The notes under the pieces are model-generated. The model was not told the origin of the DNA and ran no database searches. It saw only the letters and a program-made list of their open reading frames with translations. DNA of 64,000 nucleotides, from the IMG/VR virus record IMGVR_UViG_3300037258_000352, positions 1-64,000 of that record, one strand, 5' to 3'. The DNA comes from a virus. The translations under genes were made by a program, and so were the position numbers. How positions within the stretch are numbered: the first letter of the stretch is position 1; each line of letters opens with the position of its first letter. Below, one piece after another: positions 1 through 64,000 of this stretch.

Positions 1-17
1 CGATCACCACGGTCGCT

Positions 18-2888
18 ATGTCGGTCGGGGACCGGGTCTGCGTCGAGATCGGATACCGGGCCCGGAACACCACCTCGTCGTCCCGCACCGGGACCATGAA
101 CTATGGCGGTGCGTTCGTCACCGACCTGTTCAAAGGTGACACGGTCGTCACCACCCTTAACGGCTACATCCAGTTCTCGGACCCGAATCAGGTCCTGCAG
201 GCGAAGTCCCCGAACCCTAAGAACTTCTGTAAGAACCCATCGGGTGGGTCGAGTGTCACTACTGGTTGGTCGATTTCCGGGACGGGAATGACCCAAGCCG
301 CCGGGTCGGTAGTGGGAATGTCCCGGTCGACTGGTGTCAAATACACAGTGACCGTGGGTGGTTCCACCGCGCACATAAATACACCACCTGCACCAGCGGC
401 GGTGGGCGAAGTCTGGTCGTTTTACGTCGAATTAGCGGAGACGATAAGCGAATCGATTACCGTCTTCTTCAATTTCCATGACGCGGCCGGTGCATTCCTC
501 AATAACCTTTCAACGGTCATTAACCCGTTGACGACCGCGCAAACCGCTACCGCGTGGAACGCGACCGCGCCCGCGAACACCGCGTTCGTCGACATCGACA
601 TCGAAGCGTCTACCAGCCACACCAACGGGAACGTCATCTCCGTCTCGTGTGTCCGCTACGACTGGTCCACAGCCCAGCTCGCTTACGCCGACGGGGACAC
701 CACAAACTGGTCGTGGGACGGGACATCGGAGGTCTCCACCTCCCACCAGTCGACGATAACCGGCACCGGTACCGCGCCCCTGGGGTCCGCGACGGGTACA
801 GCGACCGGTGTCAAAAAGGTATTCGGCACTGGTACGGCGCCACTCGGTGCGCTGGCCGCGACGGCGACGGGGACACGGAAGGTCCTCGGTTCCGGTTCCG
901 CGCCGCTCGGGACCGCAGCCGGGACGGCAGCCGGGAAGGTTTCCCACACCACCGCCACCGGCAGCGCGCCGCTCGGGGGCGTCGCTTCGGCCACCGGGGT
1001 CCGACGCACGACCGGGACCGGCAGCGCACCACTGGGCAATGCGACCGGGACAGCGACGGGGATCAAAACGGTCCTCGGCGTCGGGTCCGCGCCGTTGGGT
1101 GCGTTGGCCAGCTCAGCAACAGGCACCCCGACGGTCCTCGGGACTGGGACCGCTCCGGTCACCCACACCGCGACCGCGACCGGCCGGCCTACGGTGTTCG
1201 GGACGGGCACGGCGCCGGTGGTGTCGACGTCGACCGCGACGGGTGTCCGGCGCGCCACCGGTACTGGCACTGCACCGCTGGGGGCCCTCGCCGCGTCGGC
1301 AGCGGGTGACGACAACGTCCTCGGGACTGCGACCGCCCCACTCGGGGCCCTGGCCAGCTCAGCGACCGGCAGGAAAACGGTGTTCGGGGTGGGTTCCGCC
1401 CCACTGGGTGGGGTCGCGTCCGCTACCGGTGTCCCCACCGTCACGGGCACCGCCACCGCCCCCCTCGGCGCGCTGGCCGCTACCGCCACGGGCACCCCAC
1501 GTGTCACCGGTACCGCTACTGGCCCGTTGGGTGCTCTCGCCGCTTCGGCCACAGGTGTCCCGACGGTCACTGGGGCCGCTTCCACGCCTGTGGTGTTCAC
1601 CGCCACCGCGACCGGACTGGTGTCCCATACCGGGGTCGGGTCGGCGCCCGTCCTGGTCACCAGCACCGCGACCGGGGGCGTGGATGTGTTCGGGTCCGGG
1701 TCGGCGCCGTTGGGTGCGCTCGCGGCGACCGCGCACGGGGACGAGTACGTCCTCGGGACGGGCACGGCCCCCCTGGGTGGCCTGTCGGCGACCGCGACCG
1801 GGAAACGGGAAACGTTCGCTACCGGCACCGCCCCGCTAGGTGCCTCGACCGGGACCGCGACCGGGAACAAAACCGTGTTCGGGACCGGTCGCGCACCCCT
1901 CGGCGGTTTGGCCAGCTCCGCGACCGGCACCCGGATCGTTCTCGGGACGGCCACCGCGCCGCTCGGTGCGGATGTCTCCACCGCGGCGGGTATCCCGACC
2001 GTCCTGGGTACCGCGTCGGCGCCGGTCACGTTCGAGGCCACCGCGACCGGGACTGGCACTGGGGCGGGCAGCGGCACCGGCAGCGCCCCGCTCGGTGGGG
2101 TCGACGCGACCGCGACGGGTGTCCGCGACACCTTCGGTACCGGTACCGCGCCACTGACCGCGACGTCGACGGCCACCGGGATAAGGGGAACCCACGGGAC
2201 GGGCGTCGCGGTCCTGTCGTTCATCGCGGTCGCGGTCGGGACCGTCACCACCCCCGGCACGGCTACCGCCCCCCTCGGTGGATTGTCGGCGACAGCGGTG
2301 GGGCTGGTCACCGTCACCGCCGTCGGTGATGCCCCCCTCGGTGAGCTCACCGCGTCCGGGGTGGTGGTCCCCGACGACACCGGATCCGGGGACGCCCCGC
2401 TGGGGGACCTGCTGGCTACTGCGGTCGGTGTCGTCACCGTGCAGGGCACCGCCACCGCAGCACTCGGTGTGTTGCAGGCCGTCGCGGTGGGGACAGTCAC
2501 CCGGCACGGGACCGGCGCCGCCCCGCTCGGGGAACTAGCAGCGTCGGCGTTCGCGGCCGGGATCGTGTCCGGCACCGGAACCGCACCACTGGGTGGCCTA
2601 CGCGCTACCGCGGTCGGGTTGGTCACCGTCACCGGGGTCGGTTCCGCGCACCTCGGGGCTCTCATCGCGACCGCAGTCAGCTACCGGCAGCCCATCGCGT
2701 GGCCACCCACCGCCACCGGTGAAACCGTCCTCCCCGTCGCCACCGGTTACCCACGCGTCACCGGTCAGGCCACCGGAACCACCGAAGTTGAGTCGACCAC
2801 TAGCAACACCAGCACCGTCACCGGGCCCGGCACCACCAGCGGTGCCCGAGTCACCCGCACCGGGCAGGGGTCGGTCGTTGCCCGCTGA
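18..2888 (+). CDS. Repeat-rich fibre/adhesin-like virion protein (probably 5'-truncated by window edge)
   Basis: Frame is open to the window start; N-terminal beta-rich CBM-like region, then about 31 tandem 20-21 aa G(T/S)G(T/S)APLGxxxxTATG repeats; lies just upstream of portal. Confidence 0.7.
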   Translation: MSVGDRVCVEIGYRARNTTSSSRTGTMNYGGAFVTDLFKGDTVVTTLNGYIQFSDPNQVLQAKSPNPKNFCKNPSGGSSVTTGWSISGTGMTQAAGSVVGMSRSTGVKYTVTVGGSTAHINTPPAPAAVGEVWSFYVELAETISESITVFFNFHDAAGAFLNNLSTVINPLTTAQTATAWNATAPANTAFVDIDIEASTSHTNGNVISVSCVRYDWSTAQLAYADGDTTNWSWDGTSEVSTSHQSTITGTGTAPLGSATGTATGVKKVFGTGTAPLGALAATATGTRKVLGSGSAPLGTAAGTAAGKVSHTTATGSAPLGGVASATGVRRTTGTGSAPLGNATGTATGIKTVLGVGSAPLGALASSATGTPTVLGTGTAPVTHTATATGRPTVFGTGTAPVVSTSTATGVRRATGTGTAPLGALAASAAGDDNVLGTATAPLGALASSATGRKTVFGVGSAPLGGVASATGVPTVTGTATAPLGALAATATGTPRVTGTATGPLGALAASATGVPTVTGAASTPVVFTATATGLVSHTGVGSAPVLVTSTATGGVDVFGSGSAPLGALAATAHGDEYVLGTGTAPLGGLSATATGKRETFATGTAPLGASTGTATGNKTVFGTGRAPLGGLASSATGTRIVLGTATAPLGADVSTAAGIPTVLGTASAPVTFEATATGTGTGAGSGTGSAPLGGVDATATGVRDTFGTGTAPLTATSTATGIRGTHGTGVAVLSFIAVAVGTVTTPGTATAPLGGLSATAVGLVTVTAVGDAPLGELTASGVVVPDDTGSGDAPLGDLLATAVGVVTVQGTATAALGVLQAVAVGTVTRHGTGAAPLGELAASAFAAGIVSGTGTAPLGGLRATAVGLVTVTGVGSAHLGALIATAVSYRQPIAWPPTATGETVLPVATGYPRVTGQATGTTEVESTTSNTSTVTGPGTTSGARVTRTGQGSVVAR
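757..2685 (+). repeat. Degenerate 60-63 bp coding tandem repeat, about 31 units
   Basis: Counted by eye in the translation (e.g. FGTGTAPLGALAATATGTRKV). Confidence 0.9.
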
Positions 2889-2950
2889 CATCGCGTTCCC
2901 CGGTGGCCGGTACCCAGCCACGTCCGTGATCATGCGCTCTGGAGGTCTTC

Positions 2951-5722
2951 GTGGCTCTGTTTGACCGGTGGCGTCGCCAGTTCGTGGAAGACCTGACCCT
3001 CGACCAGGCCACGGACTACCTCGCGCGGGAACGGACCGCGTCGCTGCGGGTCCTCCGCGCGGACGGGCAACGCGTCGATTTGACCGCCCAAGACGCTGGG
3101 ACCCGCCTCGCGCTGGTCCGGCAGGAATGGCAAACCGACGCGTGGACCTACCGCGACATGATCGGCGAGTTGCGTTACGCGCAACGACTATTGGCCCGGT
3201 CGGTGGCCACCGTGCGGTTCTTCGCCGCTGAACTGCCCGAGGACTCCACCGAAGACCCCATCGAGCTGGCCGGCCCGGACTACAAAGGTGACCCGGCCCT
3301 CGCGAAGGACGCGGTCGAGAACCTCGCGCGGCTCCCCCTCGACGACGGCCCCGACGGGTTCCTCGCGACGATGACGGAGAACATCGAAACCGCGGGGGAA
3401 TGCTGGATCCACGGGCAGCAAGACGACGAGGACGGGGAGACGTGGTCGATCCGGTCGGTGTCGGAAATCATGGGCGCCGGCGACCAGGTGATGCTGCTGG
3501 AGTTGCCCACGATTTCCAGCTTGGGGCAACGCGCGATCAACCCGAAAACGGAGGAGCTGCTCCGCTGCTGGACGCGGCACCCGAGGTGGGGGAAGCTCGC
3601 GGACTCCCCGCTGCGCGCGATGCTCGACGTCCTCGAGGAAGTGGTGTTGACGGGCCGGGAGCAGCGGGCCGCTGCTAGGTCCCGGATCGCGGCGAACGGG
3701 GTCATGCTGGTCCCGAACTCGTTGGAGCTGCTCCAGTCCCGGGACACCGCTGAGGACTCCGACGCCCCGGAAGGGCTCGCGGACACCGATTTCATGCGGG
3801 ACTTCACCGAAGCGTTAACCGCCCCCATCCGCAATGAGGGGGACCCCGGTGCGGTCGCGCCCTTGATCCTCCGGGGTGAAGCGGAAGCGTTGAAAGAGGT
3901 CCGGCACCTCACCCTGACCCGGGACGACGCCGCGAAGCTGATGGACCGCCTCCAAGGCGCTGTCCTCCGAATGTTGCAGGGCCTCGACATCCAACCGGAG
4001 CAGGTCACGGGTATCGGGGCAACGAACCACTGGGGTGGGTGGCAGATCGAGGCCAGCAACATCCGTCACCAGGTCCTCCCCACTTGCGGGGTCGTCGCGG
4101 GGATGCTCACGAAAGCGTTTCTACGGCCAGCGTTGAAAGCACTGGGTTATCCACCGGAGAAGGTCCGCCGGATCGTGGTTTGGTACGACCCGACCGCGCT
4201 GGTCGAGTCCCCCGACCGGTCCCAAGACGCCCGGGACGCGTGGGACCGGGACGCGATCTCCAACGCCGCGCTGCGGGAAGCGTTGGGGTTCCCCGAGGAC
4301 GCCGTCCCCGAACCCCACGAGCATCTCGTCCGTCTGCTGTCCCGTGGCCGGTTGACACCGCAAGCGGTGCCGCTGGTCGCGGCCCTGTCGGGGGTGAAAC
4401 TCGACGACCCCGATTTGCAGGCCGCGCTCGCGATCGCGGTCGGGTTGGTCGCGCCCGCTCCACACGCGGGACCACCGACGGTGCAGGGGCAGGTGGTTCG
4501 GGCGTTACCTGCTGGTCAACCTGCACCCCCTGCAGCACCCGCAGGGTCGACCGCGACCCCAGCCGGGCCGGGGCAGGTCGTGCCCGAACAGACAGCTCCC
4601 ACCCCAACCGGCCCAGCGGCGCCACCTGCAGTCACCGCCGCTGGTGTCCCGGTCGAGGGGTGGCGGGTGGACATCGACACCGCGCGGCAACTCGCGCAGG
4701 TCGACGCGGTCCTCATGGACCGGATCCTCACCGCCGCTGACGCCGCGATCGTTCGCGCGGTGGAACGCGCCGGCGGTCGGGTCCGTAACGCCGCCCGGAA
4801 AACCCCGGCCCTAGTCGCGTCGATCGAGGGTGTTGAGGTCACCCTCATCGCGTCCGTTCTAGGTCGGGACACCGTCGGATCGTTCGCGTCAGTGTCGGAT
4901 CTCCTCGCCGGGGCCTACACCCGCCTGCGGGACCAGTTCGGTGGGTGGCTCGACCAAGCCGCCCGGTCCGCCGCGACCATCGTCGTGAAACTCTTGGGCC
5001 TGTCGACCAGCAGTCCCGCCGGCCGCGAAATCCGGGACCAGGTCATCACCAGGTACTCGGTGCACCGCGACGCCGCATGGTCGGCGCTGTCCGAGGCGTT
5101 GGACGCGGCCACCGACAAGGCCTTGTTCCGCGCGGATCCCTTAACCCCGGATCCGACACCGGGGGAAGCAGCGGACACACTCCTCTCCCCCGCCGCGGTC
5201 GCCCGCGCGCTCGTCATCGCCGGCGGTGGGACACCTGGGCAGCCGGGGGACTTCGGGTTCGGGACCGGTCCGGTCACTAGGCAGGCCATGACGCAGCAGG
5301 GTGGGGTGGTGTTGGGGTGGGAATGGCAGTACAACCCCGCGCAACCCCGTCGGTCCCATTTCCTGCCGCACCAAGTGTTGGATGGCGCCCGGTTCGGGAC
5401 GTGGACCGACCCGAAACTCGACACCACCCCCGGCAGTGAGTGGATCGGGTCCTACTTCCATCCCCAAGACCACGACGGGTGCTTGTGCTCGTCGACACCG
5501 GTCCTCGCGTTCCCCACCAACGACCCCGACGACATCGTCGGTCAGCGGATCCGCGCGGCGCAGCAATCCCACCGCGGGCGGGTCGCCGCCAAGGTCGCTG
5601 CGGAGGACACCGCCGCCGGTCGGATCGGAACGTCCATTCAGAACGAGGTCGAGACCCGTGATCGGATACTGGCCGGCGTGGAAGCTCTCCGCGCCCACTA
5701 CATCGAAGGGGTGTCAGTCTGA
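2951..5722 (+). CDS. Portal protein fused to a C-terminal MuF-like (head morphogenesis) domain
   Basis: N-terminal WQxDAWxYxDxIGELRY as in cluster-B-type actinophage portals; Pro/Ala linker; C-terminal WEW...H..LDG...HPQDHDGCLC MuF-like motif. Confidence 0.8.
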   Translation: MALFDRWRRQFVEDLTLDQATDYLARERTASLRVLRADGQRVDLTAQDAGTRLALVRQEWQTDAWTYRDMIGELRYAQRLLARSVATVRFFAAELPEDSTEDPIELAGPDYKGDPALAKDAVENLARLPLDDGPDGFLATMTENIETAGECWIHGQQDDEDGETWSIRSVSEIMGAGDQVMLLELPTISSLGQRAINPKTEELLRCWTRHPRWGKLADSPLRAMLDVLEEVVLTGREQRAAARSRIAANGVMLVPNSLELLQSRDTAEDSDAPEGLADTDFMRDFTEALTAPIRNEGDPGAVAPLILRGEAEALKEVRHLTLTRDDAAKLMDRLQGAVLRMLQGLDIQPEQVTGIGATNHWGGWQIEASNIRHQVLPTCGVVAGMLTKAFLRPALKALGYPPEKVRRIVVWYDPTALVESPDRSQDARDAWDRDAISNAALREALGFPEDAVPEPHEHLVRLLSRGRLTPQAVPLVAALSGVKLDDPDLQAALAIAVGLVAPAPHAGPPTVQGQVVRALPAGQPAPPAAPAGSTATPAGPGQVVPEQTAPTPTGPAAPPAVTAAGVPVEGWRVDIDTARQLAQVDAVLMDRILTAADAAIVRAVERAGGRVRNAARKTPALVASIEGVEVTLIASVLGRDTVGSFASVSDLLAGAYTRLRDQFGGWLDQAARSAATIVVKLLGLSTSSPAGREIRDQVITRYSVHRDAAWSALSEALDAATDKALFRADPLTPDPTPGEAADTLLSPAAVARALVIAGGGTPGQPGDFGFGTGPVTRQAMTQQGGVVLGWEWQYNPAQPRRSHFLPHQVLDGARFGTWTDPKLDTTPGSEWIGSYFHPQDHDGCLCSSTPVLAFPTNDPDDIVGQRIRAAQQSHRGRVAAKVAAEDTAAGRIGTSIQNEVETRDRILAGVEALRAHYIEGVSV

Positions 5723-5892
5723 TGATCACGACCGATGGGCACGACTGGCGGTGGGTGTCGATCGCTGGGCACTTCACCGTGTACGCGAAATGCCGTCGGT
5801 GTGGGGTGCTCAGCTTCACCCCGGGTGATGACGTTGAGGAGTCGATCCCGGCATGTCGTTATCCGAGCGAACACGAGGAGATTTCAGTCTGA
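5722..5892 (+). CDS. Small hypothetical protein (56 aa, CxxC)
   Basis: Not in ORF track; TGATG-coupled to both neighbours; MITTDGHDWRW...CRRC. Confidence 0.7.
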   Translation: MITTDGHDWRWVSIAGHFTVYAKCRRCGVLSFTPGDDVEESIPACRYPSEHEEISV

Positions 5893-6266
5893 TGATCAGA
5901 ATCACGGATGAGGAGTTCCGGCGGGTCGGGGACAAACGCTCCGCGGTGATGATGGCGATAGGTGCCGCGTCGGTGTGCTGGGTCCCCGACCCGGGACCTG
6001 GGGTGTTCGACTCCGAGCGGGCCGCGGACCTCGCCGACGACTTGATCCGGTACCTCGCGGTCCCCGACGGCCTATCTGCGGAGGAAGCGAAGTGGCTGGA
6101 CACCCTGATTGACTCTGCGACCCCCGCGCATCCGGGTAGCCCCGCAGATTGGGAAGGGCTGGGACGAGCCCACGCGAAGAAGATCCTGCGGCGGGTCATC
6201 ACCGGTGGGGCACCCGAGCCGGCGGCGGACACGACTGGGATCAGACTCGTGGGGAGCGACCGCTGA
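5892..6266 (+). CDS. Hypothetical protein
   Basis: Translationally coupled ORF with GC3-biased codons. Confidence 0.7.
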   Translation: MIRITDEEFRRVGDKRSAVMMAIGAASVCWVPDPGPGVFDSERAADLADDLIRYLAVPDGLSAEEAKWLDTLIDSATPAHPGSPADWEGLGRAHAKKILRRVITGGAPEPAADTTGIRLVGSDR

Positions 6267-6574
6267 TGCCGACACCCAGCGTGGGGCGGGTGGCGCACTA
6301 CGTCTCTCACGGGACACCGATCCGCCCGGACGGGACACAGGCCTACACCAAACAGTGCCGCGCCGCGGACATCACCGAGGTGGACACCGACGCCCCCGAA
6401 AACGTTGGGCTCCTCGTGAAGAACCCCACCGGTCTGTTCTTCCACCCATTGACAGACGGTGGCTGCGAGTACCACGCGGGGGACCCGACCATGACCGTCG
6501 GATGGTCCTGCACCGGACTTGATCACCAGGGCGGGACGTGGCACTGGCCGACCCGGACGGAGGGTCCGGCGTGA
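6266..6574 (+). CDS. Conserved-type phage hypothetical protein
   Basis: PSVGRVAHY...CRAAxIT...GTWHWP pattern common in phage small proteins; coupled start. Confidence 0.75.
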   Translation: MPTPSVGRVAHYVSHGTPIRPDGTQAYTKQCRAADITEVDTDAPENVGLLVKNPTGLFFHPLTDGGCEYHAGDPTMTVGWSCTGLDHQGGTWHWPTRTEGPA

Positions 6575-6831
6575 CACAGTGCGTACTTAGTGTCGACTGC
6601 GAACTCGGGCTGCATGCGGCAGATGAGCACCCTTGCGGCCAACACAGCGAACCACCAGGAACGCCATGCCGATATTGTGAGGACCCCGTCCCGATGGACG
6701 GATCCTCGTGCCCGAAATGTTGGACACCGATCACGATCCCCTTAGCGAAGGCTCTGTTCGCGCCTTACGGGATCTCGGTTGATCCATGGCCTAACGATCG
6801 CCTTGATGAGAGTACCGGAGGTACCCGGTGA
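6571..6831 (+). CDS. Small Cys/His-rich (Zn-binding) protein
   Basis: CRYC...CPKC; GTGA overlaps on both sides. Confidence 0.65.
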   Translation: MTQCVLSVDCELGLHAADEHPCGQHSEPPGTPCRYCEDPVPMDGSSCPKCWTPITIPLAKALFAPYGISVDPWPNDRLDESTGGTR

Positions 6832-9338
6832 CAGCACCAGCAGTTGATCAACCCGTGGAAACCGACGGGGAAGACACCGGCGGATATACCGGCGGGATGA
6901 TCGCCCTCATCCCGTCCGTCGGCGACGCGCAGCAACTCGCCGTCGCCGGTGGCGACGACCCAGACGAAATGCACCTCACCCTGATCTACCTCGGGGACGA
7001 CCTGTCGGACTGGGACGACGCGCAACGCGCGCAGGTTATGGCCGCCGCGCAGCAAACCGCCGCGACCATGAGCCCGGTGCAGGCCCGCGCGTTTGGGCAC
7101 GCCCAGTTCAATCCCGACGGTGGTGACGACGGCTCCCGGGACCCGTGCGCGGTCTATCTGATCGGGGACACCGACCAGCTCGGGCCCGCGCGAGACGCCC
7201 TCGCGAGCACCACCGACCAGGACCAGCACACCCCGTTCGTCCCCCACGTGACCGCTGGGACCGGGGTGAACGCGAGTGACCTCTCGTACACCGGGCCGGT
7301 CACGTTCGACCGGATGCGCGTCGCCATGGGTGACGACACCACCGACATACCACTAGGGGGCGACAGTTCCGTGACCGCTGCAGCACCGACCGCCGTCGAT
7401 GTCGGTTCGCCGGCGACGATCCTGTCCGACACCGGTGACCAGATCACCGTCCACTGGGACGCGCTCGCGGTGGAAGGCCTCGACACCGGAGACGGCCGGT
7501 ATTTGACTCCCGGTGGTGGGTCGACGAGGACACCACCGCTGTCTCTTCTCGCGTTGCCCTACGCGAACCACGGTGGGCAAGACGCCCCCGCTGCGGAGGT
7601 GTTCGGGGAGATCACCACCTTGACCCGCCGGCCCGGCCCGGAGGTCACCAGCAAACGCACCGGGGAACCGTTCCCTGATGGGACGTTCGTGTGGTCCGCG
7701 GACGCCACCATCGACGGCACCCACAAGTTCGCGGACATGGTCCGGAAAGGACACCTGCGGGGTGGGTCTGTTGACCTCGCGGACCTCGACGCTGAGTTGA
7801 TCGACGAAGACACCGCCGCTATGAGCGACAACCCGCGTCGGCGCGCTGTCCTCACCCGGTATGAGATCGCCGCCGCGACGATGGTCCCGGTCCCCGCGTT
7901 CGCCGACGCCTACTGCGACGTCGTCGGCTCCCTCCCCGCGGCGCTGGCCGCGTCCGCGCTGCCCACCGAGCTGTGGAAGGAGCCCGTCCCGATGTGGCGG
8001 TCCAGTGAGGTCGGGGACCTCGTCGCTCGCACCCCGGGGGGCAGCGTCAAAGCCAGCGCCCGGGACAAGGCCGCAGCGAAGGGCCACGCCCTGCCCGACG
8101 GGTCGCTGCCCATCGAAACCGCTGATGACCTCACTAACGCGATCAAACGCGCCGGGTCGGCGAAGGACCCCGTCAAGGCCCGCAAGTTCGTCATGGCCCA
8201 AGCGAAGCGCCTCAAACTGGCCGACAAGATCCCCGACAATTGGAACGCGGACGGCACCACCGGTGACGACGCTGTCACCGCAGCAGCGGTGACCCGACGG
8301 CCTCCCCTGTCGTGGTTCACCGATCCCAGCCTCAACGGGGAAACCCCGATCACCATCACCGACGACGGGCACGTCTACGGGCACGTCGCGGTGTGGTCCC
8401 GGCCCCACATCGGGTTCAACGGGCAACGGATCTACGCCAAGCCGTCCCGCGCGGACTATGCGTTTTTCAACACCGGCGCGGTCCGGTGCCTCGACGAGGA
8501 CGGGACCACGAGGATCGCCGCGGTTGGGCACCTCACCATGGGCACCGGCCACGCCGACCTCCAAGCCTCGTACACCGCAGCGGCACGGCATTACGACCAC
8601 ACCGGGTACGCGTGGGCTGACGTCGCCGCCGGCGACGACAAGTGGGGGGTGTGGGTCAACGGGATACTCAAGCCGGGGATCACCGAGGAGCAAATCAGTT
8701 ACGCCTACGCGCACCCACCATCAGGGGATTGGCGTCCCATAGACGGCGGGTTGGAAATGGTCGCGGCGTTGTGCGTGAACACCCCCGGGATCCCCGTGTC
8801 GAGGGCTCGGGTCGCGTCCGGTGAAGTCGTCGCGTTGGTAGCCGCTGGCGCGCTGGCCCCTGCACCTCCACAGGGTGGGATCGGTGCGATGGTGGATTAC
8901 GACCAGCTCGCTGATCGGGTCGCGGACCGGATCCTGACCCGGCAGCAGCACACCGCTGAGCTGGCCGCGCGCCGAACCGCGGCACTAGCGGCTACCGACG
9001 ACACCACCGAACGGATGGCCGCCGCACTCGCCGCGATCCCCGATGACGACGACGAAGTGTCGACCTTCGAGGCGGTCCGCGCTGACACCCTCGCGTCATT
9101 CCTAGCGGGGAAGGAGATAACCCCGAAAGACGCGGAGAACACGGCCCGCCTCAAGGAATACTGGACGCATGGGAAAGGAGCCGCGCTAATACGCTGGGGT
9201 GAGCCATCAGATTTCGACAGGTGTCGGACACATTTAGCTAAATACGTTCCACCTGGGGGAACCCTAGATGGCCTATGTGCAAACATGCACCATGACGCAC
9301 TAGGTGTTTGGCCGGGGAAGGAACATGGCAAGAAGTAG
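6828..9338 (+). CDS. Multidomain protein: N-terminal 2H phosphoesterase (2'-5' RNA ligase/Acb1-like) plus prohead protease-like region and extra domains
   Basis: Two HxT motifs (MHLTLIYLG, FVPHVTAG); EGxxTGDGR...H...GGSVD...AATMVPVPAF protease-like core; ALPDGSLPI helical module; position between portal and capsid genes. Confidence 0.8.
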   Translation: MTAPAVDQPVETDGEDTGGYTGGMIALIPSVGDAQQLAVAGGDDPDEMHLTLIYLGDDLSDWDDAQRAQVMAAAQQTAATMSPVQARAFGHAQFNPDGGDDGSRDPCAVYLIGDTDQLGPARDALASTTDQDQHTPFVPHVTAGTGVNASDLSYTGPVTFDRMRVAMGDDTTDIPLGGDSSVTAAAPTAVDVGSPATILSDTGDQITVHWDALAVEGLDTGDGRYLTPGGGSTRTPPLSLLALPYANHGGQDAPAAEVFGEITTLTRRPGPEVTSKRTGEPFPDGTFVWSADATIDGTHKFADMVRKGHLRGGSVDLADLDAELIDEDTAAMSDNPRRRAVLTRYEIAAATMVPVPAFADAYCDVVGSLPAALAASALPTELWKEPVPMWRSSEVGDLVARTPGGSVKASARDKAAAKGHALPDGSLPIETADDLTNAIKRAGSAKDPVKARKFVMAQAKRLKLADKIPDNWNADGTTGDDAVTAAAVTRRPPLSWFTDPSLNGETPITITDDGHVYGHVAVWSRPHIGFNGQRIYAKPSRADYAFFNTGAVRCLDEDGTTRIAAVGHLTMGTGHADLQASYTAAARHYDHTGYAWADVAAGDDKWGVWVNGILKPGITEEQISYAYAHPPSGDWRPIDGGLEMVAALCVNTPGIPVSRARVASGEVVALVAAGALAPAPPQGGIGAMVDYDQLADRVADRILTRQQHTAELAARRTAALAATDDTTERMAAALAAIPDDDDEVSTFEAVRADTLASFLAGKEITPKDAENTARLKEYWTHGKGAALIRWGEPSDFDRCRTHLAKYVPPGGTLDGLCANMHHDALGVWPGKEHGKK

Positions 9339-9356
9339 CACACCGTGACCGGATGG

Positions 9357-9533
9357 TAGGATCTCACCAGAGATAAAGCCCCTGGCCGTGGTTGCTGCCA
9401 CTACCAGGGGCACAACGCCGAACCTGAGGATTGGTATGTAGATCCGTCAACTGGTGTCCGTCGTTGCCGGGGGTGCTGGAAGGTCAGCTATCGAGCCGCC
9501 GGGCTCGCGTACCGGTCGCGTCAGGCTGGCTGA
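9357..9533 (+). pseudogene. Relic of an HNH homing endonuclease cassette
   Basis: TAGGAT -10 and CCCCTGG..CCAGGGGC leader hairpin like that before the 33257 HNH, then a start-less frame WYVDPSTGVRRCRGC resembling the RxCxxC tails of the 21478 HNH. Confidence 0.5.
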
Positions 9534-9603
9534 CGGATTGGTGACCGGTCCGCTCTTTTCCCTGGTAGAGGAGGATCCGGACCGGCCGCCAGCAGTGTAG
9601 GCG

Positions 9604-9733
9604 GTACTGTGGTCGGGTCGCACAGGTCGCGGGTTCAAATCCCGTCACCCTGCCCGGTGATCCGGGATGGTGTAGCGCAGCTCGGTAGCGCGGTGCGCGC
9701 GTGGGTACCTTCACCCGCTCGGGGGCCACGTGC
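9604..9733 (+). ncRNA. Circularly permuted tRNA-like RNA (YrlA/Y-RNA-like)
   Basis: T-arm GCGGG-TTCAAAT-CCCGT (9629-9645) lies 5' of D-arm GCGC-AGCTCGGTA-GCGC (9675-9691); acceptor-like stem closed by a TGAT loop; CGCAC 9619-23 pairs with GTGCG 9693-97; ends uncertain. Confidence 0.8.
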
Positions 9734-9745
9734 ATATGGGCGGGG

Positions 9746-10252
9746 CTAATCCCGGTCAGGTCCGAACTGGCCGGGACGCGCCCGACCGACCCACACGTCG
9801 ATGACCTGCTGCAGGTCGTCCCGCAAGTTCGCTGCGCTGTCCGGGACGGTCGGGGTGTACGTCGTCGTGAACCCCGACAGGTCGGGGCTGCTGCACGTTG
9901 ACCCGTCGGCCATGTGACGACCGATCCGCGCGTCGCCCATCTGGTGGGCAGCTTCTGGGCAGTTCTCGCAGCACAGTTCGCCGGGCGGTTCACAGTTCCG
10001 GCCGTGGTAGAAGCAACCGCACCCGTCCTTGACTCGGGCGACGACGAAACTCTCGTCTGGGTTGTTCGGGTCCCGGGTGATCGTCACCAGCAGGTCGGGG
10101 GTCGTGATCCGGATCGAGTGCCCACCACCGGGATACCCAGCGTCGGCGTTGTACGGGATCGGTCCGGTGATCGGGACACCGTCGCGGGTGAGTAGCCACG
10201 TCCCCCCGGCGACGTCCCCGATGATCTGGTACTCAGGGGTCACGTCGGTCAT
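9746..10252 (-). CDS. Cys-rich hypothetical protein
   Basis: RBS GAAAGGA before ATG 10252; CGC..C..CCxxC cluster. Confidence 0.7.
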   Translation of the reverse strand: MTDVTPEYQIIGDVAGGTWLLTRDGVPITGPIPYNADAGYPGGGHSIRITTPDLLVTITRDPNNPDESFVVARVKDGCGCFYHGRNCEPPGELCCENCPEAAHQMGDARIGRHMADGSTCSSPDLSGFTTTYTPTVPDSAANLRDDLQQVIDVWVGRARPGQFGPDRD

Positions 10253-10419
10253 CTGAGGGGTCCTTTCAGGATGTCGCGGTCCCGGTCGGCTTGGGTTGTG
10301 CCTTGACCGTCCCACCTGAAAAGCAACCCGATCATCCCTACAGCCCCCAGGCATGTGCCTAACACGACCAAGGCCCCGACCCAGTTGTTCGGTTCGATCA
10401 CTGCCAGTAGCGCGGTCAC
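10249..10419 (-). CDS. Small membrane protein
   Basis: One hydrophobic helix; coupled to neighbours. Confidence 0.6.
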   Translation of the reverse strand: MTALLAVIEPNNWVGALVVLGTCLGAVGMIGLLFRWDGQGTTQADRDRDILKGPLR

Positions 10420-10646
10420 GCGAGTGGCCACATCGCGGTGATCGGTCCTTCGACCGCGACTGGGATGTACCGCACCCCTGGGTCCGGTGGGCGTTGCCAG
10501 ACGAGGTTCACGGTCACTCCGTCCCGGTTGACGGCTCGCGCCGCCCACCCGATGTCGTTGCTGCGGAGCTCCATATAGCGGTAGGGCTCGGTCATTCGGT
10601 CGACGAGGGCCTCGATCACGGACGGGGTCAGGGGTAGTTCAGCCAC
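10416..10646 (-). CDS. Hypothetical protein
   Basis: GTG start just downstream of the tRNA-like RNA; coupled to next gene. Confidence 0.55.
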   Translation of the reverse strand: MAELPLTPSVIEALVDRMTEPYRYMELRSNDIGWAARAVNRDGVTVNLVWQRPPDPGVRYIPVAVEGPITAMWPLA

Positions 10647-10680
10647 TTGGCCAGTGTCCCATCGGCGCGGGCCGGTTCGG

Positions 10681-10800
10681 TGGAGCTGGCCGGGTGAGGG
10701 GATTTGAACCCCTGCGTCTGATGAGTTGCCCCCCATCAACGAACTTGAGCCTGTGAAGGCTCCCCGCTTCCGTTTGGCCGCTCCGGCACACCCGGCCAGC
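10681..10800 (-). ncRNA. Oversized tRNA-like RNA (120 nt) with 12-bp acceptor stem and encoded CCA
   Basis: GCTGGCCGGGTG/CACCCGGCCAGC + T + CCA; D-arm CCG-GAGCGGCCAAA-CGG; T-arm AGGGG-TTCAAAT-CCCCT; 7-bp variable arm; extended non-canonical anticodon arm; TACGCT -10 at 10807-10812. Confidence 0.8.
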
Positions 10801-11003
10801 GGGACGAGCGTAACCGGCAATCGCGTTTCCGTTACCACCGTCACTGACCGTGAGCCTAGGTTGATCGAATCGTAGGGGCACCGCCCCCAGGGTCACCGCG
10901 CTTAGCGCACCGATCCCCGGGCCGCTGGTGGTTCTTGGCCTAGCCGACACCCCTTAATCACACTCTCGTGTTTTCGTGTGCGCCCGGAAAGGCCCCCACT
11001 CAG

Positions 11004-13151
11004 ATGACAATTGAGCAGCTCAGAGAGCTGATCGAGCGCCTGCAGGCGGACGCCACGCAGGTCACCAGCGACGAACTCGCCCAGGCCCGGTCTTTCATCC
11101 GGGACCAGCGTAAGCACCTCGCGGAGCAACCCGCGTCGGATGACGTGATTACCGGGTTGGAGGAGCTCGGTACGTCTTTCAAGACGGTCAAGGGTGTGCA
11201 GGAGACCCGTTCTGCTGACGCCGCGAAGTTGGAGGAGACCCGCAGGGGTCTACTCGCGGACCTCGACGACGACGAGCCCCCCGCTGCTGCTGGTGCTGAG
11301 GGTGACGCGCCTACCGGTGACGCGCCGGCGGACACCCCACCGGTGGAGCCGACTGGTGACGACACCGGCCAGACCGCCCCGGAGATCCCCACGCAGGGCG
11401 CCCCTGCCGACGCTCCGGCCCCCACCGCGGACGCTGGTACCCAGGTTGATGCGCCCCTCGCGGTCGCTGCTGGTGGCGGCAACGTCCCAGCCCGCCGGGC
11501 CCCGATCGGTACGTTCCGCACCGGTGGCGGCAACACCCCGACCCAACGGCCAGCGGCGATGATCCAAACCGCGACGACCGCTGCCGGTGGAGCCCCCGGG
11601 TTCGTGCAGGGCCAGAAGATCAGCAGCACCGCTGAGCTTGCGCTCGCGGTCACCGCGCAGCTCCGCGCGATGTCCTCCGGTCGCGGTGGCACCGGGGAAA
11701 AGGTGTACGTCGCGAACACCGCGATCACCTACCCGGAGGAGCGGCAGCTCCGGTCGAAGGACTGGGTTGGGAACTTCAGCAAGATCGAAGCGGTCACCGG
11801 GGAGCAGGCCCTGGTGGCTGCTGGTGGGTTGTGCGCGCCACCTCAGACTCTGTACGACGTGCAGGTCATCGGGTCGGTGCGCCGGCCGATCCGGGACGCG
11901 CTCGCCCGGTTCCAGGTCGACCGTGGTGCGATCCAGTTCCGGCCCAACAGCTCGGCCGCGACCGCGTTGACCACCGGCACCGGTACTGGTGTCGACACGT
12001 GGACCGTGGAGCAGGACGCCTCAAGCTCGGGGGACACCAAGGGTTGTTATGTGGTGGACTGCCCGTCGCTGCAGGAAGCTGAGATCCAGGCCATTTACCT
12101 GTGCTTGGAGTTCAGCAACGTCACCGCCCGCTTCGACCCGGAGACCACCGCAGCCAACATTCAGCAGGGCATGATCGCCCACGCTCGGCGCGCGGAGAAC
12201 GAACTCCTCCGGCAACTGCAGCTCGGGTCGAAGGTCTTGTCCGGTGCGCAGGTCGTCGGTGCGTCCCGCGACATCCTCGTCTATTTGGACAAGGCCGTCG
12301 CCTACTACCGCAACCGGCACCGCATCGACACCACCGTCACCCTCACGTTGCTGCTGCCCGCGTGGGTGCTGTACGAGATGCGGTCGGACCTGGCCCGTCA
12401 GATGGCTGCGGGGGACTGGGCCTCAGCCTTGTCGGTGTCCGACGCGATGATCATGGCGTGGTTCGGTGAGCGGGGCGTCAACGCCGTCTTCCATTTAGAC
12501 GGTGGCATCGGTGGCGTCAACGAGGTCCAAACCCTCACCGTGACCGGTACCCCCACCGGCGGTAGCTACACGTTGACGTTCAACGGGCAAACCACCGGCG
12601 CGATCCCGTACAACGCTGCAGTAGCGGACGTGCGGACCGCGTTGGAGGCCCTGTCGAACATCCAATTCGGGTCCGTCGCCGTCGCTGGTGGACCACACCC
12701 GGGGACCGCGATCACCGTCGCGTTCGGTGGTGACTACGCCGAGACCGACGTCCCGCAGATGACGGCCACCGGCTCGTTCACCGGTGGCTCCTCACCGGCG
12801 ATCGCGGTGACCACCACGACCACATCGTCTCTGACCAGCGTCGTCAACGGGGTGTCCATCGCGTCGCAGGTGTACGCCAACGCCGCCGCCGGGGCCGCGA
12901 TCCCGAACTACCCAGCGCAGATCGATGCGCTGCTGTTCGTGACCGGCACCAAGCTGTTCCTCGACGGCGGGAACCTCGACCTCGGGCTCGTCCGGGACTC
13001 CTCACTGAACTCCAGGAACCGTTACCGGCAGTTCTCCGAGACGTTTGAGGGCGTCGCTGACCGCGGTATCGAGAACCTGCGGCTCGTCCTGTCCGTCGTG
13101 CCCAACGGTTCCACCGTCGGCACGGTCAGCCCGTCCAGCGTCACTTCCTAA
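11004..13151 (+). CDS. Major capsid (hexamer-type) protein with N-terminal scaffold-like region and an inserted beta domain
   Basis: Coiled-coil/acidic N-terminus, ALVAAGGLCAPxxTLYD motif, LDLGLVRDSxLNxxNxYxxFxETFE C-terminus typical of cluster-B-like capsids; RBS GGAAAGG. Confidence 0.85.
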   Translation: MTIEQLRELIERLQADATQVTSDELAQARSFIRDQRKHLAEQPASDDVITGLEELGTSFKTVKGVQETRSADAAKLEETRRGLLADLDDDEPPAAAGAEGDAPTGDAPADTPPVEPTGDDTGQTAPEIPTQGAPADAPAPTADAGTQVDAPLAVAAGGGNVPARRAPIGTFRTGGGNTPTQRPAAMIQTATTAAGGAPGFVQGQKISSTAELALAVTAQLRAMSSGRGGTGEKVYVANTAITYPEERQLRSKDWVGNFSKIEAVTGEQALVAAGGLCAPPQTLYDVQVIGSVRRPIRDALARFQVDRGAIQFRPNSSAATALTTGTGTGVDTWTVEQDASSSGDTKGCYVVDCPSLQEAEIQAIYLCLEFSNVTARFDPETTAANIQQGMIAHARRAENELLRQLQLGSKVLSGAQVVGASRDILVYLDKAVAYYRNRHRIDTTVTLTLLLPAWVLYEMRSDLARQMAAGDWASALSVSDAMIMAWFGERGVNAVFHLDGGIGGVNEVQTLTVTGTPTGGSYTLTFNGQTTGAIPYNAAVADVRTALEALSNIQFGSVAVAGGPHPGTAITVAFGGDYAETDVPQMTATGSFTGGSSPAIAVTTTTTSSLTSVVNGVSIASQVYANAAAGAAIPNYPAQIDALLFVTGTKLFLDGGNLDLGLVRDSSLNSRNRYRQFSETFEGVADRGIENLRLVLSVVPNGSTVGTVSPSSVTS

Positions 13152-13167
13152 TTCCGGATAGGCGACT

Positions 13168-13992
13168 GTGTTCGAGCCTGTACAGGGGGTCCTGGCCGCA
13201 CCACCAACGACCGGGTTGGTGGTGTCGGCTGGGCCCGCACCCGACGACGGAGCCCGCTGGGAACAAGGGTTCTCGTGGGTCCCCGAGCGGTGCGGGGAGG
13301 TGTACCAACTCGTCCCGTGGTGCACCACCAGCAACCCCGACTCCTACACCCCACCCCGCTACGGTGGCGCGTTCTACCGGCCACCGGGGGTGAGGTTCGC
13401 TGACCAGTGCTCCACCCTCGGTGGCGCGTTGGACACCGAACGGCTCCAACGGATCGCGGAGGCCACGACCCCGTTCGTCGTCGCGCGGGAGTTATGGGAC
13501 GGGGTCCTGTCCCAAACCGACTCGTGGACCATCCAAGGCCAAACCCACACCAACGCTTACCTCGCGTCCCCGTCCGCGACGACGGTCACCAGTTCAGCGA
13601 CGGTCCTGCGGGATTCGCTCGCGGCGTTGGAGCAGGCCGCGGTCGAAGCCGCGCAAGGCCAACGGATCATGCTGCACCTGCCCACCATGGTCACCGGGTC
13701 GCTCACGGAGTACGTCCGCCGCGTCGGGCAGGACCTCGTCACCCGCCAAGACAACCTCGTCGTCGTCGACGCCGGCTACCCCGGGACGGGCCCCAACGGG
13801 GAAGACGTCGGTGCTACCGCGTGGGCCTACGCCACGAGCATGGTCCAGGTCCGCCAGTCCGATTTGGAGATCATCACCGCGCCGGGTCAAACGGTGGACC
13901 GGGCCACCAACACCGTCACCGCGTGGGCCGAACGCGTCTTCGCGGCGAGCTACGACCCGTGCGTCCACTTCGCCATTGAGATCACGATTTAG
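13168..13992 (+). CDS. Putative capsid pentamer/minor capsid protein
   Basis: Size, position after the major capsid gene, and GYPG...N....AERxFAAxYDPC C-terminus resemble cluster-B-like pentamer proteins. Confidence 0.65.
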   Translation: MFEPVQGVLAAPPTTGLVVSAGPAPDDGARWEQGFSWVPERCGEVYQLVPWCTTSNPDSYTPPRYGGAFYRPPGVRFADQCSTLGGALDTERLQRIAEATTPFVVARELWDGVLSQTDSWTIQGQTHTNAYLASPSATTVTSSATVLRDSLAALEQAAVEAAQGQRIMLHLPTMVTGSLTEYVRRVGQDLVTRQDNLVVVDAGYPGTGPNGEDVGATAWAYATSMVQVRQSDLEIITAPGQTVDRATNTVTAWAERVFAASYDPCVHFAIEITI

Positions 13993-14007
13993 GGAGTAGG
14001 GCCGACG

Positions 14008-14979
14008 ATGTCAGGTCAGTACGACGACGCGGGGACACTGTTCGCGCTGGGATTGCGGCTCACGAAACTCGATGTTGACGGCTCCCCCCTATCCGGGGAC
14101 CAGAACTGTTACGTCACCGACTCCCTCGTGTCGATGGGCGCCGGCCTGAACTTCACCAGCAACAAGGTCGTGGAGCAGGTCAACGGCCGCGGTCAAACCT
14201 GCGTGTCCTACCAGGCCCCCGACACCCTGCAGTCCGCGTCTATCAGCCCGTTGCAGGTGTGTGTCCCCGACCCCAACATTCTCGGGTTCCTTATCGGTGG
14301 GGACGTGATCCTGACCCCGTCGGAGGTACAGTCCCTCACGATCACCGGTGGCCCCACCGGGGGAACGTTCACCCTCACCTATTCCGGGCAGACCACCGCG
14401 ACGATCGCGTACAACGCCGCCGCTAGCGCGGTCCAAACCGCTTTGGAAGCCCTGTCGAACATTGACCCCGGGGACGTGACCTGCACAGGTGGCCCACTCC
14501 CCGGGACCCCCGTTGTGATCACCTTCGGGGGGCAGTTCGCGGGGACTGACGTCACCGAGATCACCACCTCGTCCGGATCACTGACCGGGGGCACCACCCC
14601 AACCGCAGCGATCTCCACCACCACCCCCGGTGGGACCGGCAACGCCATCGGGTGGCGCGCACCGCAAGTCAACGTCGTCCCCGTCCCCAACGGCGTCGCG
14701 ATCGAAGCGTGGGCCAACGCGATCGTTGACAACGCTGTCGCCTCAGTCCTCCCGTACTGGCACTTCATCTGGCCCCGAGTCCGATTGACCCTGTCGAAAT
14801 CGTTCACGTTGGACGCGGCGACCGTGTCGATCCCAGAGTTCGATGGGACCGCGGAGCAGAACGGGAACTTCGGGACCGGCCCCGTCGGGGACATCACCAT
14901 CCCCACCGACCGCTGCTGGCAGTTCGTGCGGGAAGCTGTGGACGTGACCGCGACACCCGGCTTCATAACCGTCACCTAG
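14008..14979 (+). CDS. Major tail (tube) protein with an inserted beta domain
   Basis: LRLTKLDxDG...CV..NGxGxxCV...YWHFIWP; synteny. Confidence 0.75.
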   Translation: MSGQYDDAGTLFALGLRLTKLDVDGSPLSGDQNCYVTDSLVSMGAGLNFTSNKVVEQVNGRGQTCVSYQAPDTLQSASISPLQVCVPDPNILGFLIGGDVILTPSEVQSLTITGGPTGGTFTLTYSGQTTATIAYNAAASAVQTALEALSNIDPGDVTCTGGPLPGTPVVITFGGQFAGTDVTEITTSSGSLTGGTTPTAAISTTTPGGTGNAIGWRAPQVNVVPVPNGVAIEAWANAIVDNAVASVLPYWHFIWPRVRLTLSKSFTLDAATVSIPEFDGTAEQNGNFGTGPVGDITIPTDRCWQFVREAVDVTATPGFITVT

Positions 14980-14990
14980 AGTCGCGTCTC

Positions 14991-15728
14991 GTGACGGCAC
15001 CGCAACCAACGGACCCACCCCTGGTCGATGGGGTGTGCTTGGCGTGGGCGCAGGTGAAGGAACTCCCCGTCGAGGTCCAAGAACTCCACACCGAGGGGAC
15101 GTGGTGTTCGATCCTGGGGTTCACCAGCGACATCCTGTGGGCCGCGTCCGGTCGGCGGTGGCGGAACACGTCGGCGACGGAGACCGTGACGTTGGACCCG
15201 GCCGCGCCGGGGTGCGCGCCGGTGCTGTGGCCAGCGTCGGGGTACCGGTTCGGGTACGGGTGGCCCATCTTCACGAGACCCGGCCAACCCCACCGTGTTC
15301 GCCTACCCCGCCCCGACGTCACCGAAGTCACCAGCGTCGTCCTCGACGGGGTCCCGTTCACGGCGTGGCGGGTGTCCGGGAACTGGCTGATCCGCACCGA
15401 CCACCGTGGGTGGCCGATGTGCAACACCACCCTGGTCACCTACACCTACGGGAAACCAGTCCCGGCCGGTGGGCGGCTCGCCGCGATCGTCCTCGCGACG
15501 GAGCTGGGGAAAGCGTGCGCGGGGAAAGCGTGCGCGCTCCCCACCCGCGTGACCAGCGTGACGAGGCAGGGTGTCACGTTCACCGCGCTGGAGTCGTTGG
15601 AGATCCTGAAAGAGGACCTCGTTGGGGTCCACTCCGTTGATCTGTGGCTGCGGAAGGTGAACCCCGGGCAAGTCACCCGGGGTGCGCAGGTGTGGTCCCC
15701 GGACCTGATCGAAGCGAGGAGAACCTGA
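14991..15728 (+). CDS. Head-to-tail adaptor
   Basis: ILWAASGR...LAxELxKAC...CALPxRVTSVTRQGV...VDLWL..VNP, typical actinophage adaptor. Confidence 0.8.
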   Translation: MTAPQPTDPPLVDGVCLAWAQVKELPVEVQELHTEGTWCSILGFTSDILWAASGRRWRNTSATETVTLDPAAPGCAPVLWPASGYRFGYGWPIFTRPGQPHRVRLPRPDVTEVTSVVLDGVPFTAWRVSGNWLIRTDHRGWPMCNTTLVTYTYGKPVPAGGRLAAIVLATELGKACAGKACALPTRVTSVTRQGVTFTALESLEILKEDLVGVHSVDLWLRKVNPGQVTRGAQVWSPDLIEARRT

Positions 15729-16027
15729 TGGTCAACGTCCGGACCCACGACCCCTACTCCCCGCACCTGGTGGGCGACGCTGATCCGGATCCGTTCGCGC
15801 CGAAGCAACCGGTGATCCCCGGCCGGCACCCCGCACCACCGGTGACCCAACCCCCCGTCGAGGACCCCACCCCCGACCCCGACCAGGTCGAGTTGGGGGA
15901 CGGGCTCGAGGATGAACTGAAAACAAACCTAGTAGACCTCGCCGCGCAGATGGGTCTCCCCACCAGCGGGACGAAAGCGGACCTGATAGACCGGATCCGC
16001 ACGGACCGCGCCAACAGCCCGGGATGA
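15728..16027 (+). CDS. SAP-domain small protein
   Basis: LKxNLVDLAAQMGLPTSGTKADLIDRI. Confidence 0.75.
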   Translation: MVNVRTHDPYSPHLVGDADPDPFAPKQPVIPGRHPAPPVTQPPVEDPTPDPDQVELGDGLEDELKTNLVDLAAQMGLPTSGTKADLIDRIRTDRANSPG

Positions 16028-16557
16028 CCGCCGGTCAGTACATCGACGTCCCCGGAATCGCCCGGACCGTCCTCGACGGTGTCGTCGCCCACTTCGCGGG
16101 CAGCTCGATACAACTCCCCGGCCGGCGGCTCATCGCACCCGGTGACACCAGGGCGGTCGCGTGGGACTGCGAGGGCGTCACAGTTACTTGCGGGGGCATC
16201 GTGTGGGGGCAAGGCCCCGGTGTGTCCGCGAGCGTCGGCCGCGGCACCGGCAACCCCGTGAGTGTGGGGGCCCGGTACGCCGTGTTCAGCGTCCAGATCG
16301 TGAGGTCTACCGCAGAGGTGGAACACGACGGGATCGACCCACCCCCCGCAGGTGACCTCACCAAGGCTGGGCTCGCGTTGATGATCGACGCGGGGATGCT
16401 GTCCCAAGCCCTCGTCGAGTTGTGCGGGAAAGGTGGCCCACTGTCCCGCGCGGGGATGGCCACCGCTGGGGATGTGGTGTTCCTTGGGCCGTCGGGGATG
16501 TTCGCCGCGTCGGAAGGGCACCTGTCGGTCACCGCCGCAGCGATCAAGGCAGGATAA
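16024..16557 (+). CDS. Putative tail terminator/neck protein
   Basis: Synteny; VAWDC motif. Confidence 0.55.
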   Translation: MTAGQYIDVPGIARTVLDGVVAHFAGSSIQLPGRRLIAPGDTRAVAWDCEGVTVTCGGIVWGQGPGVSASVGRGTGNPVSVGARYAVFSVQIVRSTAEVEHDGIDPPPAGDLTKAGLALMIDAGMLSQALVELCGKGGPLSRAGMATAGDVVFLGPSGMFAASEGHLSVTAAAIKAG

Positions 16558-16562
16558 CCCGT

Positions 16563-16742
16563 ATGGCCACCCCCCACGCGGAACTCCCCACCAACTTCGC
16601 GGTGACGTGCCAAACGTGCGCGGTCGTGATCTGGCAGGGTTCTCATGTGGTGGAAGACGACGGTCTGGTCCTCCTCAACGCCTACTCCGATGTGGCCTGC
16701 CGCCGCCCGGACTGCCCCCACAAGACACCCGCACCGGCCTGA
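16563..16742 (+). CDS. Small Cys-rich protein
   Basis: CQTC...CRRPDCPH. Confidence 0.55.
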   Translation: MATPHAELPTNFAVTCQTCAVVIWQGSHVVEDDGLVLLNAYSDVACRRPDCPHKTPAPA

Positions 16743-16744
16743 AA

Positions 16745-17158
16745 ATGACTGTTCGCGCGGAGTACGAGGGCGACAAGGTCGATCAGACCGCGATCCGGGA
16801 CGAGTTCCGGGCCCAAGACGGCCCCGTCGGTCGCGAACTGGACCGGATGCAGCAACTCGTCCTCAACCAATCCCGGCACCTAGTCCGAGTCCGGACGGGG
16901 ACGCTGATCGCGTCGATCCGCCCAGAATCCGGGGTCAACGAGTTAGGCCCCTACCGGGACGTCGTCGCTGGTGTTCCCGGTCTCACCACCTACCTCGGGT
17001 ACGAACACGACGGGACCGAACCTCACATGATCTACCCATCGCGGCGGAAGTACCTCCGGTTCATCCAGAACGGGCAGGTCCGGTTCGCGCGGAAAGTTAG
17101 CCATCCCGGCACCACGGGAAGCTACTTCCTGACCCGCGCGCTGGACGTCCTGAAATGA
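16745..17158 (+). CDS. HK97 gp10-like neck/tail-completion protein
   Basis: VRTGTLxxSI...YEHDGTEPH...V.HPGT...FL..AL. Confidence 0.75.
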   Translation: MTVRAEYEGDKVDQTAIRDEFRAQDGPVGRELDRMQQLVLNQSRHLVRVRTGTLIASIRPESGVNELGPYRDVVAGVPGLTTYLGYEHDGTEPHMIYPSRRKYLRFIQNGQVRFARKVSHPGTTGSYFLTRALDVLK

Positions 17159-17397
17159 CGAGGGAGACCGCGATGAGTCACGTCACCACCGATGACCTCA
17201 GGAAATGGATCCCGTCGGATCTCCCTGACGCGTTCGCGGAGGTCCTTAACCAGCTCCCGTCCCGCCGGCGTCGCCGGAAACTGATCCGGACCACGGTCCT
17301 CGTGTCCGTTCTCGCGGTGGTCGCTGGCCTGGTCGCGGTGATGGTGCAGATCCCGACTCTGCCCGGTGGGCAACCCGGGACCGACGACGAGGTTTGA
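17155..17397 (+). CDS. Small membrane protein
   Basis: Basic patch followed by one TM helix. Confidence 0.6.
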   Translation: MTRETAMSHVTTDDLRKWIPSDLPDAFAEVLNQLPSRRRRRKLIRTTVLVSVLAVVAGLVAVMVQIPTLPGGQPGTDDEV

Positions 17398-17612
17398 CCG
17401 TCGCTCTCCCGAAGGTCCCTCCAGCGTTCTACCGCAGGCTCCACGCGTTCGGGACGGTGGCGTGGCTGGTCCTGATGTACCCCACCATCCGTTGGTGGCA
17501 TGACTCGGTCCTTTTTGTCGGGTTAGTGTCTTGTTATGCCAATGCTGTTGGCCACTTTTCGGCCTACCAGGGGACCCGCGCGGAGGCCGCGAACAACGGA
17601 GACGCCCCGTAA
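17394..17612 (+). CDS. Small membrane protein
   Basis: Two hydrophobic segments. Confidence 0.6.
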   Translation: MTVALPKVPPAFYRRLHAFGTVAWLVLMYPTIRWWHDSVLFVGLVSCYANAVGHFSAYQGTRAEAANNGDAP

Positions 17613-17634
17613 CACTCGGCCAGCGCGTAGCGAT
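17609..17634 (+). promoter_or_regulatory. GTAAC-N17-CGAT promoter motif (ECF/SigD-like), copy 1 of 10
   Basis: Other copies: + 20150-20175, 52544-52569; - 36768-36793, 38172-38197, 41078-41103, 41689-41714, 42255-42280, 43719-43744, 44515-44540. Confidence 0.8.
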
Positions 17635-17681
17635 ACACCTCATGTACGGCACACCAACGACATGAGAGGACGGCACACCGA

Positions 17682-17849
17682 ATGTTCCGTGCGTTGCGCC
17701 CGAAGCGGATCCTCCGCAGGGCCCGGAGGCGCACCACCCGCAAGGCCCTCGCGGTCGGCACGCTGGGTGTATCGGTCCTGTGGACCGCACCGAGGACCGC
17801 TCGGGCCCGGGTACGCAACGCCACGCGGATCCGGCCATGGTGGTTGTAA
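17682..17849 (+). CDS. Small Arg-rich protein (55 aa)
   Basis: Not in ORF track; follows the promoter motif and GAGAGGA RBS; MFRALRPKRILRRARRR... Confidence 0.55.
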   Translation: MFRALRPKRILRRARRRTTRKALAVGTLGVSVLWTAPRTARARVRNATRIRPWWL

Positions 17850-17929
17850 CCCCCTGCCGGAGCTGAGGCTGAGGGCAGAGGGATCGGTCCGACGCGGTTC
17901 ATCGGTTAACGGGGTGATATGGTAACCGT

Positions 17930-18163
17930 ATGACTAATGAACCGCCGCGTACCTTGGAAGATCTGCGACGTGTGACCGACCCGGTCGCCAGAGCCAAGGC
18001 AGCGCGGAGCTACGTAGACCAACGGAATGTGGCCATCGCCGAAGCGTTGAGTATCCGCGACGCAGCGATCCGGGAGTTACTGCGGACCGACGGCCCGTCG
18101 GCTGTCAGTCGTCGCTGCGACGTCAGCCTGTCCACCGTCAAACTCGCCAGGGGCCGACGGTGA
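17930..18163 (+). CDS. Small helix-turn-helix protein
   Basis: PSAVSRRCDVSLSTVK HTH at the C-terminus. Confidence 0.7.
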   Translation: MTNEPPRTLEDLRRVTDPVARAKAARSYVDQRNVAIAEALSIRDAAIRELLRTDGPSAVSRRCDVSLSTVKLARGRR

Positions 18164-18582
18164 CTAGAACCCCAGGGCGAGCAACAGTCGCTCGTGCCGA
18201 TTACGAGGCGTACATCCGATCCTCTGCATGGCGCTCCGTACGCGCCCAGTTCATCGCATCGAAGTTGAGCAAGGTTTGCGCAGGTTGTAAGCAACCTTGG
18301 GGCCGAGGTGATCACTTGCATCACCGGACTTATAAGAACCTCGGCGCGGAACGACTGATGGACCTCGTGCCGCTGTGTCAGCGCTGCCATGTCAAAGTGC
18401 ACCAGTTGTACGACAACGATCTGAGGTGGCGCAGGCGAGGTCTCTGGTACGCGACCAAGGCAGCGTTGAAGGGCCCCAAGCCAGCCAAGGTGGTGGCTCG
18501 ATCCCGTCGGTCTGTGGATGCTCGTATGGGCGTGGTTAGGCCCGCAGGCAAGCAGACTTTCCCCGGACCAGCCACTAGGTAG
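18160..18582 (+). CDS. HNH endonuclease
   Basis: CAGC...HLHHRTYKNLG.E...LVPLCQRCH. Confidence 0.85.
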   Translation: MTRTPGRATVARADYEAYIRSSAWRSVRAQFIASKLSKVCAGCKQPWGRGDHLHHRTYKNLGAERLMDLVPLCQRCHVKVHQLYDNDLRWRRRGLWYATKAALKGPKPAKVVARSRRSVDARMGVVRPAGKQTFPGPATR

Positions 18583-18807
18583 CGCCCTCGATCACGGTCC
18601 GTCCGTGCGGGGGCGCTTAGTGTATTCAGACCTCGCTAGCGGTTCACGCTACGTGCTGGGTGGGCTACGGCATCGCCCGTCGGGCTCGACTTACGTCTCG
18701 CGGCCACCCCGGGTGGCTCGTGCCCGATTCTTCGCGCCAGTTTCCCCCGCCGGGAGCGTCACCCGGCCTGCTACCCAGCCCGCACGTCAACCGTCAGCCC
18801 AGTCACC

Positions 18808-19002
18808 CTACCTTGGGGTTAGCCGAACGTCGGTTGCGTCCACGACTTCCCACACGCCACCGTCCCACGCCACCGAGAACGTTGGCGTCGCCGGTGACAC
18901 CCCGTGAGTGGCCACCGTGCCGAGCTGTCCACCGGTGATCCGTTCCACCCGCCGACCACGGGGAAACACCACACCGGACTGCTGCCCATACAGGGGTTTC
19001 AC
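18808..19002 (-). CDS. Small beta-barrel (SH3-like) hypothetical protein
   Basis: FPRGRRVE...GTV...VAWDGG. Confidence 0.5.
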   Translation of the reverse strand: MKPLYGQQSGVVFPRGRRVERITGGQLGTVATHGVSPATPTFSVAWDGGVWEVVDATDVRLTPR

Positions 19003-19276
19003 ACCAGCATCATGCCTACTGCACGTGCATCCGACCAGTCGTCGGACCACATCTACCACCCGCACCACCGACCGCGCGCCTTCCCTTGTGATCCACAACA
19101 GGACTGATACCTACTACCTGATCGCCCAGGACCGTCGCTTGTCCGGGTCCTCGACCGCCACTGACCGTGACTGAGTGACCGTTCGGCGTATCACACCGTA
19201 ACCACATGTTGATCACTTGCGTTGAGTCGCCGAGACCGGCCGCCCCCTGGCTGGGACAGGCGAAAGGACCAAACCT

Positions 19277-19846
19277 GTGGGACGGCATTCCGCACCACGT
19301 GTCACGCTCAGGCAGGTAGCCGCAGGAACCGCCGCCGCTGGTGGCCTCGCGATCGCCATGGCCGGTGTCCTCCCCGGCGCCGCATCCGCCGACCCGCTCC
19401 TCGGGAACTGCGGGCAGTACGGGCCCGGTGGCACCCAGAACCCCGCCGTTGATGTGTGCACCGACCGCGGGTACCGCGACGGTGTCCGCACTGACCGGGG
19501 TGACCGGATCCACGCGCTGGTCAAGGTTGACCCGGTGCTGTGTCTCCACGTCATCGTCGACCCGGAGGGCAACCGTCGGTTGGTGGGTACCCAGGGTTGC
19601 GGTCACCGGCATGAGACTCCCGTGACGCCGGTGTGCCCACCGTGCCCTCCCGGTACCCCCGCGGCCACTACTTGCCCAACCCCAGCACCCACCCCGGTTC
19701 CGGTCTCTCCGGTGGCTCCCGAGACTCCCGCGCCGGCGTCCCCGGTCGCGGAGTCACCCGGGTCGAGCTCGTCGAGCTCCTCATCGACCGTCGTGGAGGC
19801 ACCGGCCCCGTCGACTGTGTCCGGTGGCCCCGTCGTCACTCACTGA
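19277..19846 (+). CDS. Secreted Cys/Pro-rich protein
   Basis: GRH-type signal peptide ending ASA-D; RBS GAAAGGA; Pro/Ser-rich tail. Confidence 0.7.
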   Translation: MGRHSAPRVTLRQVAAGTAAAGGLAIAMAGVLPGAASADPLLGNCGQYGPGGTQNPAVDVCTDRGYRDGVRTDRGDRIHALVKVDPVLCLHVIVDPEGNRRLVGTQGCGHRHETPVTPVCPPCPPGTPAATTCPTPAPTPVPVSPVAPETPAPASPVAESPGSSSSSSSSTVVEAPAPSTVSGGPVVTH

Positions 19847-19857
19847 CCCGGGGGATT

Positions 19858-19900
19858 GCAGTGGGCCCCTCGTCGGCTTCGGTCGGTGGGGGCCCACTGC
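19858..19900. terminator. Stem-loop between convergent genes
   Basis: GCAGTGGGCCCC...GGGGCCCACTGC. Confidence 0.7.
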
Positions 19901-19903
19901 TTG

Positions 19904-20134
19904 TTACTGGGCTGGTTGCCGGTCGGGTTGCTCAGCCGTCGCGGTGGCGTTCCCGGTGTCGGCGGTGATCCGCGCGACCCTCGGCCCGTCGGTCAGGTCG
20001 AACTCCAACACCCCCGCCGCGCGGATCACCGTGTCCCCCGCCAGGTGTCGGTAACCGATCATCTCCGCAACGAAATCCGCTAGGTCATCCAGAGTGATCG
20101 CGTGCCCATCAGCAGGGCTACGGCTATAGCGCAT
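19904..20134 (-). CDS. Hypothetical protein
   Basis: RBS GGAAGGA; plausible globular sequence. Confidence 0.55.
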   Translation of the reverse strand: MRYSRSPADGHAITLDDLADFVAEMIGYRHLAGDTVIRAAGVLEFDLTDGPRVARITADTGNATATAEQPDRQPAQ

Positions 20135-20263
20135 GGACCAGATCCTTCCGTAACGCTGGTTAGTCCCCCGGCGATACACCTCATGTCGGGCCGCACGGCC
20201 AGCCCGAAGGGGGTTGATCACTCCCGAAGCCTGAGGGAAATACATGGGGAACCCCTGAAAACC

Positions 20264-20596
20264 TCAGCACTCCGACCGGCGGGGAGCTGTCGAGTCGGAC
20301 ACCGTGCACAACGGCGGGTCTCCCACCTGATCAGTGGGGGCCCGCCGTTTCCGTCGTTCGATCTCCTGGCGCAGGTAACAGGCCGCGTCGAGGATCTCCT
20401 CGTACGTGTCCTGCAGAGAATCCCGGCCGTTGTCGACCTGCAGGAGCGTCCCATGCTTGCGGAAACCGAAGTCTTTCCGACCGGTCACATCAGCGATCAC
20501 CAGGTCATGCACCGACACGGCACCGGGCACGTGCACCGGTGGTGGTTGCGCTGTCCACGGCCGGTCTGTTCGTTCGTAGTCAACGACGTCGCTCAT
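20264..20596 (-). CDS. All-alpha dNTP pyrophosphohydrolase (MazG-superfamily)-like protein
   Basis: RxxxGxxKxGTxL...NGRDxLxDxYEEILDAxxY acidic motif. Confidence 0.5.
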   Translation of the reverse strand: MSDVVDYERTDRPWTAQPPPVHVPGAVSVHDLVIADVTGRKDFGFRKHGTLLQVDNGRDSLQDTYEEILDAACYLRQEIERRKRRAPTDQVGDPPLCTVSDSTAPRRSEC

Positions 20597-20633
20597 GGTC
20601 TGGCAGGCTAAGGCAATCACGTGATCGCGTGAG

Positions 20634-21161
20634 GTGCGCCCACTAGTCACCGACCGTGATCCTCCCGGGGTGACGTTGAAGGAATACGCCCCGAAGACCC
20701 GCGGTGAACCACCCCCCGAAGTCCCGTTCGCGATGGTCTTCATCCGGGACGGGGTCGAGGAACGCCACGAGTTCGTCGCCCACCCCACCATGGGGTGGCA
20801 AGACGTCCGCGGCCTGATCCCCCTCATGGGCGGGAAAGCGTCCGACGACGCCCTGTCCCAAGCCGCAGTCCGGGTCGTCGACCGGCTCATCGGCCGGTCC
20901 TTGGACAACACCGACGGCACCCCAGAGAAGTGGCGCCCGAAGGTCGTCGACGGGCATTTCACCGCACCCAACGGGGACCACACACCCGTCGAGGTCCTCT
21001 CCGGGTTCGAGTCGTTCGACGCCGGTTCGTCCCGCCGGCGGTGGGTGCACCTCATGGAAGTCGACGACGACATCACCGTCGAACCCGACCAGATCGTCGA
21101 GCTCATGGCGGACCTGCTGGAGGCCGCAGCGAACCGCCCTACTACGAGGTCAGCGCCCTAG
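20634..21161 (+). CDS. Tail assembly chaperone
   Basis: Upstream of tape measure; ends ...AANRPT. Confidence 0.75.
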   Translation: MRPLVTDRDPPGVTLKEYAPKTRGEPPPEVPFAMVFIRDGVEERHEFVAHPTMGWQDVRGLIPLMGGKASDDALSQAAVRVVDRLIGRSLDNTDGTPEKWRPKVVDGHFTAPNGDHTPVEVLSGFESFDAGSSRRRWVHLMEVDDDITVEPDQIVELMADLLEAAANRPTTRSAP

Positions 21162-21472
21162 CGGGGTTGACCTCGGATCGGGTCCTGGGGGCGTACATGC
21201 GTGGCCGGTTGTTCCTGGCTGGGGTCGACGGACAGACCCCAGTGTCCGACGTCCTCGACGTCCTCACAGTGATCGTGGTCGACACCCCCGGGGAGGCTCT
21301 GGGCAAGTGGCGGTCTGGGTTGGATCGGGCTGCTGCGGTCGCGCGGGCCGACGCGACCCGAGCTCGGGGCACGGTCCCAAGTGGTGGCCGACCGGATAGG
21401 GCGACGTGGGGTTTGGCCCCCGACCAGATCGCGGCCACAGAGCGGTTCATGACCACGATGGGCGCCCGGTAG
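21137..21472 (+). CDS. Tail assembly chaperone, -1 frame extension
   Basis: Overlapping -1 frame continuing from CGC CCT ACT; standard G/GT arrangement; exact slip site inferred. Confidence 0.65.
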   Translation, partial: PYYEVSALAGLTSDRVLGAYMRGRLFLAGVDGQTPVSDVLDVLTVIVVDTPGEALGKWRSGLDRAAAVARADATRARGTVPSGGRPDRATWGLAPDQIAATERFMTTMGAR

Positions 21473-21477
21473 TGGCC

Positions 21478-22149
21478 CTATCTAGCGCGGACCAATGTCC
21501 GCCGCTGCCGGTACTCGGCTTGTCGCCGCGCCAGACACTTCCGGCACCCACGGCTACCGTCCGCGCGGATCACGAGGTTATCCCCGCTGTAGGGATGTTT
21601 CGCCGGGTCCGAGCAGTGGGTCTTCAACCGCTGGTAGTGAGGTTTCTTCGGCTGCAGCGCTGCCTTCGCGCGACGGTTGCGCCGGCTGTTGTCGATCTGG
21701 CATCGCTTGCACTGCCGGTGGCCGTCCTCGTCGTAATAGGTGTTCTCCGGCGTGAACGCGTGGTCATGGATGCAATGGTCGGCGACCGCGTTGCGCGCCG
21801 CGTGTCCCTTACCTGCGAGGACGTTGACCTTTGCTTTGACCGCCCTGAGGTGGTCTGGGTTGAGACACCTTCGGTGCAGACAGGTCGGGCCACCCGGACA
21901 ACTCTTGCTGCGGTTATGGCACCGGTGGTCGACCTGCCGGTGGTTCGGCTCCCCGCGTTTTTCAGGGAGCGGTTCAACGAGGAGCTCATAGACGTACCGA
22001 TGGACGAGGGCGTTCGCTCGGGATCCATCGGTTCTGCTCCCAACCCAGATATGCCCGTACCCCTGCTTGTCGATCTCACCTGTCCAGTGCCAGCAACCGT
22101 TAGTGGACTTTGTTGTGTTGGCCATGACTCGGATCGGCAGTGTCGGCAT
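21478..22149 (-). CDS. HNH homing endonuclease (HNH_3 type) inserted antisense before the tape measure gene
   Basis: CWHWTG...GYG...HRYVYE...DHRC...CLNPDHL; two HC...RxCxxC tails; TACGAT -10 just before ATG. Confidence 0.9.
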   Translation of the reverse strand: MPTLPIRVMANTTKSTNGCWHWTGEIDKQGYGHIWVGSRTDGSRANALVHRYVYELLVEPLPEKRGEPNHRQVDHRCHNRSKSCPGGPTCLHRRCLNPDHLRAVKAKVNVLAGKGHAARNAVADHCIHDHAFTPENTYYDEDGHRQCKRCQIDNSRRNRRAKAALQPKKPHYQRLKTHCSDPAKHPYSGDNLVIRADGSRGCRKCLARRQAEYRQRRTLVRAR

Positions 22150-22177
22150 CGCATCATCGTAGCAGGTCAGATGGGCG

Positions 22178-25100
22178 GTGGCTAAAATCGCCCGCATCCT
22201 CGATGAGGCGTCAGTCCGGATCACTGCGGATACCCGCGCGGGGGAAGCTGACGCGGCGGCTGCGGGCCGCCGGTTCGGTCAGGCGTTCGCGGCTGGTGCG
22301 GACGCCGGCGCCGGTAAGTCCGATGTGTCGGACAAGCTCGCGAAGGACATCGAGACGTCGTCCGCGCGGGTCGTTAAGGCCCGGGACGCGGAAGCGAACG
22401 CAGCGGGTCGGGTTCGGGTTGCTGAGGCCGCGCTATCCGACTTGCGGGACAAGGAGCACGTCTCCGCTGGCCGGTTGGCTGCAGCGGAGGAACGGCTCGA
22501 ATCAGCGAAGCGGGCGCAGACCGCCGCGGCTACGGCGTTGGAAGGCGCGGAAACGAAACTCGCGTCGGCCCGTGCCGCGGCGGTGACCCTGACGGATAAA
22601 CTGTCCAATTCGTTCAAAACGCTGACCACGAACACCGACGGCAACACTAGCGTTGTTAGCCGGCTGCGGTCCGCGCTTCTCGGTCTTGGTGGTGACGGGG
22701 AAACCGTCGCTAAGAAAATCGACGCCGCGTTCAAAGCAGTCAATATCACTGGTCTTCTCACCAATTTAACGAAAATTGGTGGGGGGTTGATCGCGGCCGG
22801 GGTCGGGGCCTTAGCCGCGCACGCCGCGATCGGTGGATTGATCGAGGGTGTCGTCGGTCTGATCGGGTCGATCGGTCAGTTATCGGGGTTAGCTGTCGCC
22901 TTACCAGCAGCGATCGGTGCGGCTGGGCTCGCCCTGGCGACGTTGAAAGTCGGGTTCTCCGGGTTCGGTCAGGCACTGAAAGACGCTGGTAACCCCGCGA
23001 AGTTCGCGACCGATCTGCAATCCCTGGCCCCCGCCGCACAGGCCGCCGCTAAAGCGATCGCGGGCCTGGACCCCGCTTTCAAAGCGCTCAAACTCGATGT
23101 GCAGCAACGACTATTCGATGGGTTGTCCGCATCTATAACGAGTTTGGGAAATACGTACCTGCCGATATTGCGGACAACCCTCGATGGGGTTGCTAACGGT
23201 TTCAACCTTGCGGGGAAAGAAGTTGCGGGCCTGTTGTCGGCGCCGTCAACGGTTAACCAATTGACGGTTGCGTTCGGGCAGCTCCGGTCGGGGACGTCAT
23301 CAGCGACCGGAGCGATCGCTCCGCTAGTTGCGGCGTTCAAAGACATTTTCGTGGTCGGTGCGACGTTCGTGCCCCGGCTTGGGCAAGCGATCCAAACGCT
23401 AGCGACGAACTTCGCGGCGTTCATTGACAAAGCTAAGGACTCCGGGCAGCTCGCGACGTTCCTGCAGAACGGGATCACCGCCGCGAAGCAGTTCGGGCAG
23501 GTGTTCCTCAACATCGGGTCGACCCTTGCGGGGGTGTTCCACGCGGCGCAGTCCGCGACCGGTGGGTTCCTCAACTCCCTAGTGTCGGTCACCACGGAAA
23601 TGCGGAACGTCGTCAACTCCGTCGCCGGTCAGCAAGCCCTGACCGCGTTCTTCGCGGGGACCCAAGCCGCGATCAAGGCCCTACTCCCCGTAGTCGGTGG
23701 GCTAATCCAGGTCATCGGGGCACTGGGCCCGGCCCTGCAAAGCATCGGCACCGTCGCCGGGCCGATCATCGGTCAGCTACTCAACAACCTGGTCACCGGG
23801 ATTAAGAACGCGATCCCCGGGGTGACGGCTTTCGCTGATGCGTTCGCGCAGGCACTGGGGACGTTGGGCCCCCTGTTGCCGCCGCTAGGGTCTGTCGTGT
23901 CCGGGATCGGGACCGCGCTGGCCGGCGCCTTAAAGATCGTCACCCCGCTATTGAAAGTTTTCGTTGACGCGTTGAAGGATCTTGGTCCCATCCTCGGCCC
24001 GATCGCGACGGTAGTGGCGTCTGTTGCTCTCAGCATGGCTGGGATCGGGGTCGTTACTAAGACGTTGACCGCTGCGTTCAATTTACTTAAGCCAGCGATC
24101 TCGGCGATCACCACGGTGTGGAAAGCGTTATCTTTGGCGTTTGAGATCTCCCCGATCGGGGTTCTAGTCCTCGCGATCGCCGCGCTGGTCATTGGTGTGA
24201 TTTACGCCTATAACCACTTCAAAACGTTCCGGGACATCGTCGATGGTGCCCTCCGGGGAATCGGCGACGCGATCAAAGCAGTGGTCGGGTTCTTCAAGAA
24301 CTTAGGGCCGGACATCGTCAAGGCGCTAGAGGCGGTCGGGAAAAAAGTCGAAGACGCAGCGAAAGCCGCATGGGATTTCCTTTTCTCCACTCTCCCCGCT
24401 GCGATCGACAAGGTCACAAGCTTCCTCCTGAGCCTACCCTTGAAACTCGCGTTCGCTCTCGGGTTCATCGCCGGAGAGGTGTATAAGGGTGCGGTTGCTG
24501 TGTGGGATTTCTTGTGGAACACAGTACCCGCTGCGATCGACAAAGCGATCGGTTTCCTCGCTGGTCTCCCGGGTCGTGCTGTCGACGCGATCTCATCGCT
24601 CGGGCCGAAGATCGCGCAGGTCGCGACCGACGCGTGGAACGGGTTCCTCAAGATTTCGTCTGACATTGGTAACTCGATCCTGTCATTTGTTGAGGGGATA
24701 CCTGGGGCGGTGGGTGGTTTCCTGTCGTCACTTCCCGGGATAATCAGCAACGCGGCGTCGGCCGCATGGCACGGATTCCTCGATACCACGGAATCCCTCG
24801 CGAACTCAGCTGTCGACTTCGTCGCATCACTCCCAGGCAGGATAACCGGGTTCTTCGCCGACGCTGGGTCGTGGCTGTACAACGCCGGTGTGAACCTGAT
24901 CAACGGGATCATCTCCGGGATCGCGTCCGCCGCTCAGGGGGTCCTGGACTACATCGCGAACTTGGGGTCGGAAATCGCGTCCGGGTTCGCTGCGGCGGTC
25001 GGGATCCATTCCCCGTCGACGGTGTTCGCGGGGTTCGGGCAGAACATGGGTCAGGGCATCATCCAAGGGTTGAAGGCGATCACCCCCGCCGCTGTCGACG

Positions 25101-25348
25101 CAGCCGCGAAACTAGCCGCGGCGGTCACCAGCTCCGGGCAAATCAACCTGGGTCCGGGTGGGACCCCCCAGTCAGTGTTCGTCGGCGCGACCAACGCGGC
25201 GATCGGGTCCGGGAACCAGGGCATCGACCTGGCTGGGTTGTCGGGGGCGTTCGCTGACGCGATCAACGCCGCGCAGCTCGTCGCGAAAGGCGCGGACCTC
25301 ACGATGGTCGTCAACCGCGGCAACCGGAACCTAGCGAGGCGCGCCTGA
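22178..25348 (+). CDS. Tape measure protein
   Basis: 1056 aa Ala/Gly-rich amphipathic helices, periodic Trp/Phe, GIHSPSTVF motif. Confidence 0.92.
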   Translation: MAKIARILDEASVRITADTRAGEADAAAAGRRFGQAFAAGADAGAGKSDVSDKLAKDIETSSARVVKARDAEANAAGRVRVAEAALSDLRDKEHVSAGRLAAAEERLESAKRAQTAAATALEGAETKLASARAAAVTLTDKLSNSFKTLTTNTDGNTSVVSRLRSALLGLGGDGETVAKKIDAAFKAVNITGLLTNLTKIGGGLIAAGVGALAAHAAIGGLIEGVVGLIGSIGQLSGLAVALPAAIGAAGLALATLKVGFSGFGQALKDAGNPAKFATDLQSLAPAAQAAAKAIAGLDPAFKALKLDVQQRLFDGLSASITSLGNTYLPILRTTLDGVANGFNLAGKEVAGLLSAPSTVNQLTVAFGQLRSGTSSATGAIAPLVAAFKDIFVVGATFVPRLGQAIQTLATNFAAFIDKAKDSGQLATFLQNGITAAKQFGQVFLNIGSTLAGVFHAAQSATGGFLNSLVSVTTEMRNVVNSVAGQQALTAFFAGTQAAIKALLPVVGGLIQVIGALGPALQSIGTVAGPIIGQLLNNLVTGIKNAIPGVTAFADAFAQALGTLGPLLPPLGSVVSGIGTALAGALKIVTPLLKVFVDALKDLGPILGPIATVVASVALSMAGIGVVTKTLTAAFNLLKPAISAITTVWKALSLAFEISPIGVLVLAIAALVIGVIYAYNHFKTFRDIVDGALRGIGDAIKAVVGFFKNLGPDIVKALEAVGKKVEDAAKAAWDFLFSTLPAAIDKVTSFLLSLPLKLAFALGFIAGEVYKGAVAVWDFLWNTVPAAIDKAIGFLAGLPGRAVDAISSLGPKIAQVATDAWNGFLKISSDIGNSILSFVEGIPGAVGGFLSSLPGIISNAASAAWHGFLDTTESLANSAVDFVASLPGRITGFFADAGSWLYNAGVNLINGIISGIASAAQGVLDYIANLGSEIASGFAAAVGIHSPSTVFAGFGQNMGQGIIQGLKAITPAAVDAAAKLAAAVTSSGQINLGPGGTPQSVFVGATNAAIGSGNQGIDLAGLSGAFADAINAAQLVAKGADLTMVVNRGNRNLARRA

Positions 25349-26220
25349 TGTCGACCCCGCTCACCGACGCGGACCTGTCCTACTTCTGGCTCGGGCCGCT
25401 CGGGTACCTGCAGGAGCTCCCCCTGCTGCCCGTGGATGGGTCCAGCGCGGCCAGCGAAGAACTGATCGGGGTCCTCCTCACCTCCCTGTCGGGTGGCGCG
25501 ACGTTGGACGTGTTCGGCCTGAAACGGACGTGGCAACTCGACTGGGTGTGCCTCACCCACGCTGACACCGCTGCGGTCGCCGCGTGGTTCTCCGGGTTGA
25601 CTACCGCACCGCTACGGCTGGTCGACACCCGCGCCGGGAACCGGCTCTCGAGAGACGCCGCCGCCGCTGGCTCCTACTCCCGCGACGTCCCCGCACACAC
25701 CCCCCTCGCGGGGTCCGGGTCGGTTGGGTTCGTGTCGGTCACCGACTACCCGGCCCCGTTCGCGGGACTCGTTGACGGTGGTGTCGCCTGGTCGGTGCCA
25801 GCCGCGACGGCCGCGACCCTGGTCCTCGACGGGACGACCCTGATCCCCCTGATCCCGGGGGAGCAGATCACCGCGACGGTGTGGCTCCAAGGCGCCGGCA
25901 CCGCCCAGGTCGGGGCGCAGTTCTATGACGTCACCGGCGCGACTGCTGGTACCGCGGTGGCCACGTCGACGGCCCTGGGGAGCTGGGCACCGTACTCGGT
26001 GACGTTCACACCCTCGGCTGGGCAGGTCGCGGCAGCGTTGATCGTGGCCGCCGCGTCCGGGTCCGGGCGGACCGTGAGTGTGGGCCCGGCGTTGTGGCAC
26101 CCCACGAACACCGACTGGGTCCCCGGTGTCGGCTGCCCGCAGGTGCTACCCACCGCCCGCACCACGTCCTACCCGGGTCTGGCTAACCAGGACACCGGCG
26201 TCACCCTCCGGGAGGTTTGA
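25348..26220 (+). CDS. Minor tail protein (distal-tail-like with CBM-like insert)
   Basis: Follows tape measure; beta-rich. Confidence 0.7.
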   Translation: MSTPLTDADLSYFWLGPLGYLQELPLLPVDGSSAASEELIGVLLTSLSGGATLDVFGLKRTWQLDWVCLTHADTAAVAAWFSGLTTAPLRLVDTRAGNRLSRDAAAAGSYSRDVPAHTPLAGSGSVGFVSVTDYPAPFAGLVDGGVAWSVPAATAATLVLDGTTLIPLIPGEQITATVWLQGAGTAQVGAQFYDVTGATAGTAVATSTALGSWAPYSVTFTPSAGQVAAALIVAAASGSGRTVSVGPALWHPTNTDWVPGVGCPQVLPTARTTSYPGLANQDTGVTLREV

Positions 26221-26226
26221 CGGTGA

Positions 26227-26421
26227 TCACCAGATGACGGCGCCGGCGACGATCACCACGACAGCGAGAACGACCGCGGTGATCGCCCACCGCCATTCCC
26301 CCGTCCAGAGCCACCCCAACCCACCGATCGCTAACACTGCCACCGCGCCCGCGAGAGCGACCTGCAGGTGTTTATCCGGTGCCGGATCAACAAATCTTCC
26401 TCGTTCGCGTGTTCCGTCCAT
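26227..26421 (-). CDS. Small two-TM membrane protein inserted antisense in the tail operon
   Basis: GACACGGAGG site at 26428-26437 upstream. Confidence 0.7.
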   Translation of the reverse strand: MDGTRERGRFVDPAPDKHLQVALAGAVAVLAIGGLGWLWTGEWRWAITAVVLAVVVIVAGAVIW

Positions 26422-26466
26422 CGCTGACCTCCGTGTCGTGAGCGGTTCATCCTTCCTGGTCGGTGG

Positions 26467-26826
26467 GTGGTGACGGTCCTGCGGTTGTGGCCGGATACCA
26501 ACGGGCCGACCGCGTTCTCGAAAGCCACCGCACAAGCCACGTTGGCGACGGAGTTCGAGGTGACGTCGGGGACGTGGTGGCTCACGGAGCTGCGGGTGTG
26601 GCGCGGTGCGTGGGACATGATCGGCCCGCTACGGGGCCGGGTCTACGTGGTGACCTCCCCCAGCGTTGGGGTCCCGGTCGCGGGGACGGATGTGGTCCTC
26701 AAGCTCAAGGGCCTGGGGTGGCAAACCGCGCCGCTACCCGCGCCGGTCCTGTTGACCACCGGACAGACCTACCGGGTGTGTTACTGGACCCCGTCCGGGG
26801 CGTGCAGCACAACCAACTACTGGTGA
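26467..26826 (+). CDS. N-terminal part of a DUF4082-like beta-sandwich domain
   Basis: TLATEF...LRVWR...GWQTAPLPAPV.L..GQTY.V.Y..P.G. Confidence 0.6.
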   Translation: MVTVLRLWPDTNGPTAFSKATAQATLATEFEVTSGTWWLTELRVWRGAWDMIGPLRGRVYVVTSPSVGVPVAGTDVVLKLKGLGWQTAPLPAPVLLTTGQTYRVCYWTPSGACSTTNYW

Positions 26827-26835
26827 GGAGAGCTT

Positions 26836-27300
26836 GTGAGCATCAACGTCGCGCAATTCAACGGGGTCGCGATCACCGCGCAGCAGGACCTGTTCCAAAT
26901 CGTCGCGCCCGGGTTGAAAGCGGTCCGGTTGCGGATGGTGAAGCTGACCCAAACCACGGAGGTCGGCGACGCGCAGGAGGAGAACCTGTCGATCCTGTTC
27001 AAAAAGGGCCAGACCACGTCCGGGTCGGGTGGGTCGTCGCCGACAGTGGTGAATCTGCGGGGTGAGACAGCGGGGACCGCTGCGGTAACCGCGAACAACA
27101 CCACCAAAGCCAGCGTCGGGACGATCCTGACGTTCGACGCGGACGTTTGGTATGAGCGGTCCCCGTTCCTGTGGGTCCCGCCCGTTGATGACCTGATCCC
27201 CCTCATTCCTCCTGCTGTGCGGATGACGGTGGAGCTCGCGACGACCCCCGCAGACTCGATGACGTGCAACGGCACCATCTACTGGGAAGAGATCGGCTGA
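26836..27300 (+). CDS. Putative virion structural protein
   Basis: RBS GAGGAG; beta-rich, ends IYWEEIG. Confidence 0.7.
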   Translation: MSINVAQFNGVAITAQQDLFQIVAPGLKAVRLRMVKLTQTTEVGDAQEENLSILFKKGQTTSGSGGSSPTVVNLRGETAGTAAVTANNTTKASVGTILTFDADVWYERSPFLWVPPVDDLIPLIPPAVRMTVELATTPADSMTCNGTIYWEEIG

Positions 27301-27301
27301 G

Positions 27302-29890
27302 GTGGCTCAACCCCTGATGTCGACTCGCCGGCGAATGCTGGCGGTCACCGCGCAGTCCCGCCGGCCGCTGCCCCGGGTCCGGTTCGGCCTCTACCGACGT
27401 CGACGGTGGCCGGTCGGGTCAACCCGCGGGGTCGTCAACGGCGCCCTCTACGCCCCCGCCCGGATCAACTCGGTGGGAACCACCCAAGGCGCGACCGCCG
27501 CCGCGGGTGGTGGGCTCACGTTCCCCACCGTCGACGGCGCCGGCACCAACTGGTGGGTCGACGTCACCGTCACCGACCAACCCCCCGGATCGGTCCCCAC
27601 GGACCCGTTCAGTGCTGCGGTCGCGGCCGCGCGCCGGTCCCCGCTGACGTCCCTCGCGGCTGACTGGGACCGTGACGGGTACCAATCCCCGTACACCTAC
27701 CTCACCCCCGCCGTCGCGGAGGTGACCATCGAACGCGCCGCGACGGGTGACCTGCCCGACGAGGTGTCGTTGGTGGAGGGCTCCACCATCGCGCAGGTCA
27801 CCGTGGTCCTTGAGGGGCGAGTCAACGGGTGGGACGTGATGGAACTGTTCGCGCCCTACCGCACCGATTCCCCGTTCTTCCGGACCACCGTCATCACCAC
27901 CCCCGCGTTCCTGTGGATCGGGTTGCAAACCTCGACGGGACGGCAGTACATCCAACAGCTCCTCGGGCATATCCGGTCAGTGAAACCAGACAGCGCCGCC
28001 CGGACGGTGGAACTGGTCCTCCTCGACCCCGCCGATTTGCTGCGGGCCCCGATCACCCTGCCGGCGCACGCGATGAACCGGGACGACTACCTAGCCAGCA
28101 ACCACAAGTTCTTCATCAACTCCCAAGCCGTCATCGACTACGTCCTGCGGAAGAACGGGATCTACGCCTCCGTCGCACCGCACCCGAAAGCGCAAATCTC
28201 GTGCACCGCTCACGGGTGGCTCGCCGCCGAAGCCGGTCGCTCCGCTGTCCCCCGCGGTGTCGCCGCTGTCATCGCTGCGGACACCGCGTTCGTCCCTGGC
28301 CCGTTCGACCTCCTCGCCTTGGGTGGCATGTGGGACAACAACGGTGCCTATCAGGAGTTCTTCGCTGCGCAACCGTTCATCCCGACCGCGGGGAACGGGA
28401 TCGGGATGTCCGCGTGGTTGAAAGTCGGCAACGATATGGGGGTCACCGCCGGTGGGTGGGACGTGTTCGAGCTCATCCCCGTCGCGGATGTCACCGTGTT
28501 CGAGTATGTGCTGGCCATTAACTCCGACGGGTCCATTACCGGTGTAATCCGGCACAACACCATCGAGGATGGGTTCACTCAACCCGTCACCACGACCACG
28601 CAATGGCAGTACGTGGGTTTGCATTTCGTGCACAACTCGAACGGCACCACCACGATCAGGTTCCGGATCGGTGGGGTCACGACCAGCGGCACGATCACCA
28701 CCCCCGTGATCACGTCCCCGGTGTCCCCGTTCCTGCAGTGCACCGCGTGGACGAACCTGTCCTGGTCCGATTTTCAGGTCTGGTACGACCCAGCCGACCC
28801 GGGTCTTACCGGGGCGTGGCCCGGGGAAACCCCCCTCAATCAGGCTGACCTCGACATTGGTCTGAACAACATGACTCACCTCCCCGACATCACCAACGCG
28901 GACTCGTGGTCCACGATCACCGACGTTGTCAGCGCGGAGTACGGGCTCGTGGGGTTCGACGAAACGGGCCGGTTCTACTTCACGTCCCGGGACACCACCA
29001 GCGCCAACACCGGCACCGTGGATGAGACCCTCACCGCTGACCGGTCCCTCGTCGATTTGGTCACCGAAACATCAGCGGACAGTGTCCGTAACGTCGTCAC
29101 CACCGAAACGACAGCCGGGTTCCTCGTCTTCAACAACATCGTGTTCGAGGCCGACGGCGCGACCCAGTTCGACACCCCCACCGGTGTGTCGGTCTATAAC
29201 GTGACCCTGCCGTATGGGGCGATCGGGACGACCACCCAGAACCTTCCTCAAGTCTCGGACGCCTTGTGGACCGCTGATATCACGTGGGGGTTCGTCGCGG
29301 TCCAAGCACCACCCGGTAACCCCACCGTGGAGATCACCACCGCAGACGGGGACTTGGAGGTCCTGTTCGCGATGACCGGTGACCGCGCGGGGTCGCTGAC
29401 GGTCCGGAACAACACCCCACACCGGGCGAGGTTCGCGACCACCGGGGGTCAACCCGCGCTCCGCGTCGCCGGGTATTTGATCACCCTGACCCCCACCGCG
29501 GTTGAGTACAACGGTCGGCAAGGGTCGGTCACCACCTACGGGCCCCGGACCTTACCCATCGCGTCGTCCCCGTGGCGGCAGCTCCTGTCGTCGATGCGAC
29601 CTGTCGCGATCCGGCTCCTCGCGCAACTCGCCTACCCCACCCCCGTCATCGACCAGTTCACCGCCATCGGGAACCCCGCCCGATCAGTGGGTGACGTCCT
29701 GCAGCTAGAAGACCCCGACGGGCACGGGTCGATCAGGGCGTCGATCACGAAACTGTCCCGCCACGTCTCCGCGAGTTCCGGGTTGGTGGACACGCTCACC
29801 GTCCGGCCCACCGGCCCGTCGGGGATGTTCATCCTCGGCGACCCAGTGTTCGGGGTCCTGGGCGACCCGACCCTCTACATCGGCCCATGA
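27302..29890 (+). CDS. Large minor tail protein (hub/tip, LamG-like central domain)
   Basis: DWDRDG N-terminal motif, WQYVGLHF LamG-like segment, FDETGRFYF, GNPxxxVGD, C-terminal ILGDPVFGVLG. Confidence 0.8.
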   Translation: MAQPLMSTRRRMLAVTAQSRRPLPRVRFGLYRRRRWPVGSTRGVVNGALYAPARINSVGTTQGATAAAGGGLTFPTVDGAGTNWWVDVTVTDQPPGSVPTDPFSAAVAAARRSPLTSLAADWDRDGYQSPYTYLTPAVAEVTIERAATGDLPDEVSLVEGSTIAQVTVVLEGRVNGWDVMELFAPYRTDSPFFRTTVITTPAFLWIGLQTSTGRQYIQQLLGHIRSVKPDSAARTVELVLLDPADLLRAPITLPAHAMNRDDYLASNHKFFINSQAVIDYVLRKNGIYASVAPHPKAQISCTAHGWLAAEAGRSAVPRGVAAVIAADTAFVPGPFDLLALGGMWDNNGAYQEFFAAQPFIPTAGNGIGMSAWLKVGNDMGVTAGGWDVFELIPVADVTVFEYVLAINSDGSITGVIRHNTIEDGFTQPVTTTTQWQYVGLHFVHNSNGTTTIRFRIGGVTTSGTITTPVITSPVSPFLQCTAWTNLSWSDFQVWYDPADPGLTGAWPGETPLNQADLDIGLNNMTHLPDITNADSWSTITDVVSAEYGLVGFDETGRFYFTSRDTTSANTGTVDETLTADRSLVDLVTETSADSVRNVVTTETTAGFLVFNNIVFEADGATQFDTPTGVSVYNVTLPYGAIGTTTQNLPQVSDALWTADITWGFVAVQAPPGNPTVEITTADGDLEVLFAMTGDRAGSLTVRNNTPHRARFATTGGQPALRVAGYLITLTPTAVEYNGRQGSVTTYGPRTLPIASSPWRQLLSSMRPVAIRLLAQLAYPTPVIDQFTAIGNPARSVGDVLQLEDPDGHGSIRASITKLSRHVSASSGLVDTLTVRPTGPSGMFILGDPVFGVLGDPTLYIGP

Positions 29891-29906
29891 CCCCCGGGAG
29901 ACCCTT

Positions 29907-30542
29907 GTGACGTTGACCGCTCAGTTCGCGAACGGGCCCCTCGACGCGGACCAACTGAACACCAGCAGCATCCCCGTCGTCGACTTCACCAGCGACATCA
30001 TCGCCCCGTTCCAAGGGCAAATCGTTTTCAACACCACCGACGACATGCTCTACAAATACGAGTCGGGGGCGTGGATCGCGTTCTGTGCGACCGGGACCAC
30101 GCTCCACGAGGCCCGGTACGAGCAGCGGGCGTCGGGGCAGTCGGTGACCACATCGACGGACACGAAAATGAAGTTCGAGGCCACCAACACCTCGTGCGCG
30201 GACGTCACCGCGTCCGGGACGAACAACACCGACTTTCTCCTCAACCGCGGTGGCCTGTGGCGGGTGTCCGCGGGGTCCCGGTACCTCGGCAACGCTGGCA
30301 GCGGGGAACGTCACATCTACATCCAGACGGGGACCACGTTCGTCGTTGGGAACCGGATCGCGGAGCTCGCGTTACCCAACGTCGGGTCCGCGCCGTCCGC
30401 GGTGATGTGCTCAACCGAGGTCCGGTTGTTCGCTAACACGTCGATCTGCGTCGGTCTGTGGCAGAACGCGGGGGGCTCGACCACGTTGGACACCGGGTTC
30501 GGTGGGATCAACCACATCGCCCTCGCGTGGCTGCGCCCATGA
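29907..30542 (+). CDS. Minor tail/receptor-binding protein
   Basis: PFQGQIVFNT...YxSGAW N-terminus; C1q-like jelly-roll C-terminus. Confidence 0.7.
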   Translation: MTLTAQFANGPLDADQLNTSSIPVVDFTSDIIAPFQGQIVFNTTDDMLYKYESGAWIAFCATGTTLHEARYEQRASGQSVTTSTDTKMKFEATNTSCADVTASGTNNTDFLLNRGGLWRVSAGSRYLGNAGSGERHIYIQTGTTFVVGNRIAELALPNVGSAPSAVMCSTEVRLFANTSICVGLWQNAGGSTTLDTGFGGINHIALAWLRP

Positions 30543-30964
30543 CCGGCCCCAGCAGCGAACCAGTCCCTCCACTGGGGTTACGGGTGATCACCGCGCTGAT
30601 CCGGCATTCCACCGCGACCGGGCTCCCGGTCACCTTGATCCCCACCGGGTTGATCGCGGTGATCCTCGGGAGCCATGCCAGCAAAGCGTTCGACAACATC
30701 GGAGGCGCGTTCCTGGTTAGGTTCCTGGGGGCAGTGATGCTCATCGGGGGGACCACCATCGTCACCGGCATCATCCGCACCGACCCCGCATACGAACCGA
30801 TCGGGTTGACGTTCGTGTCCCTCGGGCTCGGGATCTACGGGACCGGCGTCATCATCGGGCTCGGCACCCAAGGTCTCATCGCCGGCATGATCGCGATCGG
30901 CGCTGGCTTAGGGTTCCTCGGTCGGGTCCTGCGGCTGATCCGGGCAGCGCCACCACGTGAATAG
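30539..30964 (+). CDS. Four-TM membrane protein
   Basis: Hydrophobicity; start of lysis region. Confidence 0.7.
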   Translation: MTGPSSEPVPPLGLRVITALIRHSTATGLPVTLIPTGLIAVILGSHASKAFDNIGGAFLVRFLGAVMLIGGTTIVTGIIRTDPAYEPIGLTFVSLGLGIYGTGVIIGLGTQGLIAGMIAIGAGLGFLGRVLRLIRAAPPRE

Positions 30965-31391
30965 CAGCGTAATGCCCTCAGTTATTCAGATCCTGACGCT
31001 GGTCCTGTCCGGGTCCGCGATCCCCCTCATCACGTTCCTGTTCCGCCGGCGCCCGGAGCTCCGGAAACTCGGCACCGAAGCCGACGTGAACACCTCCACC
31101 GCAGCAGTGAACTACTCCGACGCGACCGACAAACTCATGAAGAACCTCCTCGCCGACGGCGAGAGATACCGGGGGATCACCGAGACCCTCCAAACGACGG
31201 TGGACCGGTTGCAGCGGGAATCGCTCGACGCGCAACGGGACTTCGCTCGGCAACTAGACGTCGCTCACGGTGAGAACGCTCGGCTCGTCACCCGGTGCGC
31301 GCAACTCACCACGGACCTCGACATCGCGCACCGGCAGCTCGGGGAATACAGCGCCCGGCACTACCCCGACCCCCACACCCGGGAGAACTGA
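30957..31391 (+). CDS. TM plus coiled-coil protein (lysis-associated)
   Basis: N-terminal TM, heptad C-terminus. Confidence 0.7.
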   Translation: MNSSVMPSVIQILTLVLSGSAIPLITFLFRRRPELRKLGTEADVNTSTAAVNYSDATDKLMKNLLADGERYRGITETLQTTVDRLQRESLDAQRDFARQLDVAHGENARLVTRCAQLTTDLDIAHRQLGEYSARHYPDPHTREN

Positions 31392-31582
31392 TGAACACCG
31401 TAACCAGATGGCTGACCCGGTTGTTCCCTCCACGACCCCGGCCCGCGACCGGAACACTGCTGCAGGAGATCGCAGCGACACGGGAACAACTCGCCGACCT
31501 GACGATCACACTGCGGGCGTTCGACGAACGGCTCGTACGGTTCGCAGACGCACACCCCACCGAGGAAGGCCCGAACCCGTGA
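31391..31582 (+). CDS. Small coiled-coil protein
   Basis: Coupled ORF. Confidence 0.6.
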   Translation: MNTVTRWLTRLFPPRPRPATGTLLQEIAATREQLADLTITLRAFDERLVRFADAHPTEEGPNP

Positions 31583-32145
31583 CCGACGCCCCAGACCCCG
31601 GCCTCACACCCGGTTACATCCTCCCACCACCCCTATCCGACACCGCTCTGATGACCGTCGGTGACGCCCGGAAACTCCACGAGTCGATGGACGTGACCGT
31701 CCGGACGGTCGGCACGTTCAATGAGCGGCTCGCTGGTGGAGAACGCCGGTGGGCGGTCCTCACCGCCCTCAGCCTCGCGATCGTCCTGGTCCTCGGTGGG
31801 GTGATCTGGCTCGGTTACGGTGTCCGTGGCATCGCCCGCTGTCAGGCAGCGCAGAGCGACGCGATCATCAGTGCGTCCGCGGCGTCCCGCACGACCCGCG
31901 ACGCCGCCGATGACCAGCAAGTAATCCAACTGGGCCAGTTCCGGGGGCAGCTTCAGCAGCAGATCGCGTTGCTCAACGCGAGCCTGAACCCCGATTCAAC
32001 GGTCCAAGACCGGATCGGCGCGACTAAGGGTTACCTTGACCAGCTCCAACAGTCCGACCAAACCGCGTTGAAGAGCCAGCAAACGATCCTCGCCGCGAAG
32101 AAGACGAGAGCGGATAACCCCCTACCGACGGGGAAGTGCACATGA
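31579..32145 (+). CDS. Single-TM protein with extracellular helical domain (two Cys)
   Basis: GTG start after GAGGAAGG; TM at about aa 60-82. Confidence 0.7.
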   Translation: MTDAPDPGLTPGYILPPPLSDTALMTVGDARKLHESMDVTVRTVGTFNERLAGGERRWAVLTALSLAIVLVLGGVIWLGYGVRGIARCQAAQSDAIISASAASRTTRDAADDQQVIQLGQFRGQLQQQIALLNASLNPDSTVQDRIGATKGYLDQLQQSDQTALKSQQTILAAKKTRADNPLPTGKCT

Positions 32146-33158
32146 TTTTCGGTGTGGATGTTCACCCCCAGTTCCAAGCCGGCCTGAACATTGAGCAGGT
32201 CCGGAGTGAGGGGTTCGATTTCCTGGCCGCGAAAGTGTCCCAGGGGACCACCGTCTACGACTCCCAGGACTGGCTGCGGCGAGCGAAAGCGTGCGGGCTG
32301 CTGGCCATGGGCTACCACTACCTAGAACCGGGGAACGAGGTCGCGCAAGCCAGGACGTTCGCTGCGCAGCTCCGCGCGGGCGGGGTCCCGGGGATGCTCG
32401 ACGCGGAATACCCCCTCGCGAACGGGGACACCCTGTCCGTCCCCGGGATCCAGTCGTTCCTCACCGCGGCCCGGTCGTTCGGTGCGCAGGTGCCGCTGGT
32501 GTACCTACCCCACTGGTACTGGCAGCGGATGGGGTCCCCTGATTTGAGTGGCCTCCCGGGGTTGTGGGCGTCGTCGTACGTCACCGGGTCAGGGTTCGCG
32601 GCCGCGCTGATCGGTGCAGTCCCCCCGTTGTACTGGGCGGACTACGGGCACCGCCCGGTGCAAGTGCTGCAGTTCACCGACAAGGGTGCCGTCGCCGGGA
32701 TGAGTATCGACGTCGACGCCTACCCCGGTACCCGCAGCGAGCTCGTCGCGCTGCTGTCCGGTCTCAACGGATCCACCAGAAGACGGAAGGAATCGACCAT
32801 GACCTACCGGCTCGACCCCACCACCACACCCACCGGTGCAGCGGATGACGCGTCCCCGGACGGCACGTGGCCGGCCGTGGAGGACACCATCACGTCCCCC
32901 GGCCCGGCGGGTGGATGGCCAGGGCGGGTCCTGCAGCACCTGACGTTCGGGTTCCGTGGCGGGTTCATTCAGGAGGCCTGGTCGGCACCGTCGGGGCATC
33001 ACTACGTGACCCGGTACGACCCGACCGCGAAAACGGGTGGTCAGTTCGTCGACGGGTTCGTCACCCAGAACTGGGAGCTCCCCACCGGGGACATCGCGTT
33101 GATCGTTCGCTACGCGACCCGCGCTCGTGGTTCGGTCACACCCGAGGTAGAGCACTAG
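32142..33158 (+). CDS. Endolysin, GH25 muramidase
   Basis: GVDV..FQ...KVSQG...YHYL...LDAE...QFTD...IDVD. Confidence 0.88.
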   Translation: MIFGVDVHPQFQAGLNIEQVRSEGFDFLAAKVSQGTTVYDSQDWLRRAKACGLLAMGYHYLEPGNEVAQARTFAAQLRAGGVPGMLDAEYPLANGDTLSVPGIQSFLTAARSFGAQVPLVYLPHWYWQRMGSPDLSGLPGLWASSYVTGSGFAAALIGAVPPLYWADYGHRPVQVLQFTDKGAVAGMSIDVDAYPGTRSELVALLSGLNGSTRRRKESTMTYRLDPTTTPTGAADDASPDGTWPAVEDTITSPGPAGGWPGRVLQHLTFGFRGGFIQEAWSAPSGHHYVTRYDPTAKTGGQFVDGFVTQNWELPTGDIALIVRYATRARGSVTPEVEH

Positions 33159-33256
33159 GAGCGTCGATCATTGAGGGTAAGATCGAACTAAGGACCCCGG
33201 CGGGTGTGCAACCACCCCCGGGGCATGGCAAGTACCTATGTCTGGGAGGTGCTCGC

Positions 33257-33927
33257 ATGAGCGAGTCTACGTGCAGCGTTGACGGTTGCGACCGGGAGCA
33301 CGCCGCCCGGGGCTGGTGCCTGATGCACTACAGACGGGCTAGTAAACGTGGGTGGTCGCTGAGTCCGCGTGCCTGTTCGGTGTGTGGAACTGACATTTCA
33401 GATCGGAAGTCAGACGCCCTGGTCTGCAGCAAACAGTGTGGTTTCAAGGCGTCCTACGCCGGTCGACGGGTCGACCTGATCGCGTACCAGCGAGCTAACT
33501 ACCGAGATAACCGGGCTACGATTCTCGCGCGGCAGCGGATATATGTGAAAGGACACGCAGATGAGGCGAGGCGACGGGGAACGGAGTGGGCCCGTCGGAA
33601 CCACGTCCGGGTAGCTCTTAGTGGGCATCGTCACCGAGCCTTACGGCGCAACGCCACTAGCGGGGGTTTTACATCTCTGAACGGGACTGGGTCCGGCTTG
33701 TCCGCAGACAGGCCGGACGGTGCCCGTACTGTCACATGCCGATGCCCCGGCCAACGATCGAACACGTTGTCCCTATCTGTCGAGGAGGTCGTCATTACAT
33801 AGGCAACGTCCTACCCGTGTGCTCGCCCTGCAATCTCAGCAAGAACCGACGGCTGCTCAGCGAGTGGAACCACTGGAAGCGAACCAACCCGAAATTAGAA
33901 GGAGCATCAAGTGGATCGGCATATTGA
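33257..33927 (+). CDS. HNH endonuclease split by a -1 frameshift (programmed, or pseudogene)
   Basis: Frame 1 gives Zn-finger N-terminus (CSVDGC..RGWCLMHY); -1 frame after G GGT TTT (33664-33670) gives CPYC...EHVVPICRGG...CSPCNLSK. Confidence 0.8.
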
Positions 33928-34915
33928 AAGGGAAATCCACCCGACGCGGAGACTTGGATGGAAGCCGAAAGCGGCGAACCGGGATGTACTCAAGCTCGGG
34001 GATTATCTGACCGGAGTCATGCCGTCCCATCCCGGTTCGGTCGACTATTTCCAAAAAATAACTGCCTCCGGTGGTTGGTTGCTCGGATCCAATGATAAAT
34101 ACGGTACGTGCGGGCCGACAAGCCTTTCAAATCTACTTCTCCTGGTGTCGTCGTGGCTTGCTGATTCTCCCATTCGAGTGACTGATAATGACATTTTTGA
34201 CCTCTACCGTCGGTCAGGTAACCCCGACTTCAACCCCGTCACCGGAGCCGGTGACAACGGTGTCGACATGACCGTGATGCTGTCCGCGGCGATCAAGGGC
34301 GGTATCGGGGGGAACTTCCCCCTCGCGTTCGCGTCAGTCGACTCCACCGACCCCACCGAGGTATGGGCCGCTGGCGCACTGTTCGGGGGCACCCTGTGGG
34401 GTGCTGACCTCGACGTCGCGCAGCAACACCAAACCGATATCGGCTTGTGGGACTACGTCCCCGGATCCGGGCAGTGGGGCGGTCACGCGATCATGGCAGC
34501 TGGGCGGTACACCGACGCCCCCGGGACCACCACAGACCGGACCGGGCTCGTCACCTGGCAGATGCCCATCAACTCCACCGACCTTTTCATGTCCCGGCAG
34601 GTCCAAGAACGCTACGTGGTGATCTTCCCGTGGCATTTGGGGTCACGGCAGTTCCAGGCTGGTGTGAACATGCAAGCCCTCGCTGCGGCCTACACCGCGC
34701 TGACGGGGAAACCGTTCCCGCAGGCACCTACCCCACCGCCACCAGCGCCCACACCCACACCACCCGGACCCACACCAGCGCCCACCCCGACCCCTGACCC
34801 GGTCGATGTGCAACTCGTGAAGGACCTCGGGTCGTGGCCCACCGACACCCACGTCGGAGCCAACGCGAAAGCCGCCGTAGCGATTAACCGGTGGAGGACC
34901 GCTAAGCACCTGTAA
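33911..34915 (+). CDS. Papain-like cysteine peptidase, putative second lysin
   Basis: GxNDKYGTCG...GGHAI...VTW; Pro/Thr linker. Confidence 0.65.
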   Translation: MDRHIEREIHPTRRLGWKPKAANRDVLKLGDYLTGVMPSHPGSVDYFQKITASGGWLLGSNDKYGTCGPTSLSNLLLLVSSWLADSPIRVTDNDIFDLYRRSGNPDFNPVTGAGDNGVDMTVMLSAAIKGGIGGNFPLAFASVDSTDPTEVWAAGALFGGTLWGADLDVAQQHQTDIGLWDYVPGSGQWGGHAIMAAGRYTDAPGTTTDRTGLVTWQMPINSTDLFMSRQVQERYVVIFPWHLGSRQFQAGVNMQALAAAYTALTGKPFPQAPTPPPPAPTPTPPGPTPAPTPTPDPVDVQLVKDLGSWPTDTHVGANAKAAVAINRWRTAKHL

Positions 34916-35022
34916 CCAGTCCGCTACCGTCAGTAGCCCCCCGACCGGTTCCGGTGCCTTCCCCCTGACGGGGTAGGTCACGGGACACGGTCGGGGGCCT
35001 ACTCCCACACCAAGGGGACCTG

Positions 35023-35823
35023 ATGGCGCGTCGACGCCGTACCCGCCTCACGGTCCTCGCTGTCCACGTCGCCACCTCCGGGGTGTGGCTCGGGTTGCTC
35101 ACCGCGACCGCCCTCACTCCCACCATCGGTCCACGGATCGTGGTGGTGATGGCCCCGGCCGCCGGCGTCGCGGTCATCACCGGCCTGGTGATCACCCCGG
35201 GGCTACTGCGGTTCGGGTGGGTCCGCGCGAAGCTCGCGCTCACCGCACTGATTGTGGCCCTAGCCGGCGGCACCTGGGAACTCCACCTCACGGGCCGGGC
35301 CGTGGCGGGTGCTCGTTATACCGCTGTCACGGTCCTGCTGGCCGCGACCGTCGTTGCTGTCGTCAAACCGCACCGCACCAGGAGGACCGCCCATGAAACT
35401 GATCAAGTGGTTCCTAGAACTGAAACTGATCAAAGCGATCTTCGGTCGCAAGGAAGGGGAATGATGGACCCCAGACGGGAACCGGCACTGATCCTCGGGC
35501 TGTTCGCTGCGGCGGTGCAGATGGTGTCCGCGTTCGTGTTCCACCTCACCATCACCCAGCAGGGCACCCTCAACGCGGTCGCGATCGCTGTCGCGGGACT
35601 CGTCACCGCGATCTCCGTGAAGTCCGACCAGCTAGCCCCCCTGATCCTCGGGCTAGCGCAGGCGCTCCTCGCGGTGGGTCTCGCGTTCGGTCTGTACTTG
35701 TCCCCCGACAACCAGTCGGTGATCATGTCTTTCGTCGCGGCGGTGGTGGCCATGTTCATCAGAACTCAAGTCACCGCGCCCGCCGGCGCTAAGCTGGTCC
35801 CGGCAGGTTCGGTCGTGGCCTGA
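35023..35823 (+). CDS. Multi-TM membrane protein running in frame into the holin
   Basis: RBS AAGGGGA; no stop before the holin start. Confidence 0.5.
   Translation: MARRRRTRLTVLAVHVATSGVWLGLLTATALTPTIGPRIVVVMAPAAGVAVITGLVITPGLLRFGWVRAKLALTALIVALAGGTWELHLTGRAVAGARYTAVTVLLAATVVAVVKPHRTRRTAHETDQVVPRTETDQSDLRSQGRGMMDPRREPALILGLFAAAVQMVSAFVFHLTITQQGTLNAVAIAVAGLVTAISVKSDQLAPLILGLAQALLAVGLAFGLYLSPDNQSVIMSFVAAVVAMFIRTQVTAPAGAKLVPAGSVVA
35393..35464 (+). CDS. 23-aa amphipathic cationic peptide MKLIKWFLELKLIKAIFGRKEGE
   Basis: Strong RBS AGGAGG; stop overlaps the holin start. Confidence 0.6.
   Translation: MKLIKWFLELKLIKAIFGRKEGE
35461..35823 (+). CDS. Holin
   Basis: REPALI...4 TM...RTQVT.P actinophage holin pattern; own RBS AAGGAAGGGG. 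Confidence 0.8.
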   Translation: MMDPRREPALILGLFAAAVQMVSAFVFHLTITQQGTLNAVAIAVAGLVTAISVKSDQLAPLILGLAQALLAVGLAFGLYLSPDNQSVIMSFVAAVVAMFIRTQVTAPAGAKLVPAGSVVA

Positions 35824-35847
35824 CCCCCCGGATCCCCCCTAAAGAAA

Positions 35848-35885
35848 GGGGCCCGGTCACCGTATCCAACGGTTGACCGGGCCCC
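35848..35885. terminator. Stem-loop at the convergence of the two arms
   Basis: GGGGCCCGGTCA...TGACCGGGCCCC; U-tract on the minus strand. Confidence 0.75.
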
Positions 35886-36070
35886 GCCACTTATTCGATT
35901 AGGGGCCCGGCCACCGGAGCAGCTCGGGCACCACCACTCTATCTTGACTCCTCCGTCCCGGTCACCACACCACCACCAGCGACGACAACACCACCAGGTA
36001 CAACCCCGCCGTGGACACCGCGAGTAGCACGGTGACCGCGTCTAACACTCGATCCACAATCCCCCCTCTC

Positions 36071-36718
36071 TCATTTCAGGAGCCGCAGGTTCTGCGCCCC
36101 CATCTCGTACGCCATCACCGTGAGCAGGCCCGCGATCAGGACCGCCGCGATCCCGTTCCACACCGCGCTACCGGTCAGGATCTGCAAACCGATCCCCACG
36201 ATCGCCAACGCCAGACCGGCGACGTCCATCGCGTCCTCCGCGGCCTGCGTTTTCATGGCCGTGTCGGTGGTGGTCCGCAGGAACCGAACCCACGGGATCC
36301 CGGCCCGTTCCCGGTTCAGGGTCCCGACCGCCCGCAGGAGCGACGTTCCCTCCAACATCGCCGAGCCGGTGAGGACCGCGAGCGCGACCAGCATCGACAT
36401 CCCCGCGACCTGCGGGTCGAGGATCGACTTCACACCCTCGTACGCGGCGAATAACCCACCGGTGACGAAAATGTTGATCGCCGCGACCAGGCCCCAGAAG
36501 AACCTGGCCTTCGTCCACCACTTCGAGTGCCACACCCCAGCGAGCAGGATCGGTGCGGTCAAGGAATCGACGAGGGAGTGGGTTGCTTCGGCGAGCATCG
36601 CCGCGCTACCGGTGATGACCCCGAGGACTGTTTTCGCGACCAGGATCGCGAGGTTCACACCGAGGGAGTAGAAGAGGTTCCCGGTGGTTTCGCTGGCCTC
36701 GACGGTCGTGGTGCTCAC
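36071..36718 (-). CDS. Cation diffusion facilitator transporter (TM domain only)
   Basis: NLAILVAK..G.ITGSAAMLAEATHSLVDS CDF signature; six TM; no C-terminal cytosolic domain. Confidence 0.85.
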   Translation of the reverse strand: MSTTTVEASETTGNLFYSLGVNLAILVAKTVLGVITGSAAMLAEATHSLVDSLTAPILLAGVWHSKWWTKARFFWGLVAAINIFVTGGLFAAYEGVKSILDPQVAGMSMLVALAVLTGSAMLEGTSLLRAVGTLNRERAGIPWVRFLRTTTDTAMKTQAAEDAMDVAGLALAIVGIGLQILTGSAVWNGIAAVLIAGLLTVMAYEMGAQNLRLLK

Positions 36719-36789
36719 TGTGCTGTCCTCCGTGTCTGGTAGGTCTCCGCTGACCTACACCCGGTGTATCGCCGGTCGGGTCCGGTCCG

Positions 36790-37977
36790 TTACAGCGAAC
36801 CGTTCAGGAGAAGCGCGACCGCTTCAGCGGCTTGGTGGGGTACGACCCCGTTCCCTGCGAGGCGGATCATGTCGTTCCTGGACAGCCCGGGGACGGTGGT
36901 GACCCACCCGTCGGGCCAGCCCTGCATCCATTCCGTGAAGTAGGGGCTTAACTGCTGGCCACCTCGCTGGCCGGTGACGGTTGGGTTGGGTGCTCGGCGC
37001 CCGAGGATGGTCTCCCACCTATAGATGGCTGGCCCGTAGTCGGTTCCATCGACACTGACCCAGGATCGTGGGGAATGAGCATCCTCACGGCCATCACCAG
37101 TGGTGTTCCGATCCCGTTGCCGTTGCGGCCCTTCTCTTTCTCCCGTTCTCTCCTGGCTTGCCAGGACTCCACCGATTCCCCGTCGTTGAAGTTCCCCGCG
37201 GTCGGAGTCGGGAGCAGCGCAATCGCATCGTCCAGGTTCCGTTTGCCTTGCGAGTACCGCAACCTCGCCGTCCTGACCGACATCGACCGACTCGAACCGT
37301 CGCCGTCCCGTGCTTGCGGTGTTGGGAGTAGCTGCATCACCGCACTGGGCAGCATCAAATCCCCACTGCTGCCCCGCTGGTTCGGTCCGCCCTTCTCCCC
37401 ATCCGACGCCCACACCGTCGACAGCAGGGCGGGCGACGATGAAGACCCTGAACCGGCCATGGGGGGCGCCAACGTCGGACGCTCGTAAACTGACCCATTC
37501 CGCATCGAACCCGAGGCTGGCCAGATCTCCGCAAACGGCGCCGCATGCCCGCAAAGCGCTATCCTCGTCGTCTCCCACACACCACGGGCAGGGTTCCAAG
37601 TCGCAAGCGGCTGCGGTGCTGAGTAGGCCGCGCACATTTTCGATCACCACCAGCTTCGGTCGTAGTTTGTTGATCGCGTAAGCCATGTGGGACCACAACC
37701 CCGACCGGGTCCCCGGCCGCAGCCCAGCGCGTTTCCCGGCGGAGCTGACATCAACGCAAGGGAACCCACCGGTTAGCACGTCGATCGGCTCGACCGTGTC
37801 CCAATCAACGGTCGTGATGTCCCCGGAGTTGGGCACTCCGGGCCAGTGGTGCGCGAGGACCTTCGACGCGGCGGGGTCGTTCTCCACGAACCACACCGGT
37901 TCCACGTCGAGGACCGAACCGACGGCGAGTTCCAACGCGCCCGCGCCGGCGAAGAGGCACCCGCTGCTCATGGTCAC
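36790..37977 (-). CDS. DNA (cytosine-5) methyltransferase
   Basis: LFAGAG (I), GGFPC (IV), ENV (VI), PHGRFRVF (VIII), EWMQGWP...GNGVVP (IX/X). Confidence 0.93.
   Translation of the reverse strand: MTMSSGCLFAGAGALELAVGSVLDVEPVWFVENDPAASKVLAHHWPGVPNSGDITTVDWDTVEPIDVLTGGFPCVDVSSAGKRAGLRPGTRSGLWSHMAYAINKLRPKLVVIENVRGLLSTAAACDLEPCPWCVGDDEDSALRACGAVCGDLASLGFDAEWVSLRASDVGAPHGRFRVFIVARPAVDGVGVGWGEGRTEPAGQQWGFDAAQCGDAATPNTASTGRRRFESVDVGQDGEVAVLARQTEPGRCDCAAPDSDRGELQRRGIGGVLASQERTGEREGPQRQRDRNTTGDGREDAHSPRSWVSVDGTDYGPAIYRWETILGRRAPNPTVTGQRGGQQLSPYFTEWMQGWPDGWVTTVPGLSRNDMIRLAGNGVVPHQAAEAVALLLNGSL
36948..37637 (-). CDS. Nested out-of-frame ORF with LLPTP repeats (putative methyltransferase partner/TRD polypeptide)
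   Basis: 229 aa, ATG inside the ENV codons; WPASGSMRNG and three LL(P/S)T(P/V) units. Confidence 0.7.
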   Translation of the reverse strand: MCAAYSAPQPLATWNPARGVWETTRIALCGHAAPFAEIWPASGSMRNGSVYERPTLAPPMAGSGSSSSPALLSTVWASDGEKGGPNQRGSSGDLMLPSAVMQLLPTPQARDGDGSSRSMSVRTARLRYSQGKRNLDDAIALLPTPTAGNFNDGESVESWQARREREKEKGRNGNGIGTPLVMAVRMLIPHDPGSVSMEPTTGQPSIGGRPSSGAEHPTQPSPASEVASS

Positions 37978-38016
37978 TGCTGTCTCCGTGTCTCAGGTCC
38001 CGTTGACCTGTGGGGG

Positions 38017-38124
38017 TTATCGGCCGGTCCGGTCCATCCACTTCGCTAAGGAGATCGCCCCACAGGTGATGCCCATGATCGGGATGGTGGCGATCGCCGC
38101 GAACTCCACAAACAGGGTGAGCAT
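38017..38124 (-). CDS. 35-aa membrane peptide
   Basis: Promoter motif plus AAGGAG RBS upstream. Confidence 0.55.
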   Translation of the reverse strand: MLTLFVEFAAIATIPIMGITCGAISLAKWMDRTGR

Positions 38125-38524
38125 CAGGTTCTCCTTGGGTGGGCTCCGGTGCGGTGCCCTACATTCCCTGTATCGCTGGCCGGGTCGGGTTCGTTACAGC
38201 CCGTTGGGTGGTGGGGTCCGGGGTCAGGCATGGAAGTCCGCAGCCGATCAGCCCGCTGCGCTCACCCCGGCTCTTAGGATCGGCCGCTCCATATCCTGGC
38301 TGCCTGGCCCACCACCCGAACACAGTCAACTAGCTGGGATTTCGATCAGGATCGTCTCATCTTCGTCCATGTCCAAACCATCAGGATCAGTCACTGTTCC
38401 TCCTCTCGTGACGTTCATTCGCTAGCCGGTGAACCCGACCAGCGGTGCGGAGTACGGCAGGTGGGCAGACGCCAGCCTTTGACCCGGCTGAGTTGGATCC
38501 GCTGCGGAGTCACCAGCTCGGTCA

Positions 38525-38998
38525 TTAACTCAACCACCCGGACTGCGTCAGCATCTCCACCCACACCGGCTCCAACCCCGGCCGGTGCTGCCACTCCTCC
38601 GGACCGGATCTCATCGCGAGGTGATTACGAGTGACGGCCACCAACTCATCCAGCTCACCGGGGGTTACCCATCGCATCGCCCGGGTTTCGTCTTCGCTGC
38701 GGACCGGCTCACCAGTGGTGTCGGCGGTGAACACTTCCCAGGCGTGGTGATCCCCCCTGGGTCGCCGGCACCGGTTTCCGTACCGGGCGCGGTGGATCAC
38801 CGTCAAGCACGACGCGGTCAATCCGACTTCTTCGCGAAGCTCCCGCAGCGCAGCTTGCGCGTAGGTCTCCCCGTCGTCTACATGTCCCGCTGGTGGAGCC
38901 CACCCGTAGGGAGGTCGCCGACGTTCGATCAGCAGCAGTCGACCGTCCCGGTGGACGAGGATCCCGGCGCTGGTGTTGGTGCAAGACTCGATCGTCAC
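38525..38998 (-). CDS. NUDIX hydrolase
   Basis: GHVDDGETYAQAALRELREEVGL Nudix box. Confidence 0.93.
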   Translation of the reverse strand: MTIESCTNTSAGILVHRDGRLLLIERRRPPYGWAPPAGHVDDGETYAQAALRELREEVGLTASCLTVIHRARYGNRCRRPRGDHHAWEVFTADTTGEPVRSEDETRAMRWVTPGELDELVAVTRNHLAMRSGPEEWQHRPGLEPVWVEMLTQSGWLS

Positions 38999-39273
38999 GT
39001 CGACTCCTCCCCGAGCTTGGTCCGGGTCGCGTCAATGAACGCGTCTAACCATGGGGGATGCCCATCCATGTTCGCTTCGAACACGTGCCCGATGTAGGAG
39101 TCCGTCAGCGGGGCAACGTCGATCCCGACGTCGGGGAGCGCAACCCACTGACCTGATTGGTCGCGGACGTAGGTGACGGTGACCGAGGTGATCCACACGA
39201 TCCGGTCACCGAGGTCCACCGGATCCTCCCCGGTCACCGTCCCCGTCACTTCCACCTGACTAGCCCGGATCAT
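38995..39273 (-). CDS. Hypothetical protein (paralog of next gene)
   Basis: VTYVRDQSGQWV...PWLDAFIDATR. Confidence 0.7.
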   Translation of the reverse strand: MIRASQVEVTGTVTGEDPVDLGDRIVWITSVTVTYVRDQSGQWVALPDVGIDVAPLTDSYIGHVFEANMDGHPPWLDAFIDATRTKLGEEST

Positions 39274-39557
39274 GACGAATCTCCCTGCTCGATGGTTGGG
39301 CGGGCAGCGTCGATGAACTCAGTCACCCACACCGGAAACTCCGGACCCAACTCGTCCACCGGGCCGGTGTAATCCGAGTCGAGGTACATGCCGTTGACCG
39401 GGACCCCGTACTGGTGGTGGACCCACGCCCCGGTTTGGTCCCGCTCGTAGGTCACTCCGATCGTGTCCACGTCGACCACACCGCAGGCGTACCGAACCGG
39501 TGTCTTCCCGGACACTTTCCCGGTCACCGTGATCCCCGTGATCTCAACCATCGTCAA
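39270..39557 (-). CDS. Hypothetical protein (paralog of previous gene)
   Basis: VTYERDQTGAWV...VWVTEFIDAAR. Confidence 0.7.
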   Translation of the reverse strand: MTMVEITGITVTGKVSGKTPVRYACGVVDVDTIGVTYERDQTGAWVHHQYGVPVNGMYLDSDYTGPVDELGPEFPVWVTEFIDAARPTIEQGDSS

Positions 39558-39599
39558 CCTCCAACCAGAAGCGGGCGACCTCGGAGTCGGTCCGCGTGA

Positions 39600-39830
39600 T
39601 CACGCTGGTACCCGCTTCATAGCTCGTCGCTCATCGGGAGTGGTGCCCCCGGAGATCCCCGCGTCCTGCCCTGTCGTCAGAGCCCAGTCCAAGCACTCCG
39701 AGTTGACCGGGCAACGCCGGCACACGGCCTTAGCCTCGGTGATCTGCAGCAACGCAGGACCCGACGTCCCGATCGGAAAGAACAATTCGGGATCTTCCTC
39801 CCTGCACGCTGCACGGTGCCGCCAGTCCAT
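39600..39830 (-). CDS. whiB: WhiB-family Fe-S regulator, WhiB1-like
   Basis: MDWRHRAACREEDPELFFP...CRRCPV...C..WAL..G; four Cys. Confidence 0.93.
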   Translation of the reverse strand: MDWRHRAACREEDPELFFPIGTSGPALLQITEAKAVCRRCPVNSECLDWALTTGQDAGISGGTTPDERRAMKRVPA

Positions 39831-40107
39831 CCCACTCACCTCCATCGCTTCGGTTGGTGCCAGCGGCACCGGTTAGTTACAGCTCAATGTCCGGTGCTGA
39901 CCCCGAGGGTCAACCGCGGGGTGGGGGCTGGTGGTGCGTTGTTCGCGGTGTCCCGCCACGGCCCGCACTGCTCATGATCGTGCGCGGTCCCACCCCGACC
40001 GGCCTCGTTCGCGGCCACCCCCGAGCACTGCTCGACCTTGCTGTGTGTTCTACTCCCGAACATTCCGTGTCCCTCCGTGTCTGGTGGTGTCCGCACACCA
40101 CCCGTTG

Positions 40108-40302
40108 TCACCCGGCCCGGTCGAGCCGGCGGGTCCCTCGTCCCTGCGGGTAGGTCCGCAGCCACATCCCCGCGCATTTCACTGCGGTCTCGTACACCGC
40201 TGGGACCGTGTCCCTCGAGAACGCCATCAGCTCAACCATCGTCAGGGGGAGCCGTTCGAGGCAGTCCCCACAGGTCCCGCAGTCCCCACCGCAGTCACTC
40301 AC
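40108..40302 (-). CDS. Small Cys-rich protein
   Basis: CGGDCGTCGDC; coupled start. Confidence 0.55.
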   Translation of the reverse strand: MSDCGGDCGTCGDCLERLPLTMVELMAFSRDTVPAVYETAVKCAGMWLRTYPQGRGTRRLDRAG

Positions 40303-40520
40303 TGGGGAAACGAGAGTGTTTCGCTGATAACGGTCATCGTGCCCCGCGCCCACCGGGGTAGCCGGTCGTCGGCCGCGATGTATCCGGTTGCGCGTGCGGC
40401 GATCTCACCGTCGTCAGTGGGATCCACTTCCCCGGGTGCGATCCATTCGGCTTCGAGTGCGGCTGCGTGCCAAGCTTCGGGGTCGACGTCGATCTCGATG
40501 ACGATTCGCGCTCTGATCAC
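40299..40520 (-). CDS. Hypothetical protein
   Basis: GACGCGGAGG RBS variant. Confidence 0.65.
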   Translation of the reverse strand: MIRARIVIEIDVDPEAWHAAALEAEWIAPGEVDPTDDGEIAARATGYIAADDRLPRWARGTMTVISETLSFPQ

Positions 40521-40750
40521 TGTGGTGTCCCTCCGCGTCTACCGGCGTCCGCCACGCCAGTCTGTAATGTCACAAGACTACATCCGTGGGTGGTGACCGT
40601 CAACGGTTACCGGGGAGGGTCCGAAGTCGATCGGACCGATCCGGATCCCCGACGGGTCCACCCCGTCCATCGCGGCGAGCTTGTCCCGCATCGAGGTCAA
40701 CACCTCAGCCAGGACCCGCTCCACACCCAACGAGACCTCACACCGGCACA

Positions 40751-41026
40751 TCAGAGCAGCGCCAGCACGATCACCAAACAACCCACCACCATCAACGACA
40801 CCGCGAACGTCGCCAGCATCGCCCGGTACTCCGCGCGCTTCACCGCGATCATCAGGTCCTCATCCGCTAACACCGTCGCCAACGCTGCGGGGCCCTGCTC
40901 CACGACACCAACCGATCCACCCATGGTCAGGAACTTGGCCATCAACTCCGCTGCCTCCCGAGCAGTCCCACACCCCACAGTGAGGGAGTCGGCCCCGTTT
41001 TTCGTTTCGACTGTGTAGCTCTTCAT
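40751..41026 (-). CDS. Small membrane protein
   Basis: Promoter motif and GACACGGAGG upstream; C-terminal TM. Confidence 0.7.
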   Translation of the reverse strand: MKSYTVETKNGADSLTVGCGTAREAAELMAKFLTMGGSVGVVEQGPAALATVLADEDLMIAVKRAEYRAMLATFAVSLMVVGCLVIVLALL

Positions 41027-41131
41027 GCTGATCAATCCCTCCGTGTCCTCGTTCCGCTGTGCCTTACATCCCGTATAATCGCGAGGGCCGGCCCGGGTGT
41101 TACACCCTGACCGGCCCTGGATTCCCGACGC

Positions 41132-41638
41132 TCACACCGCTTCGGAGGGTAACCCCGGGCCAGCGTGTTCGGTGAGGTATTCCCGCCACGTCCAATCCAG
41201 TCGCCCGTTCCACAGACCGTCCTCGACGGTGGCGGTGGAGAACAACGCCGCCCGGCTCGCTGCGACCCGCCCGACCCGGAAGTAGGCGCCCTGCGGGTCG
41301 AACCCTTCCACTCGCAACGCCCGCCCCGCCGCTTCGAGCGCTAGCCACGCGTCCCGCAGCTCCGGGTACGCGATGGCGACCACCTCCCGCCGGCGGTCGA
41401 GCTCGACACTGCGGCGCGCGGACCGGAGGGCCTGCTCGGCTTGGGCGTAGGTCAGGGTCCATCCGGTAGCGGCTTTGACGTGGGACCGCCCGAGGGTCAT
41501 CACCCGACCGTCGGGGTTGACGACGTCGTAGAGGTGTTTCAGTGGCCGGCCGCAGTGGTCACACGACCCCTCGGTGTGCCGGATCCCCGTCAAATACCAA
41601 GCGCTGGACCCGATCTGCGCTGCTGCGGTGGGGCTCAT
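41132..41638 (-). CDS. Hypothetical protein with CxxC
   Basis: Promoter motif and GACACGGAGG upstream; CDHCGRPLK. Confidence 0.75.
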   Translation of the reverse strand: MSPTAAAQIGSSAWYLTGIRHTEGSCDHCGRPLKHLYDVVNPDGRVMTLGRSHVKAATGWTLTYAQAEQALRSARRSVELDRRREVVAIAYPELRDAWLALEAAGRALRVEGFDPQGAYFRVGRVAASRAALFSTATVEDGLWNGRLDWTWREYLTEHAGPGLPSEAV

Positions 41639-41710
41639 GTCGTCCTCCGTGTCTCCGGGCCGGTCCGCTCCGGCCCTCTGACCTGTCTATCGCCGCCCGG
41701 GCGCGGTTCG

Positions 41711-42034
41711 TTACCGGTGCCTAAACCCCCGCTTCACCAGCGCGCTGGTAATCACCTGGTCCGTCTGGACGGCTTTCCGGGCCGCCGCCAGCGTCGGGTA
41801 AGGGCCCTGCTCAGGGTCGGTGGACCAGCAGATCCCCACCCACCACTGACCCTTACCTCCGGTCGCTACTCCGTCGGCGTCGCGTTTGGTGACGTACCCG
41901 CCGGTAGTGGACTCCGTCCCGGCCTGTAGCAACACCACCTCGTACAAGGGGTAGTCGGCCCGGGACACGCTGAACTCCCTCACCCGCAACCGCAGCGCGA
42001 CAGTGCGCGCCTTGCGGGTTTTCGTGGTGGACAT
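41711..42034 (-). CDS. Hypothetical protein
   Basis: RBS GGGAGAGG. Confidence 0.65.
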   Translation of the reverse strand: MSTTKTRKARTVALRLRVREFSVSRADYPLYEVVLLQAGTESTTGGYVTKRDADGVATGGKGQWWVGICWSTDPEQGPYPTLAAARKAVQTDQVITSALVKRGFRHR

Positions 42035-42057
42035 GGCCTCTCCCTGGTCGTTGGTGG

Positions 42058-42201
42058 TCACGAGTTGCCGACGATGGTCACAGCGCCGGTGATGATCAGG
42101 GCCGCGACCACGACGAGTACCGCACCGGTCACACCGACGAAAGCGGCACCACCGACAGCAACCGTGACCGTGAGCCCAAGCAGGATCAAAATCACGGCCA
42201 T
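42058..42201 (-). CDS. Small two-TM protein
   Basis: Promoter motif and GACACGGAGG upstream. Confidence 0.65.
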   Translation of the reverse strand: MAVILILLGLTVTVAVGGAAFVGVTGAVLVVVAALIITGAVTIVGNS

Positions 42202-42276
42202 CGCGTGCCTCCTCCGTGTCTGGAGCGGGTCCGCACCCGCCCTACACACCTTGTATCGCTACCCGCCCCGCCGGTG

Positions 42277-42504
42277 TTACAGCGCGCACTCCGCGACGAT
42301 GGTCCGCATCGCCACCGTGACCGCGAGCCTGAACGCGTCGAGCTCGAACCTCGATCCCTCGATGACAACGTCGCATCCACCGGGACCGATGAGGACCAGA
42401 CCCCACCCATCGTTGGCGATCCGCGACCCGTCGGGCAGCACCTCCCCCGGGTAAGCGACCCGCACCGGCGCCGTCGCCGGCAGCGACTCCACACGCTCAG
42501 CCAT
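42277..42504 (-). CDS. Hypothetical protein
   Basis: RBS GGAG; stop is part of the next promoter. Confidence 0.6.
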   Translation of the reverse strand: MAERVESLPATAPVRVAYPGEVLPDGSRIANDGWGLVLIGPGGCDVVIEGSRFELDAFRLAVTVAMRTIVAECAL

Positions 42505-42524
42505 CACCAATCACTCCGATCCGG

Positions 42525-42899
42525 TTAGGGGCAGCACACCAGGCACGGTGGGTGCGAGGTCGCGCCGCAGTAGCACTCCGTTGGTGCGTCGTACTCGGGG
42601 GCGGGCCCGTGGTCGGGTGCCACTGGGCCGTGGCCCTTGCGGATCACGTTGCCCCGCCCGGGGTCCTCCCCGTCGCACAACTCCCGGTCACCACCGACGC
42701 CAGCGACGACCGCCCGCCATGGGGCCTGGGTCGCGATCCGTTCCACCCCGACCCGGCACCGTTGGCAAGACCCGAGCAGCGCGTCCCCCGCTGGGTCCGG
42801 TGCTGGCGTCGGTCGTTGCCGTGGGCGAGGTCTGCTAGCGACAACCGCCCGGGCGAGACCGATCACGCCGGCGTAGAACTCATCGGCCGGGCCCATCAC
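42525..42899 (-). CDS. Cys-rich hypothetical protein
   Basis: CQRC; C-terminal CYC...HPPCxxC. Confidence 0.6.
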   Translation of the reverse strand: MMGPADEFYAGVIGLARAVVASRPRPRQRPTPAPDPAGDALLGSCQRCRVGVERIATQAPWRAVVAGVGGDRELCDGEDPGRGNVIRKGHGPVAPDHGPAPEYDAPTECYCGATSHPPCLVCCP

Positions 42900-43008
42900 G
42901 CGGTCGGATCACTGATCAGGCAGAGCGGGCAGTAATCCACACCGACCGGCACCGGTGTACCGCACCCGACGCAGTCGGCCAGCTTCACCCACAATCGACA
43001 TAGGTATC

Positions 43009-43218
43009 TCACGCCCTGCTCCCTCCTTTGTTGGGTCGGATCTCGAAACCGGACATGGCTAGCGCGTGGTGCAGTGCGACGACGTCCTCATCGAACATCA
43101 CCGGCCACGGGCACCCACCGAGATTGCACACCGTCATCCCGTATCGGCAGGCTCGGTGACCCGACCGGATTTGCTCCACAACCTGTCGCAGCGCGGTCAG
43201 GCCAGCGTCCCCGGACAT
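43009..43218 (-). CDS. Hypothetical protein
   Basis: Coupled start. Confidence 0.55.
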   Translation of the reverse strand: MSGDAGLTALRQVVEQIRSGHRACRYGMTVCNLGGCPWPVMFDEDVVALHHALAMSGFEIRPNKGGSRA

Positions 43219-43397
43219 CAGAGCCACCCGTTCGCGAATCCGACCAGGGCCAGTTCGCGGTGCATCTTCACGATGGGCTCGGCTGCGTGGTCGGGGAGGA
43301 TCCACTCCAAACCGGTGGGATCTACGGTCCGCCAGGATTCGGGGATCGCGTCGGCGACCTGCTCGAAATTGCGTAACCACACCTCGTGAGTGGTCAT
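43218..43397 (-). CDS. Hypothetical protein
   Basis: GACACGGAGG upstream. Confidence 0.65.
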   Translation of the reverse strand: MTTHEVWLRNFEQVADAIPESWRTVDPTGLEWILPDHAAEPIVKMHRELALVGFANGWL

Positions 43398-43453
43398 TTG
43401 CTTCCGTCCTCCGTGTCCCAGCCGGGTCCGTCGCCCGGCGCTCGCTACCTGCG

Positions 43454-43669
43454 TCATCCCCTGGGGAGGATCCGTGTCCTCTCGCGGTACTCATTGCAAA
43501 TCCCGATGATCTGAGCGTCGCTGAGGTGTTGGACCACGCCGTGATCGGTGACCAATCGCCCCGCCGACTGCAAGATCTGTCGCATGACAGCCGGGACCAC
43601 AACCCGAGCTTTCTTCCCTTCCAGCGTGCGGTAGGTGACGAGGTGCTCAACCTCAGTGTCCGTGGACAT
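43454..43669 (-). CDS. Hypothetical protein
   Basis: Promoter motif plus AAGGGAGG RBS. Confidence 0.65.
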   Translation of the reverse strand: MSTDTEVEHLVTYRTLEGKKARVVVPAVMRQILQSAGRLVTDHGVVQHLSDAQIIGICNEYRERTRILPRG

Positions 43670-43740
43670 GGGGGCCTCCCTTGTCTCGGTGGCCCGGGTG
43701 GGGCCGCTCACTATCTGTATCGCCGCCCGGTGTGCGGGTG

Positions 43741-43944
43741 TTACGCCGCCCACGCGAGCAGTCCCGCATACACTGCTTCCTCGACCAGTTCCGGGTCCGG
43801 GATGTGGCGGATGAACTCCCGCTTCGCGCCGTCGTCGTGTTTCCCACCCGACTCGACCCGGATCGACCCGTACCCCAACAGGCGTTGCACGTAGGTCTGC
43901 TCCACCGTCAAATCGGTGTGCTCGCCCCCTGCATCTCCAGCCAA
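43741..43944 (-). pseudogene. Fragment of a bacterial PH-domain (bPH_2) protein
   Basis: VEQTYVQRLLGYGSIRVESGG...IPDP is the C-terminal half of the domain; no clear start. Confidence 0.55.
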
Positions 43945-43971
43945 CTAGTCCACGTCGTCGTGCACACAACC

Positions 43972-44424
43972 TCACCTCCACCTGTTAGCGCGGTCGATGG
44001 ACGCACCAACAGCCTCATCAACCGTGGGGTAGATATGGATCCCACGACGGGTGGCCAGTTCCCGGAGATAGGCGCGGGCACGGTTTAAGTCCTTCAACTC
44101 GCGCCCTGTGATGGTCTGGCCGTCGATCACAGTTCCGTCGGTGATGTTGTGGATGACGAGCAGGGCGTCGTACGAGTTGACGGTGGCCACGAACTCGGTC
44201 GCCTCCAGCATCGACGCGATGGCCCGGGTCTGGTGGTCGATGACGAACAGCACCTCAACGGACGCGATCTTCGCGTCGGCTTCGGCCTTCACGAGTTCTG
44301 GGGACCAGTCCTCAACTTGAGGGTTGTAGTAGGACACCCCCGCTGCCTCTAGCAGGGGGATGGCGATGTCCGCGCGCCACGTGGTCGGGTTGCAGCTTCC
44401 GCCTAGGAACAGGTGTGGCCTCAT
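43972..44424 (-). CDS. Nucleoside 2-deoxyribosyltransferase-like protein
   Basis: LFLGGSCNPTTWR...YYNPQVEDW...E...LFVIDxxTRAIASMLE. Confidence 0.75.
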   Translation of the reverse strand: MRPHLFLGGSCNPTTWRADIAIPLLEAAGVSYYNPQVEDWSPELVKAEADAKIASVEVLFVIDHQTRAIASMLEATEFVATVNSYDALLVIHNITDGTVIDGQTITGRELKDLNRARAYLRELATRRGIHIYPTVDEAVGASIDRANRWR

Positions 44425-44944
44425 TCGTTTACTCCTCCGTGTCTGTGCTGGCCCGCACCAGCAACCCCCAGGGTAAACCTGGGTGGTCCCAGCGTCAACG
44501 CTTACAACCTGTGTATCGGCCGGGACCACCACCGCGTTACACCCGCAGGTCCTCCCCAGGACACCGAGCCCGGAGACCCACCGGGTAATACCACCGGATC
44601 GTCGCGAAATCCTCCCCGGGAGCCAACAGTCCCAGGCGGGGTGTGTGACACCGGGCGCACCGCTGCTCGTACTCGGCGTGGTCACCCAACACCCCACGCG
44701 CCCCGGGTTCCCACACATGCCCACACATGCCCACCCAGGTCCGAGACAGCGACCGGGGTCGCCGGGGCCGAGGGTGGAGCGCCCACCGGCACGATCACAT
44801 AATCCGGATCGAGGGTCACCCCGTGGGTGTCGTAGGCACCGCACCGCAACGGCCGGCGGATCACGACGCCACCCGCCGGATCCGCACCACCACCGGCACG
44901 CCACCCGCACCGACCCGCCCTGCTCGTGGTGGACCTCGAAACTG

Positions 44945-45271
44945 TCATCCGGGAGCCGGCTCCACGCCCGCGCGGTGCTCCACCATCAACACATCCACCA
45001 CATGCCGAGTCAACCGCGGCGCGTACGGGTGCCCGTCATGCGGCGCGTCCCACGTCATCCACGGGATCCCCTGCTGCGCCTTCCCCAGGTCCGGGCGCAG
45101 CACGTGGGGGGCACCGCAAGTTCGGCATCCTGCGAGCCATTCCCACGGCACGTCCCCACCCAGCGTGAGGATCCCCACCTGGTGGGCGCTGCTTACCCCA
45201 CTCGCGGCGGCCGGGCCCACCGCAGGTTCTGGGGTTCCGTCACCCACCGGGTGACTACCACCTGTCGTCAC
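44945..45271 (-). CDS. Hypothetical protein
   Basis: Coupled ORF with CRTC. Confidence 0.5.
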   Translation of the reverse strand: MTTGGSHPVGDGTPEPAVGPAAASGVSSAHQVGILTLGGDVPWEWLAGCRTCGAPHVLRPDLGKAQQGIPWMTWDAPHDGHPYAPRLTRHVVDVLMVEHRAGVEPAPG

Positions 45272-45762
45272 GATCCCGGCGGCGTCCCCAAGAGCCGCAA
45301 CCCATCGACGTCGACGACGACCCGGACCCCCGGCGCCAACACCCCACCATTACGCGCGGCAGTCGCCGCCCCAGACGGCTCCAACCCCGCAGACACCAAG
45401 ACGTGCATCAACTGCGCCACCTCCACCTCACCAGCCGGCCACGACCGTCGACGACCCGACCCGCAACCAGGGTTCGCGGCCTGCAGGTAACCGCTCCGCG
45501 TCCAGTAGTCCAACGTCCGGTACGTCAACCCCGGGACCGCCTCCTGAATCTCCCGGTACGACACCGGGGCCTCCGTCACGACGGAGATGCACTTCTCGCA
45601 CCGCCGGCCGCGCCCGGTGTCCCGCCACGGCACCACCCGAGCTGGTTCCCCGCACAGGGTTTTCGCGCCGTCCACCGCGTGCGCGACAACGAATTCCGGG
45701 TCAGCGTGGCGACCTACCGTCTCCCGCCACACGACTGGTGTGTCCTCCCCTGGCCCGGGCAT
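45268..45762 (-). CDS. MerR-like HTH protein with N-terminal Zn finger
   Basis: GLTYRTLDYWTRSGYL...GSGRRRSW. Confidence 0.75.
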   Translation of the reverse strand: MPGPGEDTPVVWRETVGRHADPEFVVAHAVDGAKTLCGEPARVVPWRDTGRGRRCEKCISVVTEAPVSYREIQEAVPGLTYRTLDYWTRSGYLQAANPGCGSGRRRSWPAGEVEVAQLMHVLVSAGLEPSGAATAARNGGVLAPGVRVVVDVDGLRLLGTPPGS

Positions 45763-45989
45763 CAGCGGGACCCCGCGAGGAGGTCCCCCGAGTCACCGGA
45801 ATGAGCTGGCCCACGCACCGGGGCGACTGGCTCATCCTTGGGTGGGTTCGGGCAGAACCCCGGCGTCGACCCACACGCCACCACCGGGCCCTCCCGCATC
45901 ACCGCCCCCGCAGCGCCACCCACAACCCCCACCGCGAACGCCAACACCAGCGACACCACAAACACCACAACCTGCCGGTTCACCGCCAC
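45762..45989 (-). CDS. Small membrane/secreted protein
   Basis: N-terminal hydrophobic helix. Confidence 0.55.
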   Translation of the reverse strand: MAVNRQVVVFVVSLVLAFAVGVVGGAAGAVMREGPVVACGSTPGFCPNPPKDEPVAPVRGPAHSGDSGDLLAGSR

Positions 45990-46255
45990 CGCGGACCTCC
46001 TAACCGACTGAGCAAATCCACGAGGGGACCCACCTCAGTCACCGGTACCGATATTTGCCTCGTCGGATCCGAGTCAAGGTAAAACGACCAAGCGTCTCGT
46101 TCCGGGCTCCGGATCACGATCAGCGTCGATGGTGCCCCATCATGCCGCCGACCGGGTATCGCCACCCGAAGCTGCTCATTCTGCGGGACCTCCGCGTGCG
46201 GGCCAGGCAGGTCAACCAACTGCACGACACCTCCCCTATCGGAACGGACTGTCAC
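45980..46255 (-). CDS. Hypothetical protein
   Basis: Coupled ORF. Confidence 0.55.
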   Translation of the reverse strand: MTVRSDRGGVVQLVDLPGPHAEVPQNEQLRVAIPGRRHDGAPSTLIVIRSPERDAWSFYLDSDPTRQISVPVTEVGPLVDLLSRLGGPRWR

Positions 46256-46500
46256 CATCGGTGGGTGTCCGCTGTCCACCCGAAGAACCGGGATAAACGA
46301 CGCGGGTACCAACCTCGCCCACCACATTTACGGCACGCCCCCCGCACCACCACCCGGAAGATCAACGAAACCGCTTTCCGCCACCCAGCACCGTTGCACC
46401 GCAGGCACGCCTTTTCGGGACTTCGCCACGCGTTGTAGAGCATCGCCCCGGACCCACCGACAACGGCGACACCGGCCGCCTCAATCACGATCATGTCCAC
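46252..46500 (-). CDS. Small TM plus CxxCxGxG Zn-finger protein (AICE-associated type)
   Basis: CLRCNGAG...CRKCGGRG. Confidence 0.7.
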   Translation of the reverse strand: MDMIVIEAAGVAVVGGSGAMLYNAWRSPEKACLRCNGAGWRKAVSLIFRVVVRGACRKCGGRGWYPRRLSRFFGWTADTHRW

Positions 46501-46525
46501 CGTGGACCTCCCGGGTCCCTCGTGT

Positions 46526-46677
46526 GTCACGGGCACCTCCCGTGACACCGTCACGGCTAGTCACGGGCCGTGTCACGGCGTCGTCACGCGGGTTTGTCAC
46601 GGGCTGTCACGCGTGACAAACCCGGTGACCTCACACCCACCGCCCGCACCGTCCCCCCCGACTGTCACGGCTGTCAC
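46526..46677. repeat. GTCAC(G) repeat array, putative clt/TraB recognition locus
   Basis: Nine direct copies (46526, 46550, 46560, 46572, 46583, 46596, 46606, 46664, 46673) and three inverted (46542, 46613, 46625), intergenic, downstream of traB. Confidence 0.75.
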
Positions 46678-46687
46678 AGGGCCCGTG

Positions 46688-47137
46688 TCATACCTTGCTC
46701 GCGGCCATACTCCTTCGCTGGTGCAACATCCGCGCACCGCGCTCCAGCCTATGGAAATTGCGCATCAACAGCGGGGTCACTTCCCGCCGAGCGGTACGTA
46801 AATCGCCCACACCGAACAGTCGCCTAAATTCGGACAGGTCATCACACCCGGAGTCGTCTCCCCATGACTGGGAGTACCTGACGTCGTAGCCGTGGACTTT
46901 GTGGAGCCACAGGGCGATGGCTTGGACCCCAGCGACGAGGACGAGCCCGTATTCGTGGGGTTTCGCGTCGCAGTCGTTCCCGGAGAGTTCCACTTTCCCT
47001 TCCGCGCCGCCGCGGATGGGTTGGACATGCGCTTTCCGGGTTCGGATTTTCAGTTCCGTCGCGGTCAACGCATGCCCAGCTTCGTGGATAGCGACACCCA
47101 TGAGCAGATCAATCTCACGGGGTGGGGTGGGGGTCAT
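46688..47137 (-). CDS. HExxH metallopeptidase-like protein (M41/M50-like)
   Basis: AIHEAGHAL...LVAG..A...GCDDL. Confidence 0.7.
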   Translation of the reverse strand: MTPTPPREIDLLMGVAIHEAGHALTATELKIRTRKAHVQPIRGGAEGKVELSGNDCDAKPHEYGLVLVAGVQAIALWLHKVHGYDVRYSQSWGDDSGCDDLSEFRRLFGVGDLRTARREVTPLLMRNFHRLERGARMLHQRRSMAASKV

Positions 47138-48579
47138 GCTGCTGCCTCATTCCCCCCGACCTGCGGGTTCCGCACCGGAATCCACCCACGGTCAGACTTC
47201 TCGATCCGACCGTCCTTGGCCATGTACTTATAGAGACTGGCCCTTGACCACCCGCAATCAGCGAGGAGGTTGATAAACGAGTTCGCTTCCAACCGGTCCG
47301 TGCCGCTGGCCAGGAACTCGGTGACTACTTCGGCGAGGACCTCCGCGAACTCCTCCGGGGTCAGACCGTCTTTCGGGGGGTCCCCGATCATCCGGGCGAC
47401 TGTGGGGTGGGTGGGGGCGTCCGGGTCAGCGAGTTCCGTGTCATCGTCAAGGTCGGATGCGTCGAGCTCGAAATCAACGTCTCCGTCGTCGTTGGTGACG
47501 ATGATCCGGTCTCCGACCAGGGCCAGTTCCGACTCCTCAAGCTCGGGGTCGTCGTCGTAGAGCTCCTCGAGCGCGGCGAGGTACTCCGCGTCGTCGGGAT
47601 CGAACCCATCGATTTCGTCGTCATCAGCGTCGACGTCTATGGGGGTCGGTGCGACGGCTTGCGCCGCAGCGACCAACGCCGACCCAGTCACAGGACCGGG
47701 GACGATCATCCCGTTCTGCTTGACTAGGTCCAACGGGGTGATGTGAGTGGTCCACAAGTCCCCCAGCGAATCTGCGGTGACCTGGCACATGTCCCCGAGG
47801 TTCGCGGCGACATACGCGGCAGCCGACGCGAACGTGTGCTCACCGACCCCATCGGACCACGACCGGTGGGTCATCAACTTCTCCCGGACCGTCATCCCGG
47901 GACCGACGAGGTAGTGCATCCCGGGGTCGTCGGCGCCCCACTGCGACGGTTTCGCGCCGGCGTTGACGACTTCCTCTGGGAGGGAGTACTGGTCGTATTC
48001 GGAGTCGGTGATGCCGTACGCGCGGTAGGACCCCATCTGGTTCCGGACGGTGGTGGGGATGTTGTCCCAGGTTGGTTGCTGGATGCTGTACGTGAGTTGC
48101 CCACCAGCGGACCGCAACGCGACCGCGAGCCCGACGATCTCCTTGGACTCGGCCAGTCTCCACGCCTCTTCGATGTGGATCCGCAGGAACCGCAGGCTCG
48201 ATGACGGGGCCCACTGCTTGAGACCTTCCCTCGAGAGGTGGCTGGTCCGCTCCGGCAGGGTGCGGTTGAGGAGTTGCCGCAGGAGCCGCTTCGCGCGACC
48301 GGGGTCGATCTCGTACATCTGCAGGCACCCAGCGACGTCTTGGTAGGACTGGATGCCTTTGACGGTGTCAATCAAAATCTGGTCGATGCGCATCGCACCG
48401 CAGGTCAGCAGGACCGGGAGTTCCCCCCACGTCTTCCCGGAGCCGGTGGTCCCGGAGATCAGGCAGTGGACCCCACCCTCGGGTCGAGCGATTCTGAACA
48501 GGCCGGTTTCCCCGTCGGAGCGGCGGCTGACGGGGATCCCGGAGAACGGGTTCGCGCCCTTGAGGAGCTTGATCTTCAT
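47134..48579 (-). CDS. traB: TraB/FtsK-SpoIIIE DNA translocase, ATPase plus wHTH part
   Basis: Walker A GTTGSGKT, IDxxKGxQ, Walker B IHIEEA, RSAG, C-terminal winged-helix-like WSRASLY. Confidence 0.85.
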   Translation of the reverse strand: MKIKLLKGANPFSGIPVSRRSDGETGLFRIARPEGGVHCLISGTTGSGKTWGELPVLLTCGAMRIDQILIDTVKGIQSYQDVAGCLQMYEIDPGRAKRLLRQLLNRTLPERTSHLSREGLKQWAPSSSLRFLRIHIEEAWRLAESKEIVGLAVALRSAGGQLTYSIQQPTWDNIPTTVRNQMGSYRAYGITDSEYDQYSLPEEVVNAGAKPSQWGADDPGMHYLVGPGMTVREKLMTHRSWSDGVGEHTFASAAAYVAANLGDMCQVTADSLGDLWTTHITPLDLVKQNGMIVPGPVTGSALVAAAQAVAPTPIDVDADDDEIDGFDPDDAEYLAALEELYDDDPELEESELALVGDRIIVTNDDGDVDFELDASDLDDDTELADPDAPTHPTVARMIGDPPKDGLTPEEFAEVLAEVVTEFLASGTDRLEANSFINLLADCGWSRASLYKYMAKDGRIEKSDRGWIPVRNPQVGGNEAAA

Positions 48580-48581
48580 GA

Positions 48582-49409
48582 CTACTTCACTCCTACGAGC
48601 AGACCGGGCCACGGTTGGGCATCTTCGATGGGGTTGAGGTGCATGACGGTGACGTCACAGATTTGGGCGTTGCGGGACTTCGGGCGGGCGTAGACCTTCA
48701 TTGATCCGGGGGGGAACCCGTGCGCGGACTCCACCGAAGCGATGTCCCGCTGGAACTCCAGCATCGTGTCCCCCGGGGCGAGCCGGAGTGTGCCTTCGCT
48801 GCGGAACTCCGACACCCGCCGCAACGCGAGGGACGCCCCGTCGTGGCCGGCCATCTTCATGGGGGTGTCGGGTGGGTTCTGGGCGGCGAGGATCTCCGCG
48901 AGCTCCGCGACCCGATGCCTAGCGTTGATCCTGGTGTTCCAGATCGCGGCCAACGCGGACCCACCAGCGAAGAACGTCGCGATGGTGAACCCGTGGGTGG
49001 AGAACACCCACCCCGGGTTACCGGTGGTGAAGGTGATGAACCCGGTGATGGTGCACAGCGACAGCCACGCCCCCCCGAACGCGGTGGTGGCTACCCCGTG
49101 CCAGCGGGCGGTCCCGGTGTGGGACCGTTGGGTTTGCCACACCGAGTACGTCATCCCGATCGTCGCGACCATGATCAGCGCCACGGTCCCCGCCCGGCTC
49201 CACGCGGTTTCAACGAACGCGTGGAGCACGGTCCCCGCTAGCCAGAACAAGCCGAGGACGACCCACGGGATGAAGTGGACGGCGTGGTCGTGCAACGCGT
49301 GCCCGACCACGCCTCCGGATCCGGTGCGGGCACCCGTCCCAGCGCTGGGACCGCGCGGAGGAGCCGGCGGGCGTGTCTGCCGGGTGCTCGACCTGAATCC
49401 CTTACCCAT
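48582..49409 (-). CDS. TraB N-terminal membrane part, encoded as a separate gene
   Basis: Four TM helices then L.L.PG.T...PWPG, which normally precedes the ATPase in single-chain TraB. Confidence 0.75.
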   Translation of the reverse strand: MGKGFRSSTRQTRPPAPPRGPSAGTGARTGSGGVVGHALHDHAVHFIPWVVLGLFWLAGTVLHAFVETAWSRAGTVALIMVATIGMTYSVWQTQRSHTGTARWHGVATTAFGGAWLSLCTITGFITFTTGNPGWVFSTHGFTIATFFAGGSALAAIWNTRINARHRVAELAEILAAQNPPDTPMKMAGHDGASLALRRVSEFRSEGTLRLAPGDTMLEFQRDIASVESAHGFPPGSMKVYARPKSRNAQICDVTVMHLNPIEDAQPWPGLLVGVK

Positions 49410-49424
49410 TTCCGTTCCCCTGTC

Positions 49425-49817
49425 TTACGCGGCGTTACGCCGACGGTTGCCGCCGTTGTTCTGATTATTGTTCTGTCCACCCTGACCGTTGTTCTGGCCC
49501 TTCCGGGAACGGCTCGGGACGAACACGGCGCTGAGGATCCCTTCCGCGTTGCCCATCATTTTCGAGCAATGCGACATCAGCAACGCGGACCGGTGAAGGT
49601 CCCGAGCGATTCGAGCTGCCGCTTGCTCCTTCTCTTTCTGCGACATCAACGCCCCCCGCGACGGGGAATGAGCGAGACGCTTTTTAGCGACCCGGGAAAT
49701 GATTTGCATCTCCATTCCAGCGTTGAGGAACAAGTTAGCCATGTCGTGGATCCATGCGCGCATCGCACCGGGGTCACGCAATACTGCTTCGTCCGCTGTG
49801 CGCCTCGTGATACCCAT
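49425..49817 (-). CDS. TraA-like helical protein
   Basis: Position immediately upstream of traB; size and helical basic character. Confidence 0.5.
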   Translation of the reverse strand: MGITRRTADEAVLRDPGAMRAWIHDMANLFLNAGMEMQIISRVAKKRLAHSPSRGALMSQKEKEQAAARIARDLHRSALLMSHCSKMMGNAEGILSAVFVPSRSRKGQNNGQGGQNNNQNNGGNRRRNAA

Positions 49818-49861
49818 TGCCTTTTACCCTCTCTCGATTTCCTTGGTGTGCCTGACTTCGA

Positions 49862-50365
49862 TCAGCCGTTGCAGCCGGCGCAATGGACGGGGATCCCCGC
49901 GCAACCCTTCCCGCTGCGGGACATGGCCAGCAGCATCACCAGCGCGAGGACAATCCCTAACCCGACTGTCCCCTCAGCGACCGCGGCGCCGTGGACCCCG
50001 AACCACGTTCCGATCCCGTGGATGATCCGGTAGAGCCCGTACATTCCCAGCGACGCGCTGCCGGCGATCAGGGCGTATTTCACGATCGGGCCGGCGGCGA
50101 TGACGTAGTCGATGGCTTCGACTTGGGATCCGTCGGGGATCCCGATGGGGATGGTGGGTGCGCCTGGGGTGACGAACACCCGGTAGGTGACCTGCCCCGG
50201 GGTGACCGGGGTGAGTTGCTCCGGGGTGCGGACCGCGACACCCATCTCCTGGTACCGGCCCGCCGTGTACATCACGTCAGCGAGGTAGCCGTTCAGGACC
50301 CGTTCCTCGATCTGGGTGATCGTGGTGGTCGGGTGGGTGGTGGGGATGAGCTGGGTGGGTGACAT
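49862..50365 (-). CDS. Spd-like membrane protein
   Basis: Two TM; C-terminal CAGIPVHCAGC. Confidence 0.55.
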   Translation of the reverse strand: MSPTQLIPTTHPTTTITQIEERVLNGYLADVMYTAGRYQEMGVAVRTPEQLTPVTPGQVTYRVFVTPGAPTIPIGIPDGSQVEAIDYVIAAGPIVKYALIAGSASLGMYGLYRIIHGIGTWFGVHGAAVAEGTVGLGIVLALVMLLAMSRSGKGCAGIPVHCAGCNG

Positions 50366-50389
50366 GGCGGGGTCTCCGGGGTGGGTGGG

Positions 50390-51256
50390 TTACGCCGCGA
50401 GGACGCGGGCGAGTTGGCGGGCGGTGGTGTCGGTGACCCGGTACCCCACCGGGAGGCGGGTGGGGAGCTCAGTCATGAGGACCCGACGGCCGGTGGTGAG
50501 GCCCCGCTGCCCCCGCTCGTCCCGGAGTTCCCGGGCGGCGGCGTAGATGGTGGGGTCCACCCCGGGGGGTGGGGTGGTGGCGTTCGGTGTGGGGACGAGT
50601 TCCAGCTCCACCCCGGGGTGCGGAGTCCCGGGGTGGGCTGGCTCGTCCCCCGCGGGGGTGTGGGTGGGGGGCACCGTCACCCGGGGGAAGTCCCCCGCGG
50701 GGTCGAGGTCTGGGGTGGGGTCACCCGTGGTGCGGTCCGAGAGGCCCCGGAGGTCGGCCAGGAGGGATTCGAGTTCCGCGTCGACGTCGTCGAGTTCACC
50801 CGTGGGGGAGGTGTCCAGCTCGGTGCGGATCTCCGCGAAGTGTCGACGGACCCGGGGGGCGGCTTCCGCTAGGAGCAGGATCAGGCCGGGGGCTACGGAG
50901 TGCAGCAGGATCCCCGACGGGACCGCTGCGGCGGCGGACACCCAAATGTTCATCGCCCAGGTCGCGATGCCGGCGAACCACATGGTCCCGGTGAGCCAGG
51001 GTTCTTTCCGGCCGTAGTCGGCGAGGATGCTCCCGAACACGATCGCGGTCCCGAGGGTGATGGAGGCCATTGGGTCGAGGAGCCACGCGATCCACCACTC
51101 GAAGCTGTGCCAAGGGTGGCCTGCGGATGCGAATCGTTGGACGTTGACCATCGTGAACACGAGGGCCAGCACAGCGACGGCGGTCAGGGCGTAGGCACCC
51201 CAGCGGCCCATGCGGGTCAACCATTCCGCCTCGTCGCGCTGGTTGGTGGTGTCCAT
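50390..51256 (-). CDS. Spd/DUF2637-like spread protein
   Basis: Four TM (IAWLLDPM...HSVAPGLILLLAEAAP), Pro-rich linker, C-terminal HTH-like end. Confidence 0.7.
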   Translation of the reverse strand: MDTTNQRDEAEWLTRMGRWGAYALTAVAVLALVFTMVNVQRFASAGHPWHSFEWWIAWLLDPMASITLGTAIVFGSILADYGRKEPWLTGTMWFAGIATWAMNIWVSAAAAVPSGILLHSVAPGLILLLAEAAPRVRRHFAEIRTELDTSPTGELDDVDAELESLLADLRGLSDRTTGDPTPDLDPAGDFPRVTVPPTHTPAGDEPAHPGTPHPGVELELVPTPNATTPPPGVDPTIYAAARELRDERGQRGLTTGRRVLMTELPTRLPVGYRVTDTTARQLARVLAA

Positions 51257-51423
51257 CGGTGCTGGTCCTTTCCCCGTAGGTTGTTTGGTGGTGCCGTCCG
51301 GTCGAGGTCTGTAATCGGCGCCCGACCGGACAGCACCTTGTGATGTTACATCCCTACGTGTTAGCACATGCGACACCCGGTCACGTTACATACTGAATAC
51401 CCAGTATAGGTAGACTCCGTGAC

Positions 51424-52260
51424 ATGACGGGATCAATCGGGGCCGGGCTACGCCGGCGACAACTCGCGGAGATACTCACCGAGCTCCGCAAGACCAGCGG
51501 TAAAGACCAGGTCGCCGCTGCTGCGGCGTGTGACTGCTCCCGACCTCAGATCAGCAATTTCGAGTCCGGGAGATACGTCCCGAGCCGGTTGGAGCTCCCC
51601 GCCCTGCTGGAGTGCTACGGCGCGCTGGACCGGCTCCCTGAGCTGGAGGAACTCCGGGCCGCGGCGAACGAACCAGGCTGGTACTCGACGTATGGCCTGC
51701 CGGTGTGGTTGCAGTCCTATGTGCGGCTTGAGGACGACGCGATCCAGGTTCGGTGTTTCGCGTCTGGTCTGGTCCCGGGGCTGCTGCAAACCCAGGACTA
51801 CGCCCGGACGGTTCAGCAGGAACACGGGGCCAGCACCCCGGAGGTTCAGCGGCGGCTCGCGGTCCTCGCGGGACGGCAGAAGCGGCTAGGGATAGGGATG
51901 ACCCTGTCCGTGGTGGTGTCGGAGGCGTTGCTGCACCTGACCGTGTGTATGGGTGAGGTGGGGGTGGAACAGCTCGCGAGTCTCGCGGCGACGAGGGTCG
52001 CGGAGGTCCTGGTCCTGCCGTACTCGGCGGCCCTGACGCGGGGGATCGGTCACTGGACGGTCCTCGACTTCCCGATGGGGGTGTCCCCGGTCGCGTATGA
52101 GGAACATGCGATCGGTGGGCACCTAGCGGATGATCGGGGACTGGTAGGGAAGTTGGCCTCGCTGTATCAGGAGCTGCACTCCGCGGCTCTATCAGTGGAG
52201 GACAGTGCAACGAAGATCAGGCAGGTCATGGGTCTAACCAAGGAAGGGACAAGGCGATGA
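51424..52260 (+). CDS. XRE-family regulator with DUF5753 domain
   Basis: RRRQLA..L..LR...ISNFESG...VPGLLQTxDYA; leaderless after TAGACT. Confidence 0.92.
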   Translation: MTGSIGAGLRRRQLAEILTELRKTSGKDQVAAAAACDCSRPQISNFESGRYVPSRLELPALLECYGALDRLPELEELRAAANEPGWYSTYGLPVWLQSYVRLEDDAIQVRCFASGLVPGLLQTQDYARTVQQEHGASTPEVQRRLAVLAGRQKRLGIGMTLSVVVSEALLHLTVCMGEVGVEQLASLAATRVAEVLVLPYSAALTRGIGHWTVLDFPMGVSPVAYEEHAIGGHLADDRGLVGKLASLYQELHSAALSVEDSATKIRQVMGLTKEGTRR

Positions 52261-52478
52261 AGATCGAAGGCGTCGACGTTGGGCAGGTTGGGGAGTTCGT
52301 GAAGGCGACCGCGAGCGAGTCGGTGGACAAGTGTGTGTCCGTCGCGGTGACGAGCACGGGGCATCGGGTGGTGCGGCATTCCACGCGGGTCGGTGGTGCG
52401 GAGATCCCGTTCGATCGGGATGAGTGGTCCGCGTTCCTCGTCGGGGTCCATGCGGGTGAGTTCGACATCGCCGACTGA
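52257..52478 (+). CDS. DUF397 protein
   Basis: KATAS...CVSVA...VRHS...F...EW.AFL..V.AGEFD. Confidence 0.88.
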   Translation: MKIEGVDVGQVGEFVKATASESVDKCVSVAVTSTGHRVVRHSTRVGGAEIPFDRDEWSAFLVGVHAGEFDIAD

Positions 52479-52584
52479 CCGGTGTGGTGTGGGGCGGTCC
52501 CTTCGCGAGACGCGGGCGAGGGGACCGTCGCCGTTTCCGGGGTGTAACGCCGGCTGGGGTGTGGCCGATACAGGGGTGTAAGCG

Positions 52585-52613
52585 TTGACACCCGCACACC
52601 ACAGGTTTACTCT
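52585..52613 (+). promoter_or_regulatory. Sigma-A-type promoter
   Basis: TTGACA-N17-TACTCT, in tandem with a GTAAC-N17-CGAT copy. Confidence 0.8.
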
Positions 52614-52637
52614 TGAGAGGTCGGTGCGGACCGACGG

Positions 52638-52647
52638 GACACGGAGG
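52638..52647 (+). promoter_or_regulatory. GACACGGAGG start-associated sequence, 1 of 14 exact copies
   Basis: + 52638, 53155, 53532, 56608, 56796, 58970; - 26428, 36727, 40072, 41038, 41644, 42211, 43408, 44434. Confidence 0.85.
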
Positions 52648-52657
52648 AATCAAGGCG

Positions 52658-53080
52658 ATGGGCAAGTACAACCTCGGCGACATCAGGGTCAGCTACCACG
52701 CCACCGCCTACGCGGTGAACGGCAAAGCCATCAACCATGGTCACTTCTACGCTGACTTCGACTCGATCGAGGCTGCCCGTGAATGGGCTGGCCGGTTGTT
52801 CCGCGACCAGCACACGCGCTACGGACAGTCTCAGGTCGGCTCGGTCCAGATCCACGGCCGGGAGATGACGCTGGGGATCGAGGGTTGGAACGAGACCAGC
52901 GATTTCAGCAAGTCGCACTACGAGACGGTCCTGACCGACCAACCCATCGTGCTGGGCGCTGCTGATCTAGCGCTGCGCTGCTACGACACGACCGTGATGG
53001 ACTACTTCGAGACGGTCCACCCCCGCCGCGTTGACGGCACCTGCCACTGCGGGGACCCAACCCGCAACGTGAGCCTCTGA
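52658..53080 (+). CDS. Hypothetical early protein
   Basis: First gene after the tandem promoters. Confidence 0.75.
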   Translation: MGKYNLGDIRVSYHATAYAVNGKAINHGHFYADFDSIEAAREWAGRLFRDQHTRYGQSQVGSVQIHGREMTLGIEGWNETSDFSKSHYETVLTDQPIVLGAADLALRCYDTTVMDYFETVHPRRVDGTCHCGDPTRNVSL

Positions 53081-53171
53081 TCGTTTCCTCTACCCCCGGC
53101 TGGGATGACCTGCACCTGAGCGTCAGGCCGCTAATCCCCCCGGGGGACTCCCCCGACACGGAGGGCAAGCC

Positions 53172-53384
53172 ATGTTCACCATAGGGATCGTGTTGATCCT
53201 CCTGAAACTCGTGGGGGTGCTCTCCTGCTCGTGGACGGTCCTGCTGGTCCTCGTCGCGGTGATGGAGATCGCCCGGTGGGTGTGGGCAGTGATCCAGTTC
53301 GGGACCCTCGTCACCGCTGTTCGGCGGTCGCCGGTCCGGAGGACACGGCGGTCTCGCCCCCGGTCCCGCCAGCGGTTGTTCTGA
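53172..53384 (+). CDS. Small membrane protein
   Basis: LILLKLVGVLSCSW..VL. Confidence 0.7.
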   Translation: MFTIGIVLILLKLVGVLSCSWTVLLVLVAVMEIARWVWAVIQFGTLVTAVRRSPVRRTRRSRPRSRQRLF

Positions 53385-53408
53385 ACACGGGAGAGGAGGA
53401 CGGAGGCC

Positions 53409-53513
53409 ATGACTGACCGTCTGTTGGGTGACGAGTTCTACGCCGAGCTGGACGCGATCGACGCCCTGCTCGATGAGGCTGAGGCGGCGTTACCCATCGA
53501 AGCCGACAAGTAG
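53409..53513 (+). CDS. 34-aa acidic peptide
   Basis: GGAGG RBS; MTDRLLGDEFYAELDAIDALLDEAEAALPIEADK. Confidence 0.55.
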   Translation: MTDRLLGDEFYAELDAIDALLDEAEAALPIEADK

Positions 53514-53555
53514 CGGGATCCGAGCACCACCGACACGGAGGACAGAGCGGATGGC

Positions 53556-54008
<453 letters not shown>

Positions 54009-54055
54009 CTAGTACGGAGTGACCACCGTAAATCAACGAACACGGAGGAGTCATC

Positions 54056-54247
54056 ATGGCATGGCGGCGTAGGCGCAGGCACAACGAGGGCATCTTCTAC
54101 ATGGACACGAGCCGGTTCCGGCCGTCGTCGTGGGGTGTGCACATCGCGGCGTTGACGTACAACGTCACCCGGCATATCGGGAGTATCCGGTTGCCGTTTG
54201 GGTTCGGGTCGTTGACCTTCGGGTCTGGGCGGCGGGGGCGTCGGTGA
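54056..54247 (+). CDS. Small basic protein
   Basis: AACACGGAGGAG RBS. Confidence 0.65.
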   Translation: MAWRRRRRHNEGIFYMDTSRFRPSSWGVHIAALTYNVTRHIGSIRLPFGFGSLTFGSGRRGRR

Positions 54248-54546
54248 TGCGCACGCTCACGGATCTCGTTCCGTTCCCGTTGGTGACGTCGGGCCGGCAC
54301 GGGTACTGGGGTGCGAGTCCCATGCTCAAAGTCCTGACCTACGCCCTGCGTGGCGCGCTCGAGACCGGGGAACCGACCGGGTCGATCGTGTTGCAGATCG
54401 GTGGGGAACTCCTCAACGAGCGGGCCCCGACACCGGATGAGATGGACTTCAACGAGGACGCGTACTGGGAGCGGCAGCGTGAGCTCCAGCAGGGCGTTGT
54501 GGGAGTCCGAGGTCGAGCCGCACTCGGAGGGTGTGTTCTCCCATGA
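54247..54546 (+). CDS. Hypothetical protein
   Basis: Coupled ORF. Confidence 0.6.
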   Translation: MRTLTDLVPFPLVTSGRHGYWGASPMLKVLTYALRGALETGEPTGSIVLQIGGELLNERAPTPDEMDFNEDAYWERQRELQQGVVGVRGRAALGGCVLP

Positions 54547-55505
54547 GTGAGTTCCTGCCGTCGGACTACCTGACCCACGACACCCCCGCCGGACCGAGGT
54601 TCGCTTACCCGCGACCGCAGTTAGAGGACTACCCCTCTCATTGGCAAGACAAGCCAGCGGTGACGTGGGCGACCCCAGACGAGTCGTGGGTCACGATCGT
54701 TGAGGTCGGGTCGTGGCTTGTCGCGGACACCCCGGTTCGGGTGGTCACCGCGTCGTGGCTGCCGCCGACCCGACCGGGCCCATGGCGGAAGACAACGGAC
54801 CCACCGCTGGATCCGTACGCCCGGCCAGCGTGGGACGCGGCACCAGAGGTGCCTCCTGCGGAGGAGGTGGAGCATCACGACACCCACTTGGTGGAGACCT
54901 GTCTGCGGTGTGAACTCTTCCGGGTTCTGCACGACCGGCCCAGGGTTCAGTCACCACCAGAGACCCGGACCGTGGATTTCACGTCATGGGTCCCGCTGCC
55001 TGGTGCACCGGACCCCGACCCGGACAAGCAGTGGGTCCTCAACGATTCGAGCGCGGTCGCGGTCTACGGCGCGCACACCGCGCACCTGTGGCCCGGGTAC
55101 CTCCCCGGGTTCCGGGACCGGGTGTACGAGCTGCTGCAGGCCGACCCGCGGGTTCAGTACGTGTTCGACGCGAAGAACCACCGTGACCAGACACCCGGGT
55201 CGCTACAAACAACCGTGCCGATTAGGTGGGACACCCCGAAGACATCGATCCGGTCGAGGACCGGTGCCCGGGGTCAGAAGCTGCGGGGTCGGGAGGAGAT
55301 CCCGCAGCCGATCGCGCACTCCGCCCGGACAACGCTCGTGGTTCCCACCGGGGTATCCGGCGCGACCAAGGCGGAAGCGTTGGCCCGGTGGGACTCCGAG
55401 ATCGCCCGTTACGTGGGGCTGCTGGTCCCAGTCGATGTGGTCACCTGCAACCGGTGTGACGGGCACGGTCACCTGCTGGCCCGCGACGTCGAGGAGGAGA
55501 CATGA
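54543..55505 (+). CDS. Hypothetical protein with CxxC motifs
   Basis: 320 aa; C-terminal CNRCDGHG. Confidence 0.75.
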   Translation: MSEFLPSDYLTHDTPAGPRFAYPRPQLEDYPSHWQDKPAVTWATPDESWVTIVEVGSWLVADTPVRVVTASWLPPTRPGPWRKTTDPPLDPYARPAWDAAPEVPPAEEVEHHDTHLVETCLRCELFRVLHDRPRVQSPPETRTVDFTSWVPLPGAPDPDPDKQWVLNDSSAVAVYGAHTAHLWPGYLPGFRDRVYELLQADPRVQYVFDAKNHRDQTPGSLQTTVPIRWDTPKTSIRSRTGARGQKLRGREEIPQPIAHSARTTLVVPTGVSGATKAEALARWDSEIARYVGLLVPVDVVTCNRCDGHGHLLARDVEEET

Positions 55506-55690
55506 CGGCGACCACCGTGGTCGTGTTGCCGTTGCTGTGCGGGACCGGTCTGGTCCTAGCCCTGGTCGGGCTCGCGCTCGTCGTGCAGCTACGCCGACTA
55601 CCCGAGGACGGGACGTCGTGGTTCGTGGTGGGTGTGGGGATCGTGGTGTTCCTCGCGATCCTGGGCTTGATGACCGCAGGAGGGGCGTGA
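55502..55690 (+). CDS. Small two-TM protein
   Basis: Hydrophobicity; RBS GAGGAGGAG. Confidence 0.65.
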   Translation: MTATTVVVLPLLCGTGLVLALVGLALVVQLRRLPEDGTSWFVVGVGIVVFLAILGLMTAGGA

Positions 55691-55914
55691 TGGCCGTCCC
55701 TCCCGATTGGACCTGCCTGCTCTCCGCGTTGAAACTCATCAGCCGGGGTGGCTACAACGACATCTCCCCGTTCCATTGCGAGACCGACGTGTTGACGGTC
55801 ATGGCCGACCCCGAGATGTTCACCAGCACCGAGCTAGATCAGCTCGCCGAGTGGGGTTTCGATGCCGGGCCGGATGCTGGCACGTTCACCTCTCGCCGTT
55901 TCGGGAGCGCGTGA
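55690..55914 (+). CDS. Hypothetical protein
   Basis: Coupled; PFHCE.D.L...L.EWGF...F.S.RFGSA. Confidence 0.7.
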   Translation: MAVPPDWTCLLSALKLISRGGYNDISPFHCETDVLTVMADPEMFTSTELDQLAEWGFDAGPDAGTFTSRRFGSA

Positions 55915-56261
55915 TGAGCCGGTTCGATTACAACGTCGCCCGGACCCTACGGATCGCGGACACCCCATTCGGCGGGCTGGTCATGGCCGCGATCCTCAAG
56001 TCCGACCCGCACAACCGGGCGCTGCTCCGCGCGGTGTTCCCCGACGTGTGGGACGAGCTCAACGCCCGGGAGAACGCTCCCGGTGGGCACCTGGACAGTG
56101 ATGACGTCCCGGTCCGGTTGGTCGTGACCGAGGTGGGTCCGGGCGAACCCCTGTTGCGGCCGGTGTGCCCGCGCTGCGAGCGACCGTGGACCGAGCCAGC
56201 GTGTGGGGTCATCCACCAGATCATCGGCGCGGACGGGCGCCTCCACATCTACCCGCTATGA
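55914..56261 (+). CDS. Hypothetical protein
   Basis: Coupled ORF. Confidence 0.7.
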   Translation: MSRFDYNVARTLRIADTPFGGLVMAAILKSDPHNRALLRAVFPDVWDELNARENAPGGHLDSDDVPVRLVVTEVGPGEPLLRPVCPRCERPWTEPACGVIHQIIGADGRLHIYPL

Positions 56262-56554
56262 CGACGCCTTCCGGGCCGTGAAGGGTCGTCGGCTCAACGT
56301 TCATCACACGTTCGTCCTCGTCGGAGGAGAGAGGTGGTACGCCGTGATCGACGGTGAGATCGTCAGTGTCCGGCCGGTGGAGCTCGCGGAGTCCCGGGGT
56401 ACCGGTACGTGTGTGCATTGCCAGGGGGAGTGCCGGTCCTATTGCAAGTCGTGTCGTAAGCCGGTGTGCTCGGGTGACTTCGACGTTCACCGGGGGGATC
56501 ACGACCCGGAGGACCGGACCGCGACGTGGACCCGAACCGCCTCCCTAGCCAACA

Positions 56555-56583
56555 TTGACGGTATGTAGGTTGAAGTGTAGCCT
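56555..56583 (+). promoter_or_regulatory. Sigma-A-type promoter
   Basis: TTGACG-N17-TAGCCT. Confidence 0.75.
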
Positions 56584-56631
56584 TGAGGGAGTCGGTGCGG
56601 ACCGGCAGACACGGAGGGACCAAAGATCACG

Positions 56632-56772
56632 ATGGACAGGAAAGAGATCAGCCGGGCGCTGGCCAAGGCGATCGCCTACAAGAACTGCGGCAAAGAAGAC
56701 GAAGCCCGAGAGTGGGCCCGGAAGCTGATCGAACTCCTAGAGCTCGCTGAAATCCTGACCAAGGAAAGCTGA
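56632..56772 (+). CDS. 46-aa helical protein
   Basis: Follows promoter and GACACGGAGG; MDRKEISRALAKAIAYKNCGK... Confidence 0.7.
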   Translation: MDRKEISRALAKAIAYKNCGKEDEAREWARKLIELLELAEILTKES

Positions 56773-56813
56773 GCGCGGGTCTGACGGGGACCTGGGACAC
56801 GGAGGACACGATC

Positions 56814-57356
56814 ATGTTCCGCACCAAGAAAAGCATGCAGCAGGAGTGGGACGCATGCATCATCAGCTACGGTCGTGAATGCAACGACCAGCTCAACACT
56901 GCGCGGAGAATCGCGCGCTGGTCAGCGCGGATCCCTTGGTGGGAACTGCGGCTCCCCCTGAACCGGTGGGAGACCACCTGCCGAGCAGCAGCTGCTGACG
57001 CCACCGTTGAAGCTGACCGAATGGTCCTCGACCCAGACAACCCCCGCAACGGCGGTGACGGTGGCGATGAGTGGAAACCCGGCCCTGGGTTCTGGGAGGT
57101 GTTCACCGTTCGGGAGGTCGCGTCGACGCTGCTGTGGCTCGCGTACTCCCTGCTCGTCGGGATCGCTGTCATGGCCGGGGTCCTGATCCTCATCATCGGC
57201 CGCAACCGCGGGGTGTCCGACTCCCCCATGGACGTCCTCTACACGCTGGCCGCGATCGCGGCGGGGGTTTGGTCGGTGCTGGTGTTCCAGTGGGCCTGCC
57301 ACGCCCTTGCGGCCGGTGCTGGTCTCGCTCTGCGGTACGTGTGGGGTCCGCGATGA
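56814..57356 (+). CDS. Membrane protein
   Basis: GACACGGAGG upstream; two C-terminal TM. Confidence 0.7.
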   Translation: MFRTKKSMQQEWDACIISYGRECNDQLNTARRIARWSARIPWWELRLPLNRWETTCRAAAADATVEADRMVLDPDNPRNGGDGGDEWKPGPGFWEVFTVREVASTLLWLAYSLLVGIAVMAGVLILIIGRNRGVSDSPMDVLYTLAAIAAGVWSVLVFQWACHALAAGAGLALRYVWGPR

Positions 57357-57610
57357 AACCGACACCCGACGTTGAGATCACCGGGACCGCGACCCGGATG
57401 AACGTCGAACCCGACCCGGTGACCGGGGGGATCGTCCTGGTCACCTACGCGGAAATGGACGACGGTCGAGTCGGTCGGGTGTGGCTGAGGATCCCCGCGG
57501 ACGCGCTCGCCTACTTCACGGACCGGCTCCCGCCGGCCCCGTCGGACCCGACGGTCGACCCGCCCTCGCCGGCCCACTGCACGGGCCGGCGTGTTGTTGG
57601 GCGGTGGTGA
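57353..57610 (+). CDS. Hypothetical protein
   Basis: Coupled ORF. Confidence 0.6.
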   Translation: MKPTPDVEITGTATRMNVEPDPVTGGIVLVTYAEMDDGRVGRVWLRIPADALAYFTDRLPPAPSDPTVDPPSPAHCTGRRVVGRW

Positions 57611-57614
57611 CCAG

Positions 57615-57800
57615 GTGAGCGACCTCCGTCGGTTCCATCTGGACCCGGGCCGCATGCCGATCTGGCTGATGCTGGCTATCGTCGCGCTGTTCACGGTGGC
57701 TTCCGCGTTCCCGGCCATCGACACCGAGTGCGCATTAGTGGCCCTCGGGCTCACGGTGGGGACGTTCACCGTCCGGGTCATCATCAGGAGACCCCGGTGA
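57615..57800 (+). CDS. Small membrane protein
   Basis: Two TM. Confidence 0.55.
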   Translation: MSDLRRFHLDPGRMPIWLMLAIVALFTVASAFPAIDTECALVALGLTVGTFTVRVIIRRPR

Positions 57801-57964
57801 AAACGTGGCCGTGGCCAGTGTGGGTCGTCGTGCTGGTCGCGGGCCTGATCCTGACTGGGGTCGTGTTCCCCTATATCGGGGACTCGGTCACCGCCCGCGC
57901 TGCCGCGTTCCTCGGTGGGGTCTTCATCGGGTGGTCGGCGAACATCGCTGCGCGGAGGTTCTAA
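57797..57964 (+). CDS. Small membrane protein
   Basis: Two TM; coupled. Confidence 0.6.
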   Translation: MKTWPWPVWVVVLVAGLILTGVVFPYIGDSVTARAAAFLGGVFIGWSANIAARRF

Positions 57965-58743
57965 TGGCTCGCCGTCGCCGGTTCCGGTGCGGGACGGTGT
58001 ACTGCCTGCGGGTGATGCGCCGGTCCCGCTGGACTGGGCGACTGCGGTTGTCCCGTGGGTACATCGGTCAAACCAGGTACCGGGACTACCGCAAGAGAGT
58101 AGATCAACATCTTTACGGGGCTTGGTTCAATAATGAGTGGACCCCCCCGAAGTACTGGGCCCATGAGGTCGTTGACTACTACCCCCTGTGGCAGTCCGAC
58201 CGGTGGTGCGACTGGGGCCTCGACACCCGGGAGTTCCTGTGCATCCGGGTGTTGTTCCCACTGCACAACATCATTTGGAATCTTGGCAACCCGCGGCGGA
58301 TCATCCCCCCACCCATCGACCAGCGGTTGTACCCCACCCCGGATCAGATCACTGCCGTAGAGCGGTACCCCGGGAAACCTCGCCGCCCCGTGATCCCCGC
58401 ATGGCCCGCTGACATGCAACACGCATCCCGGGTCGCTGACCACTATCAGGCACCCACCACCCCGCGGGTGTTCAGTGGGTCGTTCCTGGTCAAGTGGGTT
58501 GTGTTGGCTGCGGTCCTGCTGATGTTCATCCCTGGATTGCCCGGGTGGGATGTGACCGCGGGGACCGTGGGGTGGGTAGCCAACGGAGTGGGGTGGGGTG
58601 TCACCCACGGGCGGGAGCTGGGTGGGTTACTGGCCCTCGGTGTGGTGGCGTGGCTGCTGTCCCGTCACCAACTCCGCCGGCGGGGGACCACCCGCACACG
58701 GACTCGGCGCCCGGCGCGTCGTCGTAAGACACCACTGTTCTGA
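57964..58743 (+). CDS. GIY-YIG-like domain protein with C-terminal TM helices
   Basis: GTVY...GYIGQTR...R..QH...E...I....P..N. Confidence 0.65.
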   Translation: MARRRRFRCGTVYCLRVMRRSRWTGRLRLSRGYIGQTRYRDYRKRVDQHLYGAWFNNEWTPPKYWAHEVVDYYPLWQSDRWCDWGLDTREFLCIRVLFPLHNIIWNLGNPRRIIPPPIDQRLYPTPDQITAVERYPGKPRRPVIPAWPADMQHASRVADHYQAPTTPRVFSGSFLVKWVVLAAVLLMFIPGLPGWDVTAGTVGWVANGVGWGVTHGRELGGLLALGVVAWLLSRHQLRRRGTTRTRTRRPARRRKTPLF

Positions 58744-58984
58744 TCACAGAGAAAAGGGAGGACACGTCATGGTTTGGCCGCTGACCCCATGGGGTGCAGG
58801 ACGATCACCGGACCGCCCTGCAGAGCCCACGCTCACCGAGTACGACGCCGCAAAGAACTCACCAGGAGTCACCTACGGTCGGGTTCGGGGCAACATTTTC
58901 ACCGGGTACTGGTTGGAGCCGTCCGGACCGACCGGCGATTGAAATCGCCAGCAAGCAGCGACTGATTCAGACACGGAGGAAGAG

Positions 58985-59152
58985 ATGACACCGCTCGTAG
59001 TTCCCCCCGAAACCTGGGTGCGTATCCCCGGGTCCAACTTCGAGGTGTGGCACCGGCAGTACCGGAACGTGGTCATCACCGACCACTACAAAGGAGCCCA
59101 CGGTCTCGGTCTTCGGATCGTTCCCACGACAGGAGAACCAACCGATGCCTAG
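58985..59152 (+). CDS. Small hypothetical protein
   Basis: GACACGGAGG upstream. Confidence 0.6.
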   Translation: MTPLVVPPETWVRIPGSNFEVWHRQYRNVVITDHYKGAHGLGLRIVPTTGEPTDA

Positions 59153-59393
59153 GAACCCGAGCCCTGACGAGGTCCACAACCAAATCCAGGAACTGGAAGG
59201 CCGGACGATGGAAGACCTCCGGGACAACTGGACACTGCAACCCGTCAACGACGAGGACTGACCCGATGCCGGGCGGGAGAAGCGACGATGACGTCCACCC
59301 CGAACGGGAAGAAGGCAACGGGAAAACCGACAGAGGACCCGACCCCGACACCCAGGACGACCGGAAAACCAGCGACAACGGGAAAGGGAAGTG

Positions 59394-60479
59394 ATGAGCC
59401 GTAGACGGCATTTCGTGGGGACGGTCCCCTGCCCCCACCCGGAGGAAGGCCTACAAACCGTCCTGCGGGGCTCCGACGACATCACCAGCATGAGCGACAC
59501 CGAAAGCACCGACGGGCGCGCCGACTGGATCATCCCGATCCTCCAAGCCCGTACCCAACACGCCAACATCGTCGCGCTTAAGGGCCTGCACTACTACGAC
59601 CGGGACACGTTCCACCTGTGGAACACGTGCGTGTGTATGCGCCGGCCGCGGCGGGACCTCACCTACTCGGCTATGGCGCTGCCGTACGCGCGGCACGCTG
59701 AGGCGTGGTTCCCCACCTTCGAGCGGGTCACCGCCGCCCTCGGGCTCGGTGACGTCCTCTATCAGGTCGACGTCGCCGCACCGTTCACGATGGCCGCGTT
59801 CACGTGGGGTCCCGGGGTGTTCGCGCATTACGACGACGAGGTCGCCGCCGCGGTCAAACAGATCGAGCAGGTCCTCCGGATCACCGGTGGGCGGGTCGTG
59901 TTCCAAATCAGCGCGCCCGTCGAAACGGTCCTGACCGCGTGGGCCCCGACAGCGGTCCGGGAAATGCAAGCCGAGGTGATGGCCGACCGGATCGTGGGTC
60001 TCGCTGCCGCGTCCCCGGCGGGGACCGAGTTCATCGTCCACGAGTGCGTGGGCCGACCGAGGGGGAAACCGGTGACAGTGTTGAAGGACCTCGGTCCGGT
60101 CGCGGACCTCACCTCGGCGATCGTCCGTCGGTGGCCAGCGGGGCGGGTCCTCAACGCGATCCACCTACCCATCGGGGACGTCACCCACCCAGCGCCGCTG
60201 GACCCGAACTATTACGCCCCGCTGCGGTGGCGGAACGTCCCCGCCCGGGTGGCTCTGATCGCGGGTCTAGCGAACCTCCACGTGCAGGACTCCCAGCAGC
60301 GCAGCGCGTTGCGGATCGCGGAGCTCGCCGCCGGCCGCGAGTTGGGGGTGTCCACCCCGTGCGGGTTGGGTGGTGATGAGGACCTGCTGGCCTCGATGAT
60401 CCGCCGGACCCGGGACCTCGCCGTGATGCCGACCACGGTCGGGTCGTGGGACACGCTGATCGGTGACCGTGATGAGTGA
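59394..60479 (+). CDS. MetE/UROD-superfamily TIM-barrel protein
   Basis: HFVGTVP N-terminus, VHEC and TPCGLG candidate Zn ligands. Confidence 0.65.
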   Translation: MSRRRHFVGTVPCPHPEEGLQTVLRGSDDITSMSDTESTDGRADWIIPILQARTQHANIVALKGLHYYDRDTFHLWNTCVCMRRPRRDLTYSAMALPYARHAEAWFPTFERVTAALGLGDVLYQVDVAAPFTMAAFTWGPGVFAHYDDEVAAAVKQIEQVLRITGGRVVFQISAPVETVLTAWAPTAVREMQAEVMADRIVGLAAASPAGTEFIVHECVGRPRGKPVTVLKDLGPVADLTSAIVRRWPAGRVLNAIHLPIGDVTHPAPLDPNYYAPLRWRNVPARVALIAGLANLHVQDSQQRSALRIAELAAGRELGVSTPCGLGGDEDLLASMIRRTRDLAVMPTTVGSWDTLIGDRDE

Positions 60480-61260
60480 CCGCGCGCTGCTGCACATCGT
60501 CCACATGGACGACTCCTTTACCGAAGTCGAGGTGGGCGTCGAGGGTGCGCAGCACTGGTTACACACCCCGATGGGTCTGGTCATCGACGCCGGTGACGAC
60601 ACGGGCATGTGGACCCGGTGGCCGTTCGCGACGGTCAAGAGCTACACCGTGACCCCCATCGATGGCACCAACGACGTCGCCGCCCTGGACCCGGGCACCA
60701 CCACAGCCGGGTCTGACGCCGGCGTCATAGACCCGGACGACGTGACCGAGCCCGGGACCCGATGGTCGACGCTGTGCGTCCGAGACGGCCGGCAGGACGG
60801 GGCAGTGACCGTCGGGGACTCCCGGCTCCCCGCCGCGGTGGTCCTCGACTCAATCCGGGTCCGTGGCGTAGCAGAAGCCGCGCGGATGTGGCCGGCGCTG
60901 ACTGACGACGACCTCAGGGTGTTGACGACTCTGGTGGTGGACCTCGACATGCGGGCCGCCACCACCGAACGGCCCGGGCCGTCGACGGTGACCAACCCGC
61001 ACCGGGTCCAGCTGTGCTGGGTCGACGACCAGAACCACGGGCGGGTCAGTGTGTTCCCGAACCGGGCCCCGGTCCACTCGATGGTCGCCCGGGTCCTGGC
61101 CGGGGAGGACCTCGGGGCCGTCGCCCGGGACTACGACATCCCCCGCCACGAGCTGGCGGTCGTGGTCCGGCTCGCGGAGGAACTGATCACCAACGTCGAC
61201 GGACCCGAGCACCTCGGGGCACCCGACCGGGCCACCTACGAGCAGCAGGGAGGGTTCTGA
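60472..61260 (+). CDS. DUF433-like tandem domain protein
   Basis: G...V..SRLP...V...WP.LT and AGEDL..VARDY. Confidence 0.6.
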   Translation: MSDRALLHIVHMDDSFTEVEVGVEGAQHWLHTPMGLVIDAGDDTGMWTRWPFATVKSYTVTPIDGTNDVAALDPGTTTAGSDAGVIDPDDVTEPGTRWSTLCVRDGRQDGAVTVGDSRLPAAVVLDSIRVRGVAEAARMWPALTDDDLRVLTTLVVDLDMRAATTERPGPSTVTNPHRVQLCWVDDQNHGRVSVFPNRAPVHSMVARVLAGEDLGAVARDYDIPRHELAVVVRLAEELITNVDGPEHLGAPDRATYEQQGGF

Positions 61261-61868
61261 TGTCCCGGGGCGCCCGGTGGGTCACCGCGGTCCTCGTCGC
61301 GGCTGGTGTCGCTGTGGCGGGGTGTCAGAGCACCACCGCGACCCGGTCCCCGATCGTGATCTCGGCGGTGGACCCGGGGACGGTCGCGCCACCGTATGAC
61401 CGGGACAAGGATTTCGGTCGGGGGTGGGCCACCGTCCACGGGCACTGCGACACCCGCGAAGCCGTCCTCGAGCGTGACGCTGCGCTCAACGCGGTCGACA
61501 CCGACGGTGACGGCTGCAAAGACGACGGCCCGATCGTCGATTTGTACACCGGGAACACGATCCTGCCGGCGCAGGCGCAGATCGACCACGTGTACTCCCT
61601 GCGGCAGGCGTGGGTGGGGGGTGCGTGGAAGTGGAGCGCGGTGCAGCGCCGGATATTCGCGTTGGACATGGGGAACCTGCGGGCGGTGACCAGCGCGGTG
61701 AACGACCGCAAGGGGGACCTCGGACCAAGCCAGTGGCGCCCGCCGGCGCGGTCCGGGTGGTGCGGTTACCAGATGATTTTCAGGGCGACAGCGGTCCGGT
61801 GGAACCTGCCGATCACCCCCGCCGACGACACCGCTCTGCGGGACATGGCCGGGACCTGCCCCAAATAG
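61260..61868 (+). CDS. Secreted lipoprotein HNH nuclease (DUF1524-type)
   Basis: Lipobox VAGC; YDR..FG..W, CDTRE.VL.RD, IDHVY.L..AW..GA, NL.AV....N..KGD. Confidence 0.85.
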   Translation: MSRGARWVTAVLVAAGVAVAGCQSTTATRSPIVISAVDPGTVAPPYDRDKDFGRGWATVHGHCDTREAVLERDAALNAVDTDGDGCKDDGPIVDLYTGNTILPAQAQIDHVYSLRQAWVGGAWKWSAVQRRIFALDMGNLRAVTSAVNDRKGDLGPSQWRPPARSGWCGYQMIFRATAVRWNLPITPADDTALRDMAGTCPK

Positions 61869-61956
61869 CAACCGGCCCCGGCAGGTGATCTGGGGGGCCT
61901 GCCAGGGCCGGTGGGGGTGGGACGGAGGATCCCTTGGGGCCCTCAGATTACCTCAT

Positions 61957-62274
61957 TCAGCGGCGGTGGCCACGGTCGTCGCCGCCACGATCATTCCAAT
62001 GGCCGCGACCGTCGTTCTGCCAGTGATCCCACGACCCGTGGCCGTAGCGGTCACCGTGCCAGTACCAGCGGGTGTTCTGGTAGCAGGCCTGGTTCCACCG
62101 GTTACGCCAGTCATCACAATCGACCCACCAGTACGGCTGAGCGACGGACACAGCGGGGGCAGACGACGCGGCGGGGGTCACAGTGGCAGCGGACGCGCTA
62201 CCGGCACCGAGTACAGCGGTCGCGGCTCCAGCAACGAGCAGAGCGATGGTCCCACGTGTGGCATGTCCAACCAT
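61957..62274 (-). CDS. Small secreted Trp/His/Asp-rich protein
   Basis: Signal peptide ending ASA; RBS AAGGGAG. Confidence 0.65.
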   Translation of the reverse strand: MVGHATRGTIALLVAGAATAVLGAGSASAATVTPAASSAPAVSVAQPYWWVDCDDWRNRWNQACYQNTRWYWHGDRYGHGSWDHWQNDGRGHWNDRGGDDRGHRR

Positions 62275-62396
62275 TCGGGATCTCCCTTGCATCGAATCGG
62301 GTAGTACCCCATTGAGGACGCTGGGTGTCGTGTAGTCGTTGCCCGACTGGGCGGTAATCTAGACTGAGGGTGTAGCCGGTGGGGTGATGTACGTCG

Positions 62397-62690
62397 TTAG
62401 ACGTAGTTACCGTCGCCCGGGTCGATTTCTAGTTGCTCAGGTGGGATGTCTTCCCAGCCGGCGCTGTCTGCTGCGATCGCGCGGCAGTCCACGCACAGCA
62501 GGTGCGGTTCCCCCATGTACGCCGCCGGCATGACAGCGACCCCACCGCATTCCTCGACCTTCGGCACCGCACCCGTTACGAGGGAATGCGCGGTGTAAGC
62601 CCACCGCTGCCGGCAGACCCCGTCTCCACCGGTGACCCACCCGTTGATCGGATCAACCACGGGGGGTTCATCACTGGTCATCGCGCTCAT
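62397..62690 (-). CDS. Hypothetical protein
   Basis: GGAGGT RBS; Cys motifs. Confidence 0.65.
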   Translation of the reverse strand: MSAMTSDEPPVVDPINGWVTGGDGVCRQRWAYTAHSLVTGAVPKVEECGGVAVMPAAYMGEPHLLCVDCRAIAADSAGWEDIPPEQLEIDPGDGNYV

Positions 62691-62714
62691 GCACCTCCAA
62701 CACCGCCGACCGGT

Positions 62715-63323
62715 CTAGTACGTCGATCGCACTTCTAGGTAGAGGGCTGACGGTGCAGGTGGAGGGTCGATGCGGCACGACTTACTCATATGGCGGGAAT
62801 CGTCGTCAGCGACCAGCCGCAACCCAGGAAGGTCCCGGCGCGGACCACGGGCGAGGGCATCGCAGCACGCTTTAAGTAAGGGCCACCGGTTGTCTTCGTC
62901 CGCTCCCCGATTGTGGCCCGGTGCCCACACGAGGACGACGTCCATATGCCGGCAGGGCTGTAAACCAGATCTGGTGGCGACGACCGTGACGGCGTCGATG
63001 ACTTCTTTCACTGCATGATGACGCTTCGTCCAGTGCGCCCGGGAGTTCGCTTGCAGCGGGTCCCAGATGGGTCGGTGGGTGACCACCTTGCGTGTTTTCT
63101 GGTTGATCTTCGGCCAGCCACCCCGACCTGTTTTGACCTCGAAAGCGGTATCCCACCTCGGTAGCGGGAGGATCACCCACCCGTCTGGCGGAGGATCATC
63201 GAGGACAATGAGGTCCGCGATTGGTCCTCGGGTAGCCCGGTCCACGGGAAGTTCGAGCCCGTCGAGGGGGATCTGCCCGAAGTTATGACGGACGGTCACT
63301 GTGGATCCCCCGGCATCCGCCAC
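62715..63323 (-). CDS. RusA-like Holliday junction resolvase
   Basis: DEDN...KACCDAL...ADDD. Confidence 0.7.
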   Translation of the reverse strand: MADAGGSTVTVRHNFGQIPLDGLELPVDRATRGPIADLIVLDDPPPDGWVILPLPRWDTAFEVKTGRGGWPKINQKTRKVVTHRPIWDPLQANSRAHWTKRHHAVKEVIDAVTVVATRSGLQPCRHMDVVLVWAPGHNRGADEDNRWPLLKACCDALARGPRRDLPGLRLVADDDSRHMSKSCRIDPPPAPSALYLEVRSTY

Positions 63324-63523
63324 TGCCCGTCCGCGGTGAGCGCGTCCTCAACCCCACCCGCTGCTGCTGTGTACCCCCCGGAGCGGGTGAAGTGGTCACC
63401 CCTGGCGCGTTGCCGCCACTCCGCGACCAGGACCCGCAGTTGCCCTCTCAGAGCGCCGTGGCGCAACGCGGCCTGTCGGGAGTACTCCGCGCACGCGCAC
63501 CGGCACGACCCGTGGTCATCCAT
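63296..63523 (-). CDS. Hypothetical protein
   Basis: Overlapping operon ORF. Confidence 0.55.
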   Translation of the reverse strand: MDDHGSCRCACAEYSRQAALRHGALRGQLRVLVAEWRQRARGDHFTRSGGYTAAAGGVEDALTADGQWRMPGDPQ

Positions 63524-63980
63524 GATCTGGTTCCGTCGGGCGGGCGCGGGTGTTCGCGGCGATGATGTGAGTCAGGAGCGTTTTCGTGTCCGTCGTTAGC
63601 GCGTCCTCAACGTCGCCGGCGGCCACGTCGTACGCCACCCCGACCGCGATGTTCCCGGTGGTGCCCCGCACGCGCAGAGTCCGTGCCAGGGCCCGCCACC
63701 CCACCGCCGCAGTGGTCAAGGTGTCCCGGAACGCGGCGTGAGCGAGCGCGATTTGGGAACACAGTTCCCCGTCGGGGTTGTCGACCGCGCGGGTCAGGTA
63801 CTCCGTATCAGTGGGCAAGTCGGGACCGTATTCGAGCCCGGACTCGACGTTGACCCACGTAGCACCTTCCCTCCTGACTAGGAGGTGACTGGTCAGGCCG
63901 TAGGGGATCACCGCGACCTCAGGGAAATTAACCACCGTTAACCACCCCTGACCTGGATGTTTGTGGGGTTCGCTGCCCAC
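63516..63980 (-). CDS. Hypothetical protein (start uncertain at window edge)
   Basis: Shares a W...A...Y..AAG.VEDALT helix with the adjacent gene. Confidence 0.55.
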   Translation of the reverse strand: MGSEPHKHPGQGWLTVVNFPEVAVIPYGLTSHLLVRREGATWVNVESGLEYGPDLPTDTEYLTRAVDNPDGELCSQIALAHAAFRDTLTTAAVGWRALARTLRVRGTTGNIAVGVAYDVAAGDVEDALTTDTKTLLTHIIAANTRARPTEPDHG

Positions 63981-64000
63981 CGCAGCAGCGCGCGGCCGGT

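What the first reader, a model, noticed from the sequence alone, without database searches (positions are those of the whole stretch)
9604..9733. Circularly permuted tRNA mimic (T arm before D arm, capped acceptor stem) with no Ro60 gene in the window
Seen: CGCAC-AGGTC-[T arm with TTCAAAT]-CACC..CCCGG(TGAT)CCGGG..GGTG-TA-[D arm GCGC/AGCTCGGTA/GCGC]-G-GTGCG. All tRNA elbow landmarks are present but permuted, the acceptor end is closed and there is no anticodon loop. Known: this is the topology of bacterial YrlA Y RNAs, which partner Ro60/Rsr and have been reported in some mycobacteriophages. Two models: a longer Y RNA closed by GTAC(T)GTGGTC/GGCCACGTGC (9604-9614/9724-9733), or a minimal RNA starting near 9617 from TACTGT (9605-9610), i.e. 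a stand-alone elbow decoy lacking the Ro-binding stem. Inference: decoy for tRNA-targeting defence toxins or a hijacker of host Ro60/PNPase.
Basis: partly seen in the sequence, partly recalled or inferred. Interest (0 to 1): 0.82.

Follow-up and report, generated by a model that had tools for sequence, protein, structure and literature searches.

The report
Partner-less inside-out proline tRNA mimic
A 104-kb phage of high-GC bacteria carries a small element with every part of a proline tRNA in rotated order, its amino-acid end sealed and its anticodon loop missing; it has the layout of bacterial Y RNAs but is not one of them, and the phage has no gene for their usual partner protein.

Summary
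Window 9619-9697 (+) reads closing stem, variable loop, T arm, capped acceptor arm, U8-A9, D arm, closing stem. Rfam's YrlA model matches its tRNA-like core only (32.4 bits, E 1.5e-6 per genome). Rotated back in silico, ARAGORN calls it tRNA-Pro, and the nearest real tRNAs are all tRNA-Pro.

It is not a YrlA-family member. A profile built from 28 Ro60-associated phage elements scores unseen family members at 57-97 bits and this element at 30-40, the range of tandem-tRNA junctions. It lacks the V arm, the terminal handle and the family's invariant D stem. The complete phage genome encodes neither Ro60 (TROVE) nor DUF2828; 21 of 23 near-complete phage genomes with family-type RNAs encode one.

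Only three viral contigs hold it. In one it directly follows two tRNA-Ser genes and its acceptor is shortened to 5 bp with a UUCG cap. A close relative (capsid 98% identical) lacks it.

Best reading: an accessory small-RNA gene for a bare tRNA core that binds a factor recognising tRNA shape. Function is inferred and no transcript data were available. The scan has noted many permuted tRNA mimics in other phages; this one has no handle and no partner gene.

The parts
9534..9561 (+). Terminator-like hairpin plus CTCTTTTCCC that closes the portal/protease operon upstream of the element
   Evidence: The T-rich tract is kept in L150, L003 and L130.
9605..9610 (+). Candidate -10 hexamer TACTGT (TANNNT), 6 nt before the first conserved base
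   Evidence: The same column holds TATTGT in L003 and TATCGT in L130. T, A and the final T are invariant in a diverging flank. The sigma-70 consensus scan found nothing, so this is inference.
9617..9623 (+). Predicted 5' end (G9617) and 5' strand of the closing stem, CGCAC (anticodon-stem 3' strand of the tRNA). GUCGCA resembles the Ro motif GNCGAA in 5 of 6 positions.
   Evidence: Sharp start of conservation in A2/A5. Motif from PMC4201824.
9624..9628 (+). Variable loop AGGTC (A44 to C48; C48 can form the Levitt pair with G15)
9629..9645 (+). T arm GCGGG / TTCAAAT / CCCGT
   Evidence: The G.U pair becomes A-U in L130.
9646..9672 (+). Closed acceptor arm: CACC/GGTG, a 3x2 internal loop, and CCCGG/CCGGG capped by TGAT. 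In L130 it is replaced by CGCCC-UUCG-GGGUG.
9673..9692 (+). U8-A9, D arm GCGC / AGCTCGGTA / GCGC, and G26
9693..9697 (+). 3' strand of the closing stem, GTGCG (anticodon-stem 5' strand of the tRNA)
   Evidence: 5 of 5 pairs in all three copies
9698..9745 (+). Near-invariant 3' tail with two overlapping hairpins (9701-9718, and 9714-9721 with 9737-9744). It is a possible terminator shared with the convergent gene.
9604..9614 (+). Not favoured, because it overlaps the -10-like hexamer.
   Evidence: 10 pairs, 2 one-sided compatible changes, 3 broken cells, no compensatory change
9746..10252 (-). Convergent 168-aa Cys-rich orphan gene. The last 45 codons and the RNA element are present or absent together.
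   Evidence: L150 lacks both.
9588..9885 (.). Accessory cassette (RNA element plus the C-terminal extension of the ORF). It is missing from close relative L150.

Best explanation
Window 9617 to about 9745 (+) is an accessory small-RNA gene of a lytic-type actinophage. Its product is a circularly permuted tRNA-Pro body. The RNA ends lie where the anticodon loop would be. The acceptor end is sealed by a hairpin. The D-loop/T-loop elbow and all core tertiary positions are intact.

Shown: the anatomy, its tRNA-Pro ancestry, structure-neutral variation among three copies, its absence from a close relative, its position right after real tRNA genes in one relative, and the absence of any Ro60-type gene in the complete genome.

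Inferred: it is transcribed from its own TANNNT promoter about 7 nt upstream, or together with tRNAs in L130. It folds into a tRNA L-shape that can be neither aminoacylated nor decoded. It acts by occupying a host or phage factor that recognises tRNA shape, without a phage-encoded ring protein. Candidate factors are a core-modifying or processing enzyme, the unknown effector of host YrlA, or a tRNA-sensing defence protein.
For: Anatomy and significance. tRNA-Pro origin: the 15 best of 1535 ARAGORN-called tRNAs are all tRNA-Pro, with a class mean score of 28.0 against 21.5 or less for other isotypes.

Variation: all stems of the core are 100% paired in three copies. The two stem substitutions are G.U to A-U and A-U to G.U, and the three window-versus-L003 substitutions lie in loops. 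That indel also breaks every reading frame across the element on both strands.

Transcription unit: a terminator-like site lies upstream. A TANNNT hexamer is kept at fixed spacing in three copies, and the same layout (TACGCT, 6 nt, first paired base) precedes the second tRNA-like element at 10685-10804. In L130 two tRNA-Ser genes sit 15 nt upstream on the same strand. Core plus tail is 96% identical against 73-78% for the 5' flank (p about 0.001).

No partner gene: TROVE, DUF2828, RtcB and the CCA-enzyme head domain are all absent from the 100%-complete genome. Of 23 near-complete phage genomes with family-type RNAs, 21 encode TROVE or DUF2828.
Against: Only three near-identical copies exist, so no compensatory change could occur. 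The core is not significantly more conserved than the adjacent ORF (p 0.17 and 0.61), so recent spread of the whole cassette explains the conservation equally well. MFE and RNAalifold do not recover the cloverleaf. The consensus promoter scan found nothing. A close relative does without the element. No binding partner is identified.
Confidence: 0.5

Rival explanations
1. It is a compact Y RNA that works with the host's own Ro60 (Rsr). GUCGCA at the extreme 5' end would serve as the Ro-binding motif and the tRNA-like core as the effector-binding module, redirecting or blocking the host Rsr/PNPase machine.
For: The topology is the same as the YrlA effector domain. GUCGCA (9617-9622) matches GNCGAA in 5 of 6 positions, is invariant in three copies, and sits at the base of the closing stem as in Ro60-associated phage elements; some of those read GCGCAGG, with C at the same position. 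Ro60 mainly contacts the 5' strand (PMC4201824). Gordonia and Mycobacterium, hosts of the nearest phages, have Rsr/YrlA. The nearest cultured relative, GMA2, encodes its own Ro60 plus a family-type RNA.
Against: With the favoured start site there is no terminal helix formed by the 5' and 3' ends. The element scores 30-40 bits against the Ro60-associated profile, where members score 57-97. It lacks the V arm, the GGUUAYUUC motif and the invariant GCUC/GAGC D stem. The host is unknown.
Confidence: 0.15
2. It is a non-functional relic: the junction left when two tandem tRNA-Pro genes (or a duplicated one) lost their outer halves. It persists only because the cassette is young.
For: Both halves are tRNA-Pro-like. 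The window copy still reads CACCCTG-C-CCG where tRNA-Pro has CACCCCG-A-CCA, followed by a 6-nt spacer and a CGGG..GTG 5' strand. It scores like tandem-tRNA junctions. It is no more conserved than the neighbouring ORF. It is dispensable in L150. The family is narrow, with 3 contigs.
Against: Both truncations would have to fall exactly at the ends of the 5-bp anticodon stem. All five point changes are structure-neutral. The 13-nt indel yields a perfect UUCG-capped stem, converging on the design of functional phage mimics. A -10-like hexamer is kept at fixed spacing. Conservation drops sharply just 5' of the core.
Confidence: 0.2
3. The structure serves neighbouring messages rather than being a gene of its own. 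It could be a 3' protective cap on read-through plus-strand transcripts. Or, as its complement, it could be part of the terminator/3' UTR of the convergent minus-strand operon.
For: It lies between convergent genes, 13 nt from the stop of the minus-strand ORF. GC-rich hairpins at 9701-9744 could terminate in both directions. The element and the ORF's C-terminal extension are gained or lost together.
Against: The tRNA-specific loop sequences (TTCAAAT, AGCTCGGTA) and the G.U pairs make sense only on the plus strand. A terminator-like site already precedes it on the plus strand. The hairpins nearer the stop codon are sufficient for termination.
Confidence: 0.1
4. It is a recombination site derived from a tRNA gene: an attP core or the scar of an integrative element.
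For: Integrases often use tRNA 3' halves, and the element borders a presence/absence cassette.
Against: There is no tyrosine or serine recombinase in the complete genome. The site lies in the head-gene module. An attP core does not explain a following 5' half that pairs with it.
Confidence: 0.02

Closest known systems
YrlA Y RNAs of bacteria and mycobacteriophages (Rfam RF02553; Chen et al. 2014, PMC4201824; Wang et al. 2018, bioRxiv 10.1101/312249)
   Same: The same permuted order (variable loop, T arm, closed acceptor-like stem, D arm) and the same tRNA tertiary positions (U8-A14, G15-C48, G18/G19 with the T loop). It has no free CCA end and no anticodon. The Rfam model aligns its core positions 23-85.
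   Different: There is no Ro60 or DUF2828 gene in the genome, no V arm, and no terminal handle or helix. The D stem is GCGC/GCGC, not GCUC/GAGC. It scores 30-40 bits against a phage-family profile where members score 57-97. It derives from tRNA-Pro. It lies in a head-gene module, not beside rsr or in an RNA-repair operon.
Mycobacterium smegmatis YrlA (7-bp acceptor stem, cut by RNase P, CCA added; PMC4201824)
   Same: It comes from an actinobacterial setting, and its acceptor arm could in principle mimic a pre-tRNA.
   Different: The acceptor here is 4 bp, an internal loop and 5 bp in the window, or 5 bp plus UUCG in L130. It is not a 7-bp stem, so RNase P cleavage is not expected. This was not tested.
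Gordonia phage GMA2 Ro60 locus (NC_070761.1, about 60.2-62.6 kb)
   Same: GMA2 is the nearest cultured relative by the protease/MuF protein. It also carries a UUCG-capped permuted tRNA mimic.
   Different: The GMA2 RNA is a family-type element (84 bits with R1). It sits next to a TROVE protein (Orf59), a tmRNA and a tRNA array. The window phage has none of these except one tRNA-Gly.
Junctions of tandem tRNA genes (the known false positive of YrlA searches, PMC4201824)
   Same: A T arm is followed by a D arm, and profile scores are similar.
   Different: No complete tRNA lies on either side. The two acceptor strands pair with each other and are capped. The two anticodon-stem strands pair with each other.
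Permuted tRNA genes of algae, and two-piece (permuted) tmRNA
   Same: The gene order is 3' half before 5' half.
   Different: Those are processed into working tRNA or tmRNA with an open CCA end and an anticodon loop or tag frame. This element has neither. The Rfam models for tmRNA and permuted tmRNA gave only an 18-nt T-arm match.

Membership tests
YrlA (RF02553; Chen et al. 2014) | tRNA-like domain in permuted order: T arm, closed acceptor-like stem, D arm, with the tRNA tertiary positions | tested here: met
   cmscan 32.4 bits over model positions 23-85. ARAGORN calls the un-permuted sequence a tRNA.
YrlA (RF02553; Chen et al. 2014) | Reaches Rfam's gathering score (69 bits) | tested here: not met
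   32.4 bits (none). This is a weak criterion here: Ro60-adjacent phage elements also score only 36-51 bits.
YrlA (RF02553; Chen et al. 2014) | Encoded within about 4 kb of a Ro60 (TROVE) gene | tested here: not met
   No TROVE match in the 100%-complete 104-kb genome and no DUF2828. The search works on GMA2 and on 28 of 50 other contigs.
YrlA (RF02553; Chen et al. 2014) | 5' motif GNCGAA(N)G thought to contact Ro60 | tested here: inconclusive
   GUCGCA at 9617-9622 matches 5 of 6 positions and is invariant in 3 copies. The variant GCGCAGG is seen in other phage elements.
YrlA (RF02553; Chen et al. 2014) | Stem formed by pairing of the 5' and 3' ends | tested here: inconclusive
   The proposed 9604-9614 / 9724-9733 stem has 86.7% of cells paired, 3 broken cells and no compensatory change. 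It overlaps the conserved -10-like hexamer. It is not consistently predicted.
Phage YrlA-type family as profiled here (R1, from 28 TROVE-associated elements) | Full-length match to the sequence-and-structure profile (V arm with GGUUAYUUC, handle, invariant D stem GCUC/GAGC) | tested here: not met
   Window 30.3 bits, L003 30.1 and L130 39.8, against 57-97 bits for 24 elements not used in the model and 20-37 for tandem tRNAs. D stem GCGC/GCGC against 28 of 28 GCUC/GAGC.
YrlA (RF02553; Chen et al. 2014) | Binds Ro60/Rsr; carries tRNA modifications (pseudouridine 55, dihydrouridine) | not testable with these tools
   Needs gel shift or immunoprecipitation and modification mapping.
Canonical tRNA (RF00005 / ARAGORN) | Colinear cloverleaf with an open acceptor end and a 7-nt anticodon loop | tested here: not met
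   ARAGORN finds none in the window. There is no RF00005 match in 9400-9900 at E up to 10. The acceptor is capped and there is no anticodon loop.
Two-headed tRNA-mimic RNA with DUF7873 (a class known only from this scan's earlier notes) | An RNA of about 360-400 nt with two permuted modules directly after a gene of about 245 aa (DUF7873) | tested here: not met
   There is a single module. No Pfam family was found on any neighbour within about 4 kb. DUF7873 was not searched genome-wide, because its accession was not known to me.
Phage attP in a tRNA gene | Integrase gene in the genome, adjacent to the tRNA-derived core | tested here: not met
   No PF00589 or PF00239 match in the complete genome.

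The most novel reading that the evidence does not exclude
Phages can deploy a bare tRNA core as a free-standing RNA effector: no anticodon, no acceptor end, no Y-RNA handle and no ring-protein partner. It is made by permuting a proline tRNA. It titrates a host factor that reads tRNA shape, for example the effector arm of the host Rsr/YrlA machine, a tRNA-sensing defence protein or a processing enzyme. It travels as a roughly 300-bp accessory cassette between related phages.
Probability: 0.25. Interest if true: 0.7.

Novelty: new variant of a known kind. Interest (0 to 1): 0.5.

Why it matters
Permuted tRNA mimics in bacteria and phages have been understood as the RNA half of Ro60-type particles. 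In the survey here, 21 of 23 near-complete phage genomes with such RNAs do encode a TROVE or DUF2828 protein.

This element keeps only the tRNA core, comes from a different tRNA (proline), and sits in a complete genome with no such protein. If it is expressed, the tRNA-shaped module has a job of its own. That is the open question about why Y RNAs mimic tRNA at all (Chen 2014; Wang 2018).

Nature also supplies controls. A close relative lacks the cassette. One copy has a shortened UUCG-capped arm. One copy is joined to real tRNA genes.

Tried and rejected
- Single-sequence folding, RNAalifold on three copies and constrained folds did not recover the cloverleaf and gave no consistent flank structure. 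They are uninformative, as is usual for D arms.
- blastn of 9300-10100 against 50,697 phage records found no match.
- Pattern scans of metagenome and genome collections returned only tandem tRNA-Thr/tRNA-Pro genes of Bacteroidota.
- The first loose viral pattern returned mostly tandem tRNAs.
- The convergent 168-aa ORF is an orphan with no Pfam or PHROG family, only itself and the L003 homologue in 5.8 billion proteins, no Atlas hit, and an AlphaFold model at pLDDT 38. No fold search was attempted.
- Protein-coding readings of the element (46-aa plus-strand ORF 9609-9749; 169-aa minus-strand ORF 9484-9993) are rejected, because the 13-nt indel in L130 shifts every frame.
- The attP reading is rejected: there is no recombinase.
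- My interim idea was that many phages carry 'orphan' YrlA-type RNAs. It was largely withdrawn after earlier scan notes pointed to DUF2828: 5 of the 7 TROVE-negative complete genomes encode it.
- A shared CCUUCAC heptamer in hairpin loops of the two tRNA-like elements is expected by chance, by my own estimate.

Full report
**Setting.** The window is the first 64 kb of a 104,286-bp IMG/VR virus record with terminal repeats, rated 100% complete, at about 66% G+C. The element lies in the head module:
- portal gene, 2951-5722;
- a fusion of a 2H-phosphoesterase domain with a MuF/maturation-protease region, 6828-9338;
- a terminator-like hairpin with a T-rich tail, 9534-9561;
- the element itself;
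- a convergent orphan gene, 9746-10252;
- the major head gene, 10968-13151.

By the protease protein the nearest cultured phage is Gordonia phage GMA2 (103 kb). More than a thousand weaker matches come from phages of Mycobacterium, Gordonia and Microbacterium.

**The observation.** Read as a tRNA, the order is:
- anticodon-stem 3' strand (CGCAC);
- variable loop (AGGTC);
- T arm;
- acceptor 3' strand;
- a capping hairpin;
- acceptor 5' strand;
- U8-A9;
- D arm;
- G26;
- anticodon-stem 5' strand (GTGCG).

ARAGORN sees no tRNA anywhere in the window, and no Rfam family reaches its gathering score. With permissive thresholds the YrlA model aligns its positions 23-85 to 9621-9695 at 32.4 bits, with E 3e-5 locally and 1.5e-6 for the genome. 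I joined the 5' half, a 7-nt test loop and the 3' half in a script. ARAGORN then drew a canonical cloverleaf for both the window copy and the L130 copy. The class mean score is 28.0, against 21.5 or less for any other isotype. The element is therefore a circularly permuted tRNA-Pro body without an anticodon loop.

**Relatives.** Gene-based and pattern-based scans of IMG/VR found the element in only two other contigs: L003 (also fetched as L055, L129 and L151) and L130 (also L152).
- *Other collections.* Metagenome and genome scans returned only tandem tRNA genes. The cultured-phage collection has nothing similar.
- *L003.* The window copy differs from it at three positions, all in loops.
- *L130.* One T-stem G.U pair becomes A-U and one acceptor A-U pair becomes G.U. 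A 13-nt deletion replaces the distal hairpin with a 5-bp stem closed by C(UUCG)G. All five core helices are 100% paired in all three copies. No pair changes on both sides, which cannot be expected at 96-97% identity. The 13-nt indel also rules out a protein-coding constraint on either strand.
- *Position in L130.* The element starts 15 nt after two tRNA-Ser genes on the same strand.
- *L150.* This contig has a head protein 98% identical to the window's. The stretch equivalent to about 9588-9885 is missing: the RNA element and the last 45 codons of the convergent gene are absent, and no YrlA-like match exists anywhere in that 44-kb contig.

The element is thus an accessory cassette.

**Where the RNA starts.** Conservation begins abruptly. 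The 41 nt before the core are 73-78% identical, while core plus tail are 96% identical (p about 0.001). The core is not significantly more conserved than the adjacent ORF (p 0.17 and 0.61). Within the diverging flank, the T, A and final T of a TANNNT hexamer are invariant. The hexamer reads TACTGT, TATTGT or TATCGT, always 6 nt before GUCGCAC. The second tRNA-like element of the island, on the minus strand, has the same layout: TACGCT, 6 nt, then the first paired base.

The competing outer stem (9604-9614 with 9724-9733) keeps 86.7% of cells paired, has three broken cells and has no compensatory change. Its invariant columns are the same ones the promoter reading explains. The consensus sigma-70 scan found no promoter, so the start site remains an inference that RACE would settle. 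The 3' tail (9698-9745) is nearly invariant and can form two overlapping GC-rich hairpins next to the stop codon of the convergent gene.

**Is it a Y RNA?** Chen et al. (PMC4201824) define YrlA by four things: closeness to Ro60, a 5' GNCGAA motif, a stem formed by the RNA ends, and the T/acceptor/D domain, often with a V stem-loop.

To get a comparison set I scanned IMG/VR for a T arm followed by a UUCG-capped stem and a D arm.
Ninety of the hits have a perfect 5-7-bp capped stem.
- Of the first 50 contigs, 28 encode a TROVE protein.
- Earlier notes of this scan suggested DUF2828 as an alternative ring protein. It is present in 9 of the 21 TROVE-negative contigs tested, and in 5 of the 7 that are at least 90% complete.
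- Together, 21 of 23 near-complete genomes with such an RNA encode a ring protein.
- These elements score only 36-51 bits against Rfam's YrlA model. A score below the gathering threshold is therefore normal for phage members and does not exclude membership by itself.

An alignment of the 28 TROVE-associated elements shows rich compensatory variation in the T and acceptor stems: 10 of 16 pairs change on both sides. It also shows an invariant D stem GCUC/GAGC, a GGUUAYUUC motif in a V arm, and a GNCG(A/U)AG handle.

A covariance model built from that alignment (R1) gave these scores:

| Target | R1 score (bits) |
|---|---|
| Elements of the TROVE-negative contigs, not used in the model | 57-97 |
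| GMA2 element | 84 |
| Window copy | 30.3 |
| L003 copy | 30.1 |
| L130 copy | 39.8 |
| Tandem-tRNA junctions | 20-37 |

The window element has no V arm, its D stem is GCGC/GCGC, and its genome has neither TROVE nor DUF2828. The genome also lacks RtcB and the CCA-enzyme head domain. By contrast, GMA2 carries an unannotated canonical locus: a TROVE protein (Orf59), a tmRNA, a family-type RNA and a tRNA array.

One feature remains open. GUCGCA at the predicted 5' end matches GNCGAA in five of six positions and is invariant. Recruitment of a host Rsr therefore cannot be excluded. I conclude that the element works like the effector domain of a Y RNA in shape but is not a member of the family.

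**Mechanism.**
- *Shown:* the anatomy, the ancestry, the structure-neutral variation, the accessory status, the link to tRNA genes in one relative, and the lack of a partner gene.
- *Inferred:* it is transcribed as an RNA of about 80-130 nt that folds into a tRNA L-shape whose only accessible tRNA features are the elbow and core.

The acceptor arm varies in length (5 bp with UUCG, against 4 bp plus an internal loop plus 5 bp) while the core is constant. This points to the core as the working part, as Wang et al. argued for YrlA. A decoy for anticodon nucleases is unlikely because there is no anticodon loop. RNase P cleavage as in M. smegmatis YrlA is unlikely without a 7-bp acceptor stem. I put 0.5 on an independent tRNA-core mimic RNA acting without a phage ring protein. 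The rivals are:
- a compact Y RNA using host Rsr, 0.15;
- a young relic of tandem tRNA-Pro genes, 0.2;
- a structure serving neighbouring transcripts, 0.1;
- a recombination site, 0.02, since no recombinase is encoded.

**Novelty and weight.** Permuted tRNA mimics are known, and this scan has noted many in phages. Four things are new here:
- a handle-less, V-arm-less version derived from tRNA-Pro;
- a complete genome with no ring-protein gene;
- a location in the head module;
- a natural cassette-minus relative.

Against this stand the very narrow distribution (three metagenomic contigs), the absence of any expression data, and conservation that cannot separate selection from recency. I rate it a new variant of a known kind, interest 0.5.

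Noticed in passing
window 10685-10804 (-): A second tRNA-like element lies at the other end of the 1.2-kb island. It has a 12-bp acceptor stem ending in UCCA, a class-II-type D arm, a long variable arm and a canonical T arm. Its anticodon region is interrupted by a hairpin with a 6-nt loop. ARAGORN calls it (tRNA-Leu-like, 14-nt insert) only with relaxed settings. TACGCT sits 6 nt upstream. L150 keeps it with two stem-breaking changes, and L003 has no T-loop motif in that interval.
   Followed up: partly
L139 (Gordonia phage GMA2, NC_070761.1 about 59.9-62.6 kb): Several features are unannotated in the record. Orf59 is a TROVE/Ro60 protein. A tmRNA scores 94.6 bits. A YrlA-type RNA lies at 60255-60364 (43 bits with Rfam, 84 bits with R1). 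A Pistol ribozyme match scores 56.8 bits against a gathering score of 34.5. All lie at the head of the tRNA array.
   Followed up: partly
IMG/VR loci L153-L269: UUCG-capped permuted tRNA mimics are common in viral contigs: 90 of the first 120 pattern hits. Of 23 near-complete genomes, 16 encode TROVE and 5 more encode DUF2828. The TROVE-negative ones are AT-rich, carry an ACAGCAA-type 5' motif and sit in tRNA arrays, yet they score 57-97 bits with a model built only from TROVE-associated elements.
   Followed up: partly
L190 (G031, 64.6 kb, 100% complete) and L160 (G009, 117.5 kb, 93% complete): Two genomes carry full family-type RNAs (90 and 95 bits with R1) but have neither a TROVE nor a DUF2828 match. 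They are candidates for true partner-less Y-type RNAs or for a third kind of ring protein.
   Followed up: no
window 6828-9338 (+): The head-maturation protease/MuF-type protein carries an N-terminal 2H-phosphoesterase ('2'-5' RNA ligase') domain: Pfam PF13563 at 23.6 bits (below the 27 cut-off) and PHROG 2659 'RNA ligase' at E 1e-37. Homologues in Gordonia phages are annotated as RNA ligase. An RNA-end-processing domain on a virion protein next to tRNA-like RNAs may or may not be a coincidence.
   Followed up: no
L130 436-700 (-): In this relative two tRNA-Ser genes (GCU and UGA anticodons) with their own TATACT hexamer are inserted between the conserved CGGACCGGCC block and the element. The tRNA mimic thereby becomes the last member of a three-gene tRNA-type unit.
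   Followed up: partly
window 9746-10252 (-) and L150 2517-2915 (-): The orphan Cys-rich protein has the motif GCGC..HGRNCEPP..LCC..CPEA.HQ.GDA. Its 45-aa C-terminal extension is present only where the RNA element is present. It has no family, no homologues beyond these phages, and only a low-confidence fold.
   Followed up: partly

Follow-up and report, generated by a model that had tools for sequence, protein, structure and literature searches.

The window analysed here, the whole 64,000-nucleotide stretch IMGVR_UViG_3300037258_000352:1-64000, carries a phage gene island that combines homologues of the Streptomyces plasmid proteins TraB and Spd with a clt-like repeat array. With a probability of about 0.5, this module is judged from its sequence to be a working and long-kept system of the Streptomyces plasmid type for moving double-stranded DNA, which would permit phage DNA to be transferred or to spread independently of virions. 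Two genes encode TraB, both halves being conserved in relatives, and the succession of a TraB-like gene and a repeat array recurs in other phages. The initial annotation had read the locus as a phage-conjugative element hybrid, which appears plausible with qualifications.

The island and its phage genome

According to the IMG/VR record, the window belongs to a complete tailed-phage genome of 104,286 bp with direct terminal repeats, obtained from a soil metagenome with a CheckV completeness of 100%. Virion genes for the portal, MuF/protease, major capsid, major tail and tape measure proteins are present, so that the earlier placement of the module within a tailed-phage genome is borne out. A terminase and a phage-type replication initiator are also encoded. 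The island, approximately 8 kb in size (about 44.5-52.5 kb), is placed where leftward and rightward phage transcription units diverge. The features discussed are as follows.

44541-52543, no strand: island without phage leader GACACGGAGG or promoter GTAAC-N16/17-CGAT (motif scan)
45268-45762, minus: 164-aa protein with a MerR-type HTH, inside the island (weak match, 8.5e-4, just below cut-off)
46252-46494, minus: small, zinc-ribbon-like protein that has a single TM helix and two CxxC pairs, directly downstream of the array (DnaJ_CXXCXGXG 4e-5, below cut-off)
46526-46677, no strand: clt-like array of 12 GTCAC(GG) cores, 9 plus and 3 minus (word-cluster and repeat counts)
46688-47137, minus: 149-aa stand-alone FtsH-type (M41-like, HEAGH) metalloprotease domain, its start overlapping the TraB-C stop
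47134-48579, minus: TraB-C, FtsK/SpoIIIE-type motor, acidic linker and predicted C-terminal winged helix (plasmid_TraB 1.3e-43)
48582-49409, minus: TraB-N, TraB membrane domain and soluble linker domain as a separate 275-aa gene (plasmid_TraB positions 5-211, 4.6e-14)
49425-49817, minus: 130-aa helical protein with an Asn/Gln/Arg-rich tail (sequence features)
49862-50365, minus: 167-aa protein with 1-2 C-terminal TM helices (TM prediction)
50390-51376, minus: Spd-type membrane protein, 328 aa, about 4 TM helices and a Pro-rich tail (pairwise homology; phrog_25954 1.7e-6; TM segments)
51424-52260, plus: XRE-family HTH and DUF5753 regulator (Sco1979-like), divergent from the transfer genes (domain matches)
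52257-52478, plus: DUF397 protein, the usual partner of an XRE/DUF5753 regulator (domain match)
53556-54008, plus: SsgA-like protein, just beyond the island and behind a phage leader motif (PF04686, 1.2e-17)

The phage leader and promoter motifs, of which none occurs from 44,541 to 52,543, are located both to the left of the island (36727-44434 and 44515, minus strand) and to the right (52544 and 52638-58970, plus strand), in agreement with the earlier statement that the same regulatory motifs flank the module on each side. The GC content of the island does not deviate. No tyrosine or serine integrase was found in the whole 104-kb genome, nor any match to ParB_N or ParA-type AAA_31, nor any att-like repeat longer than 12 bp at the island edges, where the initial annotation had likewise reported neither integrase nor att site. 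The integrase and flanking att repeats of an AICE are therefore both missing, and a separate AICE with its own att ends, named beforehand as an outcome that would speak against the proposal, was not seen. In comparison with a pZL12-type phage-plasmid, which joins virion genes to ParA/ParB or a plasmid Rep, the virion genes are present but the maintenance genes are not.

Several membrane protein genes had been described as spd-like, a claim that stands for one of them. The 328-aa protein is homologous to a traB-adjacent gene on Streptomyces, Kitasatospora and Pseudonocardia plasmids and to gp25 of phiC31/phiBT1, with pairwise E values of 6e-25 against a 506-aa TraB neighbour on a S. platensis plasmid and 1e-11 against phiC31 gp25. 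It is thus a multi-TM protein with a traB-adjacent plasmid homologue; it has no Pfam DUF2637 match at E 0.01, and its pairwise E against one annotated DUF2637 protein is 0.012. No homologue was found for the 167-aa membrane protein, and no Spd homology could be demonstrated for the 130-aa protein. In G001, an unrelated 153-kb phage with a fused TraB, a protein of like build precedes traB (E 0.013 against the 130-aa protein, not significant). The divergent XRE/DUF397 pair was recovered as annotated, while the GntR-type TraR/KorA regulator usual in such systems is absent here. Together, the SsgA-like and XRE/DUF397 genes point to a host that is probably a mycelial, sporulating actinomycete.

The two-gene TraB and the repeat array

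The profile comparison proposed in the initial annotation matched both ORFs to NCBIfam plasmid_TraB (1.3e-43 for 47134-48612 and 4.6e-14 for 48582-49409), extending up to model position 626 of 639. The bit scores of 149.5 for TraB-C and 51.8 for TraB-N are far under the equivalog cut-off of 800 bits, so that the phage TraB is not an equivalog by score. Where a single traB gene with TM, FtsK ATPase and winged HTH parts had been described, the TraB homology, the ATPase and a predicted winged helix were confirmed, but the membrane domain is encoded apart, in an upstream ORF that ends at a TAG. This ORF is the TraB N-terminal domain, which leaves the traA-like gene formerly assigned upstream of the motor without support. 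At the junction, the TAG stop is followed by 2 nt and then by the ATG of the motor, with AGGAG upstream of the ATG.

TraB-C carries the Walker A (GTTGSGKT) and Walker B (HIEE) motifs of an FtsK/SpoIIIE-type ATPase, both of which are invariant in 12 relatives. It matches the FtsK_SpoIIIE domain at E 0.002 and phrog_24831 at 5e-38, and the phage FtsK-like family phrog_1358 weakly at 1.8e-6. The best fold matches of a low-confidence model were the EssC, EccC, TcpA and FtsK motors. The last 90 residues are modelled as a helix-helix-helix-hairpin, the fold of a winged helix (pLDDT 79), and the best PDB neighbours of this C-terminus are winged-helix DNA-binding domains, every one at E >0.1. TraB-N is collinear with residues 2-284 of fused homologues of 746-775 aa. 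Stand-alone motor halves were found in 12 metagenome relatives (49-84% identity) and stand-alone membrane halves in 14 (48-84% identity), on contigs of equal size; in one relative the P-loop is interrupted by an intein. Plasmid TraBs share approximately 30-35% identity with the phage TraB, confined to the motor. In the tree, the split forms constitute a single clade with 99% support, and the phage TraB groups with phage and metagenome sequences. Judging from this tree, it was not captured recently from a plasmid or AICE, because its clade lies apart from the 5 plasmid TraBs sampled. To our knowledge, there is no tested precedent for a TraB made from two genes.

The two halves may reassemble. 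A complex model of TraB-C residues 1-330 with TraB-N residues 160-275 scored 0.88, the best of 3 controls scoring 0.00. Of 80 solved complexes 58 attain this mark, as do 2 of 110 mismatched pairs. The runs agreed in no fewer than 96% of contacts, with a partner pLDDT of at least 82, and the modelled interface lies between the last 13 residues of TraB-N and the first 25 of TraB-C. Halves of split genes tend to pass this test through likeness to fused relatives, and such likeness, not binding, is what the modelled score shows. The N-terminal and C-terminal parts of pSVH1 TraB interact in two-hybrid tests (PMC4447253).

The clt-like array that had been annotated is well defined. Within 46526-46677, 12 GTCAC cores were observed where 0.7 are expected, and the array is the top non-coding word cluster of the 104-kb genome. 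Its cores are spaced by 7-16 bp, except for one 39-bp gap, over 152 non-coding bases in total; 7 of the 41 genome copies of GTCACGG fall within a span of 145 bp. It includes a perfect 13-bp inverted repeat (46589-46624) and lies 444 bp past the TraB-C stop, one gene lying between. These clustered direct repeats with an inverted repeat beside a tra gene have the form of a clt, where the repeats are of 7-9 bp. A variant with one additional 11-nt unit is present in another soil sample. In known clt loci, TraB recognises direct 8-bp repeats arranged in arrays (PMC4447253), and the Tra protein of pWTY27 footprints over TGACACC repeats (PMC3583192). Among viral TraB-like loci, similar predicted recognition helices are paired with similar array motifs and differing helices with differing motifs. 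The winged helix of TraB-C is a candidate for binding the GTCAC(GG) array, as we infer from these correspondences.

Related systems and recurrence in other phages

In several lineages of 100-150 kb phages in IMG/VR, at least 3, a TraB-like gene is followed by a similar array. At 15 viral loci in that collection, a leading word cluster, defined as one of the top two for 6- or 7-mers and picked for nearness to the gene, lies 2-1370 bp past the TraB-like stop. In G001, the top cluster genome-wide is CTGTCAC(GG), 880 bp downstream of traB. Phages of about 130 kb with 35-45% GC likewise possess TraB-like genes and arrays, and their hosts may not be mycelial; a role unconnected with hyphae is possible because of these. 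When the TraB motor was compared by tblastn with 50,697 phage records (INPHARED), no match at E <1e-5 was obtained, and none in the 41-kb temperate phages phiC31 and VWB. SpdB2 homologues have already been noted on these two actinophages, and the 328-aa protein is homologous to phiC31/phiBT1 gp25, although gp25 may not be the SpdB2 homologue meant in the literature. 'FtsK/SpoIIIE-like' genes are annotated in Streptomyces phages Geonosis, Jaresh and AndoPrime, to which the papers assign no role.

Phage-borne transfer genes of the Streptomyces type are not new in kind, since the plasmid-phage pZL12 is already known. As cited in PMC3583192, pZL12 requires a tra gene for conjugal transfer; pZL12/phiZL12 was described by Zhong et al. 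2010, J Bacteriol 192:3747 (cited in PMC3583192 and PMC4487206), its kin being pCQ3, pSLE1 and pSAM1. By these citations, the pZL12 group resembles the 104-kb phage in carrying a tailed-phage gene set and a Streptomyces-type FtsK-like Tra gene on one replicon, and the novelty of the present module is limited by it and by the actinophage SpdB2 homologues. The TraB of pCQ3 reaches equivalog level (849.9 bits) and lies 4 kb from the terminase; an array of six CTGACA units begins at its stop, and the pairing of motif and helix holds there too. The pZL12 group consists of plasmids of 85-94 kb, as against 104 kb for the phage, and ParB_N is present in all three tested (pCQ3, pSLE1 and pSAM1), whereas the phage is without ParA, ParB and integrase. 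What pCQ3 and the phage have in common is limited to TraB (30% identity), terminase (32%) and a few domains; the phage differs from the group by its split TraB and Spd-type gene.

The TraB-clt-Spd systems of pSVH1, pIJ101 and pJV1 (Thoma et al. 2015, PMC4447253) share with the phage an FtsK-like motor that is anchored in the membrane and ends in a winged helix, predicted in the phage, as well as a short direct-repeat array and a multi-TM Spd-type gene by traB. Unlike theirs, the phage module lies in a phage genome, has a two-gene TraB, lacks TraR/KorA and includes only one recognisable Spd-type gene. The pWTY27 repeat TGACACC (PMC3583192) is close to the phage TGTCACGG unit and one letter off the TGTCACC/GGTGACA units that follow TraB-like genes in several viral contigs. 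In pWTY27, the clt is at and just past the 3' end of tra and comprises 4 repeats on a 14-kb plasmid, whereas one gene separates traB from the 12 cores of the phage. FtsK/SpoIIIE, with their KOPS/SRS guides, belong to the same motor superfamily and have a sequence-reading winged helix like that predicted in the phage TraB.

Alternative explanations and proposed function

That plasmid DNA was fused into a phage contig during assembly is scarcely credible. The genome was assembled from short metagenome reads, with no long read across the island; however, it is a single circularly closed contig with phage motifs on either side, pieces of island and flank recur at similar low depth in 4 other soil or rhizosphere runs from different studies, one contig from such a run bridges the right edge at 52469-52696, and the same kind of module is found on other complete phage genomes. 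The location of the TraB/Spd/clt-type module inside a genuine phage genome, as neither an assembly chimera nor a separate AICE, is supported. It is also highly improbable that a plasmid or AICE was captured and is decaying, leaving an inert module with the split TraB as a frameshifted pseudogene. TraB does occupy two frames, scores far below the equivalog level and stands in an island devoid of phage regulatory motifs. Conservation of both halves nevertheless argues for this reading being largely refuted: relatives as distant as 48% identity keep them intact, share the junction and show no change in the catalytic residues. Furthermore, the split forms share a single origin, the junction has translational-coupling signals, no integrase, Rep or att is present, and TraB belongs to a phage/metagenome clade.

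The function of an intact module can be read in other ways. It is unlikely, though deserving attention, that a membrane-anchored pump loaded at the array serves segregation, clearing or directing phage DNA through closing septa, especially sporulation septa, so that spores or daughter compartments would receive the non-integrating phage genome in a carrier state. The architecture of TraB resembles that of FtsK/SpoIIIE, which move DNA through septa (PMC4447253), and a phage without integrase or ParAB would need other means of persistence. The SsgA-like sporulation-septation gene is 1 kb from the island, but beyond it and behind a phage leader motif. Dispersed GTCACGG is strand-biased (26 versus 8), as polar guide sequences would be, yet this bias comes from 34 sites, and most cores of the array point the other way. 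Moreover, the nearest characterised relatives (plasmid TraB, the Spd-type neighbour and clt) serve transfer and spreading. Quite doubtful is the reading of the array as an operator, iteron or partition-like site of another DNA-binding protein (XRE, MerR-like or zinc-ribbon), the pump having another role such as excluding incoming DNA. The array lies in the 193-bp gap directly upstream of the 46252-46494 gene and contains the perfect inverted repeat, one exact TGTCACGG copy adjoins the XRE start (51417-51424), and docking of TraB on the array is itself a prediction. Against this, the TraB-like gene alone always accompanies such arrays in unrelated phages and one plasmid, while neighbours differ; the array motif tracks the TraB C-terminal helix, and the replication initiator is 39 kb distant.

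For the preferred reading, a DNA-moving system of the plasmid type, the following process is proposed. TraB-N as the membrane subunit and TraB-C as the motor subunit, with its FtsK-type ATPase and winged helix, would assemble into a two-subunit TraB. Subsequently, the winged helix would dock on the GTCAC(GG) array one gene downstream, the array serving as clt. At hyphal contacts or cross-walls, the motor, helped by the Spd-type protein, could then drive the phage genome across the membrane, and phage DNA would enter neighbouring compartments or hyphae without virions or receptors. Mycelial spread of replicating phage DNA is considered at least as likely as classical mating; because no lysogeny or partition genes were found, spread during infection would be likelier than mating from stable lysogens. 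Since integrase, ParA and ParB are all missing, nothing points to lysogens that might serve as donors. More tentatively, TraB and its docking array may form a recurrent 'movement module' of 100-150 kb phages without integrase or partition genes, by which infection would pass between hyphal compartments or hyphae as naked double-stranded DNA, the pump of this lineage having evolved into two subunits, a membrane anchor and a separate motor. Plant viruses use movement proteins, and the parallel is drawn with these.

The conserved two-gene TraB is a natural experiment on how membrane and motor parts are assembled in FtsK-type pumps. Likewise, the covariation of array motif and winged helix in many phages provides a data set for the DNA recognition code of TraB. 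Should the module function, phages could spread through mycelial bacteria by a path that bypasses virions and receptors, which, if true, would change the view of host range, plaque formation, resistance and gene flow in soil actinomycetes.

The phage genome and the motif-free island

The module is contained in a single IMG/VR record of 104,286 bp, the window being its bases 1-64,000; the record carries 127-bp direct terminal repeats and has a CheckV completeness of 100%. A set of virion genes was recognized with PHROG profiles in the window, and further phage genes lie beyond it.

Phage genes of the genome (entries within the window from PHROG profiles)
2951-5722: portal
6828-9338: MuF/protease fusion
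10968-13151: major capsid protein
14008-14979: major tail protein
within the window: head-tail adaptor
22178-25348: tape measure, 1056 aa
98490-100253 (beyond the window): large terminase
beyond the window: replication initiator, RecE-like exonuclease, DNA methyltransferase

The capsid shares only ~35% identity with its counterparts in large Gordonia and Arthrobacter phages. Near-identical DNA was sought in the phage collection and none was found, and scanning of metagenome and genome contig collections returned no relative. Parts of the stretch were present in 11 soil or rhizosphere runs from 11 studies, one of which is possibly the source sample, and no RNA dataset was among the runs holding such parts. 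More distant relatives of the tape measure were found in Pseudonocardia and Frankiales genomes. Relatives of the tape measure and of TraB shared no equal-sized contigs, so they could not be linked to the same phage lineage.

Distribution of the phage regulatory motifs delimits the module. The leader motif GACACGGAGG occurs in 27 copies in the genome, 14 of them at window positions 36727-58970, and a promoter-like motif, GTAAC-N16/17-CGAT, occurs in 18. Both are observed up to 44,515-44,540 on the minus strand and again from 52,544 on the plus strand, with none between. The resulting motif-free island of ~8 kb lies where the phage transcription units part, some running leftward and others rightward. 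It is ordinary in GC content, and a scan of it for sigma-70 promoters and terminators gave nothing above chance. The leader also includes GACACGG, one mismatch from the unit GTCACGG of the repeat array described below.

The initial annotation had placed the module inside a phage genome, with the same phage motifs on both sides and no integrase or att site at its edges. The closed record and the relocated motifs agree well with this description. The right edge is bridged by one short Logan contig (52469-52696), no short Logan contig spans the left edge, and in 4 further runs the island and its flanks are covered by short Logan contigs at similar low depth. Two reported “joints” in Logan contigs were dropped, as their 21-letter sides and high depth indicated other organisms. 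Six-frame profile searches of the whole genome detected no tyrosine integrase, serine-recombinase domain, ParB or ParA-type ATPase, and no direct repeat longer than 12 bp was present at the island edges.

The divided TraB and its neighbors

The minus-strand genes of the island are listed in order of transcription.

Minus-strand genes of the island
50390-51376 (-): Spd-type membrane protein, 328 aa
(-): membrane protein, 167 aa
(-): protein of 130 aa with an Asn/Gln/Arg-rich tail
48582-49409 (-): membrane half of TraB (TraB-N), 275 aa
47134-48579 (-): motor and winged-helix half of TraB (TraB-C), 481 aa
46688-47137 (-): protein of 149 aa
46526-46677: repeat array
(-), after the array: protein of 80-100 aa, one TM helix, two CxxC pairs

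The NCBIfam model plasmid_TraB matched the 275-aa protein at model positions 5-211 (4.6e-14) and the 481/492-aa protein at positions 249-626 of 639 (1.3e-43), demonstrating that TraB is present but divided. At the junction, TraB-N ends ...PWPGLLVGVK-TAG, followed after 2 bases by ATG AAG ATC... in another frame, with AGGAG 10 nt upstream. The single traB gene with TM, ATPase and winged-helix parts described initially is therefore not what the DNA holds, the membrane domain being a separate reading frame. Likewise, the “traA-like” gene found no support, since the reading frame upstream of the motor encodes the membrane domain of TraB itself.

A pseudogene or a sequencing error as the source of this division is very unlikely, as indicated by several results taken together. 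The motor half has 12 metagenome relatives (472-517 aa, 49-84% identity) and the membrane half 14 (241-281 aa, 48-84% identity), several of which pair up on contigs of equal size (110,561; 35,619; 17,033; 5,183; 5,169 bp). Both halves can be aligned collinearly with fused proteins of 746-775 aa, with nothing missing at the junction, and the residues of Walker A (GxxGxGK) and Walker B (hhhhEE) are invariant in the motor relatives. Moreover, the split forms constitute one clade (SH-aLRT 99) nested among fused forms in the motor-domain tree. One metagenome relative of the motor, P0008 (831 aa), is interrupted precisely at the Walker-A P-loop by an intein-like insert; this insert shares 46% identity with residues 223-581 encoded by a 797-aa gene that the phage has beyond the window (82507-84900).

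A complex of TraB-C 1-330 with TraB-N 160-275 was modeled with a score of 0.88, a mark attained by 58 of the 80 solved complexes and by 2 of the 110 mismatched pairs, while the best of 3 controls scored 0.00. At least 96% of contacts agreed between runs, partner pLDDT was at least 82, and in the predicted interface the TraB-N tail packs on residues 1-25 of TraB-C. Halves of split genes tend to pass in this way, and the model reflects likeness to the fused relatives rather than binding. For pSVH1 TraB, a two-hybrid assay shows interaction between the N-terminal and translocase parts (PMC4447253).

The AlphaFold model of the whole motor was poor (pLDDT 54.5), so that its matches to the best PDB neighbors, EssC, EccC, TcpA (a conjugation coupling protein) and FtsK motors, are weak; the motor profile matched no PDB sequence. 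The last 90 residues of TraB-C, folded with 15 phage TraB tails aligned, form a confidently predicted winged helix of three helices and a hairpin (pLDDT 79). The nearest PDB folds were winged-helix DNA-binding domains with weak scores, none at E ≤0.001.

The 149-aa gene encodes a stand-alone FtsH-type protease domain (Peptidase_M41-like, HEAGH) and is translationally coupled to the motor gene; its Atlas structure matches M41 domains with TM 0.74-0.84. The 328-aa Spd-type protein has approximately four TM helices. A tblastn search found matching genes on 23 actinomycete plasmids, and on those inspected the match is the gene after traB; on other plasmids the traB neighbor is annotated DUF2637, a Pfam family whose threshold the 328-aa protein did not reach. 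It also matches gp25 of phiC31/phiBT1 (pairwise E 1e-11).

The repeat array and its link to TraB across phages

The repeat array initially described as clt-like is real, with 12 GTCAC cores at 46,526-46,677 (9 on the plus strand, 3 on the minus) against ~0.7 expected by chance. The consensus is nGTCACGGn, and the cores are spaced at 7-16 bp except for one gap of 39 bp. Five of the window's seven exact copies of TGTCACGG lie here, and a perfect 13-bp inverted repeat is enclosed. When clusters of every 6- to 8-mer were scanned for without bias, no other non-coding cluster in the 104-kb genome was as strong as the array, its only rival being a coding (TQ)n repeat. In one other soil/rhizosphere sample an extra 11-nt unit (GTCATGGCGTC) is present at window position 46571, and repeat number thus varies between strains. 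A single exact copy of TGTCACGG at 51417-51424 (-) abuts the XRE/DUF5753 start codon in the divergent promoter region.

The strongest new evidence is the link between TraB and such arrays in other phages. G001, a 153-kb IMG/VR phage (54% GC) with terminal repeats, has its own portal, capsid and 1872-aa tape measure and almost no structural similarity to this phage. Its TraB is fused (758 aa), with a motor 41-43% identical to the one here, and CTGTCAC(GG) is its top word cluster genome-wide, 880 bp downstream of traB. The Spd-type and 130-aa proteins showed no significant similarity to their G001 counterparts. In G005, a relative of G001 (146 kb; capsid 79% identical to that of G001), GTCACG(A) repeats occur 940 bp downstream of the TraB gene. 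Neither tyrosine integrase nor ParB was detected in the three large genomes tested, G001, G005 and G026. A nucleoside 2-deoxyribosyltransferase-like gene is located ~5 kb or less from traB in both unrelated phages (43972-44420 (-) here; 31552-31998 in G001; 52% identity).

By profile scan, TraB relatives were detected on 25 IMG/VR contigs. At 15 of these loci, a leading word cluster, defined as one of the top two among 6- or 7-mers and chosen for closeness to the TraB-like gene, lies 2-1370 bp after the stop, in 9 of the 15 within 24 bp. HK97-type capsid matches were found in 15 of 24 contigs, eight above the family cut-off. A low-GC lineage of phages of ~130 kb and 35-45% GC (L023-L026, L029, L030, L032, L043 and L044) has tape measures of ~2,100-2,250 aa and TraB-like genes of 610-645 aa with GGTGAC(A)-type arrays, most beginning 2-13 bp from the stop and others as far as 1.4 kb beyond it; in eight of the low-GC contigs the tape measure, where its frame is complete, has 2,068-2,252 aa. 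The motifs differ by group (GGTGACA, GGGTGAC, GGTTACA, TGTCGCGA, GGTGCCAC) and track the predicted recognition helix: GRSRAWLHKQL accompanies GGTGAC(A), GW(S/A)R..(L/M)YKY accompanies TGTCAC(GG), and TSRGWLNDQL accompanies TGTCGCGA. Judged from sequence, the array is probably the docking site of the TraB winged helix.

Origin and function of the module

Compared with plasmid TraBs, the TraB here shows 30-35% identity over ~55-60% of its length. In the motor tree, with five plasmid sequences sampled, it groups with phage and metagenome sequences, beside and not within four Streptomyces plasmid TraBs. This divergence and grouping speak against recent acquisition from a plasmid or AICE. By tblastn, the motor matched nothing in 50,697 phage records.

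According to a 2010 study, cited in PMC3583192, pZL12 is a Streptomyces plasmid-phage with conjugal transfer. Approximately 37 Streptomyces plasmid records have a terminase ~30-33% identical to that of this phage, those listed being mostly 85-94 kb. pZL12 reportedly combines plasmid replication with the formation of phage particles and with conjugal transfer. In pCQ3, one of the ~37 plasmids and a true plasmid-phage, TraB scores above the equivalog cut-off and is followed by an array as in this phage. A phage that is also conjugative is thus an idea with a tested precedent. The footprinted TGACACC repeats of pWTY27 (PMC3583192) also fit this layout; both they and the leader GACACGGAGG contain GACAC. 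This phage differs from the pZL12/pCQ3 kin in its lineage, with few genes shared, in its TraB clade and in its split TraB. ParB is present in pCQ3, pSLE1 and pSAM1, whereas no maintenance or integration genes are recognizable here. In pCQ3 (NC_013449.1, 26163-28568) the terminase match falls into two pieces that flank an annotated HNH endonuclease gene, and several related Streptomyces plasmids give the same two-piece match, the terminase being apparently interrupted.

An SsgA-like gene, 53556-54008 (+), is located behind a phage leader motif and begins with an N-terminal (TQ)8 repeat (GACGCA x7.7 in the DNA, 53561-53606); a protein of this sporulation and cell-division type is thus phage-encoded. 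Together with the XRE/DUF5753-DUF397 pair, it points to a sporulating, mycelial actinomycete as host. Outside the array, 26 copies of GTCACGG lie on the minus strand against 8 on the plus strand, ranking 6 of 1210 7-mer pairs, across genes of both orientations. This bias could represent a polar guide sequence or chance.

The module is very probably functional and under selection. The main rival account of its role is septal segregation, in which phage DNA would be carried into spores or daughter compartments; the neighboring SsgA-like gene and the 26:8 strand bias are in its favor, and it is considered rather unlikely. The nearest characterized systems move DNA between hyphae, and a Spd-type gene is present here. 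By analogy with them, the best-supported reading, with a probability of about 0.5, is that the module would let phage DNA pass between hyphal compartments or hyphae without virions.
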